A model generated the notes under the pieces. The model was not told where the DNA came from. It ran no database searches and worked only from the letters and a program-made list of their open reading frames with translations. The position numbers and the translations under genes are program-made. A stretch of 64,000 nt of DNA, taken from positions 6,457-70,456 of the forward strand of contig CAZEER010000003.1 in NCBI GenBank assembly GCA_964511215.1. Reading direction: 5' to 3'. Origin of the DNA: an uncultured bacterium. GTDB taxonomy: Bacteria; Fidelibacterota; Marinisomatia; Marinisomatales; UBA1611. This document shows positions 1 through 64,000 of the stretch, in pieces (position 1 is the stretch's first letter; each line of letters starts with the position of its first letter).

Positions 1-684
1 AATTTCTAAACCTTTGCCCTCACGCTTTGTGCCGACTGTTGTTTGCAAAAATTCTTCTGAGGTACTTGTTGCAGTAAAATGTACTGGAATTACCATACCA
101 GGGATGGCATCCTGTGATACACGAAGCTCAGGAAGTTTGAAATTATGTATCACATCTTTTGAAGAGAGATCAATTCTTATTTTTTTATTTACAGGTATAT
201 GCAGTTGATTAATGGTGACAAAGTCATCTGCTCCATTTTCACTTGATCGGTCTAGGCCAATCGGATTATCCTGCTCATCAACCAGGTCAACTCTCGTATC
301 TCCAAATTTTCGATCTGCACCAGGATAGTGAATATTCCAGGCATATTGCTGGGCTACTACTCTTATGTATTCTGAATCTCTTGGATCTGGGACATCATTA
401 ACACGTTCCGCCCATATGGGAAAAGCAAACCCAAATAAAATAACAATTTCAATAACCGCTACAGCAGCTTCTAAAATAGAGGAGTAATGGGATTCAACTC
501 CATGGTAATTAGCCTTTTTATTTTTTGATGCTCTAAATTTGATAAGGCTCACAATAAAGAAAATACCCCAGCCAACAAACAAGACTAGCATGAGGTAATG
601 GATTATTACAGTAATCTCATCTATGCGTCCACTAACAGAAGAAATCCCAACAGGAAGACCAAAATATCTTAGTAAATCAATCAT
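1..684 (-). CDS. coxB: Cytochrome c oxidase subunit II, partial (C-terminus lies beyond window start)
   Basis: Not in the ORF track because it runs off the window. My reverse-strand translation from the ATG at 684 gives MIDLLRYFGLPVGISS..., two hydrophobic helices, then ...INQLHIPVNKKIRIDLSSKDVIHNFKLPELRVSQDAIPGMV. This matches the COX2 periplasmic-domain signature (DVIHSF.vP.l..K.DaiPG). It stays open to position 1. The start overlaps the upstream ORF stop (ATGATTGA). Confidence 0.8.
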   Translation of the reverse strand, partial: MIDLLRYFGLPVGISSVSGRIDEITVIIHYLMLVLFVGWGIFFIVSLIKFRASKNKKANYHGVESHYSSILEAAVAVIEIVILFGFAFPIWAERVNDVPDPRDSEYIRVVAQQYAWNIHYPGADRKFGDTRVDLVDEQDNPIGLDRSSENGADDFVTINQLHIPVNKKIRIDLSSKDVIHNFKLPELRVSQDAIPGMVIPVHFTATSTSEEFLQTTVGTKREGKGLEI

Positions 685-901
685 TAAGTTGATTTACTTT
701 TTTAGATTTTAGACCAATGGTGATTATTCCAACCGCGATAGCAATCAATATGGGTCCCGTAATACCCAAAAGAGTAATTATCGCCATGTCCATTCCTTTT
801 CCTGCATTACTATTTGCATCACCATAACAAGTTGCACACGCGTAAATAGTATCGGATGCAGATATTATAACCAAAGATATATAATATTTAATGCTTTTCA
901 T
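677..901 (-). CDS. Small exported/membrane protein (74 aa) of unknown function in the cox operon
   Basis: Track ORF with an N-terminal signal-like helix, a CATCYGD motif and a C-terminal TM helix. It is tightly packed between operon neighbours, with a 2-nt gap upstream and an 8-nt overlap with coxB. Confidence 0.5.
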   Translation of the reverse strand: MKSIKYYISLVIISASDTIYACATCYGDANSNAGKGMDMAIITLLGITGPILIAIAVGIITIGLKSKKVNQLND

Positions 902-903
902 AT

Positions 904-1092
904 TTAGATAGTTTTAAACTTTTTTAAAATGATTGATAAATAAAAAAAAAGAATTAGTGTAGTTAAGATTCCAAAGGATGCAAATATCATGGTATTAGGA
1001 TTGTTGGCATCAGTAAACATGGTGTACGAAAAGAAAATACTGAGCAATATTGAAAGTACTATAACAGTTATATGTGTTATTTTTAAGCTCAT
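904..1092 (-). CDS. Small two-TM membrane protein (62 aa), unknown function
   Basis: Track ORF with two hydrophobic helices and 2-nt spacing to both neighbours in the cox operon. Confidence 0.45.
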   Translation of the reverse strand: MSLKITHITVIVLSILLSIFFSYTMFTDANNPNTMIFASFGILTTLILFFYLSIILKKFKTI

Positions 1093-1094
1093 TT

Positions 1095-1403
1095 TTAGTA
1101 GCCGCTACCTGTAGCGTCTGTCAACCAAATAAGAGGCAAGAACATTAGAATTAAAAATGCAATAAAAGTAGTAACTAGAATCCATATAATTGCTTGCTTT
1201 TCTGAAATTAAATGCATGAAAAAACCGAGTACTAAGCTACCTTTTATCGTTGCGATTGTAATAGCAATGAAGAAAGCTTCTATAAATGAAACATTCAGAT
1301 AGCTAACCGCTACAGTCAAGACTGTTAGAATGCCTAGGGCAATAAAAACACGGATATATGTTTGTATGTGATGCTCGATTGAATGGTTTGATTCACTTGA
1401 CAT
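1095..1403 (-). CDS. Prokaryotic cytochrome c oxidase subunit IV-like protein
   Basis: 102 aa with three TM helices. The N-terminus HSIEHHIQTYIRVFIALGILTVLTVAVS resembles the COX4_pro family pattern (HH...Y..VF..L..LT..TV). It lies directly after subunit III. Confidence 0.7.
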   Translation of the reverse strand: MSSESNHSIEHHIQTYIRVFIALGILTVLTVAVSYLNVSFIEAFFIAITIATIKGSLVLGFFMHLISEKQAIIWILVTTFIAFLILMFLPLIWLTDATGSGY

Positions 1404-1414
1404 AATTTAATATC

Positions 1415-2017
1415 CTACAATAGATATAATATTGGGAAAAGAAAGATCCATACAAGATCGACAAAGTGCCAGTAAAGTCCAGTTATCTCAATTCGATTTG
1501 CGAGAAGATCTGGATTCTCTTTCCACATTTTATCTGCTTGTTTAGACCAGAAAAATCCTAAAACTAATAAACCTCCTATTATATGGAGGACATGTAGACC
1601 TGTAAGAGTAAAATATATTCCCATAAAAGTACTCGATGATGGATATATATCATGGTGAAATTTTCCAGTATACTCAAAGTATTTTACCACTAGAAATGCC
1701 AGACCACATAGGATAGTTATACCTAAATACATTTTATATTTATCAAATTGTTGCATTTTTAAAGATGCCCAGCTCATAACCATAGTGACACTTGATGTGA
1801 TTAAAACTAGAGTATTAAAAGTGGCCATGGGGACATTTAGTTTTTCGCCCCAATAAGAAAAGTCTCCTTCAGGAGCAGCAATTCTCAAAAAAACATATGC
1901 TGAAAATAAACCACCAAATAGCATGACCTCTGATGCTAGAAAGACCCAGATACCTAACTTGGAATTATTTAGACCAGTGTCTGGACGTTCTTCTAATATA
2001 TATGGGATATTGCTCAT
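1415..2017 (-). CDS. coxC: Cytochrome c oxidase subunit III
   Basis: 200 aa, polytopic. The GIWVFLASEVMLFGGLFSAY and YWHFVDLVWIFLFPILYL motifs are typical of haem-copper oxidase subunit III. It overlaps the coxA stop by 4 nt. Confidence 0.9.
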   Translation of the reverse strand: MSNIPYILEERPDTGLNNSKLGIWVFLASEVMLFGGLFSAYVFLRIAAPEGDFSYWGEKLNVPMATFNTLVLITSSVTMVMSWASLKMQQFDKYKMYLGITILCGLAFLVVKYFEYTGKFHHDIYPSSSTFMGIYFTLTGLHVLHIIGGLLVLGFFWSKQADKMWKENPDLLANRIEITGLYWHFVDLVWIFLFPILYLL

Positions 2018-3729
2018 TTTACTGTTTGCGGACAGAAATCTTTTTCTTTTCCTGGAACACTATACTCATATGGACCATGATATATTTTCACCGGTGAATC
2101 AAAGTTTACATGAGGAAGTGGTGGAGATGGGGCTGACCATTCAACTGTTGTTGATCCCCAGGGATTCTGTTCTTTCAATTTTTTATTACTTAATGTTATA
2201 ATTATATTGAGGATAAAAGGTATTTGAGCTAAACCTAAAATAAATGCAGATATGGTCATAAATTCATTCCAATGGAGAATATCTGAAGCGTGGGCATATT
2301 GCTGACCACCATCATACATCCTTCTGGAAAGACCAGCCAGACCTTGAATAAACATAGGCATAAAGATACCGTTCATTGCTAGAAATGAAGGATAAAAATG
2401 TAATTTTCCCATCGACTCACTTAATTGTCTACCAGTTATTTTTGGGAACCAATAGTAGATACCTGCGAACAAAGCAAATAAAGTACCAGGAGCAACGACA
2501 TAGTGGAAGTGACCAATAACATAATACGTATCATGGAGATAAATATCTGACGCAGCTACACCCAGAGGGAGACCTGTTAGACCGCCGATGCCAAACATTG
2601 GGAGGAATGAAAGTGCAAAAAGCATAGGTGTGTTGAAACGTATAGATCCACCCCATAGTGATATGAAAAATGCGGTAAGAACCACAACTGATGGGATTGA
2701 TATTATCATGGTGGTTAATTGAAAAAAGGCACTCATAGACTGTCCCATGCCAGTTAAAAACATATGATGGGCCCAGACAATAAATGACATGAATCCCAAA
2801 AATCCAATCGCATAGACTAGTGATTTATATCCCCACAGAGGTTTTCGTGTATTGTTGGCTAAAATTTCACCAACAATTCCAATTGCTGGTAAAATCAATA
2901 CATAGACTTCAGGGTGTGCTAAAAACCAGAAAAGATGTTGCCACAATAACGGAGACCCTGATCCATAGGCCTCGACACCGCTCCCTGCGTAAACAAGGCC
3001 TGATGGTAGAAAGAAACTTGTGTCAGCCAACCTATCCATAAGTTGTAAAACCGCGGCAGCTTCAAGAGGTGGAAAAGCAAGAATTAGGAGGAAGGATGTT
3101 ACAAGCTGTGACCAGACAAAAAAAGGCAACCTAAACCAGGACAATCCCGGTGCTCTTAACTGGACAATGGTAACAATAATGTTCATTGATCCCAAAAGAG
3201 AAGAGGTAATTAAAAACACCATTCCCAATAGCCACATTGTCTGTCCAGATTCAAAAATAGATAGAGGAGGATAAGAAGTCCATCCGGATCGTGCAGCTCC
3301 TTCAGGTGTGAAAAAGCTTGCAACCATTATAACACCACCTAAGAAATATGACCAATAACTCGCAGAATTCAGTTTTGGAAATGCCATATCAGGTGCACCT
3401 ATTTGTAGGGGAACAAGGTAATTCCCAAAGGCACCTACTGCGAGTGGTACTACGCCTAAAAATATCATAATAGTTCCATGCATAGCACCTAGGGTATTAT
3501 AATTTTCGGGTAGCATAACGCCACCACTTTCAGAGAAAAACCAGTCTCCAATATATGGAATTACCTGCTCTGGGTAAGCCAACTGATAACGCATGATTGC
3601 CATCAGTATAAAACCAAACAGTAAAAAGAGTAGAGATGTTATGCCATACTGAAGTCCGATAATCTTGTGGTCAACTGACCAAACATATTTTTGGAAAAAA
3701 TTTTCTTCGTGGTGGTGTGATGAACTCAT
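2014..3729 (-). CDS. coxA: Cytochrome c oxidase subunit I (A-type haem-copper oxidase)
   Basis: 571 aa with canonical motifs WFLAHPEVYVLILP, HHMF, and GHFHYV near the C-terminal helices. It has 12 or more TM helices. Confidence 0.97.
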   Translation of the reverse strand: MSSSHHHEENFFQKYVWSVDHKIIGLQYGITSLLFLLFGFILMAIMRYQLAYPEQVIPYIGDWFFSESGGVMLPENYNTLGAMHGTIMIFLGVVPLAVGAFGNYLVPLQIGAPDMAFPKLNSASYWSYFLGGVIMVASFFTPEGAARSGWTSYPPLSIFESGQTMWLLGMVFLITSSLLGSMNIIVTIVQLRAPGLSWFRLPFFVWSQLVTSFLLILAFPPLEAAAVLQLMDRLADTSFFLPSGLVYAGSGVEAYGSGSPLLWQHLFWFLAHPEVYVLILPAIGIVGEILANNTRKPLWGYKSLVYAIGFLGFMSFIVWAHHMFLTGMGQSMSAFFQLTTMIISIPSVVVLTAFFISLWGGSIRFNTPMLFALSFLPMFGIGGLTGLPLGVAASDIYLHDTYYVIGHFHYVVAPGTLFALFAGIYYWFPKITGRQLSESMGKLHFYPSFLAMNGIFMPMFIQGLAGLSRRMYDGGQQYAHASDILHWNEFMTISAFILGLAQIPFILNIIITLSNKKLKEQNPWGSTTVEWSAPSPPLPHVNFDSPVKIYHGPYEYSVPGKEKDFCPQTVK

Positions 3730-3758
3730 TATAGTATATGATGTATCTTTATCTTATC

Positions 3759-4085
3759 TTAATCGATCTCTAAATTGTAATTTTCTTCAAATACTTCAGT
3801 GCCAAGCATTCTGATAGCATCCCATGTCATTTTAGTACAAACTCTAGCACAAACCTGACATCCTGTACATTCATTGTAACGTACCTGGACTGGGGGTATA
3901 ACTGGGAATTCGTATTTACCAGTTGCAACTGGCTCAATACAATCAACGGGGCAAAAGGGAACACATGCCTGACATCCTGTACAGTTATCTTCATCTACCA
4001 CCGCAATGAGTTTTGGTCGCTTTGTTTTTTCTCTAGCGTATTCAGGAAGATCGGGTATCCCTTTGAAATAGTTATATGCTGACAT
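3759..4085 (-). CDS. 2x[4Fe-4S] dicluster ferredoxin
   Basis: Two cluster motifs are present: CTGCQACVPFCP (CxxCxxCxxxCP) and CTGCQVCARVC (CxxCxxCxxxC). It sits 29 nt upstream of coxA on the same strand. Confidence 0.85.
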   Translation of the reverse strand: MSAYNYFKGIPDLPEYAREKTKRPKLIAVVDEDNCTGCQACVPFCPVDCIEPVATGKYEFPVIPPVQVRYNECTGCQVCARVCTKMTWDAIRMLGTEVFEENYNLEID

Positions 4086-4160
4086 GTATTATGTACTCTT
4101 AAAATAATCTAGATTAGAACCCAAATTTAATAATATTATTCCCGAATCAATGAAAGATTT

Positions 4161-4319
4161 TTATTTTAGTATATATTTCTCAATGGCTAATCCGGAGCCA
4201 AAAAAAATAGCACCAGCAAGCAGTAATCTAGGATCCATTAGACTAGGGAATTTTATTATAAATCCTACTGCAATCATGAACATTCCTAATAATTCCAAAC
4301 CTTTTGCCGCGTAGTACAT
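4161..4319 (-). CDS. Unlisted mini-ORF, 52-aa two-TM protein
   Basis: My translation is MYYAAKGLELLGMFMIAVGFIIKFPSLMDPRLLLAGAIFFGSGLAIEKYILK. The ATG overlaps the stop of the upstream 161-aa ORF (TAATG). It is below the track length cut-off. Confidence 0.4.
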   Translation of the reverse strand: MYYAAKGLELLGMFMIAVGFIIKFPSLMDPRLLLAGAIFFGSGLAIEKYILK

Positions 4320-4804
4320 TAATCTTTTTCGTTTTGATTAGGTTCCAATTTACTAAGGATATCAAGCTGTTCTTTAAATGCATTATTCTTAATCTTTAGA
4401 GTCCAGATATGATGAATAAATGCTAGAACAAATAAAGGGCCATGCAACGGAGCGGTTAACATTTGATTCTCTACAGCTCCTATATGGATTACCCATCCAC
4501 CGACTAATAAGATTGTAAGCATTAATTGAGGGAAAAGATTCATTTTTAATTTTCTTTCTCTTGTCCAGAGTTCAGCTTTACCAAATCCAGACTCAATTGC
4601 ATTTTTTAGAGCTTTACCTGTGGAAATAAAAAAATACATAACCACGGTCTCAGTAATTGTAAAGATTAGAATCATAAATAAAGAGAATCGGGTATGGCTG
4701 GCGCCTAAAATGCTGAAGTCCCAATATCCACTAGCACCAACAAGTATAAGGTTTATAAGGTTAGCCAGCATTAAAGCATAGCAGGAAATCATAAAAATGT
4801 ACAT
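4319..4804 (-). CDS. Four-TM membrane protein of unknown function, first gene of the cox operon
   Basis: Track ORF, 161 aa, with four hydrophobic segments and conserved-looking His residues (HIGAVEN, LHGPL, IHHIW). No family was recognised. Confidence 0.6.
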   Translation of the reverse strand: MYIFMISCYALMLANLINLILVGASGYWDFSILGASHTRFSLFMILIFTITETVVMYFFISTGKALKNAIESGFGKAELWTRERKLKMNLFPQLMLTILLVGGWVIHIGAVENQMLTAPLHGPLFVLAFIHHIWTLKIKNNAFKEQLDILSKLEPNQNEKD

Positions 4805-4953
4805 CTTATTATATTTTTCTCTTTAAATGATAATTGAAAAATTACGTTATTATCTTTACAGTTTCCTGAAATGTTAAGTATTAATTTGTATGTTTAACTA
4901 AGAAAAATTATTGGTAATTTTAGTGCAATTAATTATGTATTAAAGGAGCTCGT

Positions 4954-5655
4954 ATGAGTGTTAAATATTTAGTCGCTTTTATTTTTATTTTTGCTTTAGC
5001 TGATGCAGGAACCCTAAAAGGTCATGTGAGCTATATTGGAAGAAACTTTAAAAATAAGCCACTCCGAATGGATGCTGATCCTGTTTGCGGTTCGTCTCAC
5101 TCGGGAAAAGTTTATAGTGAAGCTTTCAAGTTAGCTGCAGATGGTTCAATGGAAGATGCATTAGTCTATTTGAAAAAAGTCAGTTATGATGGTACACCCT
5201 CTAAACCAGTAGTATTAGATCAGAAAGGTTGTGTATATGTGCCTCATGTTTTTGGGATGGTTGCAGGACAGGAACTCCTTATAAAAAATAGTGATGCGAC
5301 TTTGCATAATATCCATTCTATGCCAAAGGTGAATAAGGAATTCAATTTTGCAATGCCAAAAGTGGTGAAAGAAAAGAAAACTACATTTTCGAAATCAGAA
5401 GAATTTCCTTTTTATATAAAATGTGACGTTCATCCATGGATGAAATCATGGGTTTTGGTCTCTGATAATCCTTATTTTGCAGTTACAGATAAAAATGGTA
5501 ATTATTCTATTGATGGAATTCCTCCAGGGACCTATGAGGTTGTATGTTGGCAGGAAAAATTTGCAGCTAAGAAAAAGTTCATCATTGAAAATGTAACAAT
5601 AAATAGTGGAGAAACTGTCAAGGATTTTGTTTTAAAAGGTCCTAAACCAAAATAA
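4954..5655 (+). CDS. Secreted cupredoxin-like protein with a C-terminal carboxypeptidase-regulatory-like beta-sandwich
   Basis: It has a signal peptide. Candidate type-1 copper ligands are LHNIHS ... KCDVHPWM (His, Cys-x2-His-x2-Met). The tail NGNYSIDGIPPGTYEVVCWQEKF is typical of CarboxypepD_reg-like domains. AGGAG lies 6 nt upstream of the ATG. Confidence 0.55.
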   Translation: MSVKYLVAFIFIFALADAGTLKGHVSYIGRNFKNKPLRMDADPVCGSSHSGKVYSEAFKLAADGSMEDALVYLKKVSYDGTPSKPVVLDQKGCVYVPHVFGMVAGQELLIKNSDATLHNIHSMPKVNKEFNFAMPKVVKEKKTTFSKSEEFPFYIKCDVHPWMKSWVLVSDNPYFAVTDKNGNYSIDGIPPGTYEVVCWQEKFAAKKKFIIENVTINSGETVKDFVLKGPKPK

Positions 5656-5675
5656 ATAATAAATTCATTAAAAAA

Positions 5676-5700
5676 GGCAGATATATCTGCCTTTTTTTTT
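5676..5700 (+). terminator. Rho-independent terminator
   Basis: GGCAGA-TATA-TCTGCC hairpin followed by a run of nine or more T, 20 nt after the stop at 5655. Confidence 0.75.
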
Positions 5701-5711
5701 ATTAGTATAAA

Positions 5712-6533
5712 ATGAAGCATGTACTTATATATAGTTTTTGTATTTTTTTTATAAGTTGTGAAAAAAATAAGAATATATATTGGGTTAAAGGAACCGTACA
5801 ATCTGTTAAACCAGAATTGAATAAGGTTATTATTGCGCATGATACTATTCCAGATTTTATGATGCCCATGGTTATGCCATTCTTAGTTAAGAATAAAAAA
5901 GAAATGGAATTCCTTAGAGTTAGTGATAGTATACACTTTCAATTAGTGTGGGATGATATTAAACCATATGCGAGGGATTTTGAGGTAGTAGGTCAGGGGA
6001 AGTTGATTGAAGAAGATGATTTCTTTGATGATGAATTTTCTGAAAAAAACATTGGCAATATTATTGATGATGGCACTTTTCTAGATGTAGATAATAAAGT
6101 AGTGAAATTATCAGATAGTGATGGTAGATACAGATTTATATCTTATATTTTTTCTAGGTGTCCTATGCCTAACATGTGTCCAGCAATAGTGATGAAAAAT
6201 CGTTATCTGGCTGATAACTTTCCAGAAGTAGATTTTATTATGGTGAGTTTTGATTATAAATATGATACTCCTAATGTTTTAAATAGAGCTTATGGTTTGA
6301 CTATTGGAGATTATAATAATTGGTATGTCTGGTCCAGCTCCGGTTACATAGATGATGTTTATAAACTAATTAGACAATCAGGCGGTAATTTCTGGGGAGT
6401 AGAGAAAGACAAAATTGGTCATTCTTTAAGTTCAATATTGATTGGACCAAAAAGAGAAATATTGGGCGTCTGGAAAGGGGATGAATGGGAAGCTAATCAG
6501 GTCGAGAATGCGATAATCCTCAATATGCAATAA
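5712..6533 (+). CDS. Lipoprotein fusing a CusF-like Cu(I)-binding domain to a SCO1/SenC-like thioredoxin fold
   Basis: Lipobox FFISC. VIIAHDTIPDFMMPMVMPF matches the CusF-like H..IP...MP.M.M.F pattern. FISYIFSRCPMPNMCP and GHSLSSILIGPKREIL resemble the SCO CxxxCP and conserved-His regions, but the Cys spacing is CxxxxxC. Confidence 0.6.
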   Translation: MKHVLIYSFCIFFISCEKNKNIYWVKGTVQSVKPELNKVIIAHDTIPDFMMPMVMPFLVKNKKEMEFLRVSDSIHFQLVWDDIKPYARDFEVVGQGKLIEEDDFFDDEFSEKNIGNIIDDGTFLDVDNKVVKLSDSDGRYRFISYIFSRCPMPNMCPAIVMKNRYLADNFPEVDFIMVSFDYKYDTPNVLNRAYGLTIGDYNNWYVWSSSGYIDDVYKLIRQSGGNFWGVEKDKIGHSLSSILIGPKREILGVWKGDEWEANQVENAIILNMQ

Positions 6534-6536
6534 AAA

Positions 6537-6558
6537 AGCCCATGATTATTTATGGGCT
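6537..6558. terminator. Bidirectional hairpin terminator between convergent genes
   Basis: AGCCCAT-N8-ATGGGCT hairpin flanked by an A-run on the left and a T-run on the right, between the stops at 6533 (+) and 6584 (-). Confidence 0.65.
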
Positions 6559-6583
6559 TTTAAAAGAATCTAATTAGTTTAGT

Positions 6584-9583
6584 TTACCAATCTTCATCAT
6601 CTCCCCAGTCATCTTCATCCTCCCACTCGTCGTCTCCTTCACTGTCTTCACCCGCACTATCAAAGTCATAACCATTCTCATCAAAATAAGATTTGATAAT
6701 ATCATCAATATTAGACTTGCCTTTTATAGACCATAAATAATCTCTTAATCCATCGAGCATTGCTGTTGTGTCTCCTCCAAGTGCTACCAGCGCTTTACCC
6801 CAATCTGATTCTGCACCTTCAAATGATAGTATCTCACTATCAGGAATATATGGTGCAGGCATTTTGGTTCCCGGCATTATTCCTTGTGGGTTTTTTAGCC
6901 ATTCAGTGACCCACTCAGCATTTAAACGTTCTTTTGTGATAACAAGGTTTGGAGCCCAGGTAGGTGCATCACCGGTAGGGAAGGTTTCACCATAGAAGTG
7001 ACAACTGTTGCACTGCCCAATTTCATGAAGTTTGTTCCCGGCAGCAAATTCTGTACTAGATTGATCAAATTGGTGGATGCCTCTATAATTTACAGTCTCA
7101 TGATCTATGTGCTGGAAGTAAGCTATAATTGCATCCCATTCTTCATCTGTTATTTGATGAAAGCTGGGCATTTTGACTTGCAGATTAGGTCTAATTATAG
7201 ATGGGTTATTAAAAAATGATAGCAACCAATCTGGATTGGCTTTTCGGCCTTCTGAATTAAGATTTGGAGGTCCATATTCAGGAGGACCAATATGTTCTAC
7301 TAATTGCCCACCTCTATTATCAATAAGATGGCATCCTTGGCAGTTGTATTTTTTGACAAGGCGGTGTCCTTTTTTATAAATATCAGGTGCTTTATTATGT
7401 GCTAATAGTTTTTCACCCACTTTATTTGAATTAAATGCAAGTACGGCTGTTGTAACAGCTTCAATTTCATCTTCAGAAAAATAGAAATTTGGCATTTTTA
7501 ACAGATCTAGGTGTTGGCTTTCTTTGCCTCTATCATATATCCGTGGAGTTCGTAATTTATTTTCGATCCATGCGGGAACTGTATGTGGGATATCATGTAA
7601 AAGTCCTAAGGCATATTTGCCTACCGGCTTTGATCCCTCTTCAGTGATCTCTACACCGATTGGTTTTGCATCATCAAATCCATCAATATGGTGACAGCCA
7701 AAACAACCATAATGGCGTATACTTTTTTCACCAATGAAATTTAATTTTTGGGAGCTACTCATTTTTTCTGCTTTTGCTTTTGCAAATTTTTCTGGATTTG
7801 ATTTTTTTAACCAATTAATTGTTAGCTCATTCAGGATATCTTTATCATATTGATGGTCAGGAGATTGTTCGAAGGCTTCATTTTTATCTTCAAGCAAGTA
7901 TGCTGTCAAATCTTTTGCTTGTTGAGGATCAAGTCTTAAGTTTGGCATTTTTGTGTCGGGCATATATTCTTGTGGATCCATTAGCCAATCATACAGCCAC
8001 TCTGCTGAAACCTTAGAACCTAACCCAACTAGATTAGGACCTTGTATCTTAGTTAAATTATTATAATTGTTAATAACAGGTGCATTCTCAGGTGTTTTTT
8101 CAGAGATATGACATCCCATACAACCAACAGCATTAAAAAGTTTTTCACCATTAACAGCATCTCCAATAAATCTATCACTGTTACTTCCTAGCGTTTTATC
8201 TTTTTTGGAAAATAAGTATTGAGTAATACCTGCAATTTCTACATTATTAAATGCAGTGATTTTAGGGTGCTCTTGATTTTTTTGTTCAAAAACGGCAGGC
8301 ATACGGGTGTTATACCTAAAATGCTTAGGGTTTTTCACCCATTTTGCTACCCAGTTTTCAGTTAATTTTTCATTTAACCTTTTCAGACTAGGTCCTGCCT
8401 TTGATTGACTGGGCCAGTTTGCATTATGATGACAACCATTACAGCCTGCTCTGTCAACAAGTGACAGACCAAAATTGATTTTTTCAGCTCCTGCAAGGTC
8501 ACTGGTATTAGAATGACATTTAAAGCAACTTGCCTGCGTGTATTTTGTGGGAAGCATTGGCGTTAGCCAGTGGTGGTTCACTTTCCAATCGTGTTCATCT
8601 ATCCACCTCTGTTCATCTTCAGGGCTATTAGGAGTATGAGAAGAAGATAAGAATGATGTACCACGGCTTCGTCCTGCGTGACAGCTTGTACAACCAAAAT
8701 TATTTAATGGGTGTGGTGATTTTGATGTGAGATAAAGATCTAAGTTTGGATGCGATGTATAGGGCTGCGGTGCATCTGAAAAATCTGGATTATTTATACC
8801 AAGGTGACAACTGGTACATCGATCTACGACAGGAACAGATGCAAAATTGACATCATACTTAACATCTGCGACTACAACCTGATGAACTTTATAATAAGGG
8901 TCAAGAAAATCAAGAATCGGAAGATCACGTACAATATCACCGAGCTTATTTGCAATAGTCATCTTATTGCGATCAAGTTTAGTTAATTTATTTTCAGTGA
9001 GTGTGAATTGCTTTTTATACTTATCTAATTCATCTTGTTTCTCTTTTACGATAGATTCGATTGATTTTATTTGTTTTTCTGTTGCAGTTATCTGTATCTC
9101 TGTTTCTTCTCTTGCTAATCTAAGTACATCAAGTCTATCAAGGGCTGCATTGTAATCATCTATATGGGTTGGGCCATGGTCTCCATGGGCATTATCTGCT
9201 TCAACAAGGTATTTTAGAGCATCAACATTTGCCTTATGACTTTGGTAGGTCATGTTCTGATCATAGTGCTTATCTTTTAATGAATTTAGTTTTTCAGTTA
9301 ATTCTTTTAGTTCATTACTCTGGCCATCATATTCTTTTTGAGCATCAGCCAATGCGCTTTCATAAATTGATTTATCTTTCTCAATCTCATTAGCTTGCTG
9401 CTCCAATTTTTGTTGAGCTATTTCAATTTCCAGTTTTCGAAATTCTTTCTGGTAATCTTTAAATTCATCATCATTATCATCAACAAACACCCAGACAGTA
9501 ACAGCAAGAAATATTATGGATGATATTGCAAACCATCTATTTAATAGGTTGATGTCCCAGTATCTTTCGTCGTTTTTAAACAT
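6584..9583 (-). CDS. Membrane-anchored octahaem c-type cytochrome, terminal gene of the Rieske/cyt b operon
   Basis: There are eight CxxCH motifs: CTSCH, CTSCH, CFKCH, CNGCH, CMGCH, CFGCH, CQGCH, CNSCH. There are five downstream Met-Pro motifs: RMPAV, KMPNL, KMPNF, KMPSF, KMPAP. It has an N-terminal TM helix, then about 170 aa of heptad-like charged sequence, and an acidic Trp-rich C-terminus. Confidence 0.9.
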   Translation of the reverse strand: MFKNDERYWDINLLNRWFAISSIIFLAVTVWVFVDDNDDEFKDYQKEFRKLEIEIAQQKLEQQANEIEKDKSIYESALADAQKEYDGQSNELKELTEKLNSLKDKHYDQNMTYQSHKANVDALKYLVEADNAHGDHGPTHIDDYNAALDRLDVLRLAREETEIQITATEKQIKSIESIVKEKQDELDKYKKQFTLTENKLTKLDRNKMTIANKLGDIVRDLPILDFLDPYYKVHQVVVADVKYDVNFASVPVVDRCTSCHLGINNPDFSDAPQPYTSHPNLDLYLTSKSPHPLNNFGCTSCHAGRSRGTSFLSSSHTPNSPEDEQRWIDEHDWKVNHHWLTPMLPTKYTQASCFKCHSNTSDLAGAEKINFGLSLVDRAGCNGCHHNANWPSQSKAGPSLKRLNEKLTENWVAKWVKNPKHFRYNTRMPAVFEQKNQEHPKITAFNNVEIAGITQYLFSKKDKTLGSNSDRFIGDAVNGEKLFNAVGCMGCHISEKTPENAPVINNYNNLTKIQGPNLVGLGSKVSAEWLYDWLMDPQEYMPDTKMPNLRLDPQQAKDLTAYLLEDKNEAFEQSPDHQYDKDILNELTINWLKKSNPEKFAKAKAEKMSSSQKLNFIGEKSIRHYGCFGCHHIDGFDDAKPIGVEITEEGSKPVGKYALGLLHDIPHTVPAWIENKLRTPRIYDRGKESQHLDLLKMPNFYFSEDEIEAVTTAVLAFNSNKVGEKLLAHNKAPDIYKKGHRLVKKYNCQGCHLIDNRGGQLVEHIGPPEYGPPNLNSEGRKANPDWLLSFFNNPSIIRPNLQVKMPSFHQITDEEWDAIIAYFQHIDHETVNYRGIHQFDQSSTEFAAGNKLHEIGQCNSCHFYGETFPTGDAPTWAPNLVITKERLNAEWVTEWLKNPQGIMPGTKMPAPYIPDSEILSFEGAESDWGKALVALGGDTTAMLDGLRDYLWSIKGKSNIDDIIKSYFDENGYDFDSAGEDSEGDDEWEDEDDWGDDEDW

Positions 9584-9591
9584 ATATAATA

Positions 9592-10710
9592 TTATATATT
9601 GAAAAAATATTCAGGTATTGCTATAAAATATTTCAAATTAAAAATCCATCTAAAATACATTTTCAATGGAAGCCCCAACATTACTAAACCAAAAACCATG
9701 AGAGAAACATATCGCACAGGTCCATAGGCCTCAAACATCTCTTTGAGCCAGGTTTTCGCTAGAATAATCGGCAGTATGAGTAAATAGATTCCCACTACCA
9801 TAAAGCCTAAAGCTTCTCTAAGTAATATGTTATCAGGGAGTCCTGTGCCAAGCAATTTCACCCAAAAATATTCAGATAAATTTACATTATTAAGTGCAAC
9901 AACTTTATGTGCATCCCAATATTCAAAAGGGCCATAAAAGTTCCAGTTAGGTCCTCTGAAAAATGTTCCAAGCACAATTAGAAATAGCCAGAGTACAATC
10001 CAGCCATACATAAAAATAAAGACCCCGACTCTCCTCTCTTTAAAAGAATAGTAACCATCTCCTTTTTTATTAATGTCCATATATGGAATAGCCATTAAAC
10101 CAAGTATGCAAAACATTGGTAGTACTATCCCAGCAATCCATGGGTCATAGTAGACAAGCATTTCTTGGAGCCCTAAAAAGTACCATGGAGCCTTAGATGG
10201 ATTGGGTGTTGATGCTGGGTTTGCGGGTTCTTCTAATGGTGCTGCAACTAAAATAGACCAGACTGTCAAAAATACTGTAAAGAGAATTAAGGCTATAAAT
10301 TCAATATACACTAAATCTGGCCAGACAAGAACTTTGTCGTCAGGATCGTTGTACTCTGAAGGCTTTAAACCTTTTTCTAATCTTTCATCATTTATATATG
10401 CCTTGTGCATCGCAAGCCAGGTAAAGAAAAAAATTGAATATACCATTAGAACGATTGGGAAATTATCTCCTTTCATTAGAATGACACTGAAGTTTTCATC
10501 CATATAGCCTACCGCGAAGAAAAATGTAATTACCGCCATGGCAATTGCACAACCAGGCTTAGTCCATAATAAATAAAATCCAAGCTTACGATTTATTTTA
10601 TCAAACCAGTCTGTAGGAGGAAATAAAATAGGTATCAAAACTGTCAGCATAGAAAAGCTAATAGTTGGTGACGAGAGATAATCTACAGTATGTTTAAATA
10701 CATCAAGCAT
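9592..10710 (-). CDS. Cytochrome b C-terminal half / subunit IV-like protein (extended, 372 aa)
   Basis: Polytopic. NPSKAPWYFLGLQEMLVY aligns with the Qo-site PEWY(F/Y) region of PetD/cyt b C-terminal domains. It lies directly after the b6-like gene. Confidence 0.8.
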   Translation of the reverse strand: MLDVFKHTVDYLSSPTISFSMLTVLIPILFPPTDWFDKINRKLGFYLLWTKPGCAIAMAVITFFFAVGYMDENFSVILMKGDNFPIVLMVYSIFFFTWLAMHKAYINDERLEKGLKPSEYNDPDDKVLVWPDLVYIEFIALILFTVFLTVWSILVAAPLEEPANPASTPNPSKAPWYFLGLQEMLVYYDPWIAGIVLPMFCILGLMAIPYMDINKKGDGYYSFKERRVGVFIFMYGWIVLWLFLIVLGTFFRGPNWNFYGPFEYWDAHKVVALNNVNLSEYFWVKLLGTGLPDNILLREALGFMVVGIYLLILPIILAKTWLKEMFEAYGPVRYVSLMVFGLVMLGLPLKMYFRWIFNLKYFIAIPEYFFNI

Positions 10711-10723
10711 AAATAATTCCTAT

Positions 10724-11518
10724 TTATAATGGCCCTGAGATACCACCGTCCTTTCTGATACGCCAGAAATGGACTGCCATAAAAATCATCATTATAAATG
10801 GTACTGCTATACAATGGATAACGTAAAACCTTAAGAGAGTTGCCTCACCAACAAATCTCCCACCAATTAGAGCAAATCGAACATCAGAGCCAATATGGAC
10901 TAGGTTTATATCTCCAATAGCTAGGAGACTAGCACCCGGACCTTCATGACCTATGAAAGGGTGAGCCCTCGCCATATTTGACCCAACTGTTACTGCCCAT
11001 ATAGCTAGCTGATCCCAGGGTAGCAAATAACCTGTAAATGATAAAAACATGGTCATTGTCATAAGCAATACCCCAACACCCCAGTTAAATTCTCTTGGAG
11101 GCTTATATGATCCAGTCATAAAAACTCGTAGCATGTGAAGCCAAACAACGAGAACCATTGCATGAGCTGCCCAACGATGAAGTTCACGCATTATACCAAG
11201 AGGCACCTGCTCGGTCAAGTCTATAATATCAGTATAGGCATATTCAACCGTTGGGCGATAGTAAAACATCAGAAGGATGCCGGTAATAGTAAGATTGACA
11301 AAGAGAAAAAAAGATAATCCTCCCATGCACCATGTATAGCCTACTTTCACTGCATGTTTAGGCAATCTTGCAGGATGAAGATGTAAGAAAACGCTACCTA
11401 GAACTGCATGCATTCTCTGTCTACGGGTATGAGGGACACCTGACCTAATAATTGATTTCCATACTTGGGATTCACCTAAGGTTTCAAGGATTGATTTTTT
11501 ATTTTGTTTTTCAGCCAT
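10724..11518 (-). CDS. Cytochrome b, b6-type N-terminal half
   Basis: The LHRWAAHAMVLVVWLH His pair is 14 residues apart. The second pair, VIHCIAVPFIMMIFMAVHF, is 15 apart. The C-terminus WRIRKDGGISGPL matches the cytochrome b6 terminus (RKQGISGPL). Confidence 0.9.
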   Translation of the reverse strand: MAEKQNKKSILETLGESQVWKSIIRSGVPHTRRQRMHAVLGSVFLHLHPARLPKHAVKVGYTWCMGGLSFFLFVNLTITGILLMFYYRPTVEYAYTDIIDLTEQVPLGIMRELHRWAAHAMVLVVWLHMLRVFMTGSYKPPREFNWGVGVLLMTMTMFLSFTGYLLPWDQLAIWAVTVGSNMARAHPFIGHEGPGASLLAIGDINLVHIGSDVRFALIGGRFVGEATLLRFYVIHCIAVPFIMMIFMAVHFWRIRKDGGISGPL

Positions 11519-11548
11519 TATTTAAGATTAATATTATTAGAAATTTAT

Positions 11549-12103
11549 TTACACTTTTAAATAAGATTCAGGGTTTTCCCATTCACCCTTTTCCCATTTA
11601 AAACTCTTAGTTTTATCTACTAAAATTTGTCCATCATTAGCAAGACTAATTTTAAATCGTTCTAATGGTCTAGGAGCAGGACCTTCAAAATGAATACCTG
11701 TCATCCTAAAACCACTGCCATGACAGGGACATTTAAATTTTGATTCTACCGGAAGCCAATTAGGCGTACATCCTAAGTGTGTACAAACCGTTGAAAGAGC
11801 AAAAATAGATTCTTCATCTCTGACAATCCAAGCATTAAACTGTTTTTTAAATTTTATATCAACAGAATTTTTAGAAAAATCATCAGGATAACCAATTTTA
11901 AAAGTCTGAGGTGGTTCAAATAAAACATTTGGGAAAAGAAAACGAACAATGATTGTAAAAAATCCCCCAGTAACCCCTAAATATGCTAGCCAACCAACAG
12001 ATAGCCAGCTTAAGAATCCTCTCCTATCAGTTTCAGTACCTTTGTATGCATTATCAGGAGAAGATCCTACTGCGGCATTTGGAACCATTTTTTCTTCAGA
12101 CAT
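11549..12103 (-). CDS. Rieske [2Fe-2S] iron-sulfur subunit
   Basis: CTHLGC and CPCHGS boxes are at the correct spacing. There is an N-terminal TM anchor preceded by RRGFL (Tat-like). Confidence 0.92.
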   Translation of the reverse strand: MSEEKMVPNAAVGSSPDNAYKGTETDRRGFLSWLSVGWLAYLGVTGGFFTIIVRFLFPNVLFEPPQTFKIGYPDDFSKNSVDIKFKKQFNAWIVRDEESIFALSTVCTHLGCTPNWLPVESKFKCPCHGSGFRMTGIHFEGPAPRPLERFKISLANDGQILVDKTKSFKWEKGEWENPESYLKV

Positions 12104-12106
12104 AAG

Positions 12107-12988
12107 TTAGATAACCTTATCGTAATTTTTCTTTAATGTTTTCATTGCAGCATTTCTTATTTTAAGATTTTCATCTGACTTTGCCAGATGCACAAGTTTT
12201 GGTTTAAACCTTAGATCATTAATAATCGAGGTTGCTTCAATTGCGGTAAGAATGACTCTTGTAATTTCATTATAGTCAAGCTCTGGGAAGGTCAACAAAT
12301 ATTCTCTATCCATAAGATTCTCAATAACTGAGACAGATGATTTCTCACCCATCTTTGCCAAGGCGATTGCAGCATCCCATCTAATATTTGGTTCATTATC
12401 AATTAAAAGTTCATTTAATACCGGTATAGATTTTTTGCTACCAATGAAGCCTAAAGACATAGTAGCAGCTAGACGTTCATCCTGATAGTCCGAGTTTTTG
12501 ATAATCTTGATTAATTCAGACACTGCCGTACTTGCTTTTACCATTCCCACAGACTGAATAGCTGCTAAACGAGATTCTCGGGATTGGTCTTGTAGACCAT
12601 TTAACAACTCTTCTGAATAAAAACTGTCTCTTGTTGCGCCCATTGCAATCGCTAAATAAGCACGTACAAGTGGGTCGTCATTGACAGCATGTTTATAGGC
12701 AGATATCATTTGGCTCTTAAAAGCAGGGTCACTGGGCACTGTCTCAGGATTATTTAACACTTTGGACAATTCATAGGCAGATTGCCATCTTTTAGTTGCA
12801 GATCCAATTTTAACTTGATTTAAAAGTGCAGAGGCATCTTCTGTTTCATATGTAATAAATCTAAATAATAGGAAAAATACTGCACCGAAGATTGCAATCA
12901 TAAATGGAATAAGAAAAAAAGAATAGAAGAGTGTGTAGATACGACTCGAATCATTTTTTTCCATTTCTATAGTTGTTGCGTTATTCAT
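12107..12988 (-). CDS. Membrane-anchored HEAT-repeat protein
   Basis: One N-terminal TM helix followed by repeated (I/V)R..AA.ALG..G units: VRAYLAIAMG, SRLAAIQSVG, ERLAATMSLG, IRWDAAIALAKMG, IRNAAMKTL. The stop is 3 nt from the Rieske start. Confidence 0.75.
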   Translation of the reverse strand: MNNATTIEMEKNDSSRIYTLFYSFFLIPFMIAIFGAVFFLLFRFITYETEDASALLNQVKIGSATKRWQSAYELSKVLNNPETVPSDPAFKSQMISAYKHAVNDDPLVRAYLAIAMGATRDSFYSEELLNGLQDQSRESRLAAIQSVGMVKASTAVSELIKIIKNSDYQDERLAATMSLGFIGSKKSIPVLNELLIDNEPNIRWDAAIALAKMGEKSSVSVIENLMDREYLLTFPELDYNEITRVILTAIEATSIINDLRFKPKLVHLAKSDENLKIRNAAMKTLKKNYDKVI

Positions 12989-13040
12989 AAAGCTAAAAAT
13001 TAGGTGGTGAATTTATTCTATAATCTTTTCTAAGAAAAAA

Positions 13041-13214
13041 CTAAATATCATTTTTATTTTTTTTATTATTGTTGTTTAGTTGTTCAAGATCTTGTCGAAG
13101 TATACGAGTCAATCTTGAAAGTTTACGAACATCTTTTTTCACTTTTACTAGTTCATTGACGAGAATCATTGCAAATACAAGAACCAAAAATGAAATGATA
13201 GGGAGAGCATCCAA
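13041..13214 (-). CDS. Unlisted mini-ORF, 57 aa, single TM plus charged tail (TTG start inferred)
   Basis: My translation is (M/L)DALPIISFLVLVFAMILVNELVKVKKDVRKLSRLTRILRQDLEQLNNNNKKNKNDI. It is in frame one codon after the preceding mini-ORF stop. No ATG would preserve the TM helix. Confidence 0.35.
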   Translation of the reverse strand: MDALPIISFLVLVFAMILVNELVKVKKDVRKLSRLTRILRQDLEQLNNNNKKNKNDI

Positions 13215-13217
13215 ACT

Positions 13218-13364
13218 TTAATCCTGTTCTCCTTTTTCACTCTTTTTTTTGAGTTGCCACCCTAAGAGGACAGGAAAAAAAAACAATATAATGCAACTCA
13301 CTGCAAGTAAACCGACAGCCCATTCTAGGTTTCGCATTAGCCATTCCAGAGTCAACCATTCCAT
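13218..13364 (-). CDS. Unlisted mini-ORF, 48 aa, single TM
   Basis: My translation is MEWLTLEWLMRNLEWAVGLLAVSCIILFFFPVLLGWQLKKKSEKGEQD, checked codon by codon. It has an ATG start and a TAA stop. Confidence 0.4.
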   Translation of the reverse strand: MEWLTLEWLMRNLEWAVGLLAVSCIILFFFPVLLGWQLKKKSEKGEQD

Positions 13365-13377
13365 ACGCTAATTATTA

Positions 13378-13485
13378 TTAGAATACCCAAGTGACAAGGG
13401 TAACATATACTAGGAGTAATGCAGTACAGGCTATCATTGAAATGACCTGAGTCTTAGTAACGGTATGTTTAGATGTTTCTGACAT
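13378..13485 (-). CDS. Unlisted mini-ORF, 35 aa, single TM
   Basis: My translation is MSETSKHTVTKTQVISMIACTALLLVYVTLVTWVF. The ATG lies 2 nt after the stop of the 437-aa ORF. Confidence 0.4.
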   Translation of the reverse strand: MSETSKHTVTKTQVISMIACTALLLVYVTLVTWVF

Positions 13486-13487
13486 TG

Positions 13488-14801
13488 TTATTTTGCTGAT
13501 CTTTTTGCTTTTATTACTGCAGACTTAATTTTTCCGCGTAGTACTCTGTTTTCTAGGGCATTAATCTCTTCCATATCCCCTGTAAGGCCTTTAGCAACCA
13601 ATCTATCCAGTAATTCTTCATCTGTTTCTTTTTTTGAGGAACCTTCATTGTTTGGCGAGGTTGATTCATTCGTAGATAACTTAGGCATGGGCGGTCTTTC
13701 TATGGATCCTCTATTTATTTTCACCATCATTGCCTTTGCTTTACCTCTAATTATTTTATCATCATGACTGTTTACTTTATCCATGTCTCCATCAAGCCCT
13801 ATATTGACAAAGTAGGCAACTAATTCATCTTTAGATAGCGAAGAAATACCTCCGCCAGAAGTAGTAGTAGTTCCAGCAATTGGTTTTTCAGGGCAAGGTG
13901 GTATTATACCTGTTCTTTTTGATTTAACAATTCCCGCTTTAGCCATTCCACGTATTGGCTTTTGAGGAATAGCATCTACATAATCCATATTGCCTTTTAT
14001 ACCCATATTAATTGCATAATCAATATAGTCTTGTCTAGATGAAAACCCTCCATCTTGTGATGTATTATCCGTACTATCATTGACTTGCTCATCATCAGAT
14101 AAAAAATCTACTTTGGGGATAATGCGATCAAGGTTTTGTAAAATTTTTGCCTTTTCGTTCCAATTCAGCTGACTTAAAATCGATAAAAGACCTTGAGATG
14201 AGCGAGTACAGGTTACCCAGACTCCATAATCGGATTCACGGATTGAGAATTGGATGTATTCCATCATAAATGGATTGTTTCTAAATGTGAAGCCAAACTC
14301 TTTCTCCTTTTCAAGAGTCATAATCCTACATTCAAACCAAGGTGCAATCGTTTTTGGCCGAATTTTGAAATAGTTACCAGGTTTTAATTCTAAATGATCA
14401 AAAGAATATTGATGTACATAACGCTTGGTATCTATAACTGGTAATGCGCGCTGTATACCATAAAACCAGACATTATACATTTCCAAGGATGTTAGCATTT
14501 CCCATATTATTTCTTTTGTAGTAGCAAAATGATGTTCTACTTTGCTCTCTCCTTTGAAAGGGCTCCACTCATTCCATGATATTCCAATGCCATTGTCAGG
14601 TACAGGGGGTATTTTTAGCGTTGCTTCTTTTTGTTGAAAACCATCTATTTCTAAATCTTTTAGAGAATGGTGCTCAATCCTGCCATCTGGAAACTCAAGC
14701 TCATACTTTGTTGGGTAAAAATAAATCTGTTTAACAGTACCTTCTTGACCAGTTTCGCGAACAGTACAGGATGTTCCTAATTTTATTCTATTGAGAATCA
14801 T
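13488..14801 (-). CDS. Hypothetical protein: small N-terminal beta domain, SRPBCC-like middle, three C-terminal ~45-aa repeats
   Basis: Track ORF and first gene of the bc operon. The three repeats are DYIDYAINMGIKGNMDYVDAIPQKPIRGMAKAGIVKSKRTGI, DELVAYFVNIGLDGDMDKVNSHDDKIIRGKAKAMMVKINRGSI and EELLDRLVAKGLTGDMEEINALENRVLRGKIKSAVIKAKRSAK. The SRPBCC call is from pattern only (IIWEMLTSLEMYNVWF ... EKEKEFGFTF ... VWVTCTRS). Confidence 0.75.
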   Translation of the reverse strand: MILNRIKLGTSCTVRETGQEGTVKQIYFYPTKYELEFPDGRIEHHSLKDLEIDGFQQKEATLKIPPVPDNGIGISWNEWSPFKGESKVEHHFATTKEIIWEMLTSLEMYNVWFYGIQRALPVIDTKRYVHQYSFDHLELKPGNYFKIRPKTIAPWFECRIMTLEKEKEFGFTFRNNPFMMEYIQFSIRESDYGVWVTCTRSSQGLLSILSQLNWNEKAKILQNLDRIIPKVDFLSDDEQVNDSTDNTSQDGGFSSRQDYIDYAINMGIKGNMDYVDAIPQKPIRGMAKAGIVKSKRTGIIPPCPEKPIAGTTTTSGGGISSLSKDELVAYFVNIGLDGDMDKVNSHDDKIIRGKAKAMMVKINRGSIERPPMPKLSTNESTSPNNEGSSKKETDEELLDRLVAKGLTGDMEEINALENRVLRGKIKSAVIKAKRSAK

Positions 14802-14811
14802 TATTTATTTT

Positions 14812-14825
14812 TTGATTTATATCAA
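14812..14825. promoter_or_regulatory. Perfect FNR/CRP-family consensus box TTGAT-N4-ATCAA
   Basis: The sequence TTGATTTATATCAA reads directly at 14812-14825. It lies in the 142-bp divergent region between the bc-complex operon (ATG at 14801, minus) and ctaA (ATG at 14944, plus). Confidence 0.45.
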
Positions 14826-14943
14826 ACTATTATGAAAAAAATAGTTTTAAATAGGTCCGTAAATTAATCATTTGTATCATTTTCTAAAGTGGAAAAGTTA
14901 TGCATAATGACTAAAATAATATTTTTAACTTATCGGCTCTTAT

Positions 14944-15876
14944 ATGCGATTATTTCGAACGTTTTCATTTATATCTACTGCGCTGACGTATCTATTAATT
15001 TTTATCGGGGGTCTGGTTCGTGTCTCCGGAGCGGGTATGGGTTGCCCTGATTGGCCGAAATGTTTTGGTCGTTGGATTCCTCCGACAGACTTGAGCCAGG
15101 TTCCATTGCAATATTTTGACCAATTCAATATAGTTCTAGCTTGGATTGAATACTGTAATAGACTTTTTGGAGCTTTAGTGGGTCTGACCATAACACTAAC
15201 ATTAGCGATAGGTTTAAAATATTTTTCCCATATCCCAACTATCAAGTGGCCAATAGTTATTGCATTTTTTCTAACATTAATAGAAGGTTGGCTTGGTTCG
15301 GTATTGGTAGATACAGTACTTAATCCTTTCACGATTACTCTACATTTACTTTTGGCATTAATTATAGTTATGCTGTTGTTATACTCTTCGCAGGAGGCAT
15401 ACTACTTGGAGAATCCTAAGGCTGAAGTTTTAAGCAAATATCCTGAAGATATAGGCTGGCTTTTTAGTTTAATTTCCATTGCCTTAATTATAGAAATTAT
15501 TTTAGGTACTGAAATACGTGGAGGTCTAGAAATAATCCGTAAGGAAAATCCCATGGTGGAATCAGAGTTTCTACTGCAGATGCTTGGTCCTTTCAAATAC
15601 GTCCATACCATTCTTGGATTTGTAATTACCGGTTTATCTGGACTTCTATGGTATAAACTAGTAAAAAAATCTTTTAATCCCTCAGTTGTGGTTATACAAT
15701 CTTCCACTGCAATTCTGGTTTTTATTATGATACAAATTATCTTGGGTGAGATGCTAGTGTTTTTAGAGATAATACCTCTTATTCAATTGTTTCATCTTTG
15801 GATAGCATCCTGGATACTTGGTTTGGTCAGTATACAATATTGTGCATGGAAAAAATCAAGACTTATCTATGAATAA
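14944..15876 (+). CDS. ctaA: Haem A synthase (COX15/CtaA family)
   Basis: The N-terminal RVSGAGMGCPDWPKCFG motif is typical of CtaA/COX15. It has eight TM helices and conserved His residues in the helices. Confidence 0.9.
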   Translation: MRLFRTFSFISTALTYLLIFIGGLVRVSGAGMGCPDWPKCFGRWIPPTDLSQVPLQYFDQFNIVLAWIEYCNRLFGALVGLTITLTLAIGLKYFSHIPTIKWPIVIAFFLTLIEGWLGSVLVDTVLNPFTITLHLLLALIIVMLLLYSSQEAYYLENPKAEVLSKYPEDIGWLFSLISIALIIEIILGTEIRGGLEIIRKENPMVESEFLLQMLGPFKYVHTILGFVITGLSGLLWYKLVKKSFNPSVVVIQSSTAILVFIMIQIILGEMLVFLEIIPLIQLFHLWIASWILGLVSIQYCAWKKSRLIYE

Positions 15877-16456
15877 GATATTTTATTATACTTTATTTAT
15901 TATAGTTCTAATGGGGGTCGGTGCAAGTTGGGTAATTCAGAAAGCTAGATTTTCTCATGATTTACCAGTAATAAAACTGGTCCCAGATTTCTCATTTACA
16001 AATCAATATGGTGAAATTTTCACTCAGGATAATTTAAGAGGTAAGGTTTCAGTTTTAGATTTTTTTTTCACTAGCTGTGCTGGTCCCTGCCCAATAATGA
16101 CCTATAATATGAAAGAACTGTACAATGATTTTTCCCAAATAAATGAAGTCCAGTTTATTTCAATTACTGTTGATCCAATTCTAGATACAAAACTAAAGCT
16201 TAAAGAATATGCAGATATTCAGGGTGTCTATGATAAGCGTTGGCAGTTTTTATTTTCAGATCTGGAACAGATAAAAAATCTAAAGAGAAATGGGTTTATG
16301 CTTTATGCTGATCAATTACCACAGGGACACGCAATTAAATTTATTTTGATTGATGAGAATGGTAAGATTCGAAAATATTTTGATGGAACTGATGATGCCA
16401 GTCAAGCAGTATTAAGAGAAAATATTACACATCTCCTAAGAAATTTTAAATCATAA
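15869..16456 (+). CDS. SCO1/SenC family copper chaperone / thiol-disulfide oxidoreductase
   Basis: FFFTSCAGPCP (CxxxCP), ISITVDP and the conserved His in GHAIKFILIDENGKI. The start is reassigned to MNKIFYY (ATG 15869, TM anchor), which overlaps the ctaA stop. The track start at 15818 lies inside ctaA. Confidence 0.85.
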   Translation: MNKIFYYTLFIIVLMGVGASWVIQKARFSHDLPVIKLVPDFSFTNQYGEIFTQDNLRGKVSVLDFFFTSCAGPCPIMTYNMKELYNDFSQINEVQFISITVDPILDTKLKLKEYADIQGVYDKRWQFLFSDLEQIKNLKRNGFMLYADQLPQGHAIKFILIDENGKIRKYFDGTDDASQAVLRENITHLLRNFKS

Positions 16457-17338
16457 ATGAAGAGAAGACCCAAGCAGGCAGGCAGTTTATCTGAAGCTTA
16501 TTTTGAATTAACAAAACCTTCCATTACTTTTTTGATACTAGTATCAACAGCATTAGGCTATTACCTGGGAGGGAATGGTATATCAATTTATTCGCATTTT
16601 CTTTTCACATTGTTAGGATCTTGCCTTGTCTCTTCTGGTGCTGGGGCATTAAACCATTATATGGAAATGGAATCTGATGCATTAATGCATCGCACACAAT
16701 ATAGGCCGCTTCCTACAGGTATGATCTCTGGAGTTAGGGCTATGGTTTTTGGTCTTACTTTGATTTTTTCAGGTGCTATAATCCTCTATACATTAATTAA
16801 CTCTGTCACTGCTTTATTAGCTCTAGTGACAACTGCTATGTATCTTTTTATTTATACTCCTCTTAAAAAATTTACCTGGCTTAATACATCAATTGGAGCA
16901 ATACCAGGTTCTATTCCACCATTGGGAGGGTGGGCTGCTGCAACTGGGAACCTAGATCCTGAAGCTTGGATTTTATTTGCTATTTTATTTTTATGGCAGC
17001 ATCCACATTTTTATGCAATTGCGCTAATGTGTAAGGATGATTATAAAAAAGCAAATTTGAAAATGTTACCAGTTATAGAGCCTGATGGAAAACGGACAAA
17101 CAGGCAGATTATCTGGCATTCTATTTTGCTAATTCCTGTATCAGTTATGCCCGTATATATTGGTCTTCTTGATACGTTTTATTTTTATATGGCGCTGGTA
17201 TTAGGTTTGGGGTATATGTTGTCAGGTATTTTATTAGCCAGACAATACAGTATTGACAATGCTCGTTTTGTTTTAAAAATGTCAGTGCTATATCTACCTG
17301 CTCTTTTTATAACAATTATAGTGGATAAATTTTTATGA
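16457..17338 (+). CDS. ctaB: Protohaem IX farnesyltransferase (haem O synthase)
   Basis: UbiA-family polytopic protein with GAGALNHYMEMESDALM (N..D...D) and the QHPHFYAIA motif typical of CyoE/CtaB. Confidence 0.93.
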   Translation: MKRRPKQAGSLSEAYFELTKPSITFLILVSTALGYYLGGNGISIYSHFLFTLLGSCLVSSGAGALNHYMEMESDALMHRTQYRPLPTGMISGVRAMVFGLTLIFSGAIILYTLINSVTALLALVTTAMYLFIYTPLKKFTWLNTSIGAIPGSIPPLGGWAAATGNLDPEAWILFAILFLWQHPHFYAIALMCKDDYKKANLKMLPVIEPDGKRTNRQIIWHSILLIPVSVMPVYIGLLDTFYFYMALVLGLGYMLSGILLARQYSIDNARFVLKMSVLYLPALFITIIVDKFL

Positions 17339-17850
17339 AGAATGAAACGTTTTGGACTCGTATTATTATTGTAGTTTCTATAGTTATTAGTTTAGTAGTG
17401 GCTTTTCTTATACTTGGTCCTAGACCAGAAGGAATTGAGGGTATGGTTGATGTCTCGATATTACCTTTAATTAATGCTTCTTTAAATGCTATTACAACTT
17501 TTCTATTATTAGTGGGATATTTTTTTATAGTACGAAAAAATATTGAAGCTCATAAAGTTGTTATGTTGACTTCGTTTGGTACATCATCACTTTTTTTAGT
17601 GAGTTATGTTATATATCACTGGTTTAAAAGTGGTCCAAAAATTTACATTGGGAATTTTCATACAGTTTATTACATTATATTATTTAGCCATATAATACTG
17701 GCTGCGCTTATCATACCACTGGCTCTTTTTACACTTTATAGAGGTTGGGTGACAGATATAAAAAGACATAGAAAGATTGCACGAATCACACTCCCACTCT
17801 GGCTTTATGTATCTGTAACAGGTGTTATTATATATCTAATGCTTTACTAG
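17335..17850 (+). CDS. DUF420 membrane protein (CtaM-like oxidase accessory factor)
   Basis: 171 aa with four TM helices. The pattern INASLNAITTFLLLVGYFFI...H is typical of DUF420. It overlaps ctaB by 4 nt, and its position after the cta genes matches Firmicutes CtaM. Confidence 0.7.
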   Translation: MKNETFWTRIIIVVSIVISLVVAFLILGPRPEGIEGMVDVSILPLINASLNAITTFLLLVGYFFIVRKNIEAHKVVMLTSFGTSSLFLVSYVIYHWFKSGPKIYIGNFHTVYYIILFSHIILAALIIPLALFTLYRGWVTDIKRHRKIARITLPLWLYVSVTGVIIYLMLY

Positions 17851-17869
17851 TTTATCCGTATTTATTATC

Positions 17870-20800
17870 TCAAATTATTTTTACTAAGCCGCCAAATTTT
17901 TTATTAATCTGGAATCCCTGTTTGGCAAAAAACCTTTGGGCATAAAAGCCAACTGTAATGATCTCTATATTTCTATGTTTCATACGTTTATATAGGTCAG
18001 ACATTAGACGCTTACTCAAAAAAATATTTTGATATTTTTCTTTTATTACTACCCATTCGAGATGAATCCTATTTTTTCCCAGATTTTTCCAGTATAGACC
18101 TCCAACAAGCCGGTTCCTACTATTGAATGAAAATAGAAATTCATGCTCTGCAGTAAAAACCGCTGATAATGAAGAGTCAGAAAGCAGCGTATGAAATTGT
18201 GCGATTTCTTTAGGAAGGAATGGTGGTCTAATACGATACAATTTACCATCCTTACATTCAGTTTGATAAACTAAGTCAATACGAGCTTTGTCTCCTATAG
18301 TGGTCGTGACAAGTTCTACATAGTCAGCAGCATCAATGTGAGGGAAAAGCATTCTAGCAAGGAAAAACTTTTCACTTTCATTTAATTCTACTGTGGTTTG
18401 GATGTCTGAAATACGATCTTGGATATTCCAGGGACTAAGTTTATTCTCTCTTAGATCCTTAATCAGAGAGCGGAATTTATTCGTAAGATCAGGGTTCTCA
18501 TCTTTAAAGCAAGTCATCATAAAAAATCTTACACGAGTTTCCGGATATTCATCTAATAATCCATCTAATTCATAATCTTTATATAATTCCTGCAAGATTG
18601 ATGCTTTAGCATTAAGAGTAGCCTCTTGATTCAAATCCAACCAGCGCTCATATCTTAGAGATGCGAATACTACAGGCTTTGTTAATACTCCAAAATGATC
18701 TATCTCATTCAAAAATTGATTGATCCTATCTTTTGTTAATCCAACTAGTTTACATTTCTTTTTAACTTTATTATCGTCCATTTCTAGTTTGAGTTCTTCA
18801 AGAATGTTTTTACCTTTTTTAACTTTTAGCGCTTGAATTGTTGCAGAAAAAATAACTTCCCAATCTGACATATGTGTCAGTCCACTGTATCTTTTTTCAG
18901 TTTTTATAATATAATCTGTGTATAAAGACAAAAAATGCTCTGCCAATGAAACCATAGGTTTGCGACCAGAAATTGATATCAATCTTGTACCAGTTTTATA
19001 GTCATGTTGAGGTATAATTAAATTATTAGGTACTGGTGGTTGAATTGATAATTTATAATATGTTTTCCGCCAGAATTCTTGATAGGCTTGTATACCATTC
19101 CAGATAAAATGTAGCCACCGCATTTGCCAGCGGTCAACTTTAGTTCGATCGCTTATATCATTTTCATTTCGTTGTAAATAAGTAGCTAAAGTTTCGCCTT
19201 GTATATATTCTTCAGTATATAGATGCTGCTCAGGCCAGTATCCACCGAAATTTTCCACTAATTGATGACCTTTAAAACTCGAGCTCATGGTAATTAACCA
19301 CTTTACTTCTTCATCGATAAATTCACTGTCCCAACCTTCATTTAGGTTTATTACCACATTATGTGTACCAAAATTTCTTGTTTTCATCAGTACTCTGAAT
19401 ACGCTTTTGTTATTGCGACTTCCTAAGTGTGTGATCCAAATACCATTTTTACTTATATCATTGAGCCCTATTAAATAGTGTTTTGAAAATAAGAAAATTG
19501 ATTCTCTTATCAGCGATGTTTCAATAATAGCGTTTAAGATGCGTTTTTTATGTTTTTTACGCACATTTTCATCAAATGTAACAATATCTTTCCAGGTATA
19601 TTCTTGCCCTGTATCAGGGTCAATGGTAATTGTCGCTGATTTCCCTATCCATGTTCGAAATCCGTTTACTAAACTGTAATACCCTTTCTGTACGGTAGAG
19701 TGGATAGGTTTAGGTATATCAGACAATAACCACCTTATCAATTCAGATCGTGACCACACAAATCGTGTTGGATGAAGTGTCCCGTATTCAGCTAAAAGCA
19801 GTAATAATGTTTTAATAAAATCTTGTTCATTCTGCTCAACCTTTATTATGTCTTGGTGGCTCTTATAAAGATATTCCACTATGGATTTGAAATGATCATC
19901 ATTAGTGCGCTTTATATCAAATCTAAATTCTTTCGTGGGATCAGATTTTTTTTGAAAAAGATATGCTTCTCGAAGCATTACAATAAAAATACTCCCTGAA
20001 AGCAAAGGCGAAAGTGACTCAACTAGTTTAACGCGAAAAATAGGATTAGAATGATCTTGGTAGTTTAAAAAAGTGTCAATTATCACATTAGACCAATTAC
20101 TAGAAGAGTTACCTGTGATAGTATCAAGAGTTTCAAAAACAGAAATATCATTATTTATAAAGGAATTAACTGATTTATGAATACTGAATAAAAGGGTATC
20201 AATTTTTTCAGAAGATAATTTTGATGAGCTAGATAATTGAGCTAGAGTCTCTAGCCTATTGATTTTCAGAGAGCTGTTTATTTTTGCTTCTTTTAATCTG
20301 TAGATGGAGCTTCCTGTGAAATTGGAAAAATTAAAATTACCTAGCCATAGGCTAGGGCATTGTATTACAGTTTCTAAGTCTAGGATATTTGTAGTAGAAC
20401 TATAAAAAAAGTCACCCATTTGGATAGTGTTTTTTGACCATTTCAATATTAATGATCTATCCTGATCAGAAGTAGAAATAGAATTACCATCCCAAGAAAG
20501 GTTGCTTTTTACTGTTCCAATTTCTCTCAATAGCCAGTTTGGTATTTTAATTTCTTTGGAACCATAATAAAGCGATAAATAATTTTTTTCATAAAGGGGG
20601 CTGATTATATGATTAAAATTTTTTAAAATTGTTTTCCGTTTGAATGTACCTTTCTGAGTTATTTCACCTTTCTCTTTGGAAAAATTTCGTTGAATAATTA
20701 CATAATTCACTATTCTTTCAAAAGGTGAAAGAAAACTATTAACTGAAAGAATCATTGAACTAAAAATTTCTCTAATTTCATCATCATTTAAAATATCAAA

Positions 20801-22450
20801 TTGGATTGATGACTTTTTATAATCGGGGTAGATAAGTACTGAATTAAACTCAAGTCCATCTCCAATAAGAAATACGGATTTTATTAATTCAAAATCTTGA
20901 AAAAGATTTTCTATTTTTTGAGGGGCGATAGTTTGCCCTCGACTATTTTTATAGATATCCTTTTTTCTATCAATTATATAATAATGGCCGCTATCTTCAC
21001 GAAAGATATCTTCGGTGTGGAACCAATTATCTTTAAAAATATCAAGATTTTCTTCTTTATAATAGCCTTCGGTAACATAAGGACCTTTTAAGCAAAGTTC
21101 CCCATCTTCTTCTAATTTGAGTTTAATACCCGGAAGAGCTTTACCTACAGAATCTCTTTTATATTCTCCTGGGGGTGTCATGGTAATTCCTCCAGTTGCT
21201 TCCGTCATACCATAACCACTTAGTAGATTGATTCCATAGGATTGGAAAAATACAAAGATATCTGGATCAAGATACCCAGCAGCCGAGAGTCCTAATTTGA
21301 GATTTCCACCTGTTATATTACTTAAATGATTCTCAATAATTGATTTATCTTCAGAAGAAAGATCTAACTGACTTTCAAGTAAATCATATAATTGTTGCCA
21401 CCTTTTTGGGATACTTATGAATATTGTAGGGTTAAAAACCTTAAAATCATTTAATAAGGAATTAAAAGCAGGAGATCCAGCGAAAGAATATGATGCTCCC
21501 CAAAAAATACTTCCCATTAATTCAAAAAATCTTCCAAACGTATGGAAAAGAGGTAGATAAGCCAAAAAAATATCATTTGAACTTATTTTAGGCAAAGCTA
21601 ACGCGCGTGCAAAACGTTTACTAACTAAATTCAATTGGTTGAAGATGATACCTTTTGGGTTTGCTGTTGTTCCAGAAGTATACATAATCGTTTGGACCAT
21701 TTTCATATCAACACTCATGAGACGTGAATTACTATCAAAATTAATTTCCTCGTCACCACGTTCTAAAAATGTTTCCCACTGATTGACATTATCTTGATTA
21801 ATAGCAGATTCATCCAAAGAAATAAAATTAATACTGTGTTTATTTTTAACTTCGTTCAAAAGCCTCATGGCTGTCTTACCCCCTACAAATAGGTGAGTGA
21901 TTTCTCCGTGTGTAATAATATATGAAACATGTTCTGAAGTTGAGTTTAGTGGTATTGGTATAACGCGGATTCCAAATGACAGGCACGCTAAATCCAAAAA
22001 AACTCCATTTAATTGATTATGGGTAAGTATTCCAATTACAAGCTGCTTATCGGATTTTTCAAGAGTAGATAAGGCTTTACCTACTTCAATTACTTTTTGC
22101 CAGAGAGTAGAATAAGATACAGTATGAAGTTGTCCATCTTCGATAATATTTAAAGCAGTTTTTTTATTATAAGTCACAGATCTTTGTTGTAAAATATATC
22201 CAACATTGTATTTTGATTTTTTAATTAACTCGATTATTTTTTTGAGCCAGATATCTCTTTCATTAGATATGGATATAGTTTCAGAGACTATACTTAGATG
22301 GGCAAGCTCCAACATTTGATGTAGGATATTTGCATTTGGACTTTGGCTTAAACAATCGTCTAATAGTTGCATCAAATCATCTAAATTGAGATTATTTTTT
22401 TCAGCCAATTCTCTTGTTTTACTAATTCTTAATTGAAGATTAGAAGACAT
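17870..22450 (-). CDS. 1526-aa multidomain protein: N-terminal ANL adenylate-forming ligase, ~750-aa unassigned middle, C-terminal GNAT-like domain
   Basis: The ANL motifs are YTSGTTANPKGI (A3), GYGMTEA (A5), DIFKDNWFHTEDI (A7) and YIIDRKKDIYK (A8). The C-terminus reads VGGLYWKN...IHLEWVVIKEKYQNIFLSKRLMSDLYKRMK...VGFYAQRFFAKQGF, a GNAT beta4-alpha3 ... FY.K.GF pattern. Confidence 0.85.
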   Translation of the reverse strand: MSSNLQLRISKTRELAEKNNLNLDDLMQLLDDCLSQSPNANILHQMLELAHLSIVSETISISNERDIWLKKIIELIKKSKYNVGYILQQRSVTYNKKTALNIIEDGQLHTVSYSTLWQKVIEVGKALSTLEKSDKQLVIGILTHNQLNGVFLDLACLSFGIRVIPIPLNSTSEHVSYIITHGEITHLFVGGKTAMRLLNEVKNKHSINFISLDESAINQDNVNQWETFLERGDEEINFDSNSRLMSVDMKMVQTIMYTSGTTANPKGIIFNQLNLVSKRFARALALPKISSNDIFLAYLPLFHTFGRFFELMGSIFWGASYSFAGSPAFNSLLNDFKVFNPTIFISIPKRWQQLYDLLESQLDLSSEDKSIIENHLSNITGGNLKLGLSAAGYLDPDIFVFFQSYGINLLSGYGMTEATGGITMTPPGEYKRDSVGKALPGIKLKLEEDGELCLKGPYVTEGYYKEENLDIFKDNWFHTEDIFREDSGHYYIIDRKKDIYKNSRGQTIAPQKIENLFQDFELIKSVFLIGDGLEFNSVLIYPDYKKSSIQFDILNDDEIREIFSSMILSVNSFLSPFERIVNYVIIQRNFSKEKGEITQKGTFKRKTILKNFNHIISPLYEKNYLSLYYGSKEIKIPNWLLREIGTVKSNLSWDGNSISTSDQDRSLILKWSKNTIQMGDFFYSSTTNILDLETVIQCPSLWLGNFNFSNFTGSSIYRLKEAKINSSLKINRLETLAQLSSSSKLSSEKIDTLLFSIHKSVNSFINNDISVFETLDTITGNSSSNWSNVIIDTFLNYQDHSNPIFRVKLVESLSPLLSGSIFIVMLREAYLFQKKSDPTKEFRFDIKRTNDDHFKSIVEYLYKSHQDIIKVEQNEQDFIKTLLLLLAEYGTLHPTRFVWSRSELIRWLLSDIPKPIHSTVQKGYYSLVNGFRTWIGKSATITIDPDTGQEYTWKDIVTFDENVRKKHKKRILNAIIETSLIRESIFLFSKHYLIGLNDISKNGIWITHLGSRNNKSVFRVLMKTRNFGTHNVVINLNEGWDSEFIDEEVKWLITMSSSFKGHQLVENFGGYWPEQHLYTEEYIQGETLATYLQRNENDISDRTKVDRWQMRWLHFIWNGIQAYQEFWRKTYYKLSIQPPVPNNLIIPQHDYKTGTRLISISGRKPMVSLAEHFLSLYTDYIIKTEKRYSGLTHMSDWEVIFSATIQALKVKKGKNILEELKLEMDDNKVKKKCKLVGLTKDRINQFLNEIDHFGVLTKPVVFASLRYERWLDLNQEATLNAKASILQELYKDYELDGLLDEYPETRVRFFMMTCFKDENPDLTNKFRSLIKDLRENKLSPWNIQDRISDIQTTVELNESEKFFLARMLFPHIDAADYVELVTTTIGDKARIDLVYQTECKDGKLYRIRPPFLPKEIAQFHTLLSDSSLSAVFTAEHEFLFSFNSRNRLVGGLYWKNLGKNRIHLEWVVIKEKYQNIFLSKRLMSDLYKRMKHRNIEIITVGFYAQRFFAKQGFQINKKFGGLVKII

Positions 22451-22542
22451 AGTAGAAATTTATTAAGTCATATAAATGAATACCTATTCTAATTGTTAAA
22501 AAGCTAATGAACTATGTACATTCAAATATTATATAACTGACA

Positions 22543-24162
22543 TTGATTATGGATGCATTAAATAGAATAAAATTTCTTGAAGATCGATTACATCGTTTAA
22601 GCGAAATAGGCATGGCTTTATCAACAGAAAAAGATACAGATCGTCTGTTTGAAATGATTTTGGAAGAAGCAAAAAATATAACATGCGCAGATGGCAGAAC
22701 TCTATACTCTATGAATAAAGATGGAGATTTGGACTTCGAAATTTTGCGTAATGATTCAATGAACACTATTATGGGAGGGACTTCTGGAGTGGAGATACCT
22801 TATTATCCAGTGCACTTATGGCTAGATGATTCAACTCCAAATCAAAAAAATGTTTCAGCTTATGTTGCACTTACTGGGAAAACTGTAAACATAAAAGATG
22901 CCTATAAAGAAGAAGGGTTTGACTTTGAAGGAACCAAGAATTTTGATAAAAAATCTGGATATCGTTCCCAATCATTTCTCACTGTACCTTTAAAAAATCA
23001 TGAGAATGAAATTATTGGTGTAATGCAACTTATCAATGCGCAAAATGACAAAGGCGATGTAATTCCATTTAATGAAGAGATGCAGGAGCAGGTAGAGTCT
23101 CTTGCTTCTCAGGGTGCTGTTGCTTTGACAAATAAACGCCTTGTTGAGGAGTTAAAAATACTTTTTGAAGCATTTATTAAACTTATAGCAACTGCAATTG
23201 ATAAAAAATCAGAATATACTGGCGGTCATTGTGCGCGAGTTCCTGTTATTACAATGATGTTGGCTGATGCTGTAGCAAAAATGAAGAAAGGGAAATTCAA
23301 AGATTTTTCAATGACCGATGATGAAAGATATGAGTTATATATTGCTGCATGGTTGCACGATTGTGGAAAAGTAGCGACACCCCCTCATGTAGTGGATAAG
23401 GGTACAAAACTTGAAACTATATTTGATCGTATTGAGCTTATTAAGACTAGGATGGAACTATTAAAACGAGACGCTGAAATTGCCTTTTTACATAGACAGT
23501 TAGATGGAAATACTCCAGAATCGTATGATGATGAGTATTTCAAAACTATTGAAAAGATTGATACTAATATGAAATTTTTGGAAGAGTGTAATATAGGTGG
23601 TGAATATATGCATCCCGAACTGCAGGATCGAGTAAAGGAAATTGGATCACAGAAAGTATTTTTAAATGGAGAAAAAATTTCACTTCTCACAGAAGAAGAA
23701 ATAAGCAATCTAAATATTCCTAAGGGAACGCTCCTGCCTGAAGAAAGAGAAATAATTAATGATCATATTGTTATTACTATTGAGATGTTAGAACAACTTC
23801 CTTATCCGAAAAATTTAAAAAATGTTCCTGAATTTGCTGGAGGACACCATGAGAAATTGGATGGGACTGGTTATCCAAAAGGTTTGAAGGGAACACAAAT
23901 GTCTACTCAGGCTAAGATCATGGCTATTGCTGATATATATGAAGCATTAACTGCTGCAGATCGACCTTACAAGGATGGGAAAACGCTTTCTCAGGCAATG
24001 CGTATTATGGGTTTTATGAAAAATGACTTCCATATTGATGAGGATTTATTTGAGATATTTGTTACGTCAGGTATTTATAAAAAATATGCAGAAGATTATA
24101 TAGCAGAAACTCAGATTGATGTGGTCAATGAATTAGCTGTGTTAGGTAAAAATGAAAAATAA
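22543..24162 (+). CDS. GAF domain - HD-GYP domain signalling protein (putative c-di-GMP phosphodiesterase)
   Basis: The N-terminal GAF-like region includes SFLTVPLKNHENEIIGVMQLIN. The HD-GYP motifs are WLHDCGK, EEREIINDH and GGHHEKLDGTGYPKGL. Confidence 0.88.
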   Translation: MIMDALNRIKFLEDRLHRLSEIGMALSTEKDTDRLFEMILEEAKNITCADGRTLYSMNKDGDLDFEILRNDSMNTIMGGTSGVEIPYYPVHLWLDDSTPNQKNVSAYVALTGKTVNIKDAYKEEGFDFEGTKNFDKKSGYRSQSFLTVPLKNHENEIIGVMQLINAQNDKGDVIPFNEEMQEQVESLASQGAVALTNKRLVEELKILFEAFIKLIATAIDKKSEYTGGHCARVPVITMMLADAVAKMKKGKFKDFSMTDDERYELYIAAWLHDCGKVATPPHVVDKGTKLETIFDRIELIKTRMELLKRDAEIAFLHRQLDGNTPESYDDEYFKTIEKIDTNMKFLEECNIGGEYMHPELQDRVKEIGSQKVFLNGEKISLLTEEEISNLNIPKGTLLPEEREIINDHIVITIEMLEQLPYPKNLKNVPEFAGGHHEKLDGTGYPKGLKGTQMSTQAKIMAIADIYEALTAADRPYKDGKTLSQAMRIMGFMKNDFHIDEDLFEIFVTSGIYKKYAEDYIAETQIDVVNELAVLGKNEK

Positions 24163-24478
24163 ACCATTTGTGAAAAATGAATTAAAAGATGCGATCTTCC
24201 ATTTAATGGATCAAGTTAATTTGTCTTTGGAATCTGAACAAAATGTAGATGACTTCCTTGATAAAACAGATTTATTTGATCGGTGGGAATTATTACTTCC
24301 GGAAGAAGAGTATCCAATTTTTGTTATAGCTGTTTTAAATAATATTAGAAGAAATTCTATTATTGATGTAATTGTAGGTGCAATTATTGATAATTCAAAA
24401 AACAATATGTACGATGTATTACCTAATGTACAAAAAGAAGAATTTCGCTCCCATATTGGAGAGCATCCATTTAGTTAA
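24152..24478 (+). CDS. Hypothetical protein (108 aa), overlaps the HD-GYP gene end by 11 nt
   Basis: Track ORF. No family was recognised. The overlap with the upstream gene suggests translational coupling. Confidence 0.45.
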   Translation: MKNKPFVKNELKDAIFHLMDQVNLSLESEQNVDDFLDKTDLFDRWELLLPEEEYPIFVIAVLNNIRRNSIIDVIVGAIIDNSKNNMYDVLPNVQKEEFRSHIGEHPFS

Positions 24479-24526
24479 GTTGGTTCTAGATGAATCTCTA
24501 TAAAATGTTGAACTAATTGTTATTGC

Positions 24527-26320
24527 ATGATGGCTGATATATTTTTTGTAATTGGTGTTCTTTTTTTTGGTTTTATTCTTTTTATCTCAGAACTGTTTTC
24601 AATTGACCTAACTGCAATGATTATTCTAACTATTCTATTTGTTATGGGTTATTTAACACCTCAAGAAGCATTGTCAGGGTTCTCTAACCCAGCAGTTATT
24701 ACCATTGCTTTTCTTTTTATTATAAGTCATGCACTTCAAAAAACGCGTATCCTAGAGTATTTGATTATTAGAGTGAGGAGGCTTGCAGATAGATCTATTC
24801 GTTTAGGAAGAGCCGTCTATCTATTAACTATTGGCTTGGCTTCGGCAGTAGTAAATAATACTGCGATCGTAGCTATTTTTATGCCTGTGAGTATTAGACT
24901 ATCTCAAAAATATAAAATGAGCCCTTCAAAAATCTTAATACCTTTAAGCTATGCAGCAATATTAGGCGGGACTTTAACTCTCGTAGGGACATCTACAAAT
25001 CTGCTTGTTAATTCAATTTATGCTCTAGAGCCAGGGGTAGAGCCTATGGGAATGTTTGAGTTTACTAAATATGGAATAATTTTGCTGGTTATAGGTCTTA
25101 CTTATATTTTATTTATTGCACCTCATCTTCTGCCATCACGTACTTCAACTTCAAGTTTAACAAAAAGTTACCATTTAGGTGGATATCTTACTGAAATGAA
25201 AATTGCTAATGAGTCACCGCTCAATGGCAAAACATGTATGGACAGAGGAATTAACAAAAATTATGATGTAATGGTGCTAGATATATTAAGAGATGGGAAA
25301 ATGATCACAAATAGTATTCGTTTAACTCGTTTAAAAGAAAATGATATTTTATTTGTGAGAGGGACTCTTGAAAATTTTTTACGTATGAAGGAAGTTGAAA
25401 AAGTTACATTACTTACGGATGAAAAACTTACTCAAGAAGAATTAGAAAAAGAAGACAATGTACTTGTAGAAGCTTTAATAACAGATAAATCTGACTTAGT
25501 TGGGCAGAGTTTGATGACAGGTAATTTTCGTAGAAGGTTTGGGCTCTTTATTATCGCAATTCGAAGGGAAGGTTCAATTTTGAGAAAAAAAATTGCACAT
25601 GTTGTTTTGAATGCTTATGATACTTTGCTTGTATACGGCCCAGAAAAAAAAGTAAATAATTTATCAGAAAATGGTGAATTTCTTGTTTTGGGTGAAGTGG
25701 ATGCTGAATTACAGAAACAACGTCTTTGGTGGATGACAATAGTTGCTATTCTCGGTACGATTACTTTAGCTGCTTTTGGGATTATGCCTATTGTAAAAAG
25801 TGCTATGCTAGGTGTTGTTGTATTATTAACTCTTAGAATTATAACTCCACAGGAAAGTTATCAATCAATAAACTGGCAGGTAATAATCTTAATTTCAGCA
25901 CTTATTCCAGTAGGGATCGTAATACAAAAAACTGGTACAGCAGAGTGGCTTGGTGGTTTTATAGCTTCTGCCACGAGTTCTGCTCCTAAGGATTGGCAAC
26001 CAAAAGTGCTTCTCGGATTAATATATTTAATAACGGTTGTTTTAACTGAAGTATCATCGAATGCAGCAACAGCTATAATCATGACGCCTATCGCACTAGC
26101 TGTAACTCAACAGATGGGGTTTGATCCTCGTGCTTTTGTTTTTGCAGTAGCATTTGCGGCTTCAGCATCTTTTATAACTCCTGTGGGTTACCAAACTAAT
26201 CTTATGGTCTATGGACCTGGGGGTTATAAATTTGGTGACTATATTCGTGTTGGATTACCCCTGGCATTAATTTTTTGGATAACAGCTATTTTTATTCTTC
26301 CAGTCTTATGGCCAATTTGA
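24527..26320 (+). CDS. DASS/SLC13-type anion transporter with two central TrkA-C (RCK_C) domains
   Basis: Polytopic N- and C-terminal halves (SNAATAIIMTPIA is typical of the CitMHS/DASS hairpin). The central soluble region has two TrkA-C-like repeats (GKTCMDRGI...DILFVRG and VGQSLMTGNFR...YDTLLVYG). Confidence 0.85.
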   Translation: MMADIFFVIGVLFFGFILFISELFSIDLTAMIILTILFVMGYLTPQEALSGFSNPAVITIAFLFIISHALQKTRILEYLIIRVRRLADRSIRLGRAVYLLTIGLASAVVNNTAIVAIFMPVSIRLSQKYKMSPSKILIPLSYAAILGGTLTLVGTSTNLLVNSIYALEPGVEPMGMFEFTKYGIILLVIGLTYILFIAPHLLPSRTSTSSLTKSYHLGGYLTEMKIANESPLNGKTCMDRGINKNYDVMVLDILRDGKMITNSIRLTRLKENDILFVRGTLENFLRMKEVEKVTLLTDEKLTQEELEKEDNVLVEALITDKSDLVGQSLMTGNFRRRFGLFIIAIRREGSILRKKIAHVVLNAYDTLLVYGPEKKVNNLSENGEFLVLGEVDAELQKQRLWWMTIVAILGTITLAAFGIMPIVKSAMLGVVVLLTLRIITPQESYQSINWQVIILISALIPVGIVIQKTGTAEWLGGFIASATSSAPKDWQPKVLLGLIYLITVVLTEVSSNAATAIIMTPIALAVTQQMGFDPRAFVFAVAFAASASFITPVGYQTNLMVYGPGGYKFGDYIRVGLPLALIFWITAIFILPVLWPI

Positions 26321-26612
26321 CAAAATAATTATTATAAGAATAAGATGAAATATGGATACCAGAAAACTATTTTTAAATTTCTTTAAGATGTAAACAATCA
26401 AATCCATTTTTGGTAAAATATATATATAGTTCAGTAATTATTTCAGTTTTGAATGTTGAACAATAACCTAGTATCAGTAATCATAAAGAATTACTACAGT
26501 CTCGTAGAAAAGTAAATATGATGTTAAAAAATGACAAAGATTAAATCTGAAATAATATCAAAATTACTTTACACTAACTCAAAATCTATTTAATAACTTT
26601 AAATCAAATTTT

Positions 26613-28010
26613 ATGGATATTAAACTCCAATCGGAATCACGGCTAGAATCATTTTTGGAAGACCCTGCAAAAGCATTATGGAGACTAGCAATTCCTATAA
26701 TGTTTGGAATGGGTATTCAAACATTTTATAATATAGTGGATATGTTGTTTATTGGGCGATTGGGTGGAGATGCAATCACTGGTATCGCATTTAATATGCC
26801 AATATTTTTTCTGATGCTAGGTCTGACTATGGGGCTGGGGTCAGGTGTCACAGCTTCTATAGCACGATTTATTGGTAAAAAAAATAAGGCTGGGGCAGAT
26901 AACAGTGCTGAACATGCATTGGCAATAGCAGGAATCATTGCTATAGTTTTTACAAGTATTGGCGTACTTTTTGGTGAGAATATATTATCCTTTCTTGGAG
27001 CTGAAGGGAATATCCATAGACTCGCTTGGGATTATCTATCTATGATTGTAGTAGGTTTGCCCTTTATGGTGTTTTCAGGCTTTTTCCGATCTATTTTGGC
27101 TGGAGAAGGGGATATGAAATTTCCAATGATGATTGCTGGTTTAGGCACAGTTTTAAATATATTATTAGATCCTATTTTTATTTTTAATCTAGAAAATTAT
27201 GGTAATATTGGATTTGGTATGGGGGTGAGAGGCGCCGCTCTAGCAACAGTTTTGTCACAACTAATAGTATTCATTATTTTTGTTTATATGCTATTTGTAA
27301 AAGATCATGCATACATTACTTTCCGGTTAAAATATTTTTCACCTTCAAAATTAATTCTTTGGGATATTATCAGGGTTGGTCTTCCTGCATCTTTATCAAT
27401 GGTAATTATGGCGATGGGGCAAGGAATTTTCAATAAAATTTTGATTCATTATTCTTCCCAAGCAGTTGCGGCATATCAAGTTGCAGGCAGACTAGATATG
27501 TTGATTTTTTTACCAATTTTTGCGATAGCAGGTGGTATGACCACTCTGGTTGGAATGTTTTATGGAGCTAAAGAAATTGAAGCGTTAAATCATATAATTG
27601 GATATGGTATTAAAAGTGCATTTTCCATAACTTTAATTGCTTCTTTATTTGTTTATGTATTTGCGAATACCTTTTCTTCATGGTTTACCAATGACCAAGA
27701 AATTATTGATGTATCAGTAAGTTTTTTAAGATTGCTTTGTCTCATTTATCCTTTGGTAGCTATAGCAATTACTTCTGGAAGAGTGATGCAAGGAATGGGT
27801 AGAGGATTGCCAGTTTTAATTATTACCATAGTCCGAGTACTGGGAATAAGTGCACCTTTATCACTTTATTTTAGTTTTGTATTAAATAAACCAATTGAGT
27901 GGAACTGGTATGCTATGATGATTGGAGCTGGCACTGCATTTTTGATTGCTATAACATGGGTTCGTGTTGAAATAAATAAGATAAATAAACTACATAGTGA
28001 AACTATATGA
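26613..28010 (+). CDS. MATE family efflux transporter
   Basis: 465 aa with 12 TM helices. The N-terminus LAIPIMFGMGIQTFYNIVDMLFIGRLG is typical of MatE/NorM proteins. Confidence 0.88.
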   Translation: MDIKLQSESRLESFLEDPAKALWRLAIPIMFGMGIQTFYNIVDMLFIGRLGGDAITGIAFNMPIFFLMLGLTMGLGSGVTASIARFIGKKNKAGADNSAEHALAIAGIIAIVFTSIGVLFGENILSFLGAEGNIHRLAWDYLSMIVVGLPFMVFSGFFRSILAGEGDMKFPMMIAGLGTVLNILLDPIFIFNLENYGNIGFGMGVRGAALATVLSQLIVFIIFVYMLFVKDHAYITFRLKYFSPSKLILWDIIRVGLPASLSMVIMAMGQGIFNKILIHYSSQAVAAYQVAGRLDMLIFLPIFAIAGGMTTLVGMFYGAKEIEALNHIIGYGIKSAFSITLIASLFVYVFANTFSSWFTNDQEIIDVSVSFLRLLCLIYPLVAIAITSGRVMQGMGRGLPVLIITIVRVLGISAPLSLYFSFVLNKPIEWNWYAMMIGAGTAFLIAITWVRVEINKINKLHSETI

Positions 28011-28285
28011 GCCTTTTAACAGATTTTCAGATTCAAAACCTTTTAAAAAATCTTACTGATTGGGAATATATAGATAACTCTATTCAAAAAACTTATGTAT
28101 TCACTTCGTATATGGATAGTATTGAATTTATAAACCGATTAGCTGAGAAAGCTGAAGCAGCCAATCATCATCCTGATATAATTGTAGGTTGGCGTAAGGT
28201 TAAATTATCTTTTACCTCCCATGATCAAGGGGGTGTTACATCTTCATGTATAGAAATGGCGATACAGGCAGACTTAGTATTATAA
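28007..28285 (+). CDS. phhB: Pterin-4-alpha-carbinolamine dehydratase
   Basis: 92 aa. W.......L.K.Y.F..Y...EFINRLAEKAEAANHHPDI...W..V.L.F.SHD matches the PCD/DCoH signature. Confidence 0.88.
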   Translation: MSLLTDFQIQNLLKNLTDWEYIDNSIQKTYVFTSYMDSIEFINRLAEKAEAANHHPDIIVGWRKVKLSFTSHDQGGVTSSCIEMAIQADLVL

Positions 28286-28288
28286 AGG

Positions 28289-28855
28289 TTAAATTTTTCT
28301 GCTAATTATTAATAATCCTGTACAGACACATGATTTAACTATATCGCCAATTAAGAATGGATAAAAGCCTATAGTTAAGGCTTTTTCAATACCTAAATCA
28401 AAGGAAATTAGGTAAAGTACACCAGTTATAAGGATTATTGTTGTAGATACCAAACAAGATATAAAGCTACTTAGGTAGTTTTTCGTAAATCCCTTTTCTG
28501 CTAAAAAACCAATTAGGAATACAGCTAAAACAAATCCCCATAGGTAACCACCAGTTGGGCCAATTAGTATGTGGATACCTCCTTTAAATTGCGCAAAAAC
28601 GGGTATCCCAATTGCACCTTCAAAAAGATAACATAGAACAGCCAACACCCCACGTTGGGCACCTAATAATCCTCCAACTAAAACTACTCCAATAGTTTGC
28701 CCTGTTATGGGGACCGGGCTATGTGGTAGGGGGATAGAAATTTGTGCTAATATGGCTATGAATAAAGATCCAAGTAGGATTGAAAAAATATTAGCAGTTT
28801 TTTCATCAATTGAAAGAATACCATTATGATTTAAATAAATTGTTCTTGTTTTCAT
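28289..28855 (-). CDS. bioY: Biotin transporter BioY
   Basis: 188 aa with six TM helices. The motifs PITGQTIGVVLVG and GPTGGYLWGF are characteristic of BioY. Confidence 0.85.
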   Translation of the reverse strand: MKTRTIYLNHNGILSIDEKTANIFSILLGSLFIAILAQISIPLPHSPVPITGQTIGVVLVGGLLGAQRGVLAVLCYLFEGAIGIPVFAQFKGGIHILIGPTGGYLWGFVLAVFLIGFLAEKGFTKNYLSSFISCLVSTTIILITGVLYLISFDLGIEKALTIGFYPFLIGDIVKSCVCTGLLIISRKI

Positions 28856-28875
28856 AATTGTAAATTATTCAATAT

Positions 28876-29634
28876 TTATATAATTGGCTTATGAAAGATT
28901 ACTTTTATTAACCAATTGTAAATGGTATTAGGAATTATACGTGCAATCCAGATTAAAATTTTGTAATACCATGGATATACATAGGTACTTGTGCCCTTAT
29001 TAATAATTTTAATGAACTTTTTTGCAGCGTTATTTGCCGATTTCATAGGCCATTTTCTTGCAGGTCCTTTCACCATAGGAGTGTCAATAAAGCCTGGGCA
29101 AATAGATATAGTTTTGATATTGTACCTTTGTAAGGTAGGACGCCAAGAATCAAAAATCATGCGTATCGCAATCTTAGAACTTGCATAACCCCCATGATAA
29201 GGAAGAGGCATAAAGCTTGCGACAGAGCTAATGCATACTAAAGAACCATTTTTCTGTTTTTTCATTATTGGAATAAAAGGCATCAATGTATTAGTAACAC
29301 CAAGAATATTAGTTGTTAGTATTTGATTAATATTTCTACTAGAGCCACTGTAGAGGTTATCATCACCTCCAATTCCAGCATTTGCGATAACACAATCTAT
29401 TCCTCCAGTGATTTCAAGAAAATTATTGGCAACTATTTTACATTTTTTTTGGTCACATACATCTAGCTCATAAACAATTGGTTTTCCACCAAGTTTTTCA
29501 CATTCATCAGCAATATTATTAAGTATTTCAACTCTTCGTGCAGAAATCCCAATGGTACATTTTTGTTTAGCATACATATAAGCAAGTGCTTTACCAATAC
29601 CTGAAGAGACACCTGTAATAAAAATATTTTTCAT
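28876..29634 (-). CDS. Short-chain dehydrogenase/reductase (SDR)
   Basis: TGVSSGIG (TGxxxGxG) and NAG motifs, with catalytic S...YxxxK (YASSKIA). Confidence 0.88.
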   Translation of the reverse strand: MKNIFITGVSSGIGKALAYMYAKQKCTIGISARRVEILNNIADECEKLGGKPIVYELDVCDQKKCKIVANNFLEITGGIDCVIANAGIGGDDNLYSGSSRNINQILTTNILGVTNTLMPFIPIMKKQKNGSLVCISSVASFMPLPYHGGYASSKIAIRMIFDSWRPTLQRYNIKTISICPGFIDTPMVKGPARKWPMKSANNAAKKFIKIINKGTSTYVYPWYYKILIWIARIIPNTIYNWLIKVIFHKPII

Positions 29635-30533
29635 AAATTAAACCTGTCACCTTCTCGAGCGACATTGAATCTGTTTGATCTAATTATTTTTGAAGCTGCA
29701 CCATTTTTCACTATTGCGGGGTTGGAGTGATTAAAATGAATAAAATGAATTTTATTTCTATTTTTTGTATTCAACATTTTTAATGTTTCTATTGTTTCAA
29801 TAATAAAAGGATGAGGTATTTCACTCATATCTCTATTGGGTAATTCATCTTGAGAATAAAAGGTTCCATCAAGAAGTGCAAAATCTGTATTTAAAACAAT
29901 TTGAAAAATGTCTTGGTCCCATTTTTCCCATTTATCTATATCAGGTATATAAATTAGTGATTTAGCATCGCTCATGATCCTATAGCCAACAGTCTCTGAA
30001 TATTCATCCCTATGGGGTACCAGAAAAGGTTCAATAAATAACTGATCACTAAGTTTTATTTCTCGATTATTTTGGATATGAGAGATCGTAATATTATTAA
30101 GAGAAATTAGTTGGTTCCATGGTCCATTATTTTTAAGAAATTTTCCCATTTTCGGCATGACATATACAGGGATATTTTTTGCCCCCATGACTTCCCGCCC
30201 AAGATGTAATAAACCTGTATAGTGTCCCATATGTGCGTGAGTTAAGAATATACCTGATAATTCACTATCATGGGATTTTTTTAGAATTCTTGTTTGGTAT
30301 GCAAAATCTGGAGTAGCATCAATGATCCAACTTTTGTTATTGCGTGGGTCAACAATTCCAATGCAAGAGACCTTTTCTTTTAGACCTGATTCCCAAAGAT
30401 TTTGGCAACAATGTTTTTCACATCCTGCGTGAGGAAAACCACCATCTTGAGCAATGCCAAGGACTACTATGTAAGGAGTCTCTCTTGAATATAAAAAACC
30501 AATAATCAGTAATATGAATAAAAAGAGTTTCAT
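29631..30533 (-). CDS. Secreted MBL-fold metallo-hydrolase, PqqB-like
   Basis: It has a signal peptide. VLGIAQDGGFPHAGCEKHCC resembles the PqqB N-terminus (LGSAAGGGFPQWNC.C). THAHMGH is the HxHxxH-type metal motif. It overlaps both neighbours by 4 nt. Confidence 0.72.
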   Translation of the reverse strand: MKLFLFILLIIGFLYSRETPYIVVLGIAQDGGFPHAGCEKHCCQNLWESGLKEKVSCIGIVDPRNNKSWIIDATPDFAYQTRILKKSHDSELSGIFLTHAHMGHYTGLLHLGREVMGAKNIPVYVMPKMGKFLKNNGPWNQLISLNNITISHIQNNREIKLSDQLFIEPFLVPHRDEYSETVGYRIMSDAKSLIYIPDIDKWEKWDQDIFQIVLNTDFALLDGTFYSQDELPNRDMSEIPHPFIIETIETLKMLNTKNRNKIHFIHFNHSNPAIVKNGAASKIIRSNRFNVAREGDRFNL

Positions 30534-31648
30534 AACTTTATTTGAATTTTTCTCCTATACATCCAATATAAAACAAACCAGAATCCTACTACATGTGTCA
30601 GCGCAAAAAGTAAAGATCCATTTAAGTCGTCTCCAGCTAGAGGAACAAAAATTGTTTTATAGAGATAATTGTGTGCACTGGTCATCTCTCCATCTAGGTT
30701 TAAATTTTTATAGAAACCAATCGTTTTTGCCCATAAGCCTGCCAAGATAAAAAGAAAGATTGAATTTGTACCAAATACTTCGAAAACCCAGAATGGTTTT
30801 TTCCAGAGTTTTATATCAATCAAAAATGTAAGTCCTGCTAAAATTATTGCTCCGATTCCTCCTGTGAATAAAACATAAGAACTAGTCCATAATGGTTTAT
30901 TTATAGGGAAGATAAATCCCCAGACGTATCCAGTAATAAGCAGTATAAAGCCAAAAATAGTCATTCGTTTTGCACAATCTGTATAATTTTTGGTTGTATG
31001 AAGCATCCCACCCATTAGATAACCAATAATCACAGTGCCGATTGATGGGATTGTACTTAGCAACCCTTCAGGATCAAAACGAATTCCAAATCCATTCCAA
31101 AGATGCTGCTTACCTAAAATGAAAATATCAATCTTTCGTGCCAGATTTGTTTCAAGGCTGTAAACCTGACCAGTACCACCTAACCACATTAATCCCCAAT
31201 AAAATAATAGAATCCCTGTTAATATTTTAGTCAATTGTCTAAAGTCATACCTAATGATTAGACATGCACTCAGACCATATGCAAGTGCAATACGCTGCAG
31301 TACACCCATTATTCTAAATGTTGACCAGTCCCAATCTTGGCGAATAAAAGGGTATGCTTGAAGCAAAATACCTGCAGTGAAAATTGAAAATGTTCTCCAG
31401 AATATATGTTTATAAAATTGTTTTGACGGGAAATAATGCCACTTAACAAAAGCAAATCTCATGGAAGACCCAACCAGAAAAAGGAAGAATGGAAAAACTA
31501 AATCAGTAAGAGTACAACCATTCCATTTGGCATGTAACAGAGGTGCATAGACGTGTCCCCAACTACCGGGATTATTTACAATAATCATCAAGGATATAGT
31601 AATGCCTCTAAAAATATCAATTGAATAAATTCGTCTTGGTTTTGACAT
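30530..31648 (-). CDS. DUF1624/DUF5009 polytopic membrane protein (heparan-alpha-glucosaminide N-acetyltransferase-like)
   Basis: The start is reassigned to MSKPRRIYSIDIFRGITI (ATG 31648, 2 nt after the SSS stop). R..S.D.FRG... is the family N-terminus and the protein has about 10 TM helices. The track extension to 31801 overlaps the upstream gene. Confidence 0.7.
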   Translation of the reverse strand: MSKPRRIYSIDIFRGITISLMIIVNNPGSWGHVYAPLLHAKWNGCTLTDLVFPFFLFLVGSSMRFAFVKWHYFPSKQFYKHIFWRTFSIFTAGILLQAYPFIRQDWDWSTFRIMGVLQRIALAYGLSACLIIRYDFRQLTKILTGILLFYWGLMWLGGTGQVYSLETNLARKIDIFILGKQHLWNGFGIRFDPEGLLSTIPSIGTVIIGYLMGGMLHTTKNYTDCAKRMTIFGFILLITGYVWGFIFPINKPLWTSSYVLFTGGIGAIILAGLTFLIDIKLWKKPFWVFEVFGTNSIFLFILAGLWAKTIGFYKNLNLDGEMTSAHNYLYKTIFVPLAGDDLNGSLLFALTHVVGFWFVLYWMYRRKIQIKL

Positions 31649-31650
31649 AT

Positions 31651-33483
31651 TTAGTGAAGTTTTGATAGGCTTCTGTTCCAGATTAAATAAGAACCTATTA
31701 ATGCAGCACCTAATAGCAAGACAGCATTTCCAAAGTTTTTGAAAATTAAGTTCCCTATTCCAAATGTGAATCCATATATCATCAATATACCGGCAATCCA
31801 TTGGAGCAAGAATCCATTACTTACTGGTTGGAGTGTATGTTTAAAGTCTTTTATAACAGGTTTCCACCATCCGCCAGGTTGAACTTTATCATAAAATAAT
31901 TGTAGTTGATCTAATGGCTCGGGCTTTGTCATAAGAGTAGCAGTTATCCATGTTATAACAGCAAGCGGTACAATAATCATTAGCTTATGATGCACCTGTA
32001 GACTGATATTAAATAATACTGGAGCAGATCCAAAAAGTGAATATTCACTCCCATCTGCAATTGTTTGAAAATATGCAATAATTTCTAATGTGCTTGTTAT
32101 GATTATTGATGTACCAAGTGCTGTAATCTCACTCCACGCATTTATACGCCACCAAAACCAACGTAGGATTAGTACTAGGCCTATTCCTGCACCCATTGAA
32201 AAAATAAATTCCCATGCTTTTGAGATACTCTGCATTTTTAATGCAGTAAATGCTGAAAGGATCATAAGAATCACCGTAATGATTTTTCCTACAATAACAT
32301 AATGGTTCTCAGATTCATTAGGTTTAAAAAATCTTTTGTATACATCATTTATAAGGTAAGACGCCCCCCAATTTAAATGAGTATCAATCGTAGACATGAA
32401 GGCTGCAAGAAAAGAAACAATAAGAATTCCTTTAAGACCTGGGCCAAGGAGCGCATTCATGACAAGCGGATACCCTGCTTTCACTCCAAGTTCTGAATAT
32501 GATTCAGGTATTAAAGGGAACATCGTGATTGAGACAACTGCTACGATGATCCATGGCCAAACTCGCAGGGCATAATGTGCAAGATTATACCAAAGAGTGG
32601 CCAATAATGCATGATGCTCATTTTTTGCCGATGACATTCTTTGAATAATATATCCTCCACCATCTGTTCCATGATGACTCCACCACATAATTGTAATAAA
32701 AATTAGAAATTTTGAGAAAGGAGACTCCCAGAAAATTGATGTAGAAATATTTGAATCTGGTATAGGCGGAATAAATTTTAAAGTGTTATCATGTACAATA
32801 CCTGTATCTTGGAGCATCGATAATTTGCTTAGTAATGAGTCCATTCCACCAATATGATTTAGTGCAATTATTGCAAGTGCAATAGAACCAAACATTGCTA
32901 TAAAGAATTGGACAAGGTCAGTTATAACTACACCCCAGAATCCAGATAAAATAGCATATACGAGAGCAATTACAACGCAGATCCATACTGCATTCCATTT
33001 ATCCATATTAAGCATAACGGATACAACTGAAGCCATTGCATTGATCACCCAGCCCATCACAATGAAATTATAAAGAATAGAGAAGTATCCTGCCTTAAAT
33101 GCTCTGAGAAAGGCAGCTGGTTTACCACTATATCTTATTTCTAATAATTCATTGTCCGTCAATACTTCTGCCCGGCGCCATAATCGAGAAAATAGAAAAA
33201 CCCCCAATAATGAACCCATGAGCAAATTCCACCAAAACCAATTCTGCCAAATACCTGATCCGCGGACAAATTCAGTTATGGCAAGAGGAGTATCGGCAGC
33301 GAATGTTGTTGCAACCATAGATGTACCAACAATCCACCATGGAAGTGAACGACCTGAAAGAAAATATTCTTCTGTATTTGAGGCAGCCCTTTTAGAGAAA
33401 TATATCCCAACTCCTAATGAAAAAATTATGTAGGAGATAATTATTGTCCAGTCAATCCAATGAAGTGATACAGATTCAATCAT
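31651..33483 (-). CDS. Sodium:solute symporter (SSS) family transporter
   Basis: 610 aa. LHWIDWTIIISY...EEYFLSGRSLPWW...VATTFAADTPL is the typical SSS N-terminus, with 13 or more TM helices. Confidence 0.88.
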   Translation of the reverse strand: MIESVSLHWIDWTIIISYIIFSLGVGIYFSKRAASNTEEYFLSGRSLPWWIVGTSMVATTFAADTPLAITEFVRGSGIWQNWFWWNLLMGSLLGVFLFSRLWRRAEVLTDNELLEIRYSGKPAAFLRAFKAGYFSILYNFIVMGWVINAMASVVSVMLNMDKWNAVWICVVIALVYAILSGFWGVVITDLVQFFIAMFGSIALAIIALNHIGGMDSLLSKLSMLQDTGIVHDNTLKFIPPIPDSNISTSIFWESPFSKFLIFITIMWWSHHGTDGGGYIIQRMSSAKNEHHALLATLWYNLAHYALRVWPWIIVAVVSITMFPLIPESYSELGVKAGYPLVMNALLGPGLKGILIVSFLAAFMSTIDTHLNWGASYLINDVYKRFFKPNESENHYVIVGKIITVILMILSAFTALKMQSISKAWEFIFSMGAGIGLVLILRWFWWRINAWSEITALGTSIIITSTLEIIAYFQTIADGSEYSLFGSAPVLFNISLQVHHKLMIIVPLAVITWITATLMTKPEPLDQLQLFYDKVQPGGWWKPVIKDFKHTLQPVSNGFLLQWIAGILMIYGFTFGIGNLIFKNFGNAVLLLGAALIGSYLIWNRSLSKLH

Positions 33484-34732
33484 AAAGTTTTTTTAGAGTT
33501 GTAGATAAAAAATAATGTGATAAAATTTTTTTAGTAGATTTATTTTGTAACGCCATTACCAATGCCCCAATCTGGCAGAGACCTACTCCATGCCCCCAGC
33601 CTGCTCCTTTTAACGTTATTGAATCTAAATTATTATTTGTATCCAAATTTGGAATAGTTATAAATGCAGAACTATATAAAAATTTATTATGTAGAACTCT
33701 TCTGATTTCATATTCACTCACAATGATTGCTTTATAAGGTTTAGTATTTTTAATTCCTTCAATCTTTAATTTTATTATTCTTCCAGAAACCCCACGTTTT
33801 AAGGCTTTTATTGATAAAATTGAATCAAATGCAATTCCTAATTTTTTATAGATCATTTCTTTTAATTCAATTATAGAATAAGTGAATTCCCAACGAAAAT
33901 AGTCACCCTTTTTATCTACGACTCCAATATATTTTTTCAAATTGTTATTACTAATGTATTTATTACTGCAATAACATTCAGGATAAGTTTTCATCCAATG
34001 TTCAAGGTCATTAATTTTATTAAAATCTGGTAAATCAATTTTTTCACTATCAGGAATTCCACGCAAATAGGGTTTAGGTTTTTCATCCCAAACGTTTTCA
34101 TTGTTTTCTGATATACCACCACATGATTTTGAATATCGAGTATCACAAATTTTATTATTAAAAATTAAGAATTGGCCACGAGTCATTTCTACTGAAGACT
34201 TAGACGCTTGTGTTAAGTTCTTTATGCCTTGATAACGTTGACAGCAATCATCATTGCATGCATCAATACCAAGAGCAGCATGTTTTTGCTCTGCTGCAGC
34301 TACAATCCATGATCTTGCTGCGATTGTTTGTGCTTTTAGTAATGCGGGTGGACATGCATTGCTCATTTCTGATATAGCGACACACATTAAATACATTTCT
34401 AATTTAATTTCATTCACTACAAATAGAGAATTACTTCTATTTGAGATAAATAAATTACCAGGAACTTGTATAGTAATATTTTTTTCCCAATGAAATCCAC
34501 GTCCAGTAGGAACCGGATGAATCAGAAAATATAAATTATGTGTTGATTGTTTTAGTTTAAAATTTTTTAAGTGCTTATTATTAACGATAAGGTGTGTATC
34601 TGCTGCAGTTATAGAATATTTTTTCTTTTTATTCTGTGTACTTATCTCTAGTGAATTTTGTTTATCACTGGGAAGGACTATGCCAATTGAGATTGTTGGC
34701 TCTTTCTTTGGAATCTCGCCACTTGTTAACAT
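33476..34732 (-). CDS. SpoIID/LytB domain protein (peptidoglycan-cleaving / amidase enhancer family)
   Basis: ISEMSNACPPALLKAQTIAARSW matches the SpoIID core (E....P.EALKAQAVAARTY), followed by DDCCQRYQG and GHGVGLCQIGA. Confidence 0.8.
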   Translation of the reverse strand: MLTSGEIPKKEPTISIGIVLPSDKQNSLEISTQNKKKKYSITAADTHLIVNNKHLKNFKLKQSTHNLYFLIHPVPTGRGFHWEKNITIQVPGNLFISNRSNSLFVVNEIKLEMYLMCVAISEMSNACPPALLKAQTIAARSWIVAAAEQKHAALGIDACNDDCCQRYQGIKNLTQASKSSVEMTRGQFLIFNNKICDTRYSKSCGGISENNENVWDEKPKPYLRGIPDSEKIDLPDFNKINDLEHWMKTYPECYCSNKYISNNNLKKYIGVVDKKGDYFRWEFTYSIIELKEMIYKKLGIAFDSILSIKALKRGVSGRIIKLKIEGIKNTKPYKAIIVSEYEIRRVLHNKFLYSSAFITIPNLDTNNNLDSITLKGAGWGHGVGLCQIGALVMALQNKSTKKILSHYFLSTTLKKLYD

Positions 34733-35664
34733 AATACTTTCCAGGCAGCACCCAATGCTGCCGTCCTTCTATCAGAAGAGAAATCAATAATTAAATCTGT
34801 ACAATTCATAAACATTTTCCCTAATCTGTTATTGTCATTTAATAGAAAATGGCCAAGTCTCTGGCCTATAACTATTTTTTCAATTGATTCATTATTTTTT
34901 TGAAAAAACTTAATTCGGTCATCTACTAGGAATGAAAATGCTTCTAATACATTTTCAACAATATCAAAAAATTGATTTGATCTAGATAGTTCAGACAGCG
35001 TTCTATATTTAGTGTTGTAAGTTAGATTGTACTTTTTGATTATACCTGATGGAGAGAGCCATGATTCTACAGAGTCACCAGATGGAAGAGTTAATTCCCA
35101 CGAACGTTTAGGACTAGAATTATGGTTAAAGTCAATCATTTCACCATTAAGAACTAATCCATCTGCTATTCCTGTTCCGCCACCAATATAGATACCATTA
35201 TTAATATTTTTCATTTTTCCTATAGTTGACTTCCACTCTCCCATAACACAGCAATCTGAATCATTATAAATAGTATTGACAGCATCTAGGCGATTTACCA
35301 TATTGATAATTCTTGGACCATTTGCTAATACTACGATATCATTTTTATTTTTTATTCCTGGAAAACATAATCCAGTTTGATAACCTTGACACTGAGATAA
35401 AGCTTGTTGAATTGTTTCTATAATGATATTCCCTTGAATGATCTCAGAATTTTTGATTGATATTTTTCCAATTTTATATTCATTTCGTTGTATATCTAAT
35501 GCTACTGGTAAAAAGTTTTTATCCCAGCTTGGATGATTAGAGTAAAGAAATTCTTGATAAATTTTACCTGGAGAGATGTTATTGGATTCAGGATCAAAAA
35601 TTGCTGATTGGATAAGTACTTTTGTGGCACCGCAGTCAACACCCACTAAAAGATCATTATTCAT
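34726..35664 (-). CDS. BadF/BadG/BcrA/BcrD-type ATPase, probable N-acetylglucosamine (amino-sugar) kinase
   Basis: The ASKHA phosphate-1 motif VGVDCGATKV lies at the N-terminus, with GGGTGIADG later. It sits between SpoIID and NagZ with overlapping stops and starts. Confidence 0.7.
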   Translation of the reverse strand: MNNDLLVGVDCGATKVLIQSAIFDPESNNISPGKIYQEFLYSNHPSWDKNFLPVALDIQRNEYKIGKISIKNSEIIQGNIIIETIQQALSQCQGYQTGLCFPGIKNKNDIVVLANGPRIINMVNRLDAVNTIYNDSDCCVMGEWKSTIGKMKNINNGIYIGGGTGIADGLVLNGEMIDFNHNSSPKRSWELTLPSGDSVESWLSPSGIIKKYNLTYNTKYRTLSELSRSNQFFDIVENVLEAFSFLVDDRIKFFQKNNESIEKIVIGQRLGHFLLNDNNRLGKMFMNCTDLIIDFSSDRRTAALGAAWKVLC

Positions 35665-36715
35665 TGATATTATATTTTAATTTGAGAGTATCAATTCTAT
35701 TGATAGATTCTAATATTCTAGTTTTTTGTATCTTACCGGTATCAATTAGATGACAAATTGTATGGATTGCTTTAGGAATGTAATCATTATCATAAATAAG
35801 ATTATTTCCAAGACAAAATAGGTCAATCCCTGCATTAATCATAAGTTCAAATGTATCTTCCATACTATAGTGATCTGAAATAGCACGCATGCTAGGATCA
35901 TCGCAAATAACTACGCCTTCAAAACCAAGATCAGTTTTTAACATATCAGATATAATCTTTTTTGATAGAGATGCAGGGTATTCAGGATCTAATTTGTTAT
36001 CAAAAGCATGAGAGACCATTATTGTATCTAAATCTTTAGATTGAATTAATTTATCAAATGGTAAAACATCTTTGACAGTCCAAGTATTTGTAATATCTGT
36101 AAACCCTTCATGAGTATCACCCGAAGCCGTTCCAAGTCCTGGGAAATGTTTACCACAGGAAATTATTCCTTTTTCTCGATGAGTACTTATAAATATTTTT
36201 GAATGTTCAACTACAGTTTTTGGGTCTTTTGAGAATGCTCTATCAGCCTCACTTATAACGGTACCATCTCCAAAATCAAGGTCTAATACTGGAGCAAAAT
36301 TAAGATTAATTCCTGCCTCTGAAAGTGTTGATGCCATGGATTGTGAAAACTGTTTTGTTATGAGTGGATTATTTAATAATCCAATATGTTTCCAAGAAGG
36401 ATTTTCTTCAAAACCATATATTGCTTTAAGCCTAGATGAGTTTCCACCCTCTTGGTCAACTGATATTAAAAGTGGTATTTTAGAGATATTCTGTAATTGT
36501 GATGTAAGAACTTTAATTTGCTTTGGAGATTCTATATTCCGTGTTCCTGGTTTCATTTCACTTCCACCGAGTTCAAGATCTATATCGTAAAGAATTACAC
36601 CTGCAATATTATACTTATCAATATATTTTTTTATTTCAGAACCATTTAATAGATTTTTACCACGAAACCCTGCGATAATTATTTGCCCAACAAGCTGTTC
36701 AATTGATTTTGCCAT
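35657..36715 (-). CDS. nagZ: Beta-N-acetylhexosaminidase, GH3 (NagZ)
   Basis: 352 aa. VDQEGG, the NagZ-type KHFPGLG...GDTH motif, and VSHA are present. Confidence 0.88.
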   Translation of the reverse strand: MAKSIEQLVGQIIIAGFRGKNLLNGSEIKKYIDKYNIAGVILYDIDLELGGSEMKPGTRNIESPKQIKVLTSQLQNISKIPLLISVDQEGGNSSRLKAIYGFEENPSWKHIGLLNNPLITKQFSQSMASTLSEAGINLNFAPVLDLDFGDGTVISEADRAFSKDPKTVVEHSKIFISTHREKGIISCGKHFPGLGTASGDTHEGFTDITNTWTVKDVLPFDKLIQSKDLDTIMVSHAFDNKLDPEYPASLSKKIISDMLKTDLGFEGVVICDDPSMRAISDHYSMEDTFELMINAGIDLFCLGNNLIYDNDYIPKAIHTICHLIDTGKIQKTRILESINRIDTLKLKYNINE

Positions 36716-36900
36716 ATATTGAAACTAATTTGAAAAATTCATATGTCTAATAAAAAGCGTATAGATTATAAAATTTTATAAACAATTTTACGTATCTTTT
36801 TATTTATTATTTTTTATTATTTAGTTGTATAAGTTTAGTTGAACAGATATATTTTTACTTAAGGTTGTTGATAATTATCCTAAAATATTATTATTGAATA

Positions 36901-39807
36901 ATGACTAGAAGTCATCCTACATATTTTGTCTACAGTATTATAATTTTATTTTTTATTAGTTGCTCTCCCATGCCAAATAGTTCAAATAATTGGGCAGAAA
37001 AAACTTTAAAAAATTTATCGTTGCGTGAAAAGATTGCTCAAATGATGATTTACCGCATGAACATGAGATTAAAAGATATTCCTGTATCCAAATGGAATGA
37101 GATAATGGATTTAATCAATTCTGATGGTATAGGTGGAGTTCATCTATGGTTTGGTGAAGCGAGTAGTTCCTTGATAATAATGAATGAAATGCAGAATGCT
37201 TCTAAAGTACCTATTATATTTGATGCTGATATTGAGTATGGACTGCACCAAAGATTCCCAATGGGAACGGAGCTTATGCCTTTAATGGCGATAGCTGCTA
37301 CAGGTAATCCTAAAAATGCCTATGCAATTGGGAAAATTGTTGCTAAAGAATCAAGAGCAATCGGAGTACATTGGAATTTTTCACCTGTTGTTGATGTAAA
37401 TAACAATCCTGCGAATCCAATTATTAATGTTAGATCCTTTAGTGAAGACCCCAAAATAGTTAGTCAATATGGTGTAGAATATTTAAAAGGTCTACAGGAT
37501 AATGGGATGCTTGCAACTGCAAAACATTTTCCAGGGCATGGTGATACAGAAACAGATTCACACTCTGCATTGGCAATGATTCCTAGTGATTCATCTAGAA
37601 TTTGGTCAGTGGAAATACCGCCTTTTCAAGCAATGATTAATAATGGAGTTGATGCTGTAATGATTGCCCATGTTCATGCACCAGATTACCAGCCTGATGC
37701 TTATATGCCTGCATCTATGAATTCCTTTTGGGTAAAAAATATATTAAGAGATAGACTTGGTTTTAAGGGAGTTATAGTAACGGATGCAATGGAGATGGGT
37801 GGGATTACGAAAAATTATTCAGATGCATTTGCTTTAGTAGAAGCTGTGAAAGCGGGTTGTGATGTTATTATCCAAAATGATGATTTAATACAATCTATAG
37901 AAACTATAGAGAAAGCAGTTTTAGATGGTAGAGTTTCTGAAGATACAATTGATCAATCTGCTCTAAAAATGCTTAAAATGAAAGAAAAGTTAGGTATCCA
38001 TTTAAGCAATAAAATAAATCTAACCAATGTTCAAGAGATTTTCAGTAATGATCAACATAAAATTGAAGCTAAAAGAATAGCTTCGGAAGTAATCACATGT
38101 GTAAAACATAATAAAAACATGCTTCCTATTAATCAGAATATTGACTGGATTGTTATTGATATCTATGATACTGAAAATAATCACTCTATCTCACCAATTA
38201 CAAAAGGGCTGAAATCCGCAGGTCTAAAAATAAAATCATTTCAAATAGATGAGTCTGATTCAAAAAATATTTTAACTGAAATTCTAAATCAAATACCTCA
38301 AAACTCTAATGTAATTCTAAATACTTTTGTAACCTATCAAGCTTGGAAAGATAGGATTTCACTCCCTGAAAATGAATCAAATTTCATAAAAAATATATTG
38401 AAGATTACGGATAGAGTAATTTTAGGAAGTCTGGGAAATCCATATATCATCCAAGATTTTCCTGAAATACCAGTATACTTATGTGCATATAAAAATAATT
38501 TATTAATGCAAAATGCATACATTGATGCTTTATTAGGGAAGACTACAATTGCTGGAAAATTACCTATTACTATACCAGGGGTTTCAGATTTAAATCAAGG
38601 TATAATAATCAAAAAACAAGATAAAAAGAACTCTGTTATTTATTCTAAACCAGGAATCGAGATAAAACAAGTTATCCCATATGAAATAAATGTTAATACT
38701 GAACAATTAGTTTCACTATTAGAAGAAGCTGTGCAAAAAAGAGCATGGGCCGGTAGTGTTTTACTTGGCTCAAAATCTGGGAAAATTTTTATTAATAAAG
38801 CATCTGGCTATCATACCTATGAAAGAAAAAGAAAAATGAGAAAGAGTGACATTTTTGATTTAGCCTCTATATCAAAAGTAATTTCAACAACCTCATGTGT
38901 AATGAAGCTTTATGATCAAAAATTAATTGATTTAGAAGATTTAGTGATTGAATATTTACCAAGATTTAAAGGTTCGCAGGAGCAGTATTTTGATCAAAAA
39001 TCTAAAACCACTATTAAAAATCTTTTAACCCATACTGCTGGTTTACCTCCATTTCGTCAGTACTTTCTCATGAAAGAGCCACCAGAAGTAATGTTAGATA
39101 GTATCTTTAATACAGAACCCATTTTCGGCTTAGAAGATACCGCAGTTTATTCCGATGTAGGGATTATTGTTCTTGGTGAAATTGTTAAAAAAGTTGGAGG
39201 TTTATCATTAGCTAAGTACGCAGATGAAAATATATTTCAATCTTTGGGAATGAATACTACATTTTATAACCCACCAAAAGAAAAATTAAATCGTATTGTT
39301 CCAACAGAAATAAATATAGAAGGAAAATTAATCAAGGGATATGTACATGATGAAAATGCTTTTGCCTTGGGTGGAGTTGCAGGGCATGCAGGATTGTTTT
39401 CTACAACTCGGGATTTAGCTATTTTTTCACAAATGATGTTAAATAAGGGTCTATATGGATGGAAAAGAATTTTTCAATCTGAAACTGTAGAACTTTTTAC
39501 TCAATACTCGGATACCAATAAAAAAACCTCTAGGAGATTAGGATGGGATGCCCCATCAGGGAAATCTTCGGGAGGAGTTTATTTAAGTAACTCCAGTTTT
39601 GGCCATACAGGCTTTACAGGAACAAGTCTTTGGATAGATCCAGAGAATAATGTTATTGTAATTCTGTTAACAAATGCAGTCCATCCCAGAAGAGTAAATA
39701 AAATGCCCCTTTATTTTGATTGGCGTCAAAGAATCCATTCAGCCGTTTATGAATCATTGGGTTTGGATCAGAAAAACAAAGATTTAGATTGGAGAAAAAG
39801 ATGGTGA
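36901..39807 (+). CDS. Lipoprotein fusing GH3 beta-hexosaminidase to a beta-lactamase-family serine hydrolase
   Basis: Lipobox FFISC. The GH3 half carries KHFPGHGDTETDSH. The C-terminal half carries FDLASISKV (SxxK), YSDVG and GHTGFTGT (the KTG-equivalent box of AmpC/esterase-type enzymes). Confidence 0.88.
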   Translation: MTRSHPTYFVYSIIILFFISCSPMPNSSNNWAEKTLKNLSLREKIAQMMIYRMNMRLKDIPVSKWNEIMDLINSDGIGGVHLWFGEASSSLIIMNEMQNASKVPIIFDADIEYGLHQRFPMGTELMPLMAIAATGNPKNAYAIGKIVAKESRAIGVHWNFSPVVDVNNNPANPIINVRSFSEDPKIVSQYGVEYLKGLQDNGMLATAKHFPGHGDTETDSHSALAMIPSDSSRIWSVEIPPFQAMINNGVDAVMIAHVHAPDYQPDAYMPASMNSFWVKNILRDRLGFKGVIVTDAMEMGGITKNYSDAFALVEAVKAGCDVIIQNDDLIQSIETIEKAVLDGRVSEDTIDQSALKMLKMKEKLGIHLSNKINLTNVQEIFSNDQHKIEAKRIASEVITCVKHNKNMLPINQNIDWIVIDIYDTENNHSISPITKGLKSAGLKIKSFQIDESDSKNILTEILNQIPQNSNVILNTFVTYQAWKDRISLPENESNFIKNILKITDRVILGSLGNPYIIQDFPEIPVYLCAYKNNLLMQNAYIDALLGKTTIAGKLPITIPGVSDLNQGIIIKKQDKKNSVIYSKPGIEIKQVIPYEINVNTEQLVSLLEEAVQKRAWAGSVLLGSKSGKIFINKASGYHTYERKRKMRKSDIFDLASISKVISTTSCVMKLYDQKLIDLEDLVIEYLPRFKGSQEQYFDQKSKTTIKNLLTHTAGLPPFRQYFLMKEPPEVMLDSIFNTEPIFGLEDTAVYSDVGIIVLGEIVKKVGGLSLAKYADENIFQSLGMNTTFYNPPKEKLNRIVPTEINIEGKLIKGYVHDENAFALGGVAGHAGLFSTTRDLAIFSQMMLNKGLYGWKRIFQSETVELFTQYSDTNKKTSRRLGWDAPSGKSSGGVYLSNSSFGHTGFTGTSLWIDPENNVIVILLTNAVHPRRVNKMPLYFDWRQRIHSAVYESLGLDQKNKDLDWRKRW

Positions 39808-39813
39808 TTTCTT

Positions 39814-41175
39814 ATGCTGAATATTATTAATTCAAATATAAAAAATTATATTGTTTTATTTTTTTTCGTTAGTTTATTAACTGCTCAACGTGTTGTGGGA
39901 TACTATCCTTATTGGGTCCAAAATACGCTCTTACCTCAAAATATTGATCTAGTAACATTTACTCATATTAATCACGCTTTTGCATGGCCAGATGCAAATG
40001 GTGAAATAATCGCTCCGAACAATTCATTTTTTGATGTTCTGACATCGAGCTATATCCATGACCTAGATAGGAAATTCATCCTTTCCTTAGGTGGAGGAGG
40101 GCAGGGGCAAGGGTTTGCCACTTCCACCTCAACATATGATATTAGAGCAGTTTTTATTGAGAATATTATTGATAAGCTTATTACCTATGGTTATGATGGG
40201 ATTGATATTGATTGGGAGCATCCTCAATCAACCGAGCAAAGAAATAATCTCACCCAATTTATTCAAGAATTAGATTCCACATTCAATGCCTTTGATCCTG
40301 AGTTATTAATAACCATGGCAGTTCCCATATCAAATTGGTCTGGGCAGTGGTATGATTTTAATAGCCTAAAATTGCATGTGGATTATTTTAATGCGATGAC
40401 GTATGATATCCATGGTGGGTGGAGTACACACGCAGGTCACAATTCCCCTTTATACCAATCTCCACAGGGTGATCCCGATGGGTCAGTCCAGACAGGGATA
40501 AATTATTTAATAAGCAGTGGAATCCCTCAAGAAAAAATAAACATGGGTATACCTTTTTGGGGCAAGCAGTATAATACATCTACAATTAATGGAAATTTTT
40601 CTGGCACTGTTGTTGATCTATATTACAATGAAATTACCCCGCTCATTGGAAATGGATGGGTCTACGAATGGGATAATGTTGCTAAGTGTCCTTATCTTGT
40701 GAAAGATGATCAAACAAAAATTATTACCTATGACAATCCTCTTTCAGTAGAGTATAAATGTAATTATGCAAAACTTAGAAATCTTGGAGGGGTTATGGTA
40801 TGGGCATTAGGTTATGATGAAATAGGTGGAGACGAAACTCTCACAGGGGCAATTAATATGCATTGGTTATCTGCATCGAACCGTGATTCTAAAATTTTAC
40901 CAAATGATGCTAGTCTAGCTGTTTTTCCTAATCCATTTAATCCAGGAACAAAAATAAAGTTCGAATTACATAAAGCTGAAAATATTCGTATTAATATATA
41001 CAATATTAGAGGGGCAATAATCAGGACTGTAGTAAATGACTATTTTAAAGCAGGAATTCACGTAATGAATTATTATCCAGAATCGAATCATGATAATATT
41101 TCTAGTGGTGTTTATTTCTTAGAGTTAGAAACTTCCACAAAAAGGGTAACGAAAAAAATATTATATATAAAATAA
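39814..41175 (+). CDS. GH18 glycosidase (chitinase / endo-beta-N-acetylglucosaminidase-like) with T9SS C-terminal sorting domain
   Basis: It has a signal peptide and the catalytic DGIDIDWE motif (DxxDxDxE). The C-terminus LAVFPNPFNPGTKIKFEL...GVYFLELETSTKRVTKKILYIK is typical of T9SS type A CTDs. Confidence 0.88.
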   Translation: MLNIINSNIKNYIVLFFFVSLLTAQRVVGYYPYWVQNTLLPQNIDLVTFTHINHAFAWPDANGEIIAPNNSFFDVLTSSYIHDLDRKFILSLGGGGQGQGFATSTSTYDIRAVFIENIIDKLITYGYDGIDIDWEHPQSTEQRNNLTQFIQELDSTFNAFDPELLITMAVPISNWSGQWYDFNSLKLHVDYFNAMTYDIHGGWSTHAGHNSPLYQSPQGDPDGSVQTGINYLISSGIPQEKINMGIPFWGKQYNTSTINGNFSGTVVDLYYNEITPLIGNGWVYEWDNVAKCPYLVKDDQTKIITYDNPLSVEYKCNYAKLRNLGGVMVWALGYDEIGGDETLTGAINMHWLSASNRDSKILPNDASLAVFPNPFNPGTKIKFELHKAENIRINIYNIRGAIIRTVVNDYFKAGIHVMNYYPESNHDNISSGVYFLELETSTKRVTKKILYIK

Positions 41176-41176
41176 A

Positions 41177-42475
41177 TTAATCATAAAGGAAGTATTTAGA
41201 AGACTTTTTAATAAATTTCTCTATGTCTTTTTTTTCCTTAGCAAGAAAATTAAACAGGTATTTTCCTGCTTCAATTTCATCAGATGGGGTTCCATTATCC
41301 AAATAGTTTGATAGGGATTCATTACCATAGAGTTTGTTAATTATGTTTGGGGTGAATTGAAATTTATTTTCGTAAAGGTTCTTTATCATAAAAAGGCTGT
41401 AAAGCCCCATTTCTAGAGATCTGTATTTATATTTATCTGTTACTTCAAAAGAGCTACCGTAACATATTTTATTTTCAAATTTTGGGTTTAGCGCTTTACC
41501 AGGTATGGATTCTGGGAAGAAATTAGTAAAGTCAATTTTAACTCCATTAAGACTCAGGTTTTGTAGCCTTTCAATTAGAATTTTAGTTATCCATGGTGCA
41601 CCGATTTGTTTAAATGGTTTTCTGGTTCCCCGTCCTTCACTGATATTTGTCCCTTCAATGAGACACATGCCTGGATAAATAATTGCAGTTTCTAGATCTG
41701 GGATATTTGGAGAAGGTGCAACCCATGGTAAGCCAGTATCATCAAAAAACATTGATCTTTTCCATCCATCCATTTTTACGATGGTTATTTCTTTTGGTGT
41801 TGATGATAGCCATTTTTCATTTATTGCCATATTTGTTAGTTCGCCAACGGTCATTCCATATCTGATCGGTATGGGATAATATCCTAAAAATGATTTGAAT
41901 GAAGTATCAAGTATAGGCCCTTCAAATATTTCTCCTCCAATAGGATTTGGCCTATCTAATACCATGAACTCAATTCCGAAATCTCCAGCTGCTTCCATGG
42001 CCATACCAAGAGTTGATATGTATGTGTAAAAACGAGCACCGATATCTTGGATATCATAAATTATCAGATCAATTTCTTTTAGCATTTCAATTGTTGGTCT
42101 TCTTGTTGTTCCATATAGTGAGATTATTTCTGGTCCAGATATATTATGATTATCATAGATGACTTTAGCTCCGGCGCTTGCTTCTCCATAAAAACCATGT
42201 TCAGGCGCAAATATTGTTTTTAAAAATATGTTAGGGTTGCTTTGAAAAAGTTGATAGTTTTTTTGATTATTTCTTGAGATGCCTGTTTGATTTGTGATGA
42301 GTCCAATTGTTTTTCCCTTAAGGTAGCTAGGATAGTCTTCTAACAATACATCTAAACCAGTTCTGACAATATTATTTTTATCAGGCTTAATTGGGCCAAG
42401 AGTTACAATGGAATATTCGGGTTTATGATATTTCATCCCTAGGAGACATAGGAATAATAGGATATTTAACTTCAT
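41177..42475 (-). CDS. namZ: DUF1343 family exo-beta-N-acetylmuramidase (NamZ-like)
   Basis: GLITNQTGI, FAPEHGFYG and DIQDIGARFYTYISTLG are signature DUF1343 blocks. Confidence 0.85.
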   Translation of the reverse strand: MKLNILLFLCLLGMKYHKPEYSIVTLGPIKPDKNNIVRTGLDVLLEDYPSYLKGKTIGLITNQTGISRNNQKNYQLFQSNPNIFLKTIFAPEHGFYGEASAGAKVIYDNHNISGPEIISLYGTTRRPTIEMLKEIDLIIYDIQDIGARFYTYISTLGMAMEAAGDFGIEFMVLDRPNPIGGEIFEGPILDTSFKSFLGYYPIPIRYGMTVGELTNMAINEKWLSSTPKEITIVKMDGWKRSMFFDDTGLPWVAPSPNIPDLETAIIYPGMCLIEGTNISEGRGTRKPFKQIGAPWITKILIERLQNLSLNGVKIDFTNFFPESIPGKALNPKFENKICYGSSFEVTDKYKYRSLEMGLYSLFMIKNLYENKFQFTPNIINKLYGNESLSNYLDNGTPSDEIEAGKYLFNFLAKEKKDIEKFIKKSSKYFLYD

Positions 42476-42692
42476 AAATTTAGTTTATTTGTATTATTTA
42501 CATGATAGTCTGTATAGCTAGACCCAATCCATATTGCTAATATAATAAGTTCAAAAATATTGATTGAAGAAAATTATGGTTTTAGTATAATTAAAGCAAA
42601 AATATATAAAAAACGTATTTTGCGATACTCTGGAAATATAGAATGAATTTTCTAAAATAATTATTAATTAATAACAAAATAGGAGTTTAATT

Positions 42693-44264
42693 ATTCATTG
42701 GATTGATAATTTAATTATTTTCCTTTTTTTATCAGGTCTCATTGGGTTTGGATGGGTTCAAGGACTGCATAATAAGACTACATCAGATTATTTTCTAGGA
42801 AATAAAAAACTTCCATGGGTTACAGTCATGTTATCAATTGTAGCCACGGAAACATCAGTACTAACTTTTATCAGTATTCCAGGTATTGCATATCGTGGGA
42901 ATTGGATTTTTATCCAGCTTGCCTTTGGCTATATCTTTGGAAGAATTTTGGTGAGCATTTTTCTTCTCCCAAAATATTTCTCGTCCGGGATTGTGTCCAT
43001 TTATGAGATATTAGGTGAAAAATTTGGTAAGAATATGCAGAAAATTGCATCAGGTGTATTCCTGACAACTCGCATTCTTGCAGATGGTATTAGATTTTTA
43101 GCGACAGCAGTTATAATTCAAGTTATTACTGGTTGGTCTTTGCCGGTTTCAGTATTACTTATTGGTATTATTACGTTAATATATTCAGCACAGGGTGGAA
43201 TAAAGACTATTATATGGGTGGATAGTATTCAATTTGTATTATACCTTGCTGGGGGGATCATCTCTATCTTATATATATTATATAACTCGGATGAAACTTT
43301 TCATAATATTTTTTTCAGTTTAAGTGATGCTGGAAAGATGAGGATTTTTGGCCTAAATGGTCATCCTCTTACAGAACCATATTTTCTTATAAGTGCTTTT
43401 GTTGGAGGTACGTTCTTATCTTTATCATCGCATGGTGCGGATTATATGATGGTGCAACGTGTACTTACGACAAAAGAACTAAGATCAGGTCAAAAAGCGA
43501 TGATAGGTAGTGGAATTTTTGTAATGATTCAGTTTGGGATTTTTCTTTTAGCAGGTTCACTAATATTCTATTATTTTGATGGTACCCCATTACAAAAAGA
43601 TAGGGAATTCACTTCGTTTATTGTGAACCATTTACCGATAGGATTGAGAGGGTTTTTGCTTGCAGGAATATTGTCAGCTGCCATGTCTACACTAAGTTCA
43701 TCTATTAATTCTCTTTCATCTTCAACCATAATTGACTGGTTTGGAGCACATTCTTCATTAAATCTATCAAGATTGGTTAGCCTGTTTTGGTCGATAATTT
43801 TGATTAGTATCGCACTCCTTTTTAATGAAAGTGATTCAGCCATAGTTATTGTAGGTCTGCAAATTGCATCATTTACCTATGGAGGTCTACTTGGTTTATT
43901 TTTATTGAGTAAGAGTAACAGAAAATTCCATTCAAGTAGTTTAATTATTGGATTAATTTCAAGTTTTTTAATTGTATTTTACTTGAAGCATCTGGGCCTA
44001 GCCTGGACTTGGTTTATAATGATTTCAGTCATGACGAATGTTTCAATGGCATTTTTAGCTGAAGCATTTATTAAACCAAGTGACACAAAGATGATTGCGT
44101 TACTGGTAATCATAATCAGTATTTCTTTACTTTATTCTTCTTTTTTAAAACCTATTATACAATCAACTCAAAGATTTTTTGATAATCATAATTCTAACAG
44201 ATTAATACAATCAGTCGCATATGATTTTTTGAATGGGAAAGAGAAAGAAGACAGATCTAATTAA
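42693..44264 (+). CDS. Sodium:solute symporter (second SSS paralogue); proposed non-canonical ATT start
   Basis: The track starts at 42828 (MLSIVATETS), but the frame is open from 42675. It encodes (I)HWIDNLIIFLFLSGLIGFGWVQGLHNKTTSDYFLGNKKLPWVTV, the obligatory SSS TM1 and DYFLGxRxxPW block. No ATG, GTG or TTG occurs in that stretch. AGGAG at 42681-42685 lies 7 nt before the ATT at 42693. Confidence 0.75.
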   Translation: MHWIDNLIIFLFLSGLIGFGWVQGLHNKTTSDYFLGNKKLPWVTVMLSIVATETSVLTFISIPGIAYRGNWIFIQLAFGYIFGRILVSIFLLPKYFSSGIVSIYEILGEKFGKNMQKIASGVFLTTRILADGIRFLATAVIIQVITGWSLPVSVLLIGIITLIYSAQGGIKTIIWVDSIQFVLYLAGGIISILYILYNSDETFHNIFFSLSDAGKMRIFGLNGHPLTEPYFLISAFVGGTFLSLSSHGADYMMVQRVLTTKELRSGQKAMIGSGIFVMIQFGIFLLAGSLIFYYFDGTPLQKDREFTSFIVNHLPIGLRGFLLAGILSAAMSTLSSSINSLSSSTIIDWFGAHSSLNLSRLVSLFWSIILISIALLFNESDSAIVIVGLQIASFTYGGLLGLFLLSKSNRKFHSSSLIIGLISSFLIVFYLKHLGLAWTWFIMISVMTNVSMAFLAEAFIKPSDTKMIALLVIIISISLLYSSFLKPIIQSTQRFFDNHNSNRLIQSVAYDFLNGKEKEDRSN

Positions 44265-44283
44265 AACTCCTTGGATTCTAGGG

Positions 44284-45429
44284 TTAAATTATCCTTTTTA
44301 CGAAAAGGAATGTCTCCAGCCTTTTTGGGGCAAAATTAACTAAATTTTTATCTAAAGAATTTTCTTTTACCATGCCCCCTTGATGGATAAACTCTTTTCC
44401 ACCAGTACTTATACCAACATGTGTTACTCTATTATTTTCCCCAAAAAAAAGTAAATCCCCAGGGCGAATATTTTCCCAATTTTTATCAGGGGTTATATCA
44501 ATTCCTTCTAATGCCTGTTGTCTAGCATCACGTGGCAATTGTATACCATTTGATTTGAATACTATTTGGGTAAACCCTGAGCAATCATTCCCTTTAGAAG
44601 AATTGCCACCCCATAAATAAGGCACTCCGGTCATTTTATAAGCGTCCCTAAGGATACTATCTGGGACTGCTAATTTCTCCGGTCTACTAATTATAGGTTT
44701 TAAAATATTTTTTGTAACATAACCAGATCTACCATCGGGGAGCAAAATAGATACCCAATCTTTATTTTTAATATTACCAATTAATATATTATTAAGTACA
44801 GCATCAGTAATAGGTTGGCTTGTATTATTAGGTAATGAAAATATAGTAGTTTGTAATGTGTTAATAGTGTAGTTAGCATTTTTTACCCAATTATTTTTTA
44901 AAACTGAGTCACATATAAACAATCCAGTTTCATTAATCCACCCCACATAATTATAGTGTGTTTGAGATAAATACCAACCAGTTTTGTAACGAAGCAACCT
45001 AATAATATTCCCCATTGTAGTCTGATCTACCATTTGACTAGAGTGACTTGGCTTTTCTCGCAAAGGTGTAACGCTTACATTAACAATTGCATAATTATTA
45101 TTGCCTAGTGTAGGGTCAGGTAGCATCATAAAATTATTAGTGAATTTTTTTGACCTAAACAGTGAGTCACTCATTTCCATCAATTTTGTAAAAGCAATAG
45201 CATTAGTGGTGGCACCTTCTATGACCCATTGATTATCTATTTTTTTTAGGCTTGGTGAAAAGACAGAGAGTGATTTGTCAGTAATATATTGTTTACTTAT
45301 TTCTGAGACCCTTCTATCAAAATCAGAAATAATTTTCTTTTTATCAGAACAATCAGATACTAAAAATAACAGGAATAAGTAAAACAAAAAGCTGAAGATT
45401 TTTTTCATTAATTTTTTTCTTCTAATCAT
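44284..45429 (-). CDS. NlpC/P60 (C40) cell-wall endopeptidase with N-terminal SH3b-like domains
   Basis: YLWGGNSSKGNDCSGFTQIVF (catalytic Cys) followed by HVGIS (His). It has a lipoprotein-like N-terminus; MKKIFSFLFYLFLLFLVSDC is a possible alternative start at 45408. Confidence 0.85.
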   Translation of the reverse strand: MIRRKKLMKKIFSFLFYLFLLFLVSDCSDKKKIISDFDRRVSEISKQYITDKSLSVFSPSLKKIDNQWVIEGATTNAIAFTKLMEMSDSLFRSKKFTNNFMMLPDPTLGNNNYAIVNVSVTPLREKPSHSSQMVDQTTMGNIIRLLRYKTGWYLSQTHYNYVGWINETGLFICDSVLKNNWVKNANYTINTLQTTIFSLPNNTSQPITDAVLNNILIGNIKNKDWVSILLPDGRSGYVTKNILKPIISRPEKLAVPDSILRDAYKMTGVPYLWGGNSSKGNDCSGFTQIVFKSNGIQLPRDARQQALEGIDITPDKNWENIRPGDLLFFGENNRVTHVGISTGGKEFIHQGGMVKENSLDKNLVNFAPKRLETFLFVKRII

Positions 45430-46858
45430 GAATAATATTTTGGACTATTTCATTTTGTATATGCTGATAAGGCTCAGAATCTCCAACAAAACCATTAATT
45501 AAGATAGAGAAAGCAACAGGTCCATATTTTGGTGAAAAAATATATCCTGATAAATTATTAACACCAGATAAACCGCCGGTTTTTGCTCTGATCATTGCTC
45601 CTTCTTTTACCAGCCTATTCTCAAGAGTTCCATTTTCCCATCCTCCTCCTGGTAGGACAGAAATAAAATCATCTCTATGTTTACTGCTATACATCTTAAT
45701 TAATAATGAGGTCAAGTGATCGGCACTTGTGAGATTATATCTTGATAGTCCTGAGCCATCTGCTAATCGTATCATGGATGTATCTATTCCAATAGAATCA
45801 GATAAGAATGATTTAACACGGTTTATACCATTCTGCCAATTCCCTTGACTTTGATTAGTAATACCTATTGTTTTAATAAATAGCTCTGCTTTTAGATTGT
45901 CACTCTCGTTCATTAAATCTGCAGTTGAAAAAATGATGGGATTTGAATTATGATACGCAAGAGTGTCGAAGTCTTTTTTTAATGTACCCTTAACCAAATT
46001 TTTTACTTTAACACCATAGTTGTTCAGAGACTCTCTGAAGATCGTGCCTGTGAATAAAGTAGGGTCATAGATATTCCGTCTGAGTGTATCACATTTTTTT
46101 TTATAAAATATTTCACCACTTATTTTAAAATGATTTGTTCTTGCGACCCAATCACGATCTATTTTTAGTTTTTCTAGTTCAATATTATTTGTAACAGTAA
46201 GGGAGTGGTTAGATAATGATATATATTCAGTATATGGGAAATAATTAATATTAGCAGGTTTTCCTGGAATATCTGGGGAAATATAAAAATCTATGCAATT
46301 ATCATTAACAGTTAGTGCTCCAACTGGAGCAGCATACCACCATGCTCCTTCATCCCACATCCATCCCTTACCAAAATATAATGAGTCCATAGAAGTTGCA
46401 TCTAAAAATAATGTGTCAACTGTTTTTAAAAATGTGGATGTTATCTTTGCAAGAGAATCTAATTGATCCACAGTGAGATCAGGGTCACCATGTCCCTGTA
46501 GTATTATATTGTTTTTATCTCGTAAGATATTTGTTGTAAACATATAATCCTTTCCTAAATAATCTAAAGCAGCTGCGCTGGTATACAACTTATTGTTACT
46601 CGCAGGGATTAATAACTTTTTACTATTCAATTCATATAATATTTTTCCGTTAGTCAATGAAATTATTTTTACACCTATTAGAAAATCTTGGTTAGAATCA
46701 ATGATTATTTGATTCAATTTTTTTTTTAAAGAAGAGACTCCTTGATTTGTTAATAAAGAGGGATGTGGAGTACAGGATAAAAGATAAAAAGTTGTTAAAA
46801 AACAAATAGTGTTAAATCTCATGAGAACCATCTTGTACTTTATTAAGAAATGACTCAA
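45422..46858 (-). CDS. dacB: D-alanyl-D-alanine carboxypeptidase/endopeptidase, PBP4 (S13) family
   Basis: PASNNKL (SxxK), DGSGLSRYN (SxN) and KTGGLSG (KTG) are present. The true start may be MRFNTICFLTTFYLLSC (46822), which gives a lipobox and a smaller overlap with the upstream gene. Confidence 0.85.
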   Translation of the reverse strand: MSHFLIKYKMVLMRFNTICFLTTFYLLSCTPHPSLLTNQGVSSLKKKLNQIIIDSNQDFLIGVKIISLTNGKILYELNSKKLLIPASNNKLYTSAAALDYLGKDYMFTTNILRDKNNIILQGHGDPDLTVDQLDSLAKITSTFLKTVDTLFLDATSMDSLYFGKGWMWDEGAWWYAAPVGALTVNDNCIDFYISPDIPGKPANINYFPYTEYISLSNHSLTVTNNIELEKLKIDRDWVARTNHFKISGEIFYKKKCDTLRRNIYDPTLFTGTIFRESLNNYGVKVKNLVKGTLKKDFDTLAYHNSNPIIFSTADLMNESDNLKAELFIKTIGITNQSQGNWQNGINRVKSFLSDSIGIDTSMIRLADGSGLSRYNLTSADHLTSLLIKMYSSKHRDDFISVLPGGGWENGTLENRLVKEGAMIRAKTGGLSGVNNLSGYIFSPKYGPVAFSILINGFVGDSEPYQHIQNEIVQNIIHD

Positions 46859-47480
46859 GTAATAACACGCTTAGAGATTGTGTCTTACTAAATTGTTTTT
46901 CACTTACCCCAATTCTTTGGGCAAATGTTTTTGAAGCTTCAATATGTGGTTGAAAACCCCAAATTGGAAGATGCTTGTGTACTATTGCCTCAATTTTCAC
47001 CATCGAACTTGTTGCAAATACATCAAAGTTCTCAGGACATTTAGTGACACCTTCTTGGTGAGAATAAATTAAATAATCCTCCTGCGTATTATTTAGCCGG
47101 TTATTTTCTAAAATTTTTATTCTTCTAATTCCTCTTTTTTTAGTAGTATTCCATAGATAATCGACTGTTCCTCCAAAAAGGTGTGCCAGAAATTGATGAC
47201 CAAAACAGATCCCAAGAATTGGGATTCTATTTTTAATGCCTATTTCTATTATCTCCTTGATATTATTCAGCCAATGAAAGGAATCGTGGACCGAAGCAGC
47301 ACTACCCATAAGAATTATACCGCAAGCATTGTTAATATGCTTTTTCATGGAATTCGGCGAATGTATTTTGGGTAAATGATAGGTAGTATTTATATTGCAG
47401 CGCAGTGAAATTTCATTGTAAGATTCTATTTCAGGAGTCTTTATTGCAGGGTCAATGACCATTAAGTTTTGAAAACTCAT
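46812..47480 (-). CDS. Class I glutamine amidotransferase-like protein (C26-type Cys-His-Glu hydrolase fold)
   Basis: GICFGHQ nucleophile elbow and the GFQPHIE His-Glu pair. At 222 aa it is stand-alone, with no synthase domain. Confidence 0.72.
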   Translation of the reverse strand: MSFQNLMVIDPAIKTPEIESYNEISLRCNINTTYHLPKIHSPNSMKKHINNACGIILMGSAASVHDSFHWLNNIKEIIEIGIKNRIPILGICFGHQFLAHLFGGTVDYLWNTTKKRGIRRIKILENNRLNNTQEDYLIYSHQEGVTKCPENFDVFATSSMVKIEAIVHKHLPIWGFQPHIEASKTFAQRIGVSEKQFSKTQSLSVLLLESFLNKVQDGSHEI

Positions 47481-47612
47481 TAACTATTATAGTAATAGTT
47501 TTTTAAAAATGACAATTAGAAATATTTTTTTGTTCAAAGTATCCTTTATGAATAAAATTGTGGAATTTGCATCTGATTGAATGTGATATTATATATAAAT
47601 TAGGGTATTTAA

Positions 47613-48458
47613 TTGATCAAATACTTCGTGCATTTTAAAATTTTTGCTATTCTATTATTTGCTTTTGGTTCTTGTGCTGACCGTGGACCTTATGATTGGA
47701 TTGAGTCTCTCCCAGCTCCTTGGACCTTGTCAAATTATCAACTAGATTCATATCTACCACAATTCCATAAAAAGTACCCTGATTATTATGATCGGTTAAT
47801 AGCTCTTAACCTATGGCGTGTAGGTACTCCTTATGGATTATTTTGTCTTGGTGAAGAGCAGGGTATAGATCTCGACCCAATCATTAGAATTGATAGTTCA
47901 GATTGTACGGTACATGTTTTAACGACTATTGCGTTGGCAGAAAGTCAAACATGGCAAGGTGCAAGAGATGCGATGATTGACATCCACTATAAGCCGGATC
48001 TCAATGGTATTAAAAAACCTACTTATAAATCTCGCTGGCATTTTACATCTGATCGTTTATTAAATAATCCCCGCACAGTTGATATAACCTCGATTATTGC
48101 ATCACCAGAAGACGTTGATACAATCAATATTATATTAAATAAAAAAATCGATGGTTCTCAGTTTTTGAAACTTGGTTGGACATCAAAACTATCAACTTAC
48201 TTTATCCCTATCCAAAATATAGGGGAGCATTTATTATCACAACTCCCTGTTATTTGTGGGATTGCTTTTGTTAAAAAAAACTATTTTAAAAATGGTATTG
48301 TTATTGCTCATGAAGGATATGTTATTAATAGAAGGAATCTAATCCATGCTTCATCAGTAGAAAACAAGACAGTCAATGTTAACTTATTGTCATATATTGG
48401 GAATGTTAGTAAACCTCGTTTTGATGGAGTGATGTTTTACGAGATCAGGAAAATTTGA
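47613..48458 (+). CDS. DUF1460 (AmiA-like NlpC/P60-fold N-acetylmuramoyl-L-alanine amidase) lipoprotein
   Basis: TTG start, lipobox FGSC, and DSSDCTVHVLTTIALAE (a candidate catalytic Cys context, as in DUF1460). The family assignment is from memory of the DUF1460 pattern, so confidence is moderate. Confidence 0.6.
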   Translation: MIKYFVHFKIFAILLFAFGSCADRGPYDWIESLPAPWTLSNYQLDSYLPQFHKKYPDYYDRLIALNLWRVGTPYGLFCLGEEQGIDLDPIIRIDSSDCTVHVLTTIALAESQTWQGARDAMIDIHYKPDLNGIKKPTYKSRWHFTSDRLLNNPRTVDITSIIASPEDVDTINIILNKKIDGSQFLKLGWTSKLSTYFIPIQNIGEHLLSQLPVICGIAFVKKNYFKNGIVIAHEGYVINRRNLIHASSVENKTVNVNLLSYIGNVSKPRFDGVMFYEIRKI

Positions 48459-48461
48459 AAA

Positions 48462-50804
48462 ATGGTTAATAAAAATCTATCCCAAGTAGAATCTTATTTC
48501 ACAGATAATAATAAGATATTAAAACAACTTACAAATATTCCATATCTAGTTGTTGATAATTTTCCAGATTTAGGTTTAATTACATCTCTTCGATTTCTAG
48601 AATGGATCTTAGAAAATCCCCATGGTGTTATTAGTCTTCCGACTGGTAAAACTCCAGAATATTTTATTAAATGGACTCACTATTTTCTAAATAATTGGGA
48701 TGTTGATAATGTAAAATCCATTCGACTGAAATATGGTCTAGACTGTAACAAAAGACCAGACTTATCAAAATTACAATTTGTCCAAATTGATGAGTTTTAT
48801 CCTCTTAACCCTGCGCAGCATAACAGTTTTTATAATTATGTAAGCAAATATTATCTTGAAGGGTTTGGGATTTCCCCTAATAAATCATTATTAATTAATT
48901 CAGATTCTATAAAACTTTATAAAGATAAACATTGGAGTTCAATTTTCCCAGATGGAATCATCGATCTGAATTTGCGTTACAGGGATGCCAAAACTGACGC
49001 TGAAAAAATGCAAAAAGAATCGATCTATATTATAGATCAATGGTGTAATCAATATGAAGAAAAAATAAGGAATATGGGAGGGATTGGGTTTTTTCTAGGC
49101 GGTATTGGTCCAGATGGGCACATTGCTTTTAATATCAGAGGTTCAGATCATAATTCAACAACTCGGTTGATGAAAACGAATTTTGAGACACAGGCCGCAG
49201 CTGCCGTGGATTTGGGAGGGATTGAAATTAGTAAAAATCGTTTGGTTATAACTATTGGGCTGGGAACAATAACTTATAATGAAAATGCTACGGTTATTAT
49301 TATTGCTGCAGGAGAAGCTAAATCAGCTATAGTCAAGGAATCACTTGAATCTCAACAAGATATAAAATATCCTGCAACTGTTCTTCAAAAACTTGAAAAT
49401 AGCAGATTTTATATAACTATAGGTGCATCAAAAATGCTTAAGGATAGTCAAGATCATTATTGGAAAAAAAATCCTTGGAATTCGGAAAAGAAACAGAGAG
49501 CATTATTAAAGCTTTCTAAGAGAAAGAACATTTTTGGTAAAAAACTTCAGTTGCATGATCTACAAAAAGATGAAATTTTTAAAAATATGAATGGGATAAA
49601 TGAAAAAACAGTTGATGAAATTATCCAAAATATTGATAAAAAAGTCCAACAAGGAATCAAGATTGAAAAAGATGAAACATATTATCACACGGGTCCCCAT
49701 CATGATGATATTATGCTTGGGATGATGCCTCACATTATACATTTGATTAGGGAACCAAGTAATAGGCATATTTTTGCAAATATGACTTCTGGATTTACAT
49801 CGGTAACTAATAGTTTTTTAAATAAAGTGATTAAAACTACTTTGGATTTTCTTGAAAAAGGGAAAATTCAGATGATAGACTATCTAGATTTTTTTTCAGA
49901 TGGTTATAAGTTTAAATGGGATAAGGACGTATACCATTACCTTGACAGAATTGCCGATAATGATTTAAGTGGCCAATTGAGAGGTTTATCACATAGGGTT
50001 GTACGCTCAATAGTAAAAATTTATAATGTCCAAAATAAAAACCAATTAATCGAGCAATTAACAAGAGTGGTTAATGAATTAAATGATTATTACGATGGAG
50101 AAAAAAATTCACCAGCAATCCAACGGTTAAAAGGAATGATCCGAGAATTTGAAGAAGAGTTAGTCTGGGCAAACTATGGTGTACGTGTAAAAGATGTACA
50201 TCATCTAAGGCTTGGATTTTATAAGGGTGATATTTTTACAGAACAGCCTCAGCAGAAGAGAGATGTAACACCCATACTAGAACAATTAAGAGAATTTAAA
50301 CCAACTGTTATTTCACTTGCACTTGATCCTGAAGGAAGTGGCCCTGATACACATTACAAGGTTTTGCAGGCTATTGCAGAAGCAGTTCGAAGATGGAACA
50401 AAGATTCTGATTTATCAAATTTAAGAATTTGGGGCTATAGAAACGTTTGGTATAGGTTTGATATGTCAGAGGCAGATTTAATTATTCCTGTGACACTTAA
50501 TTCTATGGCAATTATGAATTCTACTTTTATGAATTGTTATTTGAGTCAAAAAGATGCTTCATTCCCCAGCTATGAGTATGATGGCCCTTTTTCTAAACTC
50601 ACTCAAAAAATATGGGTTGAACAGCACAGAGATTTACAACTGATTTTTGGCCGAGATTATTGGTATCAAAATAAAAATCCACATTTAAGAGCAGTGCATG
50701 GAGCATTATATTTAAAACAATTTGGTGTAGAAGATTTTTTGAAGTTAGCTAGGCGAATTGAGGATTCCACAGAAGGATCAAATATTCTAAAAGAATCATT
50801 TTAA
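48462..50804 (+). CDS. nagB: Long-form glucosamine-6-phosphate deaminase fused to a PIG-L/LmbE-like deacetylase domain
   Basis: The N-terminal half carries LPTGKTPEYF, QIDEFYPL and GIGPDGHIAFN (NagB/6PGL fold). The C-terminal half carries YYHTGPHHDDIMLG, resembling the PIG-L (A/P)HPDDxxxG zinc motif. Confidence 0.82.
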   Translation: MVNKNLSQVESYFTDNNKILKQLTNIPYLVVDNFPDLGLITSLRFLEWILENPHGVISLPTGKTPEYFIKWTHYFLNNWDVDNVKSIRLKYGLDCNKRPDLSKLQFVQIDEFYPLNPAQHNSFYNYVSKYYLEGFGISPNKSLLINSDSIKLYKDKHWSSIFPDGIIDLNLRYRDAKTDAEKMQKESIYIIDQWCNQYEEKIRNMGGIGFFLGGIGPDGHIAFNIRGSDHNSTTRLMKTNFETQAAAAVDLGGIEISKNRLVITIGLGTITYNENATVIIIAAGEAKSAIVKESLESQQDIKYPATVLQKLENSRFYITIGASKMLKDSQDHYWKKNPWNSEKKQRALLKLSKRKNIFGKKLQLHDLQKDEIFKNMNGINEKTVDEIIQNIDKKVQQGIKIEKDETYYHTGPHHDDIMLGMMPHIIHLIREPSNRHIFANMTSGFTSVTNSFLNKVIKTTLDFLEKGKIQMIDYLDFFSDGYKFKWDKDVYHYLDRIADNDLSGQLRGLSHRVVRSIVKIYNVQNKNQLIEQLTRVVNELNDYYDGEKNSPAIQRLKGMIREFEEELVWANYGVRVKDVHHLRLGFYKGDIFTEQPQQKRDVTPILEQLREFKPTVISLALDPEGSGPDTHYKVLQAIAEAVRRWNKDSDLSNLRIWGYRNVWYRFDMSEADLIIPVTLNSMAIMNSTFMNCYLSQKDASFPSYEYDGPFSKLTQKIWVEQHRDLQLIFGRDYWYQNKNPHLRAVHGALYLKQFGVEDFLKLARRIEDSTEGSNILKESF

Positions 50805-51223
50805 GTCCCTTCCAGATTAGAATTTATTTCATTAGCGGCTTGTGCCTTTTTAGCAAGATAAAACAAATATAACACAGATGTTCTGATTTCATCCTTAGAT
50901 CCTAAATTATAAAATCCTTTTGGTGGCATTACGCCATTTTCACCTTTATATCCTTCCCAGACACTATTGAAAAGCTCATCAGTTCCTTTTGCGGCGGCTT
51001 TATCCCAATATTCTTTCTCCTCAAGAATTACAGCTCCATTGATCCCGCGCCTATGGCATCTAAAACATGCTGTGGCCCATATAGATTCTCCTAAAATAAT
51101 CTGTTTATTAGTAAGTGACTTATATTCATTAGAATCGTAAATATTTACTGAGATTTCTTTTTTAGCACATCCTGACAGATTAAAAAGAATAACAATATTT
51201 AATAAAGCATAAAATGTTTTCAT
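50801..51223 (-). CDS. Class I c-type monohaem cytochrome, lipoprotein
   Basis: Lipobox LSGC, a single CFRCH haem motif, and a distal GVMPPKG Met ligand context. Confidence 0.8.
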   Translation of the reverse strand: MKTFYALLNIVILFNLSGCAKKEISVNIYDSNEYKSLTNKQIILGESIWATACFRCHRRGINGAVILEEKEYWDKAAAKGTDELFNSVWEGYKGENGVMPPKGFYNLGSKDEIRTSVLYLFYLAKKAQAANEINSNLEGT

Positions 51224-51252
51224 AATAATGTATAGATATTTTAATTAGGGTT

Positions 51253-52233
51253 TTATTGGATTCCAGTTTTTAGAATATCATGAATATGTACAATACCATC
51301 AGGTTTTTTTAGATTTGGATTAGAATAAACAAATAAACTTGTTATGGAGTATTTTTCCATAAGTTCTAGTGCTGAGATAGCTAATGTATCAGATGCTACC
51401 CATTTTGGTTTTTTAGACATAATGCATTCTGCTGTTTTATCAAAAAGGCTATTATCATTATTTTCTAATCCCCTTCGAATATCACCATCGGTTATAATAC
51501 CAATCATTTCATTGTGTTTATCTAATACTCCGGTTACTCCAAAACCTTTTTCTGAAATAACTAGTAAAGCATCTTTGATGTTAGAAGAATTATAAACAAA
51601 CGGAATACGGTTATTTTTATGTGTGAGTTGTTCGACTGTTAATAAAAGGCGCTTACCAAGCATTCCACCTGGATGTATCTCGGCAAAATCTTCCTTATTA
51701 AAACCCTTTAACTCAAGTAAAGAAACTGCTAGGGCATCTCCCATAGCAAGTGTAGCGGTGGTGCTGGCTGTTGGAGCAAGATCTAAAGTACATGCTTCTT
51801 TCTCAATAGATGTATCCAGAAAAATATCAGATTTGAGAGATAATGTTGAATTTTTTCGCCCAATAAGACCTATTATGGGTAGATTTTTCTTTTTTAATAT
51901 ATCTAGAATCTGAGTTAGTTCTATACTTTCACCACTATTGCTTACAATGAGAATTACATCTTGGTCTGTAATCATTCCCAGATCACCATGGACAGCTTCT
52001 CCTGGGTGTACAAATTGAGCGGGTGTACCTGTGGATGCCATTGTGGAAGCAATTTTTTGTGATATTAATCCTGACTTACCTATGCCCGATACAATTAATC
52101 GGCCCTTACATTCAAAAATGGTTTGTACTGCTGATTCAAAATATTTATCGATACGATCTTGCATTAAAGAAACAGCTTCTGCTTCAATTTGGAGGACTTG
52201 TTTAGCGATAGATTTAATATCAGAGTTTTTCAT
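51253..52233 (-). CDS. kdsD: KpsF/GutQ family arabinose-5-phosphate isomerase (SIS + tandem CBS)
   Basis: GIGKSGLISQKIASTMASTGTPAQFVHPGEAVHGDLG is the SIS domain. The C-terminal CBS pair includes VTGVLDKHNEMIGIITDGDIRR. Confidence 0.9.
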   Translation of the reverse strand: MKNSDIKSIAKQVLQIEAEAVSLMQDRIDKYFESAVQTIFECKGRLIVSGIGKSGLISQKIASTMASTGTPAQFVHPGEAVHGDLGMITDQDVILIVSNSGESIELTQILDILKKKNLPIIGLIGRKNSTLSLKSDIFLDTSIEKEACTLDLAPTASTTATLAMGDALAVSLLELKGFNKEDFAEIHPGGMLGKRLLLTVEQLTHKNNRIPFVYNSSNIKDALLVISEKGFGVTGVLDKHNEMIGIITDGDIRRGLENNDNSLFDKTAECIMSKKPKWVASDTLAISALELMEKYSITSLFVYSNPNLKKPDGIVHIHDILKTGIQ

Positions 52234-52299
52234 GATACAAAATTTAATACTATTAACTAATACTACTATTTAGATTTTGATTCAGTTATATATAAAAAA

Positions 52300-52794
52300 A
52301 TGAAATATTTATTATTTTTTACTATGTTTAATATGTCTTTATTCGGAACGCATCTGCAAGTGGGTGAACAAGCACCTAATTTTTCTTTAAATGATCAAAA
52401 TGGTAAAAAACACCAATTAGAAGATTACAAAGGTAAAAATTTAGTAATTTATTTTTTCCCAAAAGCTTTCACTCCTGGCTGAACAAAACAAGCGTGCGGG
52501 TTACGTGATGAGTCAATGACATTTAAAGATTTAAATATTTCTATATTGGGTATTAGCTATGATTCTCAAGATCAATTAAAATCCTTTAAAGAAAAATATA
52601 ATCTACCATTTGATTTTTTATCGGATTCAGAAAAACTTATGGGTAGTGATTATGGTGTAAATAGTTTTCACTTTTTTCCACAGCGTAAGACCTTTCTCAT
52701 TGATGAAAAAGGGATTTTAATACATATTTTTAATAATGTCGATTTAAATAGGCATCCTAAAGATATTTTAAAAATATTTAATCACCATGATTAA
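52300..52794 (+). CDS. bcp: Bcp/PrxQ-type peroxiredoxin with in-frame TGA (52480-52482) at the peroxidatic Cys position; predicted selenocysteine
   Basis: Track ORFs 52300..52482 and 52516..52794 are in the same frame. The joined sequence is ...LVIYFFPKAFTPG[TGA]TKQACGLRDESMTFKDLNISILGISYDS..., and the Bcp consensus is FYPKDFTPGCTxExC. The resolving Cys five residues downstream is retained. An N-terminal signal peptide is present. Confidence 0.8.
52493..52505 (+). promoter_or_regulatory. Candidate bSECIS-like hairpin downstream of the peroxiredoxin UGA
   Basis: CGUG-CGGGU-UACG: a 4-bp stem including one G-U pair, with a GGU-containing loop, starting 10 nt after the UGA. The stem is short, so confidence is low. 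Confidence 0.3.
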
Positions 52795-52804
52795 GGAGTA
52801 ATAT

Positions 52805-53029
52805 ATGAAAGTATCTATTGAATATTGCGCAGTTTGAAACTACTTACCGAAAGCTTCCAGTCTGGAGGCTATGTTAAGCGCAACTTTTTCTGATATTGAA
52901 GTAAAACTTGTATCTAGTGGCGGGGGTGTTTTTGAAATAATGCTAGATGACCAATTAATATTTTCAAAAAAATCCTTAAATCGCTTTCCAGAACATGGAG
53001 AAATTGTAGATTTAATAAAAGCAGGATGA
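52805..53029 (+). CDS. SelW/Rdx-family thioredoxin-like protein with in-frame TGA (52835-52837) in a CxxU motif; predicted selenoprotein
   Basis: Absent from the ORF track. My translation is MKVSIEYCAV[TGA]NYLPKASSLEAMLSATFSDIEVKLVSSGGGVFEIMLDDQLIFSKKSLNRFPEHGEIVDLIKAG. The Rdx family begins with (V/I)xIEYCxxC/U, has GGxFEV in the middle and a RFP(E/D) tail. Confidence 0.8.
52853..52869 (+). promoter_or_regulatory. Candidate bSECIS hairpin downstream of the SelW-like UGA
   Basis: GCUUCC-AGUCU-GGAGGC: a 6-bp stem with one G-U pair and a 5-nt loop containing GU, starting 15 nt after the UGA. Confidence 0.45.
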
Positions 53030-53036
53030 CTGTAGA

Positions 53037-53792
53037 TTGATTTCTGAAATTGATCATAGTGGGAAAATTTATACTGTAAATCTTGAATCTGGGATTGATT
53101 TATCAATCCAAAATAATTTTTCGGGTGATGCCCCAACCTTTTTTAATTCGAATCCTCCTACTATAAGACCCGCACAATCAAAGAATTTTATTGGAGATAT
53201 CGGTCAGGGGGGTAGCTGTAATGTGCCCATCACAATGTTAAATATTCATTGTACAGGGACTCACACTGAATCTATTGGTCATATCAATGACTCTGGTGTT
53301 AGAGTAGTAGATGTTTGTCCCAAAGGTTTGATGACAGCTTTATTAATTACTGTAATACCACGGAAAATAAATGAGACTAATGATTCTTATCATTCTAAAT
53401 TATCTAATGAATTAGTCATAACTAGGGAAAGTATACAAAAACAATTAACAGCGAATGTGGAAGGACTTATATTAAGAACCCTACCCAATAATCAATCTAA
53501 AAAATCAAGAGATTATGATGCAGAACCAGCTCCATTTTTTACTAATGATGCTATTGATTATATACATGATGCTGGTATAAAACACCTACTTGTAGATATC
53601 CCATCAGTGGACAAGGCTGATGATGGAGGAATGTTGGAAAATCATAGAAGATTTTTTAAAAATGGAGCAACAATTTCAGAATTATTATTTATCCCTGATA
53701 TTACCCCGGATGGATTTGGTTTTTTACAAATCCAAATCCCAAATTGGGGATTAGATGTTGTCCCAAGTCGTCCGATATTTTATCCTGTGTAA
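53037..53792 (+). CDS. Putative cyclase family protein (kynurenine formamidase-like fold)
   Basis: The HCTGTHTESIGH block resembles the cyclase-family H.GTH.D.P.H metal motif. The ORF uses a TTG start 8 nt after the SelW-like stop. Confidence 0.65.
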   Translation: MISEIDHSGKIYTVNLESGIDLSIQNNFSGDAPTFFNSNPPTIRPAQSKNFIGDIGQGGSCNVPITMLNIHCTGTHTESIGHINDSGVRVVDVCPKGLMTALLITVIPRKINETNDSYHSKLSNELVITRESIQKQLTANVEGLILRTLPNNQSKKSRDYDAEPAPFFTNDAIDYIHDAGIKHLLVDIPSVDKADDGGMLENHRRFFKNGATISELLFIPDITPDGFGFLQIQIPNWGLDVVPSRPIFYPV

Positions 53793-53862
53793 TTTTCATT
53801 TTTTAAAATGTATAGTTCTATTTGTAATTTTATGATTAATGCATGAATGAAAAAGGATCAAA

Positions 53863-55146
53863 ATGAGTAAAGATATTAAAAGTGTAATAACCTGTGACAT
53901 TGATGGGAAAGTAGAAACATTTAGCGATGGTGCTGCTGAGCTTTTTGGTTATAATGCAGATGAAGTTATTGGTAAAATGAGAGTTAGTGATTTTAGCGAT
54001 GGTCAGATTGTTCTTGGCCACGTTATTGGTTGGTTAGATGAATCGGTTAAAAAGGGTAAGTGGGAAGGAAATACCACATTTTTACATAAAGATGGTAGTG
54101 AGATACCATGTCGTATCAAAATTACTCCAACTAGAAATAAGGATGGGGAACACATTGGTTATTGTGGTGTCACAACACCACTAAAAGATAAAACACCTGA
54201 TGAAGTTAGACCTAAAATAGATCTCATGACTAAAATATTTACATGGGTCATTATCATGCGCATGCCCTTTTTGTCGGCCACTTTTGTACCTATTTTTGTC
54301 GGAGCTGCAGTTACAAAATTTATGGGATATACAGTTGATTGGGCTTGGCTTGGTCTAACGTTACTTGGTGGTTCTCTTCTGCATATAGGGACCAATACAT
54401 CTAATGATTATTTTGATCATTTGAGTGGTACAGATGAATTAAACTACAACTATAGTAATAAGGGGTTGAATGGTGGAAGTAGGGGTATTCAAATGGGCTT
54501 AATTTCGCCTAAAGGAGTTCTCACAGTTGCTATTATCGCATTTACGCTTAGTGCTATTATCGGCGTTCCACTTATACAGAAAGCGGGTGCACCAATCCTC
54601 TGGCTAGGATTAATTGGATTCTTATCAGGTTTATTTTATACTGCACCACCTTTTCGATTTTCATCCAGAAAAGGAATAGGCGAACTACTTATTGGGTTAA
54701 ATTTTGGTCCTTTAATGGTAGCAGGGAGTGCACTTGTCCAAACGGGTCAGTTTTTACCTGAGGCATTTTTGGCGGGGATACCAATAGGATTTCTTATAGC
54801 TGCTGTTGTATATGTGAATGAGTTTCCTGATCATGATAGTGATAAGGCAACAGGTAAAAATACTTTGATAGTCGTCTTTGGCCCTGAAAAAGCCAGAGCT
54901 GGTTACGTATCTTTGGTTGTGGGTGCATTTTTAAGTATAGTCCTACTAGTGTTAAACGGTACATTCCCATCTATGATTTTAATCACATTATTAGGCTCGT
55001 ATTTTGGAGTAACATCTATTCAAACATTATATAAATATTATAATAATAGACTTCTTGAACCGGCAAATTGGGGAACTATTATAATGCACAGTGCAACAGG
55101 AGCCTTGCTGTTTATAGGGCTCTGGTTGGGAAATTCCTCATTATAA
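53863..55146 (+). CDS. PAS domain fused to a UbiA-family prenyltransferase (MenA-like 1,4-dihydroxy-2-naphthoate prenyltransferase)
   Basis: The N-terminal ~110 aa is PAS-like (ITCDIDGKVETFSDGAAELFGYNADEVIGK...FLHKDGSEIPCRIKITP...GYCGV). It is followed by 8-9 TM helices with TNTSNDYFDHLSGTDE (NDxxD) and a second Asp-rich loop, NEFPDHDSD. Confidence 0.82.
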   Translation: MSKDIKSVITCDIDGKVETFSDGAAELFGYNADEVIGKMRVSDFSDGQIVLGHVIGWLDESVKKGKWEGNTTFLHKDGSEIPCRIKITPTRNKDGEHIGYCGVTTPLKDKTPDEVRPKIDLMTKIFTWVIIMRMPFLSATFVPIFVGAAVTKFMGYTVDWAWLGLTLLGGSLLHIGTNTSNDYFDHLSGTDELNYNYSNKGLNGGSRGIQMGLISPKGVLTVAIIAFTLSAIIGVPLIQKAGAPILWLGLIGFLSGLFYTAPPFRFSSRKGIGELLIGLNFGPLMVAGSALVQTGQFLPEAFLAGIPIGFLIAAVVYVNEFPDHDSDKATGKNTLIVVFGPEKARAGYVSLVVGAFLSIVLLVLNGTFPSMILITLLGSYFGVTSIQTLYKYYNNRLLEPANWGTIIMHSATGALLFIGLWLGNSSL

Positions 55147-55172
55147 ATAATTACATATAAATAAAAATAATT

Positions 55173-55202
55173 AAAAGCTTCTTCTTCAAGGGGCTTTTTT
55201 TT
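55173..55202 (+). terminator. Rho-independent terminator after the PAS-MenA gene
   Basis: AAAAGCUUCUU-CUUC-AAGGGGCUUUU: an 11-bp stem with two G-U pairs, running into a T tract. Confidence 0.55.
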
Positions 55203-55233
55203 ATTTGCATAGATTTGAAACTCTTTGTAAAAT

Positions 55234-55255
55234 ACTTACGAGTAACTTACGAGTA
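55234..55255. repeat. Perfect tandem 11-mer ACTTACGAGTA x2 (each unit contains ACT-N4-AGT dyad symmetry); candidate operator upstream of lexA
   Basis: Read directly as aaATACTTACGAGTAACTTACGAGTATta. It lies about 170 bp upstream of the lexA ATG and 22 bp upstream of the 50-aa mini-ORF. Confidence 0.35.
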
Positions 55256-55276
55256 TTATGTTAATAGGATTAGGAA

Positions 55277-55429
55277 ATGAAAAATATATTTAAAAAACAA
55301 AATCAAGAAAAAGTATCTGAGGCTGTAATTCGTGCCGTTTCCAGATTAAATAAATATGAAGATCAGAAAGTATCTCATTCAATAGTATGGGATGGTAAAT
55401 CGATTAATTATATATCGCTCACCTCATGA
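55277..55429 (+). CDS. Unlisted 50-aa ORF overlapping the lexA start (ATGA)
   Basis: My translation is MKNIFKKQNQEKVSEAVIRAVSRLNKYEDQKVSHSIVWDGKSINYISLTS. The stop TGA overlaps the lexA ATG. No family was recognised, and it could be non-coding leader. Confidence 0.3.
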   Translation: MKNIFKKQNQEKVSEAVIRAVSRLNKYEDQKVSHSIVWDGKSINYISLTS

Positions 55430-56046
55430 ACAAACATCTGTCACCAAAACTGAAAAAGTTTCTAGATTTTATTAAGCAATTCACGCTAATTCATAGCCAT
55501 CCTCCATCTTACGAGGAAATTATGTCAAATCTAGGATTTGGATCGTTGGGGACAATCAATTGGTATGTAAAAACCCTAGAAGAACAGGGTTACTTATCTC
55601 GTGTAAAAGGTCCCAACGGCAAGCGAGCGCTCATCTTAAGTCAAGAAGAGCATGCTACAACTACAACATCTTGTTTGCCGCTACTGGGACTCATTGCCGC
55701 CGGAGAACCTATTGAAGCATTAGAAAATCCTGAAATGGTTGATGTTCCGCCATCTCTGTTGCATCCGGATAATTATATTTTACAGGTAAGAGGAGATTCT
55801 ATGATTGATGAACAGATTCATGATGGAGATTATATTGTTGCGAGGAAAACACAGACTGCCCGTTCGGGGCAGATTATTGTAGCTCTTATTAATGGAGAGG
55901 CAACTCTAAAGTGTTATATTAAAAAAAATGATGGGGTAGAGCTTCATCCCCGTAACCCAGATTATCCGATTATAAAAATTAATCCACAAGATAATTTTTA
56001 CATTAATGGTGTACTACTCTATTCTTTTCGAAATTATTTGAATTAA
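55426..56046 (+). CDS. lexA: LexA repressor (S24 peptidase)
   Basis: N-terminal winged HTH (PSYEEIMSNLGFGSLGTINWYVKTLEEQGYL), cleavage-site region LIAAGEP, catalytic Ser in VRGDSM, and Lys in ATLKCY. Confidence 0.9.
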   Translation: MNKHLSPKLKKFLDFIKQFTLIHSHPPSYEEIMSNLGFGSLGTINWYVKTLEEQGYLSRVKGPNGKRALILSQEEHATTTTSCLPLLGLIAAGEPIEALENPEMVDVPPSLLHPDNYILQVRGDSMIDEQIHDGDYIVARKTQTARSGQIIVALINGEATLKCYIKKNDGVELHPRNPDYPIIKINPQDNFYINGVLLYSFRNYLN

Positions 56047-56057
56047 GTAAATCTTTT

Positions 56058-57230
56058 ATGACTAGCCAAGACGTTTTGCATATGCGTCTTAATAATATGG
56101 AAATTCAGGCGGAGCGGATTATAGACCCAAGTCTTAAAGCACGTCCGGTTGCTATTATTTCTTCCCATAATTCTAATGGAAGTATTATATCTTTATCTTC
56201 TGAAGCAAAAGAAGAAGGATTACACCGAGGCATGAAAGTTTCATTGGTACGGAAAATGAGTCACAGTACCCAATTATTGCCTTACAATCATTCTCTATAT
56301 GATCGGATTAATTGGTATATATATCGCGTTGTATCTTCTTATACACCTGTTGTTGAACCACATAGATTGAATGAATTTTTTTTGGATATGGGTGGTATGG
56401 ATTCAATTTATGGTAATATAAAAAATGCAGGTCTTGATATTATAAAACGTATAAGAGATGAAATTAGTATTTATGGGACAATTGGTATTAGTAAGAATAA
56501 ATTAGTAAGCCAGATTATAACTGCCGTTATTCCAGATGAAATTCATAAAATTGATAGCGGATATGAATCTCAATTCCTTGAACCTTTAAACCCCAAACTA
56601 CTACCTGTAGTACGTATAAAATCAATTCAATGCATTCTTAAATTTTTATTAATCAAACAAATATCTCATATTCAAATTATGGCAGAGCAATCAGAAGAGT
56701 TTGATATATTATTTGGGATATATGCAAAAGTACTTAGTAAAGAAGCTCAAGGTTATGACACATCACAAGTAAAATCGTATCGTTCACGCAATCACATTTT
56801 AGAACAGAAAATATTACCAGAAGATACAAATGACCAAATGATATTGGATGGAATAGTAAAAGATTTATCAGAACGAGTTTCTTTTAAACTAAGAAAACGT
56901 AAACAGATTGCAGATCGTGTTCAATTAGAGATTCATTATAGCGATGGATATAATATATGCTATAATGGAAAATTTGCAGATATTGATGATATGTCTGTAT
57001 TTATGACTTGTAAAAAACTATTTAAAAATGCGAACCAAAGGCGTAATAGAATACGTTCAATATTGATAGATGTATCAGAATTTCGTCCGTATGCTGATCA
57101 AAAAAATTTATTTTTTACAAAAGAAGGTCATAGTATGAAAGTATCTCGGGCAATAGATAAAATTCGTGCAAAATATGGATTTGACAGTATTCAAACTGCT
57201 AATGTACTTCGAGTGTTAAATCATCAGTAA
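56058..57230 (+). CDS. imuB: ImuB-like Y-family polymerase homologue (catalytic acidic residues apparently replaced)
   Basis: It has a Y-family fold pattern (ARPVAIISS...). Where DinB has LHIDMDAFYASVE, this protein has LHMRLNNMEIQAE, so both Asp are lost, as in ImuB. It sits between lexA and dnaE2. Confidence 0.78.
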   Translation: MTSQDVLHMRLNNMEIQAERIIDPSLKARPVAIISSHNSNGSIISLSSEAKEEGLHRGMKVSLVRKMSHSTQLLPYNHSLYDRINWYIYRVVSSYTPVVEPHRLNEFFLDMGGMDSIYGNIKNAGLDIIKRIRDEISIYGTIGISKNKLVSQIITAVIPDEIHKIDSGYESQFLEPLNPKLLPVVRIKSIQCILKFLLIKQISHIQIMAEQSEEFDILFGIYAKVLSKEAQGYDTSQVKSYRSRNHILEQKILPEDTNDQMILDGIVKDLSERVSFKLRKRKQIADRVQLEIHYSDGYNICYNGKFADIDDMSVFMTCKKLFKNANQRRNRIRSILIDVSEFRPYADQKNLFFTKEGHSMKVSRAIDKIRAKYGFDSIQTANVLRVLNHQ

Positions 57231-60200
57231 TGTTCATTCATTTAAATATTCATTCTATTTATTCTGCAATGCGAGGACTTTTATCTTTACCTGATTTGAT
57301 GAATGCTGCGAAATCGTATGATATGGATACATTAGCTCTTACAGATGTTAATGGTCTGTTTGGTTTTATTCATTTTGTTCAGCATTGTCATGAAGCAGGT
57401 GTCAAAGCTATTGCGGGAGTTAACTTGATGACTATTACAGATGAAGTAATCATATTAGTAGAGAATCAGTATGGTTATGAAAATCTTTGTCGGATTATAT
57501 CCAGTATCCATGATAATTCAGATCAAGATATTTCTGATATTTTAAAAAAATATTCATCAGGCTTATTTATGTTGGCTCATAATAGATCAACGTTAAAAAA
57601 ACTACATTGTTTTATTCCAGATACGCATTTATTTGTAGAGCTGAGACCAGGGCTTTCAGAATTAGAAGCAGAACAATTATCAAAAGAATTAAAATTAGAG
57701 ATTATTGCAACAGGAGATGTGTATTTTAGATCATATGTAGACCATCGATCCCATAAAATTTTACGTGCTATAAAAAATAATACTACAATTGAAAATTGGG
57801 ATATAACAGATTGTAAATCGGAACAGAGTTGGTTCCGCAGTGAAAAGGATATGGCCGTACTTTTCCCAAATAGCTTAGATGCAATCAACAATAGTCGCTA
57901 TTTAGCGGATCGTTGTAAAACAGATTGGTCTTTTGTGAATACTGTTTTTCCAGGTCTATCACTTAAAAATACCTATCATGCTAATAAAAAATTAAAAAAT
58001 AAAGTCTATGCAGGTGCAAAAATCCGTTATGGTGCAATTAATGATTTAATACAATCTCGTATTGAATATGAATTAGAACTGATTACCCAAAAAGGATTTG
58101 CACCTTATTTTCTTATCGTAGAAGACATTATAATACAAACTCAATCGACTATTGGAAGAGGATCGGCTGCTGCATCGATTGTTAGTTATTGTCTTTTTAT
58201 TACTCAAGTAGATCCTATAAAGTACAATCTGAAATTCGAGCGCTTTATTCATACGGAGCGTGAGGGCATGCCTGATATTGATATTGATTTTCCATGGGAT
58301 GAGCGAGATAATATTTTGGATTATGTATTTACTAAATATGGAAAAGACCGAACAGCAATGGTCGCCAGTCAGGTTTTTTTAAAATCTCGTTCTGCAATTC
58401 GGGAAGTTGGAAAAGTGTTCGGCCTCTCTAATGAAGAAATAAAAACAATTACGAAACGTATAGGGTGGTATAATTCTAATCAAGACCTTGAATCTCAAGT
58501 ACAAACAGATCCACGTTTTAGTAATATAGGTTTAGATGAAACATTAATAGAAGTATTAAGAGAAAGTAAAAAAATTATAGGTGTATTACGTCATGTATCT
58601 GTGCATCCTGGAGGAATAGTTATCGTTCCTGATGAGATTAGAAAATATGTACCAGTACTCATGGCACCTAAAGGAGTTCAGATTGTAGAATGGGAAAAAG
58701 ATCAAGTGGAGGATTCAGGTTTATTAAAAATTGACCTTTTAGGGAATAGGAGTTTAGGAGTGGTGCGAGATAGTATACGTTATATTAATCTCAATTATGG
58801 TGAAAATGTGGTTCGTAGTAAATATTTAAATTATCATCAGATTCAACCATTGGATGATCCAAAAACAGAGCATCTCATGAAAGAAGGGAAGACAATGGGT
58901 GTCTTTTATATTGAAAGTCCTGCAACTCGACAGCTTTTGGCAAAAGCGAAGATGGTGGATTTTGAGCATGTGGTAATTTATTCATCTATTATTCGTCCTG
59001 CAGCCAATCGATATACGAATCTGATGCTATCTAGAATACATGGTGCAAAATGGAATTCAATGCATCAGGATTTAGATTTTTTAAATGAAAGCTATGGAAT
59101 TATGGTCTATGAAGAACAGGTTTCGATGGCAGTTATGACGATGGCGGGATTAGGTTATTCAGATGCAGAGTTGCTCAGAAAAACTATGAGCAGAAATTCC
59201 ATGCAGTATCTTGTATCACATTGGGAAAAACAATTCTCTCGTGGCGCACTTCGTAGAGGATATTCATCTAGTTTAATTAATAATGTATGGGATATGATCA
59301 AATCGTTTATAGGATACTCTTTTTGTAAACCACATTCAGCATCGTATGCAATGCTTTCTTTTACCTGCGCATATCTTAAAGCTCATTTCCCTGCCGAATT
59401 TTTATCGTCTGTGATTTCTAACCAAGGTGGTTTCTATTCATCTTATGCGTATATGAGTGAAGCACGTAGGTTGGGTATTCAGATTGTATGTCCAGATATT
59501 AACAACAGTTATTTTGAATGGAGAGGATCAAAAAATAAGATTCAAATGGGATTTATGAGTATTAAAGGATTGCAAAAAAAAACAATAGATTTAATTTTAG
59601 ATGAGCGTAAAGCAGGTTATTTTGATTCACTAAATGATTTTTTATTTCGAGTGGATTTGAATATGACCGATGCAATGGTTTTGACCAATGCAAGTTGTTT
59701 TAACATCATCGCATCAGAATTAAGTCACCAGGAAATAGCATATAAAATTGCTGGTTTTTATTTACAAAGTGGCTCTCGCAGACTATTCAATAGATCTCAT
59801 ATACAATCAAAATTAACAATTGATGAAAAATACAAATTGGAGTTGGATATATTTGGTTATCCGGTATCTATTCATCCCATTACCAAATACAGGCCTATAC
59901 TAAGTTCACGTATTCGATATGCTAGAGATATTCCAAAATATTTTGGCCAATCTATCTACCTTACAGGAATTTATATTACACGTAAAGAATCCATCACTCA
60001 TCAGTCAGAACCTATGCAATTCCTAACTTTAGAAGATGAAACTGATTTATATGAATGTGTTTTATTTCCTGAAGTGTTTAAAAAATTTGGTGATTTATTT
60101 TACTGGGAAACATTATTTATCATCAGAGGAACGGTAGAAAAATCTTTTGGGGTATATAGTATTATTATTGAAAAAATGGGGAGTCTACAACAGTGGGTGC

Positions 60201-60238
60201 ATCGATTAGGTCAAAGTAATTCTTTTAAAATTGTATAA
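57230..60238 (+). CDS. dnaE2: Error-prone DNA polymerase III alpha homologue DnaE2 (ImuC)
   Basis: PHP domain HLNIHSIYSAMRG, the palm-domain DIDIDF aspartates, and GYSFCKPHSASYA. At about 1000 aa its length and context with lexA and imuB match DnaE2. The start overlaps the imuB stop. Confidence 0.9.
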   Translation: MFIHLNIHSIYSAMRGLLSLPDLMNAAKSYDMDTLALTDVNGLFGFIHFVQHCHEAGVKAIAGVNLMTITDEVIILVENQYGYENLCRIISSIHDNSDQDISDILKKYSSGLFMLAHNRSTLKKLHCFIPDTHLFVELRPGLSELEAEQLSKELKLEIIATGDVYFRSYVDHRSHKILRAIKNNTTIENWDITDCKSEQSWFRSEKDMAVLFPNSLDAINNSRYLADRCKTDWSFVNTVFPGLSLKNTYHANKKLKNKVYAGAKIRYGAINDLIQSRIEYELELITQKGFAPYFLIVEDIIIQTQSTIGRGSAAASIVSYCLFITQVDPIKYNLKFERFIHTEREGMPDIDIDFPWDERDNILDYVFTKYGKDRTAMVASQVFLKSRSAIREVGKVFGLSNEEIKTITKRIGWYNSNQDLESQVQTDPRFSNIGLDETLIEVLRESKKIIGVLRHVSVHPGGIVIVPDEIRKYVPVLMAPKGVQIVEWEKDQVEDSGLLKIDLLGNRSLGVVRDSIRYINLNYGENVVRSKYLNYHQIQPLDDPKTEHLMKEGKTMGVFYIESPATRQLLAKAKMVDFEHVVIYSSIIRPAANRYTNLMLSRIHGAKWNSMHQDLDFLNESYGIMVYEEQVSMAVMTMAGLGYSDAELLRKTMSRNSMQYLVSHWEKQFSRGALRRGYSSSLINNVWDMIKSFIGYSFCKPHSASYAMLSFTCAYLKAHFPAEFLSSVISNQGGFYSSYAYMSEARRLGIQIVCPDINNSYFEWRGSKNKIQMGFMSIKGLQKKTIDLILDERKAGYFDSLNDFLFRVDLNMTDAMVLTNASCFNIIASELSHQEIAYKIAGFYLQSGSRRLFNRSHIQSKLTIDEKYKLELDIFGYPVSIHPITKYRPILSSRIRYARDIPKYFGQSIYLTGIYITRKESITHQSEPMQFLTLEDETDLYECVLFPEVFKKFGDLFYWETLFIIRGTVEKSFGVYSIIIEKMGSLQQWVHRLGQSNSFKIV

Positions 60239-60257
60239 TAATTAAACTGAAATAAAT

Positions 60258-62024
60258 TTATTCTAAAATAACCCAATCATAATCAGCATATTCTGTAACA
60301 TGTTTTCCATTGGAGGTTGCATATAAGCCACAATATGTCCCTGTATAGCTTTTACACAAAATAACATCTGCATCATTTTCAGCGAAAAAATGAAAAGTTT
60401 TACTATCATCAATGGAAAAGAAATATTTATAGACTTTATTATCGGATGTGATTTTAAAAATTATAGAGCCCTCATAAGATGGTAAGAAATCTTTTTTAAT
60501 GGTAATTGGTAGACTATTTTTTTCTTTGACAACCAGTTTGAGTATATAATTTTGTTTAGTTTTTTCAATTGTATATGTGATATAATTATCATCTTTTTGA
60601 AAGAGGCTGATTCCAGATTGCACTTGATCTGATTTTGGATTAAATAACATTTTTGCAGTAAAACTAAATTGACTTTCTTTTTGCCTAATACCAAGAATGC
60701 TACATCTAGATCGTTCTTCAATAATATTTGGACTTGCAAATAGGCGAAGAAAACCTTTTTCAGTTTTCATTTCATACGTATTAAAGTTTGGTACACGACG
60801 AAAATTCCATTCTAAGTCTAGCTTTGTATTTCCAAAATCATCTAGAAATCTTTTTTTTATATTTTGAGTGGAATTGGAGAATGGAAGAGGATAATATTTT
60901 TCCAATCTCCCAGTAATTGGTGAACAGACAGGCCATTCATAATTGACTCTACGTAGTTTTTCAAAATGATCTTTTTTGGATAATTGCGACCATTCTGTGT
61001 CAATACTATCATATTGCCAATCAAAAGATTCTTTCTCCCAAATTACGGGAGCTAGGTGGGTTTCTCTTCCCATATTAGAGAAAGTTTTAATTTCTGATCG
61101 GATTCCAAGTATTACCATATACCATCTATCATTAGCTAATTCTATTAGGTCCCCATGACCGACACTATTAACCCAATAATCATTTGACAGATGACGAGAA
61201 GTTAAAATTGGGTTCCTGTCATTTGGAACGTAAGGACCAGTGATTTTACTGCTTACAGCAACCATTACTCCATGGTTTAGGCTGGTACCACCTTCTGCAA
61301 TTAACAAATAATAATACCCATTTCTTTTATAAATATGAGGGCCTTCTGCCCAAGTACCAAAATATAGAGCGCCTCTCCATAAAAAATGTCTTTTCCCTAT
61401 TAAAGACCAATTCGTAGGGTTTAATTCTTGTAACCAAATCTCGCCTTCACCATTAAACTTAGGGTTATCTGGAGAATGGGTGCCTACATACCATACTTTA
61501 TTATCATCAAAAATTATATCAGGATCTATTCCGGGTGCGCCATCTATTATTTTTGGATCTGACCATGGACCTTCAATATTTTCTGAAGTGATAATAAAAT
61601 TTATCATTTGAGCTGGTTCACCTACTGCAGGGCTATAGACATTAGTGGTAATAATATAAAATAAGCCATCGTGATATCGAATGGACGGGGCATGTATTCC
61701 TCCATTTGATTGAACATTTATTAAATTCATTTTACCACTGCACTGTGCTTCTCGATGAAGGCCATAGCCAACCAGTTCCCAGTTTACAAGATCCTTACTA
61801 TGATGAATGGGAAGTCCTGGAAAATATTCAAAAGAGGAATTAACAAGATAAAAGTCCTCTCCAACTTTGCAAATAGATGGGTCAGGATAACTCCCTGAAA
61901 TGATTGGATTTGAATAGGTCGTATTATCTGTTTTTGAACATGCATTGAATGTAATTGCGAGGGGGACCATTTTTAATAAAAAAAGAAAAATGTAATATAA
62001 ATAATTCAAATTAAAGTTTTCCAC
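60258..62024 (-). CDS. GH43 glycoside hydrolase (beta-xylosidase/alpha-L-arabinofuranosidase type) with C-terminal concanavalin-like domain
   Basis: NPIISGSYPDPSICKVGEDFYLVNSSFEYFPGLPIHHSKDLVNW is the classic GH43 N-terminus. The central EGPH block is also present. Confidence 0.88.
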   Translation of the reverse strand: MENFNLNYLYYIFLFLLKMVPLAITFNACSKTDNTTYSNPIISGSYPDPSICKVGEDFYLVNSSFEYFPGLPIHHSKDLVNWELVGYGLHREAQCSGKMNLINVQSNGGIHAPSIRYHDGLFYIITTNVYSPAVGEPAQMINFIITSENIEGPWSDPKIIDGAPGIDPDIIFDDNKVWYVGTHSPDNPKFNGEGEIWLQELNPTNWSLIGKRHFLWRGALYFGTWAEGPHIYKRNGYYYLLIAEGGTSLNHGVMVAVSSKITGPYVPNDRNPILTSRHLSNDYWVNSVGHGDLIELANDRWYMVILGIRSEIKTFSNMGRETHLAPVIWEKESFDWQYDSIDTEWSQLSKKDHFEKLRRVNYEWPVCSPITGRLEKYYPLPFSNSTQNIKKRFLDDFGNTKLDLEWNFRRVPNFNTYEMKTEKGFLRLFASPNIIEERSRCSILGIRQKESQFSFTAKMLFNPKSDQVQSGISLFQKDDNYITYTIEKTKQNYILKLVVKEKNSLPITIKKDFLPSYEGSIIFKITSDNKVYKYFFSIDDSKTFHFFAENDADVILCKSYTGTYCGLYATSNGKHVTEYADYDWVILE

Positions 62025-62046
62025 TTAGTATAATTTTATTACAAAA

Positions 62047-62073
62047 CAAAAAGCCCTGTTAACAGGGCTTTTT
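62047..62073 (-). terminator. Rho-independent (bidirectionally symmetric) terminator
   Basis: AAAAAGCCCTG-TTAA-CAGGGCTTTTT, 18 nt downstream of the stop of the T9SS cargo gene. Confidence 0.78.
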
Positions 62074-62090
62074 ATTTAACTAATTATAAT

Positions 62091-64000
62091 TTATTTCAAA
62101 AAAGTCATTTTCTTTATATCCCGAAATTGTTTGCCTGCACTTATTTCGTAAAAATAAATACCAGTCGTCACTTGCTCTCCATATTGGTTCTCACCATTCC
62201 ATTCAAATTCATAATTCCCGGCTTCGAGCTTTTCATTACGATATTCATAAATACGTTGCCCAAGTATATTATAGATATTTATTTGTACATCCATATTGGC
62301 AATAATTCCAAAAGTAAATGAAGTGGTAGGGTTAAATGGATTTGGAAAATTATTACTCAAGAAAAATTCATTTGGGATAGTACCAGAATCTATTCCAGCC
62401 AAAGGAATACAAATTGAATCAGGGTTAAAGTCTTCCACGGGCATTGGAGGGTCAGGTTGCCAGTGGTCCATGGGAAAAGTGTAATCTCTCCACCAGCAGT
62501 CATTGTTTGCATTTGCGTGATGATATCTTGCTCGAGATCCTCCAAAACCAAATCCTCCACCTTCTTCAACATATGCAAGCTCAGATACATCATAGAAACC
62601 CCAGGTATAGATCATATGCCAGGGAAAGGGACCAATAAATGTAGGAGCCGCAGAGTAAGTACCATCACCATTAGCCGTTGCCCACATTTTATGATCACCT
62701 CCACCGAGACCTTGTAATAATTTTAGCCAATGATCTTTTAATGATAGATAAACAGAATCCTCCGCAGGATTAAAACCAAGTGAATCTGCTCCTGTCATAT
62801 CTACATTGAAGGTCAATGTAATTGATTGTCCGCTAGGTACTACACCTCCTGCAGGTAAATCATAATATCCGGCTAAAGGTAGCTCCAAGAGCCCAGTATC
62901 ATCTTCTATACCAAGCTCAAAAACTCTATTACCTCCGCCATATTGGGGGGAATTTTCCCAACCTATGTAATCAGGTGGGTCACCATAAGTTATACTTAAG
63001 TATTCCACTGATGTTGAATCAAGGTGCATATAATATTTATATTCAATTGGAGCGGTTGGGAACCCACTTATACTGACAGCGATACTAAATAAATTTGTTC
63101 CCGGAGTACGGGTCATTTCACAATCGGCAGGATCATCACAATCCCATCCATTAAAACCACCCCGCAATTGCATTTGATCGCCTCTAGAAAGGCTAAATAC
63201 TGGCATTCCGGATGCACCTTCTTCATCGAGCCATTCGGTCATGTCAACTGAGAAAATCACGGTTTTGGTAATTGGATCACCTTGATATGGAATAGTAATA
63301 TTAGTAGATCCTGTGATAGAACCATCATCCTCAATAGTAAACTCCTGATTAGGCTCTCCAATAATATTTAATAACCAGTTACCATACCCATCGCTACCAT
63401 CACATATATCACATGTGGTACCATTGCCATTATCGGTATCAATTGCACCCCATTCATAAGAATTTGGTCCAATTACGTTTTCTAATACAGTTGTCCAAAT
63501 TAAATCACCTGCTGTTTCATCGCCATTAGTACCATCATCATACCCTTGTACCACAGCCCAATTTGTCATAGTACCTTTGAATCTTATATCTTGGAACCCA
63601 TTACCTTCATCGGTAAGAGTAAGGATTACTGTTGAATATACAATGTCATCATTTGTGGGAGGTTCATTATTAAAATATGCCCAGGCCAGTGTGGTATCTA
63701 CTGAGCTTGTGAATACTCTATTATTGATACTTTCCCAACCGCCGAGTCCATGCTGGAATTTATAGGAAATAACTGTACCACCTTCCGGATCAAAAGAAAA
63801 ACTTCCAGACCAAAACTCAGAATCATCTTCTTGAGTCAGTGGTTCCCCTTCCCAGCTATTCATGTATCCAGCAATATACATAGTGTCCCCGTCGTACCCA
63901 AGGATACCAGCAGTGCTTACTCGAAAAAAGACATCGATACTATCCGTTTCAGTAAAAGGAGGTGATGTACCATTTTCCCAGTAATCATATGCAAGAAATG
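62091..64000 (-). CDS. Secreted multi-domain protein with repeated CBM-like beta-sandwich modules and T9SS C-terminal sorting domain; N-terminus beyond window end
   Basis: The track begins at M (63881), but my translation stays open upstream to 64000 (...FLAYDYWENGTSPPFTETDSIDVFFRVSTAGILGYDGDTMYIAGYMNSWEG). It has recurrent (V/I)x(F/L)xGxxxxW modules. The C-terminus is NNFPNPFNPTTSFTF...GIYFYEISAGKQFRDIKKMTFLK. Confidence 0.8.
   Translation of the reverse strand, partial: FLAYDYWENGTSPPFTETDSIDVFFRVSTAGILGYDGDTMYIAGYMNSWEGEPLTQEDDSEFWSGSFSFDPEGGTVISYKFQHGLGGWESINNRVFTSSVDTTLAWAYFNNEPPTNDDIVYSTVILTLTDEGNGFQDIRFKGTMTNWAVVQGYDDGTNGDETAGDLIWTTVLENVIGPNSYEWGAIDTDNGNGTTCDICDGSDGYGNWLLNIIGEPNQEFTIEDDGSITGSTNITIPYQGDPITKTVIFSVDMTEWLDEEGASGMPVFSLSRGDQMQLRGGFNGWDCDDPADCEMTRTPGTNLFSIAVSISGFPTAPIEYKYYMHLDSTSVEYLSITYGDPPDYIGWENSPQYGGGNRVFELGIEDDTGLLELPLAGYYDLPAGGVVPSGQSITLTFNVDMTGADSLGFNPAEDSVYLSLKDHWLKLLQGLGGGDHKMWATANGDGTYSAAPTFIGPFPWHMIYTWGFYDVSELAYVEEGGGFGFGGSRARYHHANANNDCWWRDYTFPMDHWQPDPPMPVEDFNPDSICIPLAGIDSGTIPNEFFLSNNFPNPFNPTTSFTFGIIANMDVQINIYNILGQRIYEYRNEKLEAGNYEFEWNGENQYGEQVTTGIYFYEISAGKQFRDIKKMTFLK

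Follow-up and report, generated by a model that had tools for sequence, protein, structure and literature searches.

The window analysed here, a 64-kb stretch of DNA that a genome scan places in the Neomarinimicrobiota and that comes from a SAR406/Marinimicrobia bacterium, carries on its plus strand, to which all coordinates below refer, a predicted selenocysteine (Sec)-containing peroxiredoxin (Prx) gene of the Bcp/PrxQ type (52300..52794). The gene comprises 164 codons, including the one for the putative Sec61, and ends with a TAA stop at 52792-52794. Throughout this interval a single frame is interrupted solely by the TGA at 52480..52482, with no frameshifts and no further stops. The two open reading frames into which it falls, 52300..52482 (60 amino acids) and 52516..52794 (92 amino acids), share that frame and are separated by this one TGA and 11 sense codons, just as an earlier note on the same DNA had described them. 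In the joined protein, the TGA stands in the context FFPKAFTPG-[TGA]-TKQACGLRD, where the PxxxTxxC signature has its peroxidatic Cys, and the comparison of TGA with TGY at homologous loci points to this codon as that of a selenocysteine in the peroxidatic position.

When Cys is put in for the stop, the joined 164-residue product matches the Pfam AhpC-TSA profile over positions 1-123 of 124 (E 1.7e-37), and the best model overall is NCBIfam NF006960 (thioredoxin-dependent thiol peroxidase, Bcp equivalog), aligned over positions 3-154 of 156. The NF006960 score, likewise obtained with Cys substituted for Sec, is 134.8 bits and falls below the curated cutoff of 140, a narrow shortfall that speaks against strict equivalog status but leaves membership in the Bcp/PrxQ subfamily untouched. 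The best solved relative is Sulfolobus Bcp1 (PDB 3DRN; E 4.5e-30, residues 19-158), and we regard the matches to solved Bcps as decisive for the predicted fold. The proposal of the earlier note that the stop falls on the catalytic Cys is borne out by the alignments, in which the TGA column coincides with the active-site position of 3DRN and, in 56 Cys-form loci, with the Cys of TPGCTKQACG. The remaining active-site residues are in place as well. Thr58 of the TxxU motif (codon 52471..52473) heads the invariant columns T58 P59 G60 X61 of the family alignment, and across 19 sequences T58, P59, G60, U61 and R129 are invariant and P54 nearly so. The invariant Arg129 (codon 52684..52686) corresponds to the conserved Prx active-site arginine, which we take to be catalytic as in the Prx family generally. 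Cys66 (TGC, 52495..52497), the resolving cysteine that the same note had placed at +5, is invariant within A65 C66 G67, five residues after the peroxidatic residue, which is the feature of an atypical 2-Cys enzyme; its codon lies inside the stem of the hairpin described below.

The mature core is preceded by a hydrophobic N-terminal extension, MKYLLFFTMFNMSLFGT (52300..52350), that has no counterpart in cytoplasmic Bcps and is probably an export signal or anchor. Alignments to 3DRN and to the NCBIfam Bcp model begin after it, at Prx residue 18-19, and its layout, charge followed by hydrophobic residues, is that of export signals. A Met-Lys/Arg followed by 10-13 hydrophobic residues is kept in Sec-form orthologs of all lineages while the sequence itself differs. 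The extension is also found in Cys forms from the FCB group (Fidelibacterota and Ignavibacteria), several of which end in a lipobox-like ...AC|GGN, whereas Clostridia Cys forms open with the mature core and the solved Bcps similarly lack it. These observations suggest membership of the Prx in an exported subgroup and a role outside the cytoplasm. The signal peptide claimed in the earlier note is supported by a hydrophobic N-terminus conserved across lineages, but it has no clear AxA site, and Met9 and Met12 are possible alternative starts in the window.

The Prx gene is followed, 10 nt downstream of its stop, by a second predicted selenoprotein gene (52805..53029), on which the earlier note was silent. 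It encodes a SelW-like/Rdx protein of 74 amino acids reading MKVSIEYCAV-[TGA]-NYLPKASSLE..., in which the in-frame TGA (52835..52837) is the predicted codon of selenocysteine 11 in the CxxU motif C8-A-V-U11. The protein matches Pfam Rdx (PF10262) over positions 1-73 of 74 (E 6e-22; 78 bits against a cutoff of 22.6), NF041051 ('SelT/SelW/SelH family (seleno)protein'; 102.4 bits, cutoff 88) and TIGR02174 (71.9 bits, cutoff 34.2). In 19 loci the Sec-Prx gene is followed by a Sec-Rdx gene with TGA at the same codon. Between the two genes no terminator-like site was found, and the AAGGAG Shine-Dalgarno sequence of the downstream gene (52793..52798), 6 nt before its ATG at 52805, overlaps the Prx stop and therefore implies co-transcription and coupled translation; by implication, 52300-53029 is a two-gene operon in which both genes encode predicted selenoproteins. 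Since the Rdx protein has no N-terminal extension, the two products would not be direct redox partners if the Prx is indeed exported.

Hairpins that resemble SECIS elements were predicted after both TGA codons. The Rdx element (52852..52870) starts 14 nt after the UGA and forms 8 bp, AGCUUCCA-GUC-UGGAGGCU, with a folding energy of -12 kcal/mol. Across the Rdx loci, 92.9% of cells can pair, against 25-55% when the partner is slid, and in three pairs both partners have changed, a number that 6 of 500 shuffles attained. The stem is built by a fixed pair of Ser codons, TCC-AGT, present in 15-16 of 17 sequences. As a predicted structure it is much clearer and stronger than its counterpart in the Prx gene.

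The latter is a minihelix of 5 bp with a CGGGU loop (52492..52506) that starts 10 nt after the UGA. The earlier note had drawn attention to a hairpin at this distance, and one does lie there, but considered by itself in the window it does not exceed what chance would give: it is weak, at -2.6 to -4.3 kcal/mol, and shuffled sequence folds at least as well as this region (z +1.3 to +1.7). What lends it significance is the comparison with relatives alone. In nearly all orthologs a minihelix is found again 10-13 nt past the UGA, with loops GGUCU, GGGUU or GUU. Because the hairpin shares its bases with the codons for the conserved peptide KQACG(L/F)RD, three controls were applied, the p-values of which overstate independence because the orthologs are phylogenetically related: mean minimum free energy over +10..+33 is -5.83 kcal/mol in Sec forms and -2.73 kcal/mol in Cys forms (Mann-Whitney p 1.8e-6); the stem codons of Sec forms are Arg CGY/CGG in 26 of 26 cases and Phe TTC in 16 of 16, against a genomic background of about 34% and about 20%, respectively, and against Arg AGA/AGG in 18 of 32 and Phe TTT in 22 of 30 at the same positions of Cys forms; and within the same genes Phe is TTC 16:0 in the hairpin as opposed to 78 TTC and 241 TTT elsewhere (Fisher p 5.5e-10), and Arg is CGY/CGG 26:0 as opposed to 21 CGY/CGG and 68 other codons elsewhere (Fisher p 2.9e-13). 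Because the rest of the same genes shows the opposite usage, the bias is specific to the position and does not represent a preference linked to expression level. Judged by its codons, the predicted minihelix is maintained by position-specific synonymous codon choice.

No single consensus structure emerged for this element, and at least two pairing registers occur across the orthologs. Covariation tested in two fixed registers was not significant, because the Leu-type, Phe-type and Phe+CGG orthologs pair differently. Larger folding regions (+10..+42 and +4..+60) showed no difference in stability between Sec and Cys forms, and an extended lower stem like that of fdhF was consequently dropped from the model of the Prx element. 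Searching with structure models downstream of the TGA, as the earlier note had proposed, gave no match to a SECIS family in Rfam, either over the whole window at the gathering threshold or over 52400-53000 at E <= 10; the search returned just two chance snoRNA-like matches.

Relatives of the Prx were collected at both the protein and the DNA level. A protein search of a 5.8-billion-protein collection yielded 573 relatives, and a genome scan restricted to one genome per species was used to retrieve the best 80 loci. Among these 80, codon 61 is TGA in 23 and TGT or TGC in 56, one locus being unmatched by the motif. The 23 TGA loci comprise 12 from Neomarinimicrobiota/Marinimicrobia, seven from marine MAGs, one from Fidelibacterota, two from Candidatus Poribacteria and one from a 'Winogradskyella' MAG contig, the latter being nearly identical to a Marinimicrobia contig; Cys-form loci belong to Ignavibacteria, Clostridia and others. 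In the comparison of relatives at this codon, which the earlier note had also called for, all 26 sampled Sec-form loci, spanning three phylum-level groups and protein identities down to about 45%, carry TGA at exactly this codon and the 56 Cys forms carry TGT or TGC. The flanks TPG and xKQACG are conserved around the Sec/Cys column, and synonymous sites after the TGA are near or at saturation (dS 0.8-3, or saturated). A sequencing error at the TGA could be ruled out, because the same TGA is present in four independent assemblies (one from ENA, two from JGI samples and one from a Logan run) in which the locus is 99.7-99.9% identical and shows the same split into 60 and 92 amino acids.

Among the readings that compete with selenocysteine insertion, the one that survives best, though we consider it improbable, is that a near-cognate or suppressor tRNA reads the UGA as Cys, Trp or Arg and yields a full-length Prx without selenium. 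It draws on the small size and weakness of the Prx hairpin in the window and on the machinery for Sec decoding, since neither the window nor about 1.3 Mb of related loci yielded selA, selB, selD or tRNA-Sec: ARAGORN detected no tRNA-Sec in the window and 26 related loci, Pfam scans of essentially all window ORFs detected no SelA, SelB or SelD, and a motif scan of 1.33 Mb of related loci for SelA and SelD signatures gave just chance tetrapeptide matches. Three SAR406 single-cell genomes have likewise been described as 'orphan SelD', with SelD present and SelA, SelB, other Sec-trait genes and selenoprotein genes undetected (Peng et al. 2016, PMC5029168). That same report, however, places SelD in the phylum, which supports the use of selenium there. 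Read-through by a suppressor is further opposed by the persistence of the codon: an efficient Cys enzyme is a single substitution (to TGY) away, but lineages saturated at synonymous sites have retained TGA. The position-specific selection on the Prx hairpin also speaks against it, as does the second TGA, which falls on the redox Cys in a family that bears '(seleno)protein' in the name of its curated model.

Far less credible is that the locus represents a pseudogene or a strain-specific nonsense mutation, in which the Prx would be truncated after 60 residues and the remainder would be decaying. Standard gene callers do report ORFs of 60 and 92 amino acids, as this reading predicts, but the identical position of the TGA in 26 orthologs from three phylum-level groups, the full coverage of the Pfam AhpC-TSA profile and the lack of frameshifts or extra stops are at odds with it. 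In the 62 codons that follow the TGA, dN/dS relative to the window sequence is 0.09-0.35 wherever dS could be estimated, and on these ratios the downstream sequence is evolving under purifying selection. The pseudogene reading is hence refuted by the comparative data; each of the tests applied prefers Sec read-through to a nonsense mutation, as the earlier note had argued, and the relatives, whose decay downstream of the codon that note had named as evidence to the contrary, are under constraint there.

An alternative genetic code in which TGA specifies Trp or Gly has a similarly negligible probability. It could appeal to the protein databases, given that about 100 of the top 120 clusters of Prx relatives read TPG-W-xKQAC, but the codon underlying this 'W' is TGA and not TGG, the translations coming from short contigs called under genetic code 4; a Trp at the peroxidatic position would, moreover, inactivate a peroxiredoxin. 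In the window, TGA is an ordinary stop that ends 10 of 45 long ORFs, and because of this neither code 4 nor code 25 applies; table 11 gives a dense and coherent gene map, and in the 64 kb just two in-frame TGA candidates occur, those of the Prx and Rdx genes, both at catalytic redox Cys columns. No further candidates for selenoproteins with an in-frame TGA were found in the window or in the Marinimicrobia flanks. An alternative code is thereby refuted for this window by its usage of TGA as a stop.

Lastly, a split gene, with residues 1-60 and 73-164 translated separately and assembling into one fold, would be compatible with the ATG at 52516 that opens the second ORF, but it is refuted, and left with almost no probability, by a restart codon that is not conserved (no other ortholog has this ATG, and in 11 of 24 the first 30 codons past the TGA include neither ATG nor GTG nor TTG), by the lack of a Shine-Dalgarno sequence before 52516, and by the 11 codons between TGA and ATG, in which the invariant KQACG.RD, and with it the resolving Cys, is encoded. 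The dN/dS values of 0.09-0.35, together with this absence of a conserved restart codon, are the reasons for which both the pseudogene and the split gene are excluded.

Our comparisons document an intact gene, a conserved TGA, purifying selection downstream of it, selection on the hairpin and membership in the Bcp/PrxQ family, and the locus is in our estimation, at a probability of roughly 0.88, a genuine Sec-peroxiredoxin encoded by one intact gene in which TGA specifies selenocysteine at the catalytic site. In the mechanism that we infer, the product would be an atypical 2-Cys peroxiredoxin of the Bcp/PrxQ class whose peroxidatic Cys has been replaced by Sec (T-P-G-U). The hairpin 10-13 nt after the UGA would recruit SelB with Sec-tRNA(Sec), allowing the ribosome to insert Sec with no termination. 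The selenolate would then reduce peroxide and be converted to a selenenic acid, Cys66 would resolve the latter into an intramolecular selenenylsulfide, and a thioredoxin-like reductant would recycle it, with the N-terminal hydrophobic signal placing the enzyme outside the cytoplasm. The adjacent gene would supply a SelW-like protein with a CxxU redox motif, using its own, stronger hairpin.

A broader proposal, which we put forward tentatively and consider somewhat less probable than its negation, is that the exported (periplasmic or outer-leaflet) Sec-Bcp and the cytoplasmic SelW-like protein make up a conserved antioxidant module, co-transcribed and dependent on selenium, that is specific to aerobic SAR406. 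If this holds, the 'orphan SelD' of SAR406 (PMC5029168) would serve a Sec-decoding trait, and much of the Prx/SelW selenoprotein signal in GOS and TARA would come from this phylum. Linking the Prx/SelW pair to SAR406, one of the most abundant clades of the dark ocean, would imply that the clade decodes Sec and needs selenium for peroxide defence, and offers an explanation for the SelD genes reported as orphans. The window also encodes functions in aerobic respiration and peptidoglycan recycling, glycoside hydrolases and a LexA/ImuB/DnaE2 cassette, and carries T9SS sorting domains; the latter would suit a Bacteroidota, a placement that the genome scan showed to be wrong. An exported Bcp raises, in addition, the question of which periplasmic reductant recycles the selenenylsulfide. 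Public annotation of these genes is poor: they are entered as a pair of fragments or else, owing to the use of genetic code 4 on short contigs, as complete proteins that carry Trp in the catalytic position, a misannotation that corrupts family alignments and functional inference.

The window Prx shares its fold with the E. coli-type Bcp/PrxQ enzymes (NF006960; 3DRN), to which it aligns end to end, as well as the pattern PK..TPG[C/U]T.QACG.RD, the resolving Cys at +5 and the conserved Arg; unlike them, it has Sec in the place of the peroxidatic Cys and an additional hydrophobic segment of about 17 residues at its N-terminus. PrxU of Eubacterium acidaminophilum is also a Sec-containing bacterial peroxiredoxin, but it represents a different Prx subfamily; the window Prx matches its model (NF040737, peroxi_PrxU) weakly, with 51.8 bits against the cutoff of 270. 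The neighbouring gene is a regular member of the bacterial SelW-like/Rdx (seleno)proteins, scoring above all three cutoffs (PF10262, TIGR02174 and NF041051), and like other members it carries CxxU close to its N-terminus and, after the UGA, a hairpin whose loop begins with G; in both marine surveys cited below, SelW-like proteins outnumber every other selenoprotein family. With the experimentally defined SECIS element of E. coli fdhF, the predicted Prx element has in common a hairpin that lies within the coding region, directly 3' of the UGA, a start of the upper stem-loop at a similar distance (11 nt after the UGA in fdhF, 10 nt in the SAR406 Prx) and a similar apical loop (AGGUCU in fdhF, GGUCU in Leu-type Prx orthologs). 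The fdhF element has an extended lower stem and a folding energy of about -16 kcal/mol over 40 nt, whereas the Prx element, as predicted from sequence, is a minihelix of 5-6 bp with -3 to -11 kcal/mol and differing registers; the upper stem-loop of fdhF alone suffices when placed 11 nt from the UGA.

The closest precedents come from marine metagenomes. In the Sargasso Sea survey of Zhang, Fomenko & Gladyshev 2005 (PMC1088965), the two selenoprotein families with the most genes are SelW-like proteins (CxxU, 48 genes) and Prx (COG1225, TxxU, 43 genes), and the GOS survey lists 427 SelW-like and 253 Prx selenoproteins, with ten reads in which neighbouring Prx and SelW selenoprotein genes form a small phylogenetic group with no organism assigned (Zhang & Gladyshev 2008, PMC2398784). 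Among sequenced genomes, 12 Sec-Prx and five independent Cys-to-Sec conversions have been reported (Zhang et al. 2006, PMC1794560). The marine Sec-Prx, as these surveys describe it, agrees with that of the window in family (COG1225/pfam00578), T-x-x-U motif, peroxidatic Sec and marine origin, and the neighbouring genes of GOS are very probably the same gene pair as the one found here. Both families and their neighbouring arrangement have accordingly been known since 2005 and 2008, and the biochemistry is not new. What may be new, in a modest way, is the assignment of the gene pair to SAR406 and the exported-subgroup context of the Prx, because the literature library that was searched held nothing specific linking Marinimicrobia/SAR406 to selenoproteins except the orphan-SelD table (PMC5029168). 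The marine surveys rest on short reads without an organism (PMC1088965, PMC2398784), whereas the pair is here found on a 64-kb contig from SAR406, with outliers in Fidelibacterota and Poribacteria, and relative to those parts of them on which we draw the analysis adds an export-like N-terminal signal and evidence for the predicted hairpin at the level of codons.

Directly downstream of the Bcp/PrxQ-type peroxiredoxin gene (Prx) lies a second predicted selenoprotein gene, encoding a SelW-like (Rdx) protein (52805-53029) with a CxxU motif, whose selenocysteine (Sec) codon is the TGA at 52835-52837; the hairpin at 52852-52870 is both strong and conserved. Judged from the sequence, the two genes would be expressed as one transcript. 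The earlier note did not mention the SelW-like gene.

In about 100 public Prx clusters, among the top 120 from the protein-collection search (P0001-P0120; loci L005-L011), the Sec codon is rendered as Trp, and the adjacent Rdx is likewise translated with Trp at its Sec codon, because the short contigs concerned were gene-called under genetic code 4. On longer contigs, two fragments are found in place of the Trp-containing protein. For marine selenoproteins, such mistranslation and fragmentation amount to a systematic artefact of annotation.

Genes for aerobic respiration form a large cluster (1095-17850). Its products are COX1, COX3 and COX4, CtaA, CtaB and DUF420 proteins, two SCO1-like proteins, a cytochrome b that is split and accompanied by a Rieske protein, and a 999-aa multihaem cytochrome c. 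The cluster shows that the organism respires oxygen, consistent with a need for peroxide defence. Downstream of Prx and Rdx, consecutive genes for a LexA repressor, a Y-family polymerase (IMS/ImuB-like) and a DnaE2-like error-prone polymerase (55426-60238) resemble an SOS mutagenesis cassette. The same region contains a PAS sensor domain fused to a UbiA-family prenyltransferase (53863-55146), a sensor-enzyme fusion of an unusual kind.

A 780-aa protein (48462-50804), whose only domain matches (glucosamine-6-phosphate isomerase, PIG-L deacetylase) are weak and sub-threshold, is located among peptidoglycan and amino-sugar recycling genes (AmiA-like, NamZ, NlpC/P60, GH3). A GH18 enzyme and one other protein (39814-41175 and 62091-63881) carry sorting domains for type IX secretion (Por_Secre_tail, CHU_C), which at first sight point to Bacteroidota but here belong to a Marinimicrobia genome. 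A 1526-aa protein (17870-22450) carries an AMP-binding (adenylating) domain at its N terminus and a GNAT acetyltransferase at its C terminus; the intervening stretch of roughly 800 residues matches no Pfam family. Five sizeable ORFs matched no Pfam family at E <= 0.001: 13488-14801 (437 aa), 30530-31801 (423 aa), 34726-35664 (312 aa), 4319-4804 (161 aa) and 24152-24478 (108 aa).

Among related loci, a contig labelled as a Winogradskyella sp. MAG (L032, CAXRJK010000026.1) is probably mis-binned, since its Sec-Prx is almost the same as the one in Marinimicrobia UBA2986 (L034). Outside Marinimicrobia, Sec-form Bcp was found in Candidatus Poribacteria (L048, L077) and Fidelibacterota (L052), in each case without a neighbouring Rdx gene, reflecting either independent Cys-to-Sec conversions or transfer. 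A sister group from marine metagenome contigs (L012-L014, ~55% identity) carries TP-P-C instead of TP-G-U in a different neighbourhood (HxlR, MaoC); its proteins likewise have an N-terminal hydrophobic extension, and they represent a Cys-form paralog or ortholog from a marine lineage.

Follow-up and report, generated by a model that had tools for sequence, protein, structure and literature searches.

A SelW-like gene with a conserved in-frame UGA and a SECIS-type hairpin, very probably decoded as a selenoprotein gene, beside a peroxiredoxin gene of likely Marinimicrobia origin

Selenoproteins of the SelW-like family, characterized by a CxxU motif, were described from the Sargasso Sea by Zhang, Fomenko and Gladyshev in 2005, in a work that regarded the function of the bacterial protein as unclear (PMC1088965); and in the 2022 prokaryotic catalogue the family appears only with CxxU, the UxxU form being there confined to Prx-like proteins and a mercuric reductase (PMC9312934). 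SelW-like/Rdx is known as the most abundant selenoprotein family of the ocean, and in the GOS data, too, it ranks first, with 427 selenocysteine (Sec) versus 56 Cys forms; the Prx (TxxU) family is also abundant, with 253 sequences; and ten reads bear neighbouring Prx and SelW selenoprotein genes, which reads stem from closely related organisms (PMC2398784). The preliminary description of the present locus had named both families as known from marine metagenomes, in agreement with these reports (PMC1088965, PMC2398784). Cultured Sec-decoders with annotated SelW-like selenoproteins of this type include Desulfotalea psychrophila, Geobacter sulfurreducens, and Symbiobacterium thermophilum (PMC1794560). 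As to the RNA signal, the constraints published for the bacterial SECIS (bSECIS) are a loop of 3-9 nt, a stem of 4-16 bp, a G in the first two loop positions, a distance of 16-37 nt from the UGA, and a minimum free energy of -7.5 kcal/mol or lower (PMC13188914).

The gene considered here shares with the published bacterial SelW-like selenoproteins the Pfam family PF10262, the CxxU motif, the marine habitat, and a SECIS element inside the ORF whose small apical loop contains a G; we found no essential difference, and since the family and the Prx/SelW arrangement are both already published, the gene is to be taken as another member. What is new here is the assignment to the Marinimicrobia, which we consider probable, together with the quantified analysis of hairpin covariation and synonymous sites and the extent of the mis-annotation in the databases. 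The gene lies in a window of 64 kb, by which term we mean the whole stretch of DNA analysed, and the features of the locus are the following:

52300..52794, plus strand: BCP/PrxQ-type peroxiredoxin selenoprotein gene, with the Sec TGA at 52480-52482 in the peroxidatic position
52493..52510, plus strand: candidate Prx SECIS hairpin, with a bulged stem, its G-rich loop lying some 18 nt past the UGA
52793..52798, plus strand: Shine-Dalgarno-like AAGGAG, 6 nt 5' of the SelW-like ATG and overlapping the Prx TAA stop
52805..53029, plus strand: SelW-like (Rdx family) selenoprotein gene, of 74 codons including that for Sec, followed by a TGA stop at 53027-53029
52826..52837, plus strand: C-A-V-U redox motif, with Cys8 (TGC) at 52826-52828 and Sec11 (TGA) at 52835-52837
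52852..52870, plus strand: bacterial SECIS-type hairpin within the coding sequence, with an 8-bp stem (52852-52859/52863-52870) and a GUC loop (52860-52862)
53037..53792, plus strand: putative cyclase gene (PF04199, by Pfam), 7 nt after the SelW-like stop

From the ATG at 52805 the frame runs through MKVSIEYCAV, an in-frame TGA as codon 11 (52835-52837), NYLPKASSLEAMLSATFSDIEVKLVSSGGGVFEIMLDDQLIFSKKSLNRFPEHGEIVDLIKAG, and the terminal TGA at 53027-53029, so that the read-through product has 74 residues (MKVSIEYCAV-U-NYLPKASSLE...DLIKAG). This reading coincides in coordinates and translation with the preliminary description, which had proposed a read-through protein of 74 residues with the TGA as codon 11 in a CxxU motif; that description erred, nevertheless, in stating that no plus-strand ORF was listed, since the list does contain an ORF (52871-53029) that opens at an internal ATG and comprises the C-terminal 52 codons, and public gene callers give the identical 52-codon ORF (P0030). 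Motifs of the GGAG type are found at the equivalent position upstream of the SelW-like ATG in many of the relatives. We consider it very probable that 52805-53029 is a Sec-decoded SelW-like gene so far unannotated as such.

Membership in the Rdx/SelW family had been claimed beforehand, with an HMM search of the read-through translation suggested as the check, and every line of evidence that we obtained agrees with it. With Cys in place of the TGA, the read-through matched the Pfam Rdx profile (PF10262) at 78 bits (E 6e-22; cut-off 22.6), which match spans residues 2-72 of the product and profile positions 1-73 of 74; the truncated 52-residue ORF reached only 47 bits (E 2e-12) and covered profile positions 23-73 only, so that the 22 N-terminal residues across the TGA contribute about 30 bits, and a chance match is far out of the question. 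A sequence search of the PDB returned the bacterial SelW-related structures 2FA8, 3DEX, 2OBK, 2OKA, 2OJL, and 2P0G along with MIEN1, the C-A-V-[U] of the query being aligned with the C-T-Q-C of 2FA8 and 3DEX. The AlphaFold model, built with 30 homologues, had a mean pLDDT of 93 and a predicted topology b1-a1-b2-b3-b4-a2 (E2-8, H14-27, E32-38, E43-47, E50-54, H66-75), in which model the C8-A-V-U11 motif falls directly after strand 1 (2-8) and before helix 1; and superposition of the predicted model by Foldseek gave a TM of 0.90 with an rmsd of 1.0 A for 2FA8, and a TM of 0.71 for mouse SelW (2NPB). By this modelling the product is a thioredoxin-like protein of the SelW/Rdx family.

The Cys-containing bacterial structures as a group (2FA8, i.e. 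Atu0228, 2P0G, 2OBK, 2OKA, 2OJL, and 3DEX) resemble the window protein in fold (TM 0.86-0.91, rmsd about 1 A) and in where the redox motif lies, but have CxxC instead of CxxU, are 26-35% identical, and have chains of 103-108 residues, about 30 longer than the 74 found here. Mammalian selenoprotein W (2NPB) and MIEN1 (2LJK) likewise have the thioredoxin-like b1-a1-b2-b3-b4-a2 arrangement with a CxxU or CxxC after strand 1, though at a greater remove (TM 0.71-0.78). The eukaryotic SECIS resides in the 3' UTR and makes use of SBP2 and eEFSec (summarized in PMC13188914), whereas the element of the window gene is inside the ORF, just past the UGA.

To compare the locus with its relatives we took one genome per species, in which manner 393 relatives were obtained, and examined the best 80 loci. 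In all 80 of these best loci the TGA stood at exactly codon 11, and this over at least nine phyla and a range of 31-73% GC: the best 80 include Marinimicrobia/Neomarinimicrobiota, Desulfobulbales, SAR324, Gemmatimonadota, Planctomycetota, KSB1, Eisenbacteria, Thermoanaerobaculia, Symbiobacteriaceae, and others. Relatives of the window gene occur in lineages having cultured Sec-decoders. The flanks of the TGA were kept across the same 80 loci, with IEYCxx upstream and NYxPxA downstream, the conservation after the TGA having been one of the points on which the preliminary description had made its case depend. Among the best 150 representatives (50% identity) of the wider family, 75 had CxxW (TGA), 26—more distant, at roughly 35-48% identity—had a genuine CxxC, and about 46 were N-terminally truncated or otherwise without the motif. 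The comparison of Sec with Cys forms that had been suggested at the outset accordingly gave TGA in all of the best 80 loci and Cys in those 26 distant representatives, which, like the PDB relatives, bear out the earlier placement of the UGA at the second position of a redox motif with Cys in distant homologues.

Two marine metagenome contigs (L099:268-492 and L100:58-279; proteins P0150 and P0146) carry divergent SelW-like genes with a TGA at both motif positions, the motifs reading IEY-U-GM-U-NY and ILY-U-GM-U-NY; these codons imply a UxxU form, in which a diselenide would be possible.

The hairpin that follows the UGA has a computed fold energy of -10.6 kcal/mol, its loop starting 22 nt after the UGA, and satisfies every one of the published bSECIS constraints. 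The hairpin drawn earlier with 6 bp and an AGUCU loop (52853-52869) is the same element as the 8-bp stem with the GUC loop, and its placement at the expected bSECIS position held with respect to spacing, constraints, and covariation alike. Among the 81 aligned sequences 62 satisfied all the bSECIS criteria, and in all 81 the loop began with a G at equal spacing. With the E. coli fdhF-type and consensus bSECIS the element shares a stem-loop just after the UGA, an apical loop that is small and opens with G-U, and the 16-37 nt spacing; relative to E. coli fdhF, nevertheless, its sequence is unrelated and no bulged U can be assigned, and its binding by SelB is putative.

Covariation was analysed in a gapless alignment of 63 columns. 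Standard pairs made up 87% of the cells, as against 25-51% when the 3' arm was slid by 1-3 columns, and changes on both sides were present in 5 of the 8 pairs, as in pair 33-45 (CG 33, UA 23, UG 9, AU 3, GC 3) and pair 34-44 (UA 43, GC 12, UG 12). The covariation score was 0.345, compared with 0.02-0.16 for the shifted registers, and none of 500 column shuffles reached that value; RNAalifold, for its part, independently found the upper five pairs. In the single-sequence shuffle test on the 61-nt region the result was unremarkable (z = -0.87), for which reason it is the comparison of relatives that supports the hairpin, and Rfam at gathering thresholds gave no matches over the whole window. 

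Because the hairpin lies beneath a conserved peptide, A-S-S-L-E, the constraint on the RNA had to be separated from that on the protein, which separation we approached by two tests. First, in 41 distinct Marinimicrobia-type genes the synonymous sites were frozen, the two Ser codons of the stem and loop being TCC in 38 of 41 and AGT in 38 of 38, respectively, whereas conserved Ser codons elsewhere in the SelW-like gene use TCA, TCT, AGT, and AGC freely. Second, where an Ala codon pairs with a Glu codon through their third bases, the pair was C:G in 10, U:A in 19, U:G in 6, and C:A in 1, which association has a Fisher p of 2.7e-4, the covariation statistics being uncorrected for phylogeny. Across phyla, moreover, the paired amino acids change together—Ser-UCC...Glu-GAR, Ser-UCC...Gly-GGG, Ala-GCC...Ala-GCG—in such a way that the base pair stays intact. 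The RNA structure of the hairpin is under selection, and the conservation in relatives that had been put forward as a check was found, with compensatory changes. The passage from Ser...Glu to Ala...Ala together with the changes in the stem offers a clean example of an RNA constraint acting on a protein.

Among the alternatives to Sec decoding, the one that survives best, though we judge it very improbable, is that the UGA is read, but not as Sec: either the codon would be reassigned to Trp or Gly by an altered code, or Cys or Trp would be inserted independently of SelB by a suppressor or near-cognate tRNA. Of the 120 closest database proteins 119 do have a W at the TGA position and none a Cys, the remaining entry being the truncated 52-residue ORF; but the DNA of eight of the contigs encoding W has TGA at that codon, so that these seemingly full-length entries are table-4 translations of a conserved TGA, and in the nearest of them (P0001), which is the window gene itself, the terminal TGA is also rendered as W ('...KAGWL'). 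In the window, TGA terminates 10 of the 45 long ORFs and is absent from the interior of genes as long as 1526 codons, from which usage the standard code applies, tables 4 and 25 being thus ruled out. Against any non-Sec reading stand, in addition, the persistence of the TGA over the range of base composition and phyla given above, relatives of cultured Sec-decoders included; the alignment of the position with a catalytic Cys, in which place Trp or Gly would abolish the motif; and the covarying hairpin, with its SelB-type G-U loop and its fixed spacing, for which simple suppression would provide no role.

The same alternative draws some support from the search for the Sec machinery. Pfam revealed no SelA, SelB, or SelD among the approximately 50 ORFs of the window; ARAGORN found no tRNA-Sec in the 64-kb window plus 44 loci; tblastn with E. 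coli SelA, SelB, and SelD (NC_000913) against the window and the relatives' loci (about 1.4 Mb) gave no matches; and in the 10 kb beyond the left end of the window there was likewise no selA, selB, selD, or tRNA-Sec, the one GTPase there being of the BipA type and not SelB, which search space as a whole—window, flank, and loci—is a small part of any genome. For Sec machinery in this lineage the sole support is a 2016 survey that lists SelD in three SAR406 single-cell genomes, classed there as 'orphan SelD', that is, lacking the other known selenium-trait and selenoprotein genes (PMC5029168), and the literature on selenoproteins in Marinimicrobia, Marinisomatota, or SAR406 yielded nothing past that listing. 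We observed, for our part, that Sec-SelW-like genes are widespread in Marinimicrobia MAGs and SAGs (L013-L052, L057), in which Sec-Prx genes are often present as well. Such gene contents indicate, at the level of sequence, that SAR406/Marinimicrobia would use selenocysteine, and the 'orphan SelD' label may only reflect the incompleteness of the genomes and the overlooking of UGA genes.

Still less probable, in our estimation, is that the TGA is a genuine stop, in which circumstance the product would be the 52-residue ORF from the ATG at 52871, or else the gene would be a decaying pseudogene. Gene callers annotate exactly that ORF, which by itself scores with Rdx at the 47 bits cited above, and a GGAGG occurs 3 nt upstream of its ATG; the GGAGG, however, is the 3' arm of the conserved hairpin and is too near the ATG, and the ATG itself is not conserved, the relatives having E-A-E-L-K where the window has E-A-M-L-S. 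Furthermore, the ten codons before the TGA are conserved as protein across phyla, with IEYC invariant and third positions varying; the truncated product would, according to the model, be deprived of strand 1 and of the whole redox motif; and the identical sequence recurs in four independent marine metagenome scaffolds. The possibility that the TGA is a Cys codon wrongly sequenced or assembled, in favour of which there is only the single-base distance of TGA from TGC or TGT, is effectively refuted by the identity of the locus in those four independent assemblies and by the TGA in 80 of the 80 best divergent relatives and in many metagenome contigs.

Sec decoding being thus the reading that we retain, the database copies of the gene are wrong in essentially every case: either they are cut to the C-terminal 52 residues or they bear a Trp at the Sec position, the Trp calls having arisen from the use of table 4 on short, AT-rich contigs. 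An abundant marine gene is consequently missed in functional and trace-element surveys based on such calls.

The preliminary description had also placed the SelW-like gene 10 nt after a Sec-peroxiredoxin gene, an adjacency that we found as described, the Prx stop TAA (52792-52794) preceding the SelW-like ATG by 10 nt. The Prx motif, FTPG-U-TKQA-C, with Sec as the peroxidatic residue and the resolving Cys at +5, shows the atypical 2-Cys layout; the read-through matched Pfam AhpC-TSA at 128 bits, and the best solved relatives are of the BCP type (3DRN, E 4e-30). Its TGA was present in 28 of 28 aligned Marinimicrobia-type loci, and in 26 of the 28 the interval between the Prx stop and the SelW-like start was -4 to +19 nt. 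The position of the candidate Prx hairpin is kept, 86% of the cells being paired versus 24-62% in shifted registers; within the narrow clade compared, no compensatory changes were detectable, as a consequence of which the support for this hairpin as a SECIS is moderate and such a role is only plausible. In the databases the Prx appears with 156-162 residues on short contigs and is split into 60 and 92 residues on long ones.

With the 'Prx (TxxU)' family of the GOS and Sargasso data and with BCP/PrxQ the window Prx has in common the AhpC-TSA domain, the peroxidatic T-P-G-U, and the Cys at +5; but it differs from typical cytosolic BCPs in bearing a hydrophobic N-terminal extension (52300-52350; MKYLLFFTMFNMSLFG in the window). 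The extension is conserved, the relatives having MKKILxIILLKFSLFG and similar sequences, with a Lys/Arg start, 10-12 hydrophobic residues, and LFG, which composition suggests a signal peptide or membrane anchor; either one would be unusual for a BCP-type peroxiredoxin. The SelW-like protein, in contrast, starts directly with strand 1, without any N-terminal extension.

The linkage of the two genes was conserved in the Marinimicrobia-type loci, Prx being found directly upstream by tblastn in about 33 of 41, and the positions of the SIS/CBS (divergent), cyclase-family, PAS-UbiA, and LexA genes were also conserved; among the examined loci of other phyla no synteny of the Prx/SelW neighbourhood was seen. 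The cyclase gene, at about +203 nt from the UGA, retains that position in roughly 28 Marinimicrobia-type loci. No terminator-like site was found between the SelW-like and cyclase genes, the strongest such site lying at 55173-55198 (11-bp stem), and the cyclase gene, judging from this arrangement, is probably in the same transcription unit as the SelW-like gene; Prx and the SelW-like gene, too, are apparently co-transcribed. In a second Marinimicrobia sub-clade (L028-L030, L032, L033, L040, L041, L045, L057) lexA comes straight after the SelW-like gene, about 425 nt past the UGA, with neither the Prx nor the cyclase gene.

The nearest genome relatives of the window are Marinimicrobia MAGs and single-cell genomes: the neighbouring proteins are up to about 87% identical to their window counterparts (PAS-UbiA), the locus most similar overall (L014) has 68-85% identity, and the window encodes T9SS sorting domains, as would accord with the FCB group. 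On these grounds the host most likely belongs to the Marinimicrobia (SAR406).

With regard to the mechanism, canonical bacterial Sec insertion has the best support, and we propose that translation would begin at the ATG at 52805 behind the AAGGAG ribosome-binding site and that at the UGA at 52835 the ribosome would not stop, but that the hairpin at 52852-52870, through its G-U apical loop, would recruit SelB carrying Sec-tRNA(Sec), with the consequent insertion of selenocysteine at that UGA. In the resulting protein C8-x-x-U11 would cycle between the selenol/thiol and the selenylsulfide forms, as in a small thiol-selenol oxidoreductase. We infer both the SelB-dependent insertion and the redox chemistry by analogy with known systems, and the redox function of the product would follow from what is known of the family.

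The two UGA genes had previously been interpreted as a small redox module, of which proposal the conserved and apparently co-transcribed pair stands, whereas the conserved hydrophobic N-terminus of the Prx, absent from the SelW-like protein, argues against the two products being direct partners. We have downgraded a direct Prx-SelW partnership for that reason, and the two genes may simply be co-regulated. A bolder scenario, which we put forward tentatively and hold to be rather unlikely, would have SAR406 as both a Sec decoder and the source of the Prx/SelW pairs in the ocean, and the operon—possibly including the cyclase—as a dedicated two-selenoprotein relay for peroxide detoxification; if that were true, bacterial SelW-like proteins would acquire their first defined physiological partner.

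The Marinimicrobia (SAR406) are among the most abundant lineages of the dark ocean, and the use of Sec by that group bears on the selenium demand there as well as on the published puzzle of the 'orphan SelD'. The significance is otherwise modest, the understanding of Sec decoding and of the SelW family being unchanged.

Some further observations concern the rest of the window. The lexA gene, located 2.4 kb downstream, heads a LexA/ImuB-like (IMS)/DnaE2-like cassette (55426-60238), a set of genes typical of SOS mutagenesis. Two same-frame ORF pairs on the plus strand are each split by a single TGA, the one at 47613-50804 (AmiA-like, 281 residues, followed by 780 residues) and the other at 36901-41175 (GH3/beta-lactamase, 968 residues, followed by GH18, 453 residues); as in each pair an ATG for the second ORF stands only a few bases away, both pairs are probably ordinary adjacent genes. 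Finally, the region 33476-48458 is a dense cluster of genes for cell-wall recycling and peptidoglycan scavenging, containing a SpoIID-like protein, two GH3 enzymes (NagZ-like, one of them fused to a beta-lactamase domain), a GH18 with a T9SS tail, a NamZ exo-muramidase, two SSF transporters, an NlpC/P60 protein, an S13 D-Ala-D-Ala carboxypeptidase, a GATase/C26 peptidase, and an AmiA-like amidase.
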